A DNA stretch of 20,000 nucleotides from an uncultured virus (IMG/VR IMGVR_UViG_3300030376_004332) (taxonomy: Duplodnaviria > Heunggongvirae > Uroviricota > Caudoviricetes), in the IMG/VR virus record IMGVR_UViG_3300030376_004332; one strand, given 5' to 3'. A program made the translations under genes and the position numbers. The notes beneath the pieces are model-generated. The model searched no databases, had not been told where the DNA came from, and saw nothing but the letters and a program-made list of their open reading frames with translations. This document shows positions 1 to 20,000 of the stretch, one piece after another (within the stretch, counting starts at the first letter, position 1; each line of letters opens with the position of its first letter).

Positions 1-1
1 C

Positions 2-499
2 GATCATGTTATCGTAAATATACTACGTGCGAGGCAACTGACTGAAGCCATGAAAGTCCCCGACTTAGTCGCATACACTCAAGATCTAGAGGAGCAGGGT
101 AACTCTGTAGTTCTATTTGTTAACTTTAGAGATACTGTAAAAGCCCTTTGTGATCAGCTTAAATGCAAGTCAATAGAGGGGGGTCAGACAGTGGAAGAAC
201 GTCAAGCTGTAGTAGATGATTTCCAAAATGATGAGACAAGCATAGTCGTTGCTAACATTGCAGCAGGGGGTACTGGACTATCATTACACGATTGTAATGG
301 GAATAGACCAAGAGTTAGTTTGATCTGCCCTTCTTTCAATGCTAAAGACTACCTCCAAACTTTAGGTCGTATCCACCGTAATGGTGCAAAGTCTGACGCT
401 ATACAAAAAGTTTTAGTTACATCAGGGTCTATAGAAGAAAACGTCATAGACTCAATAGAAAGAAAAATACAAAACCTAACAGAACTACATGGAGTCTAA
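2..499 (+). CDS. SNF2-like (SF2) helicase, C-terminal HELICc domain; 5'-truncated by window edge
   Basis: Frame is open from position 2 (DHVIVNILRARQLTEA-MKVP), so the ATG at 50 is internal. Motifs VVLFVNF (IV), IEGGQTVEERQAVVDDFQ, ANIAAGGTGLSL (V) and QTLGRIHRNG (VI) are typical of SNF2 helicase C-termini. Confidence 0.9.
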   Translation, partial: DHVIVNILRARQLTEAMKVPDLVAYTQDLEEQGNSVVLFVNFRDTVKALCDQLKCKSIEGGQTVEERQAVVDDFQNDETSIVVANIAAGGTGLSLHDCNGNRPRVSLICPSFNAKDYLQTLGRIHRNGAKSDAIQKVLVTSGSIEENVIDSIERKIQNLTELHGV

Positions 500-1610
500 T
501 ACACCTGATCATAGTAGCAGAGGACACGCTCCTTTCTCACCATCAAGTCTCAAATACGTAGCAGGTTGTTCTGGTTACGAAGGTCGATCAGGTACAAACG
601 CTGCTGCCGAGAAAGGGACTCGTATACACGAAGCCTTAGAAGTTCGTGATCCCTCTGCCCTGCACGATGAAGACGAAGTCCTGATTTATGAAGCAATAGT
701 TGAGCAAGAGGAAGCATATATCACTAAGTTTGCTCAGGGTTTAGAGTACAAGGAAGAGAATGAGATAGTGTTGGATGTTGATCTTGATTCTACTAAAACA
801 TGGGGAACCTGTGATAGACTAATTACATTTGATAATAAAGCTATACTGGCAGATTACAAAACAGGTGTCAGTGAGATAGACCCTCCTAGAAAGAATTGGC
901 AAGCAAGGGCTTACACTGTGGGAGCTTTCCAAAGATACCCAGAGTTAGAAGAAATAACTTTTGTATTTTATATACCTGTTCGTAATGAAGTTTTAGAGGG
1001 TAAGTTTACAAGAGAAGAGTTACCTATTTTGGTGAAGCAAGTAGCTGACGTAATACGAAATGGCGAGAAAGTGCGTCCTCAATGGGATGGTGGCTACCCT
1101 GAAGCGGATGCACTTTCTCCTTCAGTTAACTGTAGATTCTGTAAGCATGAAGATTACTGCCCATCTTTAGGTGGTTTAGCCGTTGAGATAGTACAAAGAA
1201 TATCAGGAGAGTCTTTACCTAAAGAAGATATTCAAGACCCAACCGATCCTAGTACAGTAGAGCATCTTTATACGGTAGCTAAAGTAGTAGAAAATTGGGC
1301 TAAACGTATAAAGGAACGAGCGGTTACTTTAGCAAAAGAAGGTATGGAGTTTGAAAACTTAAAACTTAGGTCTATGGGAGCTACACGTAAGTGTACAGAT
1401 AATATAAAGTTAATAGACATAGCTAAAGAACACGATTTAGAACAAGAAGATTTACTCAATTTGATTAATATTCCCCTTAAAAAAGTAGCTAATGCTGTAG
1501 GGGATGCTGCTCCTAAAGGAGAAAAAGGAGAAAAATCAAGATCTTTTCTTGACGCTGTTGAAAACAATGGCATCATAGAGACATCGGAAGAAAGGTTTAC
1601 CCTTTCTTAA
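489..1610 (+). CDS. Cas4/RecB-like PD-(D/E)XK exonuclease (DUF2800-like phage protein) with probable Fe-S cluster
   Basis: HAPFSPSS..C, GTRIHEALE, WGTCD, LADYKTG and QARAY nuclease motifs; one N-terminal Cys plus C-terminal CRFCKHEDYC; context next to SNF2 helicase and PolA. Confidence 0.85.
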   Translation: MESNTPDHSSRGHAPFSPSSLKYVAGCSGYEGRSGTNAAAEKGTRIHEALEVRDPSALHDEDEVLIYEAIVEQEEAYITKFAQGLEYKEENEIVLDVDLDSTKTWGTCDRLITFDNKAILADYKTGVSEIDPPRKNWQARAYTVGAFQRYPELEEITFVFYIPVRNEVLEGKFTREELPILVKQVADVIRNGEKVRPQWDGGYPEADALSPSVNCRFCKHEDYCPSLGGLAVEIVQRISGESLPKEDIQDPTDPSTVEHLYTVAKVVENWAKRIKERAVTLAKEGMEFENLKLRSMGATRKCTDNIKLIDIAKEHDLEQEDLLNLINIPLKKVANAVGDAAPKGEKGEKSRSFLDAVENNGIIETSEERFTLS

Positions 1611-1612
1611 AA

Positions 1613-1648
1613 CAAAAATAAGACTAAGACCAAGACCAAAAATAAGAC
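1613..1648 (+). repeat. Six-unit degenerate hexamer array in the leader of the SSB-like gene
   Basis: CAAAAA TAAGAC TAAGAC CAAGAC CAAAAA TAAGAC; the 12-mer CAAAAATAAGAC occurs at 1613-1624 and 1637-1648; ends 2 nt before ATG 1651. Confidence 0.85.
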
Positions 1649-1650
1649 AT

Positions 1651-2307
1651 ATGGCAAATACAAAAGTAGTAGCAACTAAAAAAGAAGAACTAGCAGCACC
1701 AGTAGCTGCTCCAAGGCTTGCGATATCAGCAGAAGATATCGAAATCCCAAGACTCAATGTTATACAAGGGTCATCGGAAATTGATGGTGACGAGGGAGCC
1801 CTCGTTATTAATCGTACCCACACAATCATGCCCACAGCAGGAACACTTTCAGTGATCCCTATTACGGCAATGAAAGGGTGGGCAGAAAATGTGCCTTTTG
1901 GTTCAAATGATATAGCAAGGATTGCTTACAGCCTTGAAGAAAAAACAGCAATAGATTCTGACTCTGAGTTTGGTACTATTGAGTTTGCTGATATCACGCT
2001 GTTGATTCCAGAACCAAAAGATATTGGTGAAGACGCAGCAGATGCGTTCCCATTCCCAATCGGTGAAACGTCTTACGCAATGGGTAAAATCCATGTTCGT
2101 AAGGCAGCTTACAGAAACACATATAAAAGACTTGGTTTGTTCCAAGCAATGAACCCAGAGTCTCCTTTGTGTGCTAAACACTGGAAATTCCAAGCGGATC
2201 AAGCGACAGCTAATAGGGTCAGTTGGTACATACCACAAATGACCGTAACTAAAGAAGATACTGATGAACAAGTAGTTGAGTTCGTATCAAGAATTATACC
2301 TGCATAA
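1651..2307 (+). CDS. Probable phage single-stranded DNA-binding / recombination accessory protein
   Basis: 218 aa; N-terminal EDIEIPRLNVIQGSS resembles the D-I-x-I-P-R-L-x-x-x-Q start of phage SSB-like proteins; aromatic-rich C-terminal strands; occupies the usual slot between exonuclease and PolA. No acidic C-terminal tail, so the call is largely contextual. Confidence 0.5.
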   Translation: MANTKVVATKKEELAAPVAAPRLAISAEDIEIPRLNVIQGSSEIDGDEGALVINRTHTIMPTAGTLSVIPITAMKGWAENVPFGSNDIARIAYSLEEKTAIDSDSEFGTIEFADITLLIPEPKDIGEDAADAFPFPIGETSYAMGKIHVRKAAYRNTYKRLGLFQAMNPESPLCAKHWKFQADQATANRVSWYIPQMTVTKEDTDEQVVEFVSRIIPA

Positions 2308-2309
2308 TT

Positions 2310-2510
2310 ATGAGTATTGAAGAATTAGATAATAAGATATCTATTATCCAAAATGAATTGGAACAAGTAGAAGAAATTACAAAAGACATAGTCTCTAAAG
2401 CAAGGGAGTTAGCACTCTCAGAGGTTAAGATGGGAACTTTAATAGAAGCGTTTGAAGCGCAACTGAAAGTTCTACAGGAGCAAAAGGAGTCTCAGCCTGA
2501 GCTAATATAA
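2310..2510 (+). CDS. Small acidic coiled-coil hypothetical protein
   Basis: 66 aa, heptad-like I/L pattern, E/K/Q rich, ATG 2 nt after the upstream stop. Confidence 0.75.
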   Translation: MSIEELDNKISIIQNELEQVEEITKDIVSKARELALSEVKMGTLIEAFEAQLKVLQEQKESQPELI

Positions 2511-2511
2511 A

Positions 2512-2610
2512 TCTTACCCCTTGCGGATTTACATGGAGTTTCCCGCAAGGAGTAGAAATGAGGGGAGCCTACCTGTGCGTCTTAGGTTTACGTGCAGGTA
2601 GGCAACTCAT
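2512..2610 (+). promoter_or_regulatory. Tandem pair of stem-loops filling the intergenic region upstream of the DNA polymerase
   Basis: Hairpin 1: CCTTGCGG (2519-2526) / CCGCAAGG (2543-2550) with imperfect outer extension. Hairpin 2: GCCTACCTG (2567-2575) / CAGGTAGGC (2595-2603), inner TGCGT/ACGTG (two G-U pairs), outer ATGAG (2558-2562) / CTCAT (2606-2610). Function is not determined. Confidence 0.65.
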
Positions 2611-2617
2611 CTAGACT

Positions 2618-4381
2618 ATGGATACAATAGCAATAGACTTTGAAAGTTATTACGATAAGGAATGCTCTGTACGCATCCTTGGATTATTAGGATACTTTAG
2701 CCACCCCGAATTTGATGCATATAGAGTTAGTGCTGTTGGGGATGATGGTACGAATTTTGTAGGGTGTCCTAAAGAAGATTTTGATTGGAGTATTATAGAA
2801 GGTAATCTCATACTCTCACACAACGCACAATTTGATGAAACGCTTTACTTGTATGGAGTTGATCAAGGGTGGTGGAAAAAGTTTGATTACGCTGACTGGG
2901 TGTGTACAGCAGACCTAGCAGCATACTGTGGATTGCCGAGATCACTGAAAGGAGCTACAACCACTCTTTATAATTTAGAAGTAGATAAGTCTACTAGAGA
3001 CAACATGTCAGGTAAACGATGGGAGGACATGACAAAAGAGTTTCAAGATGAAGTAGATGAGTACGCATTAAAGGACTCTGAGCTTTGTTTAAAACTATGG
3101 CAAGACTTAGAGGGTGATTGGCCTCAGCAAGAGCGGGATATCAGCCTAGCCAATAGGAGATGTGTACAAAGGGGAATACCTATCGATACGGAATTATTAA
3201 AACAATCCCTAATAACTATTAACGAGAAGTTATTTAAAGCAGAAAATTCTATACCTTGGATTGATGATAAACCCATTCTATCTAGAAAAGCTTTTAACGA
3301 AGAGTGTAAGAAAGAAGGGCTCGTACCTCCTGCTAGTCTAGCACTTACAGATGAGGACGCTAATAAGTGGATAAAAGAGCATGAGGGTAAGTATGAGTGG
3401 ATCTCTGCTGTGCGTAACTACAGAAGGATAAACTCACTTAAAAGAAAGTTAGAGTCTTTTGAGTACGCTACTATGGGGGATCAAAGATACTACGGAGGTA
3501 TACTGTATCACGGAGCCCATACAGGTAGATTTAGTGGGAGTGGTGGTAACCTAAACTTACAGAACCTACCTAGAGGTGAAATGTTTGGAGTTAATTTACG
3601 GAGTTTAATATCGCCAAAGAAGGGTAAGAAGTTAGTTGTTGTTGACCTATCTCAAATTGAAGTCAGGACACTTTGTTGGTTAGCGGAAGACCAAGTATCC
3701 CTCGAAGAAATTAAACAGAGTGATGACATATACGAAGCGTTTGCAATCCGTTTTGATAAATGGGACAAATCAAAAGGGGTGCTAAAAGATGAAGATCCAT
3801 CACTAAGACATTTAGTTAAGACTATGGTTCTCGGATGTGGTTATTCTGTATCAGCAAAGAAATTTGCTTTGATATCTAACATGGATGAAGAAGAAGCTGT
3901 CAAGGCTGTACATTTATATAGGACAAAAATGAAACGTGTTGTGTCCCTTTGGAACAAACTTCAACGCCAGTTGCACGTAGCCTATTCATTAGGAACTGAT
4001 TTTGTTGTGGACTTACCGTCAGGGCGTTCGTTGAACTACGGAGTGATACAAACTCAGCTTCAATTTGGCAGGAGGAACTACATGGCTATGATTGCTAAAG
4101 GAATTAAGAAAATACCTGTAAAGTTATATGGAGGACTTTTAACAGAAAACGCATCACAAGCACTTGCAAGAGACATATTTTCAGATATAATCATCCGCCT
4201 CGAAAAACGGGGTATGGGAATTATTTTTCACGTCCACGACGAAGTAGTTGTCGAGGTGGACGAAAATGAAGCAGAAGGAACGCTTGAATTGATTATTCAA
4301 GAAATGAGAACACCTCCAGAATGGATACCTGATATTCCCCTAGATGCAGAAGGTAAAATTTTGGATAAATATGAAAAGTAA
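2618..4381 (+). CDS. polA: Phage family A DNA polymerase with 3'-5' exonuclease domain (Leu762 type)
   Basis: ExoI IAIDFESY, ExoII SHNAQFD, ExoIII YALKDS; HTGRFSG..NLQNLP; motif A VVVDLSQIEVR; motif B RHLVKTMVLGCGY; ENASQALARD; motif C HVHDEVVVE. Confidence 0.96.
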   Translation: MDTIAIDFESYYDKECSVRILGLLGYFSHPEFDAYRVSAVGDDGTNFVGCPKEDFDWSIIEGNLILSHNAQFDETLYLYGVDQGWWKKFDYADWVCTADLAAYCGLPRSLKGATTTLYNLEVDKSTRDNMSGKRWEDMTKEFQDEVDEYALKDSELCLKLWQDLEGDWPQQERDISLANRRCVQRGIPIDTELLKQSLITINEKLFKAENSIPWIDDKPILSRKAFNEECKKEGLVPPASLALTDEDANKWIKEHEGKYEWISAVRNYRRINSLKRKLESFEYATMGDQRYYGGILYHGAHTGRFSGSGGNLNLQNLPRGEMFGVNLRSLISPKKGKKLVVVDLSQIEVRTLCWLAEDQVSLEEIKQSDDIYEAFAIRFDKWDKSKGVLKDEDPSLRHLVKTMVLGCGYSVSAKKFALISNMDEEEAVKAVHLYRTKMKRVVSLWNKLQRQLHVAYSLGTDFVVDLPSGRSLNYGVIQTQLQFGRRNYMAMIAKGIKKIPVKLYGGLLTENASQALARDIFSDIIIRLEKRGMGIIFHVHDEVVVEVDENEAEGTLELIIQEMRTPPEWIPDIPLDAEGKILDKYEK

Positions 4382-4383
4382 AA

Positions 4384-6570
4384 ATGCATTACAAATACCT
4401 AAAAAACCTATCCGAACATAAAATATATACAGTTAAATCCCTCACAGAAATTACAACAACTCCAAAAAAGTTTACAGACAAAATACAAAGGAGAACGTGG
4501 TCTAATCACCCAGACACAGATTACGCTTTCTATTCATTGTTCGAGGGGAACGTAGGGTCTACACGCATATCAAAAAGGGGGGAGAATAAAGTGTGTGCTA
4601 TGTGGGGCTTCGTTGTCGAATACGACAACATAACTCCTGATTGGGACACGTTAGTAGATGAACTATTAACCAAGTGTGGTCCGTACCCACCCACAGTGAT
4701 AACAAGAACACCGTCAGGAGGAGTCCGTTTAATATGGGAGTTTGAAGATAAGCTGCTCATAGATGACAGGATGTTTAAGAACTTTATTAATCGGTTAGCT
4801 GATAGACTTAAAGTAAGGAGGTTGTTTGCAGGGTTTGATGAGTCTTGCCTATTACCCCACCAATATTTTTACTTAGGTGAAATAATTCACACTACAAATA
4901 AAAGAATACCTGAAGAACTCTACGTTAAATTATTAATTAAAACAGGTATTGAAAACCCTCCACAAGCTCCTTCATCATTAAGTATTCCATTAGACGCTGT
5001 TGAAACGGAAGTACGTGAAAATACTAAGTACAATAGTAGGTGGCCTTACCCATTTGAAGTAGGTGTAAGAGGGCCTTTATTTTGGATCGATGATGGTATT
5101 GAAAGAGAAGGGTGTCAGATAACACAAGACGGCATGATCTGCTACTCAGATAGAGCAGGTAAAGGTTTCTTAACGTGGAAGGAAATATTCGGAGAAAAGT
5201 TTGTCGAAGATTATGAGAATAAAAAATTAGACTATCTAATAGAGCGATACTGGTTTACGGGAAAAACTTTTTATACAAAGATAAACAATCGTGTTTGTAT
5301 GATAGACAAAGACCAACTCAAATTAGAACTAAGGCAAGCTGGTTTTAACAAAAGAGCAAGTGCAGGAAAGCCGTTAAGTGAGCTAGAGAACGCTGTATTA
5401 ATAATACAACGTGATAGTCGAATTGACGAAGTAGCTCCTATTGTATTTGATGAAGATACCGTAGTTCAGTCAGGGCCAAATAAAATTTTAAATACCAGTA
5501 CCTTAAAAGCAATACAACCTGCGGGAGATAGTGATAAGAAAAAATGGCCTTTTATTGATAAATGGTTAAAGCAGTTTTTTAAAGATGAAAAGTCTTTAAA
5601 CTATTTCTATGCTTGGTTACAAAGAATATACTCGGCTGTTCTGTATAAAGAATCAAAACAAGGACACGCTTTATTATTAGTAGGGCCAACAAACAAAGGA
5701 AAATCTTTGTTATCTAATAAGCTTATAGGTGGTTTGCTTGGAGGATTTGCAGACGCATCTGATTATTTAAGTGGTGACAGTAAGTTCAATAAAGAATTAG
5801 GTCAGGTAGCTGCTTGGGTTATCGATGATACAACCTCTGCTGCTTCTTTTGCAGAACAAAGAAGGGCTACTGAACTCATTAAAAAAGCGACAGCTAACCC
5901 AAGAATAGAGTACCAAGCTAAATTTGAAAACTCTATAACAATCAGTTGGGCAGGAAGAGTTATCATGTCTTTAAATATGGACGCAACAAGCTTATCAGTT
6001 ATACCTGCATTAGACTCAAGTAACAGAGATAAGATAATTGCTCTGCGTATATCAGATGATGCTACTAGCAATTTTTCTAAACTACTCAATGTAGTAGAAG
6101 CTAGTAATACAGTTATAGAAAGCACAATGGAAGAAGAATTACCACACTTTGCACAGTGGCTACTCGAATATGAAATACCGAAAGATATAAAAGGAGACTC
6201 AAGGTTCGGTATTAAGTCACACATAGACCCTGAAATAGATGCTGCTGCGTTCGCTAACTCAAATAGATCTGTGTTAATAGAGGCTATAGAATTTTTTGCC
6301 GAAACATTAAAAGAGTATGGGTATAATAAGCCTGTATGGAGGGGTACTGTAGTAAAATTAATGGCTAAAATACAAGACCTAAACGGAAATAAGCCTTTGA
6401 ATAACCTGACTAGTAATATGGGTTGGATGATTCGTGGTATGCAATCATTGGAAGAAGCTAGTAAAGCTGATAAAGATGTACGTCCTATAACTTCTGTTTA
6501 TAAAAACAACCTTAGAATTTACTCTATTGATTTAGATTCAAAGTGGGATATAAGTACTTCTGATGACTAG
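4384..6570 (+). CDS. Primase-helicase: N-terminal AEP/PrimPol-like domain fused to an SF3 (D5/DUF5906-like) helicase
   Basis: Walker A VGPTNKGKS (~5680-5706), SKFNKEL, Walker B WVIDD, motif C IMSLN followed by DSSNRDK; N-terminal AEP-like motifs GFVVEYD and RTPSGGVRLIW; directly follows PolA. Confidence 0.85.
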   Translation: MHYKYLKNLSEHKIYTVKSLTEITTTPKKFTDKIQRRTWSNHPDTDYAFYSLFEGNVGSTRISKRGENKVCAMWGFVVEYDNITPDWDTLVDELLTKCGPYPPTVITRTPSGGVRLIWEFEDKLLIDDRMFKNFINRLADRLKVRRLFAGFDESCLLPHQYFYLGEIIHTTNKRIPEELYVKLLIKTGIENPPQAPSSLSIPLDAVETEVRENTKYNSRWPYPFEVGVRGPLFWIDDGIEREGCQITQDGMICYSDRAGKGFLTWKEIFGEKFVEDYENKKLDYLIERYWFTGKTFYTKINNRVCMIDKDQLKLELRQAGFNKRASAGKPLSELENAVLIIQRDSRIDEVAPIVFDEDTVVQSGPNKILNTSTLKAIQPAGDSDKKKWPFIDKWLKQFFKDEKSLNYFYAWLQRIYSAVLYKESKQGHALLLVGPTNKGKSLLSNKLIGGLLGGFADASDYLSGDSKFNKELGQVAAWVIDDTTSAASFAEQRRATELIKKATANPRIEYQAKFENSITISWAGRVIMSLNMDATSLSVIPALDSSNRDKIIALRISDDATSNFSKLLNVVEASNTVIESTMEEELPHFAQWLLEYEIPKDIKGDSRFGIKSHIDPEIDAAAFANSNRSVLIEAIEFFAETLKEYGYNKPVWRGTVVKLMAKIQDLNGNKPLNNLTSNMGWMIRGMQSLEEASKADKDVRPITSVYKNNLRIYSIDLDSKWDISTSDD

Positions 6571-6829
6571 AGAAGAAATTAATGAGTTCTGTGAGGTTAA
6601 CGCACCTGACGAAGACATAATAGTCCCTGATGATTTCGATGACGCTTTCATTGGGTTGGCTTTAGAAGAAGACCCTACAAGGGCTGTGTACTCAATAGAA
6701 AGGTGTATTAATATATTAGCTAAAGAAATGAAACCAGATGAAGCGGAAGAATACTTTTGGTTTAATGTAGCAGGGTCGATAGGAAAAGGTTACCCAATAT
6801 TTATTTCTACACCCGAAGAAACTTATTGA
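6563..6829 (+). CDS. Conserved small phage hypothetical protein
   Basis: 88 aa acidic; DDFDDAFIG...AVYS...EAEEYFWFNVAG...PIF pattern I recall from uncharacterised aquatic-phage proteins; 8-nt overlap with the upstream stop. Confidence 0.8.
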   Translation: MTREEINEFCEVNAPDEDIIVPDDFDDAFIGLALEEDPTRAVYSIERCINILAKEMKPDEAEEYFWFNVAGSIGKGYPIFISTPEETY

Positions 6830-7353
6830 AATAAAGTAGCAGATTGTAAATCCTCTATATCAATATGCAATCCTGATGTTTTATACACAAACCCATCAGT
6901 ATCTGTCTCACCTCTATTTTTGTATGTAGCCTTCTTTAGAAGCTTTGTTGTGGGTAACCAACCGACAATCCAAACAATCATAAAGTCTTTACGCACTCGT
7001 GTAAAAAAGTAAGCGTCGTTGTCGGGCATAAATTGTTTCTTACAATTAACTGAAGCGGAGTAATGGGGCTTTGGGGGCGTAGCACAAGATTTAGATTTAA
7101 CTTCTATCTTACGTTTCTTATACTCTAAGTCGTGAGTGAACACTGAGTCACCAACATACTTACTCCTCTTTAAATATTTATGTACAGCTATCTCACCTAA
7201 GTATCCTGCCATTCGCCCTACACCCTGAGTAAATGAATTAGGAAGCACTCCCAGTTGGCATGACCTCTTATGTGCAACAACTAGATCATCGCTGGTAGGG
7301 GTATACACAACGAAGTTATCTTTAACTTCAAACCCTTTTCTTTTCCTAGCCAA
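6823..7353 (-). CDS. PD-(D/E)XK restriction-endonuclease-like protein
   Basis: GYLGEIAV helix, then HDLEYKKRKIEVKS (D...ExK) and VWIVGWL. Start moved from 7413 to TTG at 7353, 2 nt after the upstream stop; start uncertain. Confidence 0.7.
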   Translation of the reverse strand: MARKRKGFEVKDNFVVYTPTSDDLVVAHKRSCQLGVLPNSFTQGVGRMAGYLGEIAVHKYLKRSKYVGDSVFTHDLEYKKRKIEVKSKSCATPPKPHYSASVNCKKQFMPDNDAYFFTRVRKDFMIVWIVGWLPTTKLLKKATYKNRGETDTDGFVYKTSGLHIDIEDLQSATLFQ

Positions 7354-7355
7354 AA

Positions 7356-7652
7356 TTAATTTACTTTTTTGAGGAAATTGTTCCATGCGGGAAAGAATAT
7401 TTCTTCCATGCATCGCACAACTGCTTCTTGTTCATATGACTCAAGCCAACCAACACCACTTAGTAATAAGCTGGCTTCCATCATTTCATGTCTTATGGTT
7501 TCTAGTAAGACCTTACCTTTGATCTTTTTATTAATTTGAATTAGTTTTTTATCGTGGAAGTATAAACCATAGGGAGGCTCATCATCGCCAAAAGGAACCA
7601 CCTCTACTTCTATTCGGTGACCCGCAATAGATATTGATTTTGGAAGTTCCAC
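7356..7652 (-). CDS. Small zincin-like (ImmA/IrrE-like fold) phage protein with HEMME variant motif
   Basis: PKSISIAGHRIEV...YGLY...LIQIN...LETIRHEMMEA...EQEAVV is the layout of minimal phage metallopeptidase-like proteins. Probable GTG start at 7652, 1 nt after the endolysin stop, rather than 7700. Confidence 0.6.
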   Translation of the reverse strand: MELPKSISIAGHRIEVEVVPFGDDEPPYGLYFHDKKLIQINKKIKGKVLLETIRHEMMEASLLLSGVGWLESYEQEAVVRCMEEIFFPAWNNFLKKVN

Positions 7653-7653
7653 A

Positions 7654-8208
7654 TTACCACCTTTCTGAAAGTTCCGTATACAATGAAATACCCCCAGCAA
7701 TAGCAGAGGCCATACCTTTTTTATTCTTAGTAGCTAGTTCCCAATCTTCTTTATTTGTACCGAAAAACGGTTCCGCAATGCAAGCTGGCATTGAGGTGGC
7801 TCGTAAAAAGTAAGCCCCTCTACTACCTTTCTTACGTCCTTTAATACCTCTACTAGTAAACTGAGGGAAAGAGTCCTCAAATGAGTCCCTTAAAGTACGT
7901 GCAAGCAATCGTCCTTTCTCAGAAGTATGCCAATAGAGCCATTCATGCCCTGTTGCTTTTGGAGTAGCAGCATTAAAGTGCAGTTCAACGGCAGTACTTA
8001 CACGATCTTCATCTAACTTCCTAGATAACCACCGCATGGCTGTAACATAGCTACCCCCATGATAAGAAGAATAAATCTTATATGGTTGTTGTAGCTCCTT
8101 GCCAATCATCTCAGCAAGTTCGGAATTATAATCCCATTCAGTTATGCCCGAAACAGAGGCTGCACCTGAATCATTTGGTCGAGAGTGTCCTACGCAGATT
8201 GCTATCAT
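7654..8208 (-). CDS. N-acetylmuramoyl-L-alanine amidase endolysin (Amidase_3 family)
   Basis: Zn ligands and catalytic Glu in order: CVGHS, TEWDYN, VELHFNA, GHEWLY, FLRATSMPACIAEPFF; single catalytic domain with no cell-wall-binding domain. Confidence 0.93.
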   Translation of the reverse strand: MIAICVGHSRPNDSGAASVSGITEWDYNSELAEMIGKELQQPYKIYSSYHGGSYVTAMRWLSRKLDEDRVSTAVELHFNAATPKATGHEWLYWHTSEKGRLLARTLRDSFEDSFPQFTSRGIKGRKKGSRGAYFLRATSMPACIAEPFFGTNKEDWELATKNKKGMASAIAGGISLYTELSERW

Positions 8209-8428
8209 CTCCTATTATTATAGCACGTCTGTAGGAATAATCACTATGGAACTTCTGCCCACGCCCCATGAGATTGCCTTCTTTAAAGGGGTAATCGTAC
8301 CCTTGAATTAGGGTAACTGTAGGAGGATCATATATTGCGCTTTCGTTCAATGCTGAGTCGCCCACTAAGTCTTTCAAGGCGCAGCTTGGCAGCAGGGCTA
8401 CCGTCAGCAGCAAGGCGATCAATCTCAT
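8171..8428 (-). CDS. Lipoprotein, candidate o-spanin (Rz1-like)
   Basis: From ATG 8428: MRLIALLLTVALLPS-C, a basic N-terminus, hydrophobic core and lipobox-like Cys; overlaps the 3' half of the upstream ORF in another frame; lies in the lysis cassette. Confidence 0.65.
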   Translation of the reverse strand: MRLIALLLTVALLPSCALKDLVGDSALNESAIYDPPTVTLIQGYDYPFKEGNLMGRGQKFHSDYSYRRAIIIGDDSNLRRTLSTK

Positions 8429-8522
8429 CTTCAAGGGCATATACGTATTTCCGTTGTTTAGACCTAGTGTAATTCACATAAGCCTCTAACGCTAATACTA
8501 TTATCCTCAAGAAATGCCTCAC
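8328..8522 (-). CDS. Small helical protein, candidate i-spanin (Rz-like)
   Basis: GTG start overlaps the holin stop (GTGA at 8519-8522); short N-terminal hydrophobic patch then a charged helical region; overlapped by the lipoprotein gene. Confidence 0.5.
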   Translation of the reverse strand: MRHFLRIIVLALEAYVNYTRSKQRKYVYALEDEIDRLAADGSPAAKLRLERLSGRLSIERKRNI

Positions 8523-8683
8523 TTCTTTTTAGACATTATAGACCAAATAACGCCTATAAGTGTGACAGCAGCCGATACTCCTGTAGTAACTTCGTCATTT
8601 GAAGCCATCCCATTCTGCGTCATAAAACCCCCACCAAACGTGAGGAAGTGCCTTACTATTCCTAATATAGATTCTTTATTCAT
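8519..8683 (-). CDS. Putative holin, 54 aa, two hydrophobic segments (not in the ORF track)
   Basis: Translated by hand: MNKESILGIVRHFLTFGGGFMTQNGMASNDEVTTGVSAAVTLIGVIWSIMSKKK*. The RHxLTxxGG...WS..K pattern resembles Pam3-gp28-like putative holins; ATGA overlap upstream and GTGA overlap downstream. Confidence 0.8.
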   Translation of the reverse strand: MNKESILGIVRHFLTFGGGFMTQNGMASNDEVTTGVSAAVTLIGVIWSIMSKKK

Positions 8684-8856
8684 TTCTTCTTCCTTTTTAA
8701 CAGGTTATAGAGTGTGATAATAGCTACTGTAATACCCAACAGGCCACCAACTACTTGGATACTCCATTGAATTACTTCAGCGTACGGAATAGTGACAGCA
8801 ATCAAAGATCCCGTTATACCCGTAGCTCCCTTTACAATTAGCTCTTCATTGCTCAT
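8680..8856 (-). CDS. Small 2-TM membrane protein, candidate holin/antiholin
   Basis: From ATG 8856: MSNEELIVKGATGITGSLIAVTIPYAEVIQWSIQVVGGLLGITVAIITLYNLLKRKKK; two hydrophobic segments and a basic C-terminus; first gene of the lysis cassette. Confidence 0.65.
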   Translation of the reverse strand: MSNEELIVKGATGITGSLIAVTIPYAEVIQWSIQVVGGLLGITVAIITLYNLLKRKKK

Positions 8857-8893
8857 AAAAGGGCAATATAGCACAATTACTCGTTAGTATCTA
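8857..8893 (-). promoter_or_regulatory. Candidate extended -10 promoter for the lysis cassette
   Basis: Minus strand TAGATA-N17-TATATT with TGn directly before the -10 (TGC TATATT, 8873-8865), 8 nt before ATG 8856; no Shine-Dalgarno. Confidence 0.45.
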
Positions 8894-9185
8894 CGTCTGA
8901 TTCTTCGTCGCTAGTATCGTCTGTAACTAGCGTAAGATCATCGAGATCTGACGGAGTTGTGGTAAAAGAAGGGTCTTCAGAAGGGGCTTTTGTGTGACTG
9001 TCGTATATATCGCTTATACTTACCCAACCCTTGTCTCTAAGGATAGAATAGTCTTCAAACGAATTACACACACGTTTATCAGTGTGTTTAATCGTATGGC
9101 CGTTGCCATCTGTAGATTCTTGTTCCACTGGATTAAGCATCCAATGAGTCTTAAAATCCTCCTCAGATAAGTCGAGGTCAGGCAT
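8877..9185 (-). CDS. Hypothetical protein with acidic low-complexity C-terminus
   Basis: 102-aa ORF coupled by a TAATG overlap at 9185; D/E/T/S-rich tail; no family recognised. Confidence 0.7.
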   Translation of the reverse strand: MPDLDLSEEDFKTHWMLNPVEQESTDGNGHTIKHTDKRVCNSFEDYSILRDKGWVSISDIYDSHTKAPSEDPSFTTTPSDLDDLTLVTDDTSDEESDVDTNE

Positions 9186-9373
9186 TACTCTGAATCTTCT
9201 TTAACAACTTCAGGTGTTGGTGCTTCTTCTCCAGTTTGCTTAGAGATTTCTTTAGCCACAACAACCAAAGCTTCGGCACCATTTAAGCCGACTTGCTTAG
9301 TAGCAATATCGAGTGATTGTAAAATGATTTGAATGAATCCTTTGGGAATTTCTAATGTAACTTTTTCTTCCAT
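9185..9373 (-). CDS. Small helical hypothetical protein downstream of the tail fibre (possible fibre-associated factor)
   Basis: 62 aa with an LDIATKQVGL core; preceded by a promoter-like element; function inferred only from position. Confidence 0.7.
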   Translation of the reverse strand: MEEKVTLEIPKGFIQIILQSLDIATKQVGLNGAEALVVVAKEISKQTGEEAPTPEVVKEDSE

Positions 9374-9410
9374 AATACGTTTAGAATAGGCATATTTAAG
9401 GACTGTTCAA
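9374..9410 (-). promoter_or_regulatory. Sigma70-like promoter, near-leaderless
   Basis: Minus strand TTGAAC-N16-TATTCT-N9-ATG, with an AT-only tract (9414-9433) upstream like an UP element; same geometry as 18763-18799. Confidence 0.6.
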
Positions 9411-9433
9411 GTGTTTTATTTAAATAAAAATAT

Positions 9434-12400
9434 TTAAACAAATGCGACTTCGTGCTCCGTTCCAGCACCATCTTGGAAGTACAACTTGTTATCTGATTTG
9501 GTGTAGAGTTTGCCTACATCTGCCGTTGCAGTTGGTGTAGTAGTTTCAGTCATAGCCATCGCCCCAGTTACTTTAGTCCCGTCAGATGTAGTAGTGAATT
9601 TAACTGCTTGGTTATAGGATAAGATAGAACCACCATCCTTGGTAAACTGCGCCATGGTATAGCCTTCCTCATCTTGGAAATATATAGCGGGGCCATTTGT
9701 TTGTAAGTGCAACCCACCTGTACCTAAGTCTCTTATGTAGCTAAGGCTTCCAGAGTGATAAATTGATAGATCGCTGCCAACTCCAAACTTGAGTTTAACA
9801 TTATCCATTAAGGCTATGTCTTTATCGAATTGAATTAGTCCTAATGAACCATCAAATGCCATGTATTGAGCAATGCCACCAGATCCATCATCTAATTCAA
9901 ATTTTATATCCCCATCATCAGTGTTATTTTTAATAATAAGGTTACCTGTGTTATTTGTAATAGCCCCATTAGATCCGTTATGAAATACCTGAAAATCATT
10001 GTCAGAACCCATCTGAAGCTGAACGCCATCAAGCAATCTCAATTCTTTTCCAAAGAGGATGTTTCCTGCGCTTCCATCCAAGTAAAAGTACTCAGTTGTT
10101 CCACCTGAACCATCGTCACACTTAAAGATAATGTCTTTATCGTTGGCGTTTTGTTCGATAACAAGATTGCCAGTCTGATTACGAATCTTTGAATCCACAC
10201 CATCGTGGTGCAGAGTCATGTCTGCGTCAGGGCCGAAGGCTAAATATGAATCATCTGGGAATACTGTAATAGGATCTCCTCCAGATAATGATCCATCTAA
10301 AAAGAAATAGGTTTCTTCTGCACCCGAACCATTGTCGCATCGGAAGATAATGTCTTTGTCAGTAGCACTGTTTTGGATAGTTAAATCACCAGTATCTTCG
10401 TTAGTTATTATGGAATTAGATCCATCGTGCAATATTCGTAAACCAGATGTACCATTAAAGTAAATACTCTTACCAGTAGAGACCATAACATCTTTTCGGG
10501 CTTGTATATCCTCAGAAGTTCCATCAATTCTAAAATATTCGGTAATTCCTGTAGATCCATCGTCCGATTCAAAAATTATTTTTCCACCATTACCTTTACT
10601 TCTAATATGTAAATTACGAGTATTTTCTTGTACGAAACTGTCAGCACCATCATTAAAGATTTGTAAGCCCTCACCTACACCACCAAACTGAAGTGTTGAG
10701 TTGTCTGGGAATACTGTCCTTGGGTGTGGTGCGCCTGATCCGTCTAAACGGAAATACTCCGTCATTCCATTACTGCCATTATCACAGAAAAATCTTATAT
10801 CAGCATCGTTGGCATCATTCTTAATATCTAAATGACCAGTATTGTTTTGAATTATAGAACTCGACCCGTCATGATAGATATTTAAATCATTACCTGTACC
10901 CCACCTTGCAATAACATTATCACTATGCCTTGTGTTGTAAGAAAATATTGTTAAGGCTTCACTGCCATCTACACGGAAATATTCGGCAGTTCCCCCAGAC
11001 CCATCATCACATTTAAATATAATATCACCATCATCAACAGTTTGTTGAATGTGTAAGTTACCAGTACCAGTTTGACTTATGAAACTGTTAGATCCGTCAT
11101 GGTGAATATCTAAATCAAGATCACTTCCAAACCTAAGTCTTCGATTATCTGGAAATATTGTGTACGTGTTCGTACCATCAGCAAGAGAGCCGTCTAAATA
11201 AAAATAAGTCAATAATGCTCCAGAACCGTCGTCGGACTGGAAATATATGTCAGCATCATTTGCTTTATTGGTAATATATAAAGGGCCAGTTTCATTTTCA
11301 ATTCTAGAAGAAACTCCAACACCATCATGGTAGATATTTAAATCTGCCCCTGTTCCGACTTTTAACCTAACGCCATCTAAAAGTTTAACGGATCTAGTAA
11401 AGATGCTTTGTGCTTCACTGCCATCTAAACGGAAGTATTCTGTTACACCGCCCGAAGCATCATCAGATTGAAAAACAATATCTTTGTCATCGTTGTGTTG
11501 CTGGATATAAAGGTCACCTGTTCCAGTTTGTTCTATGTAACTATTACTGCCGTCATGAGTAAATCTTAAATCTAAATTAGTTCCAAAAGACAACCTTGCG
11601 TTATCTGGAAAAACAGTAAAAGGATTACCCCCATCAATAGATCCATCTAAGTAGAAATAGGTTTCTACGCCACCAGAACCGTCATCAGATTGAAAAATGA
11701 TGTCTTTATTGTCTGTATAATTTATAATGTATAAATCGCCAGTATTGTTTTCAATTCTAGAATCTGTGGCATCGTGATAAATCCGAAGATCAAAATTACC
11801 TGAACNNNNNNNNNNTGTTTTTGGAGTCGAGTCAGTATTCAATGAACCATCTAAGAAGAAATAGGTTTCTGTTCCGCCACTGCCGTCGTCGCATTTGAAA
11901 GTAATGTCACCGTCATTTGCATCATTTATTATTTCTAAATTTCCAACAGTGTTGTAAATAAATGAATTTGCTGCATGATAAATTCTTAGGTCTTTAGAAT
12001 CTCCGAAAGCTGCAACTGATTGATCGGGGAATACAGTCCATGTATACCCACTGGCACTATAGGAACCATCTAAAAAGAAATAAGTACCGTTGCCGCCATT
12101 ACCATCATCAGATTGGAAGATGACATCCTTGTCGTTATCTCTGTTTCGGATATAAAGATCGCCCGTAGCATTATTGATCCATGAGTCAGTACCATCATGG
12201 TATACAAGAAGATCAGCGCCCGTTCCGAGAGCTAAATAAGAATTGTCTGGAAATATTGTAAACGGATTTCCGTCAGTGTTATTTGATCCATCTAAGTAGA
12301 AATAGGTTTCTTTGCCCCCGCTACCATCATCGCATTGGAAGATGATGTCGTTATCATCAGAGCCGTTAGTTATGTAAAAATTACCAGTTCCGTTAGCTAG

Positions 12401-15400
12401 ATATGTATCCGTACCATTATGGTATATATACAGATCTGAACCATCACCCATTGAGATGAAATCATTATCACCCCATTTAGTGTATGTATTACCACCTCCA
12501 GCAGAACTGCCATCTAAACGGAAGTATTCTGCTACTCCACCAGATCCGTCGTCACATCTAAATATAATATCTTTATCGTCAGCATTATTTTGAATATATA
12601 AATCGTTAGTTGAATTAGCGATGTATGTATTAGTCGAATCATGGTAAATACTAAAATCATGGCTTGAACCAAAAGATAAAAAAGAATTATCTGGGAAATT
12701 TGTAATAGGGTTACCAGAAGAAGCTGACCCATCTAAAAGGAAATAGGTTTCTACTCCACCACTACCATCATCAGATTGAAAAATAATATCACCATCATCT
12801 TGTTCATTTTTTATATATAAACTGCCTGTGTAATTTCTTATATAACTATCTCCACCACCATGATAAAGCTGGAAGTCATCTCCCGCCCCGAATATTAAAT
12901 GCTTACCGTCAGGAAATGATGTGTGTTGCAGTAATTTATTTCTTGTAACAGAACCATCTAGCTGAATGTAAGTAGCATTCCCTCCACTACCATCGTCACA
13001 TATTAATAAAACATCTTTGTCATCCGCAGTATTATGGATACGAAGATCACCAGTGTTATTCTGAAAACGTGTGTCTGTCCCATCGTGATATAAATAACAA
13101 TCGTTATCCGTTCCCAATGTAATTAAACTATTATCAGGGAATCTAATAATTGGGTTGCCTGATGACGCTGAACCATCTAGTAAGAAATAGGTTTCTACAC
13201 CTCCACTTCCGTCATCACTGCGGAATATTATATCCCCATCATCGGTATAATTAGTGATAAACAGGTCACCTGTCTTATTACCTATTTCACTAAGTGAACC
13301 AGTATGGACAAATTCTAAATCGTTACCTGATCCTAATGTTATTTTTCCATTATCTGGAAAATTTAGTTTACCGTCAGTTGTAAATGTTGCCCTGACTGCG
13401 TTATTTAAATAAAAGAGAAAATTATCACTAGATGAAACAGCAACACCACCAAGGCTAGTTGGAATAATTGAGGCATCGTAACTATCGTTACCTATTTTTA
13501 TTCCTTTGGCGTTTGCGCTTCCAACATCAATTTCAATACCTTGATTGAATGTCCAAGAATCTGTTGAATTAGTCCAAGCAATAGTATAATCACTAGCACC
13601 TTTAAGAGTAAAACCACCACCATCAGCCGTTGTGTCAGATGGGCTGGATACATTTCCGATTATAATGTTCTTGTCTTCGACTGCTAGGTTAGCTGTATCG
13701 ATGGTTGTTGTAGTTCCTTGAATAGTTAAATCGCCCTCAACCACTAATCCACCTGTAATTAAAGTGTCTCCATCCTTTTCAACTCTAAATCGATTTGTAC
13801 CATTGTCTTGTACTCTAAAAAGTGTATCTGTATCACCGTCTAAACCAGTGACATTAATTCTTAATCCACTTGTGGCGTTTGAGCTGTTAACATAAAGAAT
13901 AGGGGCAGTTCCTGTTAAGCTTAAATCTCCTGATACCGTAGCACCACTAGCAGTTGTCTCGAACTTTTTAGTTCCATTATGGAATAACTCTACAGCACCA
14001 CCATTAATGAATTGAGCCATATTGGTAGAGTCATCATTGTCTCTAATAACAACATCGTCTTCGGCTAAAATTTTAATGTCGTCTCCACCGTTCTCTATAA
14101 TTAAATCACCTGTATCATTTTCAATGCGAGTGTTTGTCCCATCGTGATAAATATCTAAATCGTTACTATCTCCTAACCTAACTCTACCGCTATTGGCAAG
14201 CATGAGGTGATTGCCTCCCATAACAAGGTTACCACCCATAGTGGCTCCTGTTGAGCTTGTTTCGAACTTTTTGGAGTTGTTGTAATATAACTCAACGGCT
14301 CCATCTTCAGTGGCTTCAAATAAAGTTTCAGACTGGTTTGCTGATAAAACTCTTAGGTTATTTGAAGCAATGACCAAAGCACCTGTGCCTTGATCTAGCA
14401 TTGTTGTGTTGGTTCCTGTATGGAAAATTTGAAAATCACTGCCATCTCCGAAAATAGCTTTTGAGTTGTCAGATAATTTTATGTTTTTATATGCACGGAT
14501 ATCGTTGTTAGCCCCAGAGATTTTTAAATAGTCAGTTACTCCACCAGAACCGTCATCGCATTGGAAATGAATATCTTTGTCATCTGTATAATTTATAACG
14601 TATAAATCGCCAGTATTGTTTTCAATTCTAGAATCTGTGGCATCGTGATAAATCCGAAGATCAAAATTACCTGAACCGAAAAGCAACTTAGAGTGGTCAG
14701 GGAATACTGTTTTTGGAGTCGAGTCAGTATTCAATGAACCATCTAAGAAGAAATAGGTTTCTACTCCGCCTGAACCATCGTCGGACTGGAAGATAATGTC
14801 CTTATCGTTTGAATCATTACGAATGTATAAATCACCAGTTAGGTTTTTTAAATAAGTGTCAGTGGCATTATGTTTTATAGTAAAGTCAGAATTAGTTCCA
14901 AAAGATAAAATAGAATCATCTGGAAAAACTGTGTAAGGCTCACCAGCAGAAGCAGATCCATCTAAGAAGAAATAGGTTTCTACTCCGCCTGAACCATCGT
15001 CAGATTGGAAGATGATATCTTTATCATCCGCAGAATTTTTAATGATTAAATTTCCTGTGTAGTTGTTTATAGTCGAATCAGTCCCATCATGTGAAATTCT
15101 TAAATCAAAATCACCTCCTATTTGTAATATTGAATTATCAGGAAACACTGTAATAGGATTACCAGAAGAAGCAGATCCATCTAAATAGAAATAAGTTTCA
15201 TTTCCCCCTGACCCATCGTCACAAGAAAAAACTATATCTTTGTCATCCGCTCTATTTTGTATGTTTAAGTTTCCAGTGTGATTTTTTATAAACGAATTAG
15301 TCCCGTCGTGTAAAATTCTGAGATCACCCGCACCTCCGCCTCCAAATTGCATAAACACATTATCAGGCACGTTGATTGAACTAGACGTTAAATCTAAAAC

Positions 15401-17293
15401 AGAACTATTTGCAACTGTCATTGCTAAATGTGTATCACCATCATAGTAAGAACGCATTTTAGTTTGCTTTGGTGTAGGCCCATCAAAGATTATGTAGTTG
15501 CCATTAGTTAATTGGATGTTGCCGCTGTCGACATGAAGTTTTTCTGCTGGACTTGTTGTTCCAATACCTACGTTACCATTTGCGATGACTCTTAACCTTT
15601 CGGTGCTGTTAGTCTCAATTTTGATATAATTATTACCCCCAGATCCCCATATTTTATTTGCTGTTCCGCCCCACTGAATAGCATAAGCTGAGTCTAACTC
15701 TATGTTTCCAGCAGATATGTCTAACTTTTGAGATGGAGCATCTGTTCCTATACCAACGTTGCCACTTCCGTCAACTATCAGAGCAGAATTACTACCATCA
15801 AGAACTTGCAAAGCATCGCCAGAACCATCGTTTCTAATTCTTACAGTTGGTTGTGTAGATGATGTGTTTTCATCTGTAAAATAAACAAGTGCTTCAGTGT
15901 TTGCTTGGGCTTCATTCCTTATAACTTGTAAACCCCTTGTTGTCGCTGTTTGCTTTATTTCTAATTTTGCAGAAGGGTTTGTTAACCCTATTCCTACATT
16001 ACCAGCAGAGTCAATGCGCATTCTTTCCGATGTACCTGTTACATCGATGACAAAATTGCCATCACCAAATGTAAGGTTATCAGAAGAGTTCATTGAGACA
16101 GCAGATATAACTCCACCACCTGCTGTTTCTGTTAAGAAGGATCTTGTGTTGTCTACACGAACATCTCCACCTTCAAGCTGAAGCATTGCTTGCCCTGCTG
16201 TTCCACCAATCGTTATGTTGCCACCGCCATGTATTCTTAATCTTTCGGTGTTAGATGTACCTAATATTAAACTACCGTTGTAATGATTGATTATTGAAGC
16301 TGCATCAGTCGAAGAATTATTAAATAATTTTAGACCTTGAGAAGCTGTTGCGCTTGACGCAATGACAATACCCTCAGTAGTTGAGCCATTAACTCTAACT
16401 GAACCCTTTGTCGTGGTCTTTAAATTTCCATCGAAGCGTATTACCTCACTACCTCCTGCCGTAATAGCTATATTATTAGCAGTGGGTCGGAATATTCCTG
16501 TGTCGCTATCTGCATTAAATCTAACGCTTGGAGATGAAGCAGTACCGTCACCATGATAAACAGTGTTAACTTTTAAATTACCTAACGTACCGCTAAAAAC
16601 TTCTGCGCTGTTTGTAGCCGCAGTTAAAAATGTAAAAGCACTTTCAGAATCGTCGTAACCAAAGAAACCTTTCTTTGCTGAACCATCGTAGTAATGAAAC
16701 TCTACGCCCCTATCTTTGTTGTCATCAGATGACGGTGCAGATACCCCACCTAGAGTAAACACTGGATCGGATACCGATACAGACGAACTCGAAAAAGTTG
16801 TCGTTGTCCCACTAACATCTAGGTCACCATTAACGGTTAACTTTCCAGTTACTGTAGCCCCTAAATTTGTTGTTTCTACTTTCTTTGCGTTATTGTAATA
16901 AAGATCTACAGAACCGTCTGGCGTAAAAATCGCCATGTTTTCTGAAGTACCTTTTGTTAGCCTTATGCTATCTCCATCTGTTTCGATTGTTAGCCTTCCT
17001 GTTCCTGTGTCAGATATTCTGCTCTGTGAACCATCGTGATAAAGCTGTAGGTCTCCATCTGCACCTAACTTTATTTTTGCGTTATCACTAAGTTCAAGTG
17101 AGTCATCGCTAGAATCCCACAACATGTAGCGAGAAGCAGTATCCCCGAAAAACTTTACGTCATGTCCTGCGTCATCAACCCCTATGTTGAGTGGGCCTGT
17201 TACAGTACCTCCTCCAGCTAGAGAAGAACCCGCAATCGTGGTTATTGATAAAGTGTCTAAGGACTGTGTTACAGTAAGTGTAGCATCTGACAT
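9434..17293 (-). CDS. Giant repetitive tail fibre / receptor-binding-like virion protein (2619 aa as assembled)
   Basis: G/D/S/T/N-rich; GNVGIG beta repeats, YNNxKKxETT and GDLxxxGTTTT modules typical of phage fibres; 20 copies of a DxDIxFxxDDGSGGxxxYFxLDGS repeat; TAATG coupling to the upstream gene. Contains a 10-N gap, so true length is uncertain. Confidence 0.8.
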   Translation of the reverse strand: MSDATLTVTQSLDTLSITTIAGSSLAGGGTVTGPLNIGVDDAGHDVKFFGDTASRYMLWDSSDDSLELSDNAKIKLGADGDLQLYHDGSQSRISDTGTGRLTIETDGDSIRLTKGTSENMAIFTPDGSVDLYYNNAKKVETTNLGATVTGKLTVNGDLDVSGTTTTFSSSSVSVSDPVFTLGGVSAPSSDDNKDRGVEFHYYDGSAKKGFFGYDDSESAFTFLTAATNSAEVFSGTLGNLKVNTVYHGDGTASSPSVRFNADSDTGIFRPTANNIAITAGGSEVIRFDGNLKTTTKGSVRVNGSTTEGIVIASSATASQGLKLFNNSSTDAASIINHYNGSLILGTSNTERLRIHGGGNITIGGTAGQAMLQLEGGDVRVDNTRSFLTETAGGGVISAVSMNSSDNLTFGDGNFVIDVTGTSERMRIDSAGNVGIGLTNPSAKLEIKQTATTRGLQVIRNEAQANTEALVYFTDENTSSTQPTVRIRNDGSGDALQVLDGSNSALIVDGSGNVGIGTDAPSQKLDISAGNIELDSAYAIQWGGTANKIWGSGGNNYIKIETNSTERLRVIANGNVGIGTTSPAEKLHVDSGNIQLTNGNYIIFDGPTPKQTKMRSYYDGDTHLAMTVANSSVLDLTSSSINVPDNVFMQFGGGGAGDLRILHDGTNSFIKNHTGNLNIQNRADDKDIVFSCDDGSGGNETYFYLDGSASSGNPITVFPDNSILQIGGDFDLRISHDGTDSTINNYTGNLIIKNSADDKDIIFQSDDGSGGVETYFFLDGSASAGEPYTVFPDDSILSFGTNSDFTIKHNATDTYLKNLTGDLYIRNDSNDKDIIFQSDDGSGGVETYFFLDGSLNTDSTPKTVFPDHSKLLFGSGNFDLRIYHDATDSRIENNTGDLYVINYTDDKDIHFQCDDGSGGVTDYLKISGANNDIRAYKNIKLSDNSKAIFGDGSDFQIFHTGTNTTMLDQGTGALVIASNNLRVLSANQSETLFEATEDGAVELYYNNSKKFETSSTGATMGGNLVMGGNHLMLANSGRVRLGDSNDLDIYHDGTNTRIENDTGDLIIENGGDDIKILAEDDVVIRDNDDSTNMAQFINGGAVELFHNGTKKFETTASGATVSGDLSLTGTAPILYVNSSNATSGLRINVTGLDGDTDTLFRVQDNGTNRFRVEKDGDTLITGGLVVEGDLTIQGTTTTIDTANLAVEDKNIIIGNVSSPSDTTADGGGFTLKGASDYTIAWTNSTDSWTFNQGIEIDVGSANAKGIKIGNDSYDASIIPTSLGGVAVSSSDNFLFYLNNAVRATFTTDGKLNFPDNGKITLGSGNDLEFVHTGSLSEIGNKTGDLFITNYTDDGDIIFRSDDGSGGVETYFLLDGSASSGNPIIRFPDNSLITLGTDNDCYLYHDGTDTRFQNNTGDLRIHNTADDKDVLLICDDGSGGNATYIQLDGSVTRNKLLQHTSFPDGKHLIFGAGDDFQLYHGGGDSYIRNYTGSLYIKNEQDDGDIIFQSDDGSGGVETYFLLDGSASSGNPITNFPDNSFLSFGSSHDFSIYHDSTNTYIANSTNDLYIQNNADDKDIIFRCDDGSGGVAEYFRLDGSSAGGGNTYTKWGDNDFISMGDGSDLYIYHNGTDTYLANGTGNFYITNGSDDNDIIFQCDDGSGGKETYFYLDGSNNTDGNPFTIFPDNSYLALGTGADLLVYHDGTDSWINNATGDLYIRNRDNDKDVIFQSDDGNGGNGTYFFLDGSYSASGYTWTVFPDQSVAAFGDSKDLRIYHAANSFIYNTVGNLEIINDANDGDITFKCDDGSGGTETYFFLDGSLNTDSTPKTXXXXSGNFDLRIYHDATDSRIENNTGDLYIINYTDNKDIIFQSDDGSGGVETYFYLDGSIDGGNPFTVFPDNARLSFGTNLDLRFTHDGSNSYIEQTGTGDLYIQQHNDDKDIVFQSDDASGGVTEYFRLDGSEAQSIFTRSVKLLDGVRLKVGTGADLNIYHDGVGVSSRIENETGPLYITNKANDADIYFQSDDGSGALLTYFYLDGSLADGTNTYTIFPDNRRLRFGSDLDLDIHHDGSNSFISQTGTGNLHIQQTVDDGDIIFKCDDGSGGTAEYFRVDGSEALTIFSYNTRHSDNVIARWGTGNDLNIYHDGSSSIIQNNTGHLDIKNDANDADIRFFCDNGSNGMTEYFRLDGSGAPHPRTVFPDNSTLQFGGVGEGLQIFNDGADSFVQENTRNLHIRSKGNGGKIIFESDDGSTGITEYFRIDGTSEDIQARKDVMVSTGKSIYFNGTSGLRILHDGSNSIITNEDTGDLTIQNSATDKDIIFRCDNGSGAEETYFFLDGSLSGGDPITVFPDDSYLAFGPDADMTLHHDGVDSKIRNQTGNLVIEQNANDKDIIFKCDDGSGGTTEYFYLDGSAGNILFGKELRLLDGVQLQMGSDNDFQVFHNGSNGAITNNTGNLIIKNNTDDGDIKFELDDGSGGIAQYMAFDGSLGLIQFDKDIALMDNVKLKFGVGSDLSIYHSGSLSYIRDLGTGGLHLQTNGPAIYFQDEEGYTMAQFTKDGGSILSYNQAVKFTTTSDGTKVTGAMAMTETTTPTATADVGKLYTKSDNKLYFQDGAGTEHEVAFV
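11712..11870. repeat. Near-exact direct repeat, copy A (copy B at 14583-14762)
   Basis: One mismatch over the called bases; copy A has 10 N where copy B has 31 nt. Confidence 0.9.
11806..11815. other. Assembly/scaffold gap (10 N)
   Basis: Run of ten n characters inside repeat copy A. Confidence 0.99.
14583..14762. repeat. Near-exact direct repeat, copy B (180 nt; copy A at 11712-11870)
   Basis: TCTGTATAATTTATAA...CTAAGAAGAAATAGGTTTCT is shared with copy A. Confidence 0.9.
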
Positions 17294-17688
17294 TATTTTA
17301 TTTCAGGTATTATGTCTAAGGTTAGTCTAAAGGAATGTTCTACAGAGCCCCCCGTTGTGGATATCTTTAAATCTCCAAAAACTCTATTAGCCTCATTAGG
17401 TAACAAAGCTGAATCAGCAGAAGACCAAATTAGTTTTATGTTAGGCCCTGTCTGAGCTCCATCGACAACAGGGTTAGGAAAAGTTATCCTATTGTTAGCA
17501 GTAGTTAGTGTATCAACTTCAGGCCCGTTAAAAGAGTTACCTATCTTTCTACGGATAACTAAAGAAGCAGTAAAGCCAGAAGTAAAATCTTTAGAGGTTT
17601 GAGTGCCACTGTTTACTGCTGGCATATACGTCAGCATAAACGTAGTTGCCCTACCTACTTTTAATTCTATGGGTACTGGTTCAGCCAT
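17293..17688 (-). CDS. Small beta-sandwich virion protein, probable fibre attachment/collar protein (T5 p132/LtfC-like)
   Basis: 131 aa; ELKVGRATTFMLTY...DFTSGFTASLVIRR...LTTANNRIT...IKLIWSSADSALL...GDLKI...IIPEI resembles small Ig-like proteins that precede fibre genes; translationally coupled to the giant fibre. Confidence 0.55.
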   Translation of the reverse strand: MAEPVPIELKVGRATTFMLTYMPAVNSGTQTSKDFTSGFTASLVIRRKIGNSFNGPEVDTLTTANNRITFPNPVVDGAQTGPNIKLIWSSADSALLPNEANRVFGDLKISTTGGSVEHSFRLTLDIIPEIK

Positions 17689-17712
17689 AATATACTTTTG
17701 TTTGTTAAATTG

Positions 17713-18762
17713 TTAATACATTCCTGACATACCTCCACCAACACCGTCAGGAGCAATATGTAAAGTTGGTTTAGCGGCTCCTCTATATGAATCGGTATCT
17801 GTTTCTAAAAGTTTAGCTACAGTTGCCCAATGATATTGAGCTCTTTGAATATCAGCATTATCTTCACTTAGCTTACCTAATAGAGCATGTTTTAAAACAG
17901 CATTAGCTGGCATATGTACTAAATCAGAAGCAGTGTCTACATCTACCCACTTACGTTTTAAAAGCATATGCGCTACTGAATTAGAATCAGTTCCTCCAAC
18001 TCTAAATCTTCTATACCTTGAGACTCCATTAGTAGAATTTATTTCAGACAAAAGTAAATCTTTAGTCGAATCACTAGAAGTTGAACCTCCTGCAACACCA
18101 TTATATTTAGCTGTTATCTGAATAGGATGATCTTCTTCAATACCAAGCCAAGTGATAGATAAAATATCAGTCACATCTTGGTTTGCAATCATATCTACAG
18201 AAGTTGATTGAGAGGCTCCTGCAAACGTCTTAGTAGCTTCATTATAAGAAACTCCTTCTAATTTTGTTTGACCAGCAACTAAAGCAGTTGATCCAGTACC
18301 TGTACCATCTTCATGTTTTCTATATTTAACTACAACAGTTCCACCACTGGGCTCTGTATTAAAATTAAGACCTTTTAAGGTATGATATTGGATTTTATAC
18401 TTGTTCCCTACTACAAGATCTCTATAAACAGGAGAATACCCATCGTCAATAAAAGCATGTATATTTGTTGTATCTTCTTTATTTGTCCCAAACAATTTAT
18501 AGTCATGCCATAAAGACCTAGTAGGTATGGGGTTATTATCTAAGATCCCCGCTACTATTGAATCCGTGTCTTGAGGGAGTGATATGTAGCCAGCAGAAGC
18601 GTCCTGTGTATGTTCTACAAGCATTTCTCTCCAAAACCCCATCTTATATATACGAGGCATAACCTCATTTAAAGCGTTACGGAAATCTTCTTGATGGGAA
18701 AATGAAGCGTCTAAGTATTGGGAATGGGTAGCAAATAGCTGTTCTGTAGTTTTAGCTGGCAC
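17713..18762 (-). CDS. Virion structural protein, possibly head-tail adaptor / tail tubular protein A-like
   Basis: 349 aa, GTG start; helical N-terminus (ALNEVMPRIYKMGFWR) then YISLPQDTDSI, beta-rich middle, helical C-terminus (MPANAVLKHALLG...AQYHWATVAKLL), which is the architecture of adaptor proteins. Family not confirmed. Confidence 0.5.
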   Translation of the reverse strand: MPAKTTEQLFATHSQYLDASFSHQEDFRNALNEVMPRIYKMGFWREMLVEHTQDASAGYISLPQDTDSIVAGILDNNPIPTRSLWHDYKLFGTNKEDTTNIHAFIDDGYSPVYRDLVVGNKYKIQYHTLKGLNFNTEPSGGTVVVKYRKHEDGTGTGSTALVAGQTKLEGVSYNEATKTFAGASQSTSVDMIANQDVTDILSITWLGIEEDHPIQITAKYNGVAGGSTSSDSTKDLLLSEINSTNGVSRYRRFRVGGTDSNSVAHMLLKRKWVDVDTASDLVHMPANAVLKHALLGKLSEDNADIQRAQYHWATVAKLLETDTDSYRGAAKPTLHIAPDGVGGGMSGMY

Positions 18763-18799
18763 GATACCTTAAATATAAAGGGATTTTAAGCTAATTCAA
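18763..18799 (-). promoter_or_regulatory. Sigma70-like promoter, near-leaderless
   Basis: Minus strand TTGAAT-N16-TATATT-N9-GTG; matches 9374-9410 in spacing and in the AAnGTATy before the start codon. Confidence 0.6.
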
Positions 18800-18816
18800 C
18801 TACCTAAGCAGATGTG

Positions 18817-19998
18817 CTATGGAATACTAGATATAAACAAAGGAGACCAATATACGTTCTCATATGTTATTTGCTCAATGGTTTTTGAATTTACCCCAGC
18901 GGCACTAGGATCATAAGAAACGCCTAGTTTTACATAATAAGTAGCTGTTCTGTCATCTTCTGAGTGCGTATCTCTTTTAAAAGAAGCCATTGCTGCTGTC
19001 TCACTATTAGCTGTTAAAGATGACATCTTCCCAAAGTCGTTTTGCAACTGCTCTGCTGTTTTAGTTGGGTCAGCATCTCTATGAATGCTAATTGCATCAG
19101 CGGCTATCGTAGCTCCTGAAGCACTCCCCGTAGGTAGTGTAATTGACCACTTTAAAAAGAATGAACCATGAGTTTCAGCTATAGACATTGTCTTAGCTTT
19201 AACTACGGTATCTTTATCGTTAGAGTCTTTTAAAGCCGTAAAACCTGTAGGTTCGATTTCATTGATAAATCCAGCTCCTTGATCTTGGTTTTTTACACAT
19301 ACAAATCTATCTGCTGCAGTAGGACTATTAACTAAGGCAGGTAAATCATGTGTGTGGCCTATCCCAGAACTTGAACCTGAAGCTGATATTGGTGGTAAAA
19401 CTGCAGATGAACCGTTTCTTACATTTCCTGTTGTGCCTGTTACTTTTTTATTATCCTCTTCTGTGGTGTAGTCTTTTACTCCTCCTGTTACCCCTGTTAC
19501 TTTCTTCACAGAAGTATAACCTTTTACATCTGTTGTTTCGCCTTCTACAATATGAGAATGGTTATCTTTAACGTAGGTATGATTATGGTTCCCACCACTT
19601 ATAGTATAGCTATGAGTGTGTGAATCTCCATAAGAACCCCCACTTCCAGTTACAGGGCCTCCCGTAGAACCACTATGAGTATGTTCTCCCGTGCCTCCTG
19701 TATTTACTGAAGACGGGGTAGTCGCTGGGACAGCTTGTAAGTTGTTTGAACCAGTCCCCGCTAAGTGCCTATGGTTAGGCATAAGTAAACCATCTTCAGA
19801 AGAATCTCTAGCGACGTGCTTATGTTCTGGTATAAAAACCTCTCCATTAGTTACGTCGTGTTGATGTTGGGGGAGTGTTAAACCAGATACAGTAAACGTA
19901 CTACCCGTCTCGTTGCTTGTTTTGGTAGCTCCACTTGTAGGTATAGTGCCGTAGGACGTTTCTCCTGTTGTGTCTGCTTGGATAACAACATTAAAGTT
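18817..19998 (-). CDS. His-x-His-rich, G/T/S-rich virion protein (fibre/spike needle-like); 5'-truncated by window edge
   Basis: Frame stays open from 19998 to the ATG at 19782 (NFNVVIQADTTGETSYG...LPQHQH...IPEHKH...MPNHRH); eight HxH motifs in total. Confidence 0.7.
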   Translation of the reverse strand, partial: NFNVVIQADTTGETSYGTIPTSGATKTSNETGSTFTVSGLTLPQHQHDVTNGEVFIPEHKHVARDSSEDGLLMPNHRHLAGTGSNNLQAVPATTPSSVNTGGTGEHTHSGSTGGPVTGSGGSYGDSHTHSYTISGGNHNHTYVKDNHSHIVEGETTDVKGYTSVKKVTGVTGGVKDYTTEEDNKKVTGTTGNVRNGSSAVLPPISASGSSSGIGHTHDLPALVNSPTAADRFVCVKNQDQGAGFINEIEPTGFTALKDSNDKDTVVKAKTMSIAETHGSFFLKWSITLPTGSASGATIAADAISIHRDADPTKTAEQLQNDFGKMSSLTANSETAAMASFKRDTHSEDDRTATYYVKLGVSYDPSAAGVNSKTIEQITYENVYWSPLFISSIP

Positions 19999-20000
19999 AT

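Follow-up and report, generated by a model that had tools for sequence, protein, structure and literature searches.

Gin, Cin and Min are invertase-driven tail-fiber switches. Switches of the same kind have been described for e14 Pin and a P2-like shufflon (PMC4272514). In T-even adhesins, exchanges take place at conserved motifs (Tetart et al. 1996 and 1998, as cited in PMC3157838), and conserved DNA motifs at the borders of tailspike RBPs have been proposed as homologous recombination hot spots in lytic phages (Pas et al. 2023; PMC10408124). Frequent intragenic exchange of ~100 bp between diverged sequences has been attributed to relaxed homologous recombination (De Paepe et al. 2014; PMC3945230), and Chi sites have been linked to whole-genome replication in lambdoid phages (PMC12315714). 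We examined a quasi-palindrome that recurs in the fiber repeats of an uncultured tailed phage, within a window of 20,000 nucleotides (the whole stretch of DNA analyzed). As in the T-even type of system, the gene was a mosaic, exchange was staggered and enriched near the motif, and DNA conservation at the motif, in this gene pool, exceeded that of the surroundings. A fixed core with a site on both partners and conserved inverted arms, which mark the tyrosine recombinase type, were not found. The observation behind the original prediction was confirmed, and its interpretation was partly supported.

Motif copies in the fiber gene

PHROG matches of the 2619-aa protein comprised unknown and tail-fiber families, and weak matches to annotated phage tail or fiber proteins were detected. 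The repeat itself gave no family over the cutoff in a Pfam scan, no match in NCBIfam or among PDB sequences, no named cluster at 0.9 or more in the Atlas, no Foldseek match at an E value of ≤0.001 and no relative in a genome contig collection. The best VIA Z score (3.8, with the Bdellovibrio fiber 8ond) proves neither kinship nor a new fold. An AF2 model of the unit contained a predicted beta-hairpin, IIFxx-DDGSGG-xETYFxLDG.

A renewed search of the window located AGAAATAGGTTTCT at 10303, 11653, 11857, 12298, 13183, 14749 and 14968, with near-copies at 12739 (one mismatch) and 15187 (two mismatches). All nine were on the plus strand, so that coordinates, mismatch counts and common orientation agreed with the original prediction, as did the 7-bp arms at 11651-11668. 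Allowing up to three mismatches, 13 matches were found versus 3.98 expected, a number reached in 0 of 200 shuffles under a null that ignores the protein repeat. The 14-mer was present in 8 of the 20 fiber units; E-T-Y-F was read in nine units, with the spelling GAA ACC TAT TTC in eight of those nine, and ACC accounted for 22 of the 247 Thr codons of the whole gene. The 24-nt block said to be the usual context of the motif was exact at six of the nine sites, and the copies are partly non-independent, with 44 nt shared by units 2 and 3 and 55 nt by units 3 and 11. The copy at 11857 sits in a near-duplicate of 14570-14762; this near-duplicate may be a recent duplication or an assembly echo, and the copy itself is possibly an echo because the near-duplicate holds a 10-N scaffold gap. 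An overlapping gene was rejected, as the other frames had no long ORF across the motif copies.

Table 1. Features of the window and of the fiber repeat joints
Feature	Position	Strand	Remarks
DUF2800 / PD-(D/E)XK exonuclease	489-1610	+	Candidate end-resection enzyme
218-aa protein, probably an OB-fold single-strand binding protein	1651-2307	+	AF2 pLDDT 84.8; gp32-type SSBs matched weakly in Foldseek (E 0.014-0.046, none ≤0.001)
Fiber or adhesin-like virion gene, 2619 aa	9434-17293	-	20 units of ~73-77 aa; mosaic of tracts common to other phages
Repeat array 1, units 1-4	14500-15260 (bounds approximate)	-	Tyr anchors 15193, 14974, 14755, 14530
Repeat array 2, units 5-20	9840-13260 (bounds approximate)	-	Tyr anchors 13189 to 9865
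Unit 1 joint	15177-15200	-	ETYF spelled with ACT, two mismatches
Unit 2 joint	14958-14981	-	24-nt block exact; 44 nt identical to unit 3
Unit 3 joint	14739-14762	-	Block exact; begins 192-nt module, 96% to L010, offset -6 to -40
Unit 5 joint	13173-13196	-	14-mer exact, block with one change
Unit 7 joint	12729-12752	-	14-mer with one mismatch
Unit 9 joint	12288-12311	-	Block exact
Unit 11 joint	11847-11870	-	Block exact; unit 3 identity starts exactly at 5' edge of motif
Near-duplicate of unit 3-4 module	11712-11870	-	10-N scaffold gap at 11806-11815
Unit 12 joint	11643-11668	-	Block exact, 7-bp arms; natural variant joints at 11665 (X4, X5, X7) and 11643 (X1, X4)
Unit 18 joint	10293-10316	-	Block exact

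Silent-site conservation in the motif-bearing pool

Unit-level shuffling within gene pools was evident in ~150 related loci. By exact 31-mer sharing, the motif-bearing pool formed a separate component of 24 loci and had no such tracts in common with a large motif-less pool. Its core genes had only 38 to 90% protein identity to those of the window, near-identical L075 excepted, and the DNA polymerase had <60% identity to those of cultured phages (26 to 28% among the matches listed). The motif was also found in L009 and L110, which did not match the core genes of the family and which, in G006, encode an integrase, hinting at a shared host.

Across 17 related genes, the Thr of E-T-Y was ACC in 64 of 69 units versus 11 of 61 elsewhere. 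Codons -3 to +4 were the only synonymously conserved block of the fiber unit, with the spelling A GAA ACC TAY TTC YNN TTA GAY in the motif-bearing pool. Comparisons by codon context detected GAA before Thr in 78/78 cases versus 41/70 and GTA before Glu in 25/26 versus 16/58; the wobble A before the motif was kept under several amino acids, and the lock was independent of upstream similarity. The use of ACC was linked to the preceding GAA (78/85 versus 12/36 without Glu), and Glu occupied position -2 in 80 of 149 units of this pool versus 88 of 464 in other pools. Conservation alternated along the block, being high at E, T, F and L and low at Y and the +2 codon, with no smooth fade; TAT/TAC and the +2 codon were mixed in many combinations while ACC and TTC persisted. 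An xEYFR unit type had a lock of its own, TTC CGT TTA. The background frequency of TTC before CGN-Arg was 20/23, and TTC before Phe was also frequent in motif-less pools (46/50 versus 28/113), a preference that would fit avoidance of a 9-T run.

As an explanation of GAA, of ACC and of the wobble A, plain codon bias plus neighboring-codon context was rejected; for TTC it was accepted in part. The claim that silent sites are fixed stood for the first three, whereas TTC is partly a matter of codon context and the Tyr wobble is free in relatives; the adjacent DDGSGG codons varied freely, as had been claimed, with synonymous conservation at the background level. Restriction-site avoidance was also rejected, GAAACA (211), GAAACT (204), GAAACG (74) and GAAACC (150) all being common in five pool genomes. 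A high-GC sister lineage has fixed another spelling, GAG ACT TAC (ACT in 10/12 versus 2/17; six near-clonal loci), and no significant Thr-codon lock was found in the five other pools tested (p 0.08 to 0.95). Variable codons in homologous ETYF repeats had been named in advance as evidence against selection on the DNA; other or variable codons were indeed used in other phage pools, which counts in part against the prediction. Overall, the silent-site lock at E-T-Y-F is real and lies at the DNA level, in excess of codon bias and context.

Exchange points and structure of the motif

The fiber gene was a mosaic of 62- to 240-nt tracts (median, 104 nt) shared at 91 to 100% with other phages, and pieces of ~60 to 240 nt were swapped in register between different unit positions within one gene pool. 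Relative to simulated uniform crossover, tract starts (26/72; 2.2-fold; p 5e-5) and tract ends (20/72; 1.5-fold; p 0.04) were enriched at -12 to +19, although the tract ends partly depend on one another and contig joints called at 90% likeness could derive from other pool phages. Starts ran to +10, with several at -7 or -6, and ends ran back to -14; no motif copy was involved in 26 of 53 nearby tract ends. All 10 of the listed in-register natural joints fell within -33 to +37, and the joints included a 911-nt, four-unit difference present in three studies. The same hot zone, as strong or stronger, was present in relatives without the motif (five other pools analyzed together). These results placed the motif where modules are exchanged, gained and lost in frame, as proposed; the expected clustering of breakpoints at the motif was seen as a 1.5- to 2.2-fold enrichment but was staggered and often without a copy. 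Inside near-identical tracts, silent differences were 0.11 to 0.15 across the hairpin versus 0.073 elsewhere (6/20 at the Tyr codon), an apparent signature of micro-conversion, and those at motif codons in shared tracts were not lower overall (19/171 versus 138/1890 elsewhere).

The palindrome was often broken: of 86 ETY units, 38 retained perfect 5-bp arms, and the outer pair did not covary. The freely varying Tyr wobble is part of one arm, and the base that stands out most, the C of ACC, falls in the core rather than in the arms. Spelling E-T-Y-F as GAA ACC TAT TTC would in itself generate most of the quasi-palindrome. In genomes G001 to G005, the motif was confined to one strand per record, and in the complete genome G002 all 13 of 13 matches were at fiber-gene coordinates, with none outside the fiber genes.

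Mechanism and known systems

The unit swapping is most likely due to ordinary homology-driven recombination and not to a dedicated switching enzyme. We favor, with moderate confidence, a homology-based joint for crossover and conversion, within which the motif varies least because exchange and micro-conversion are frequent in this one gene pool. General recombination would pair units through short identity, using the phage exonuclease, the SSB-like protein, the RuvC-like resolvase and/or host RecA. The 218-aa protein, with its probable OB fold, is a candidate part of this machinery, and the resolvase encoded by G002, which has a 59% identical homolog in G003, is putatively of the RuvC type. 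Recombinants at the hairpin would survive, with host recognition changed, because frame and fold are kept. Repeated exchange and micro-conversion would turn the block into the common property of all units, so that the majority spelling of the pool would be retained and matching it would ease the next exchange. The direct orientation of all nine copies offers no geometry for inversion, as had been pointed out, and would lead to gain, loss or replacement of units.

Certain observations run against the homology joint. The five pools with the same hot zone had no significant Thr-codon lock, and since such pools exist, exchange alone does not always homogenize. DDGSGG, which is shared less than any other segment of the unit, clearly lies inside the exchange zone, yet its codons are at background. 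The alternating conservation resembles base-specific selection. Family scans of G002 and G003 detected no Rad52-like recombinase, and no annealing recombinase was identified.

The original prediction had read the arm-core-arm layout as a site for site-specific recombination. A crossover site for a dedicated tyrosine or serine recombinase, which would delete or integrate modules between direct copies, would explain that layout and the common orientation, an internal duplicate starting exactly at the motif edge and the tract starts at -7 or -6, and one pool member (G006) does encode an integrase. However, the staggered starts and ends are incompatible with a single core, none of the 10 listed in-register joints linked two motif copies, and the hot zone persists in motif-less relatives. 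Of 10 records, one had PF00589 and none had PF00239, and the two records that were at least 90% complete had neither; the window itself holds no recombinase gene, in line with the prediction. The G006 integrase lies ~7 kb from the fiber, no tRNA was found beside it, and it had no relative in the genome contig collection. The 5-bp arms are short compared to the 11 to 13 bp of known sites. This account is already largely refuted, and we regard it as highly improbable. A Pfam scan of ORFs of ≥90 aa (41 in G002 and 38 in G003) detected no reverse transcriptase family, as a diversity-generating retroelement would require. It is very unlikely that the motif is a protein-binding site or mRNA element with no role in recombination, such as an operator array, a hairpin or a pause signal for unit folding. 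The silent constraint is local and a small hairpin was predicted in each of the four copies folded, but only the 11653 copy was more stable than its shuffled versions (z -2.5 and -3.1; 0.23 to -0.80 for the three others), the motif is missing from 12 of the 20 units, the arms are often imperfect without compensating change, and G002 has no copy outside its fiber genes.

Given how tight the lock is in this family alone, a sequence-specific stimulator acting on top of homologous recombination is conceivable but unlikely. A host or phage protein recognizing approximately AGAAACC-TAY-TTC, whether as a signal of the Chi type, as a site for nicking or as the sequence at which the RuvC-like resolvase of the family preferentially cuts, would start or finish exchanges at the motif and so favor motif copies as donors or resolvable junctions. 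HJ resolvases can be sequence dependent (PMC7078210), and the G002 resolvase with its G003 homolog, the far tighter lock in this pool than in others with the same hot zone, the base-specific alternation, the retained wobble A and the copies in L009 and L110 are consistent with such a protein. Confinement of the G002 matches to the fiber gene, unlike Chi, the motif-free half of the nearby tract ends, the different spelling in a sister lineage of the same family and the silent differences at motif codons, which are not lower within shared tracts, argue against it. We consider it quite unlikely that an E-T-Y-F variant arose once as GAA ACC, was favored for its fold or function and was spread by short conversions, with the silent letters as hitchhiking passengers whose decay is pending. 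The excess of Glu at -2, the tie of ACC to GAA and the founder spellings that differ between lineages would fit this sweep. Nevertheless, in an AT-rich pool C would be expected to decay rapidly to T; ACC and TTC have instead been maintained beside a Tyr codon (TAT/TAC) and a +2 codon that vary, and the xEYFR type carries a separate lock.

With the homology joint as the preferred reading, the locus provides a quantitative natural case in which lytic phages rebuild long host-recognition fibers without a dedicated recombinase. The DNA-level signature that one pool has at the joint can be used to mark membership of a pool and probably of a host. Because other pools share the hot zone yet lack the lock, it can be tested whether conserved motifs are kept for the sake of recombination or are only used by it. 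There is an outside chance that AGAAACC-TAY-TTC, within the coding part of the fiber gene, is recognized by a protein of the host or phage that directs homologous recombination to the hairpin; if so, this would be a gene-internal, Chi-like or resolvase-guided diversification signal, independent of a site-specific recombinase and common to unrelated phages of one host.

In the T-even accounts cited, fibers and adhesins likewise have a mosaic gene, exchange at or close to the glycine-rich motifs of highest conservation and reassorted recognition segments. The present gene differs in its up to ~20 tandem homologous units, in exchange between unit positions and in the lock measured in one pool, and its unit did not match any solved fiber significantly, either by sequence or by fold. 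As in PMC10408124, a short DNA motif is more conserved than its surroundings; the motifs given there are 20 to 95 nt long, with 63 to 81% identity, at domain borders, whereas that described here is ~24 nt, lies inside every repeat and has mapped breakpoints. Tract size (median, 104 nt) is similar to that given in PMC3945230; a difference is that the family scans of G002 and G003 detected no Rad52-like recombinase. Invertase switches and shufflons also have sites that are read through in frame inside fiber genes, but they depend on sites in inverted orientation, an invertase gene next to the fiber gene and a single fixed crossover point, none of which applies here. Like Chi, as outlined in PMC12315714, the motif is short and oriented and could bias exchange starts; unlike Chi, it is confined to fiber repeats and is not required at breakpoints. 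The motif is thus an additional example, in one marine phage family, of the known remodeling of host-recognition proteins by phages.

Spelling of the motif in the fibre repeats

The window carries genes for a helicase, a DUF2800 exonuclease, a family A polymerase, a primase-like protein and an amidase, followed by a 2619-aa repeat gene whose product is a putative fibre, as family labels and gene size suggest. Each unit contains a predicted hairpin, IIFxx-DDGSGG-xETYFxLDG, and offsets count nucleotides along the coding strand relative to the start of its Tyr codon, unless codons are specified. As originally noted, a 14-mer encoding E-T-Y-F was found exactly at 10303, 11653, 11857, 12298, 13183, 14749 and 14968, with one mismatch at 12739 and two at 15187; the 24-nt block said to surround it was exact at six of these nine sites and inexact at the remaining three. 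E-T-Y-F was present in 9 of 20 units (a pattern match at aa 600 was dropped, as it is not a unit) and was spelled GAA ACC TAT TTC in eight of the nine; ACC made up 22 of the 247 Thr codons of the gene. The motif copies in the window are mutually non-independent, and that at 11857 belongs to a segment that nearly duplicates the unit 3-4 module; this segment contains a 10-N scaffold gap (11806-11815). Contigs from two runs connected 11741 to 12230 in this region, and hence the unit order of the window may be one path among several strain variants.

Coordinates of features in the window and in loci (L) of phage genome records (G)
Feature	Source	Position	Strand	Remarks
218-aa protein	window	1651-2307		between exonuclease and polymerase; confident predicted fold
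2619-aa repeat gene	window	9434-17293	minus	20 units
Stops of several non-repeat N-terminal shared tracts	window	16019 and 16514		same positions; near E-R-M-R-I motif
Virion-region ORF	window	18817-19998		several G-x-H-x-H motifs, presumably as in fibre tips; no match in family searches
Two long tandem fibre genes	L010 (G002)	1117-13426		both made of these repeats, both motif-bearing
Tyrosine integrase	L167 (G006)	1411-2529		62-aa ORF nearby
Giant ORF, >5000 aa	L169 (G002)	3-15548		DUF7178 and HATPase matches; putative polyvalent-type protein
Giant ORF, 3063 aa	L173 (G003)	445-9633		ART-PolyVal match; putative polyvalent-type protein

The repeat was found in at least 71 viral and at least 76 metagenome loci (best 80 stretches per scan). 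Of the 150 loci considered, two further loci and the window included, 146 yielded repeat genes, 150 in total and in 111 clusters. Both the silent fixation claimed for the motif and the free variation claimed for the DDGSGG codons were borne out. In the motif-bearing pool described below, the Thr of the anchor E-T was ACC in 64 of 69 units, whereas E-T pairs at other places of these genes had ACC in 11 of 61 cases (window excluded, one gene per cluster; p 2e-19, with units treated as independent). With the window included, GAA preceded Thr in 78/78 cases at the anchor and 41/70 elsewhere, and GTA preceded Glu in 25/26 and 16/58. Excess silent homozygosity over codons -3 to +4 was 0.46, 0.70, 0.44, 0.05, 0.35, 0.27, 0.55 and 0.21, in order, with just three isolated columns outside them reaching 0.3 (149 dereplicated units) and the DDGSGG codons at or below 0.10; this profile and the test indicating that the fixed spelling was independent of upstream likeness between two units were built on a first, circular grouping of loci by ACC use. 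Exact 31-mer sharing independently recovered almost the same set, as a 24-locus component (the pool) separate from a 100-locus one. The preference for TTC was partly codon context. The fixed spelling of this pool is real and local.

The conserved quasi-palindrome did not hold up. Perfect arms were present in only 38 of the 86 units reading E-T-Y, the exact 14-mer in 35, and because the Tyr wobble was near background, the palindrome is not the conserved feature. E-T-Y was spelled with ACA, ACT or ACG in other pools, no significant Thr-codon fixation was detected in five of them, and a sister lineage of high GC content, with a polymerase of 60% identity, favoured GAG ACT TAC.

Gene pools and exchange around the hairpin

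Since 20 of the 23 non-window loci of the pool have homologues of window genes and L009, L102 and L110 have none, the pool comprises a single phage family and, besides it, one or more different backbones. Core genes were 38-90% protein-identical to those of the window, except in the near-identical L075; L100 was joined to the pool by hand for later analyses. No homologues of window genes were found at any locus of motif-less pools 0 and 2-5. The few 62-89-nt tracts common to the motif group as first drawn and the outside loci L099, L162, L033 and L116, the last later placed inside the pool, are rare leakage between pools. The complete record G002 was opened inside the second of its two fibre genes, and several other records likewise end in the fibre region. 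In the whole records G002-G006, CCWGG (16 versus 232 expected), CTGCAG (0 versus 99), the asymmetric GCAGGC (1 versus 44), GGATCC and CCATGG were strongly avoided; this fingerprint of restriction in the host could be of use in tracing it.

The window gene shared tracts of 62-240 nt with other phages at 91-100% identity, often between different unit positions (for example, window unit 3-4 with L010 unit 9-10, offset -6 to -40). Tracts in the pool had a median length of 104 nt; among 225 cross-cluster tracts, 64 were situated outside the repeats. Compared to simulated uniform in-register crossovers, the zone -12 to +19 was enriched for pool tract starts (26/72, 2.2-fold, p 5e-5) and ends (20/72, 1.5-fold, p 0.04), with ends deduplicated by sequence and events still partly non-independent; starts at +20 to +50 (2.0-fold) and ends at -60 to -46 (4.0-fold) were also enriched. 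In motif-less pools, 58 of 116 starts fell in the zone -12 to +19, a 3.7-fold enrichment, and ends were enriched there 1.8-fold (30 of 110). The 53 distinct tract ends within -16 to +19 were staggered, and GAAACC was present in neither partner at 26, in one at 10 and in both at 17. The gene is shuffled in register, with staggered exchange points enriched around the hairpin whether the motif is present or absent. Silent differences within near-identical tracts amounted to 0.11-0.15 across the hairpin and 0.073 in the rest of the unit (by codon, Tyr 6/20, Gly +5 10/32, Val -3 0/21, Glu -2 0/22), the pattern to be expected of short conversions with other units as donors. The ends at 16019, common to tracts with L003, L029 and L073, and at 16514 are a second kind of joint.

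Variant joints were sought by aligning to the window gene the contigs of four runs, each from a different study (4 of 21 listed runs); the listing covered 15 of 35 joints, plus 12 of 34 between-letter rows. Among the joints listed, 10 of 23 distinct ones were in register with the unit, all within -33 to +37, and none of these 10 linked two motif-bearing units. One of the 10, present in three studies, omits 911 nt (four units) and has 8 new letters in the motif's place (letters from two of the runs). Another, from two studies, has its crossover inside 8 letters encoding L-D-G, with a short side of just 31 letters, and a further listed joint, also from two studies, lies mid-unit, away from the motif. 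As contigs were placed at 90% likeness, some joints may stem from other phages of the pool; run X1 may be the source of the window itself.

Machinery and explanations of the fixed spelling

PF00589 was present in 1 of 10 pool records and PF00239 in none; both were missing from the two of these records that are at least 90% complete. The sole integrase is that of G006, ~7 kb from the fibre. This phage shares the fibre pool and motif, its locus is without match to the family's core genes, and it is probably temperate, with the same host. A PHROGs scan of 44 G002 ORFs or pieces and a Pfam scan of 41 G002 and 38 of 43 G003 ORFs detected no recombinase or reverse transcriptase; the same scans detected an exonuclease, a helicase and a Holliday junction resolvase, a homologue of the last being present in G003. 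The 218-aa protein had weak fold matches to gp32-type single-strand binding proteins and to a chain of the PhiC31 integrase-RDF complex, and PF23977 occurred in 12-32% of members of its Atlas neighbours. An AF2 monomer model of three units (pLDDT 93.9) was all-beta, with DDGSGG forming the turn of a strand pair whose second strand carries the motif; fold searches for the units gave no significant match.

We infer, with somewhat better than even confidence, that general recombination would pair units through short stretches of identity, that recombinants at the hairpin would retain the fold, and that constant exchange would preserve the majority spelling of the pool. Against such homology joints, shuffling at this place also occurs in five other pools, which show no Thr-codon fixation, and DDGSGG is exchanged too, yet remains diverse. 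A sequence-specific stimulator of exchange is the least improbable of the alternatives, though unlikely. A protein-level sweep seems slightly less likely again. We doubt still more that the motif is a binding or RNA element: only one of four copies folded better than shuffles, and all 13 matches in the complete genome G002 fell at fibre-gene coordinates. A true recombinase site, which would be a strict reading of the first proposal, is very improbable.

The fibre-unit motif does not pass the tests for tyrosine recombinase sites or for invertase switches as PMC4272514 describes them. The observation is real. According to PMC3157838, T-even adhesins exchange at conserved motifs, and the window fibre gene resembles them in exchanging around one. 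The fibre-unit motif is like the conserved DNA motifs of tailspike borders (PMC10408124; also applied in bioRxiv 10.64898/2026.05.12.724579), and the exchanged tracts are like the short intragenic exchange through homologous recombination that PMC3945230 reports in phages.
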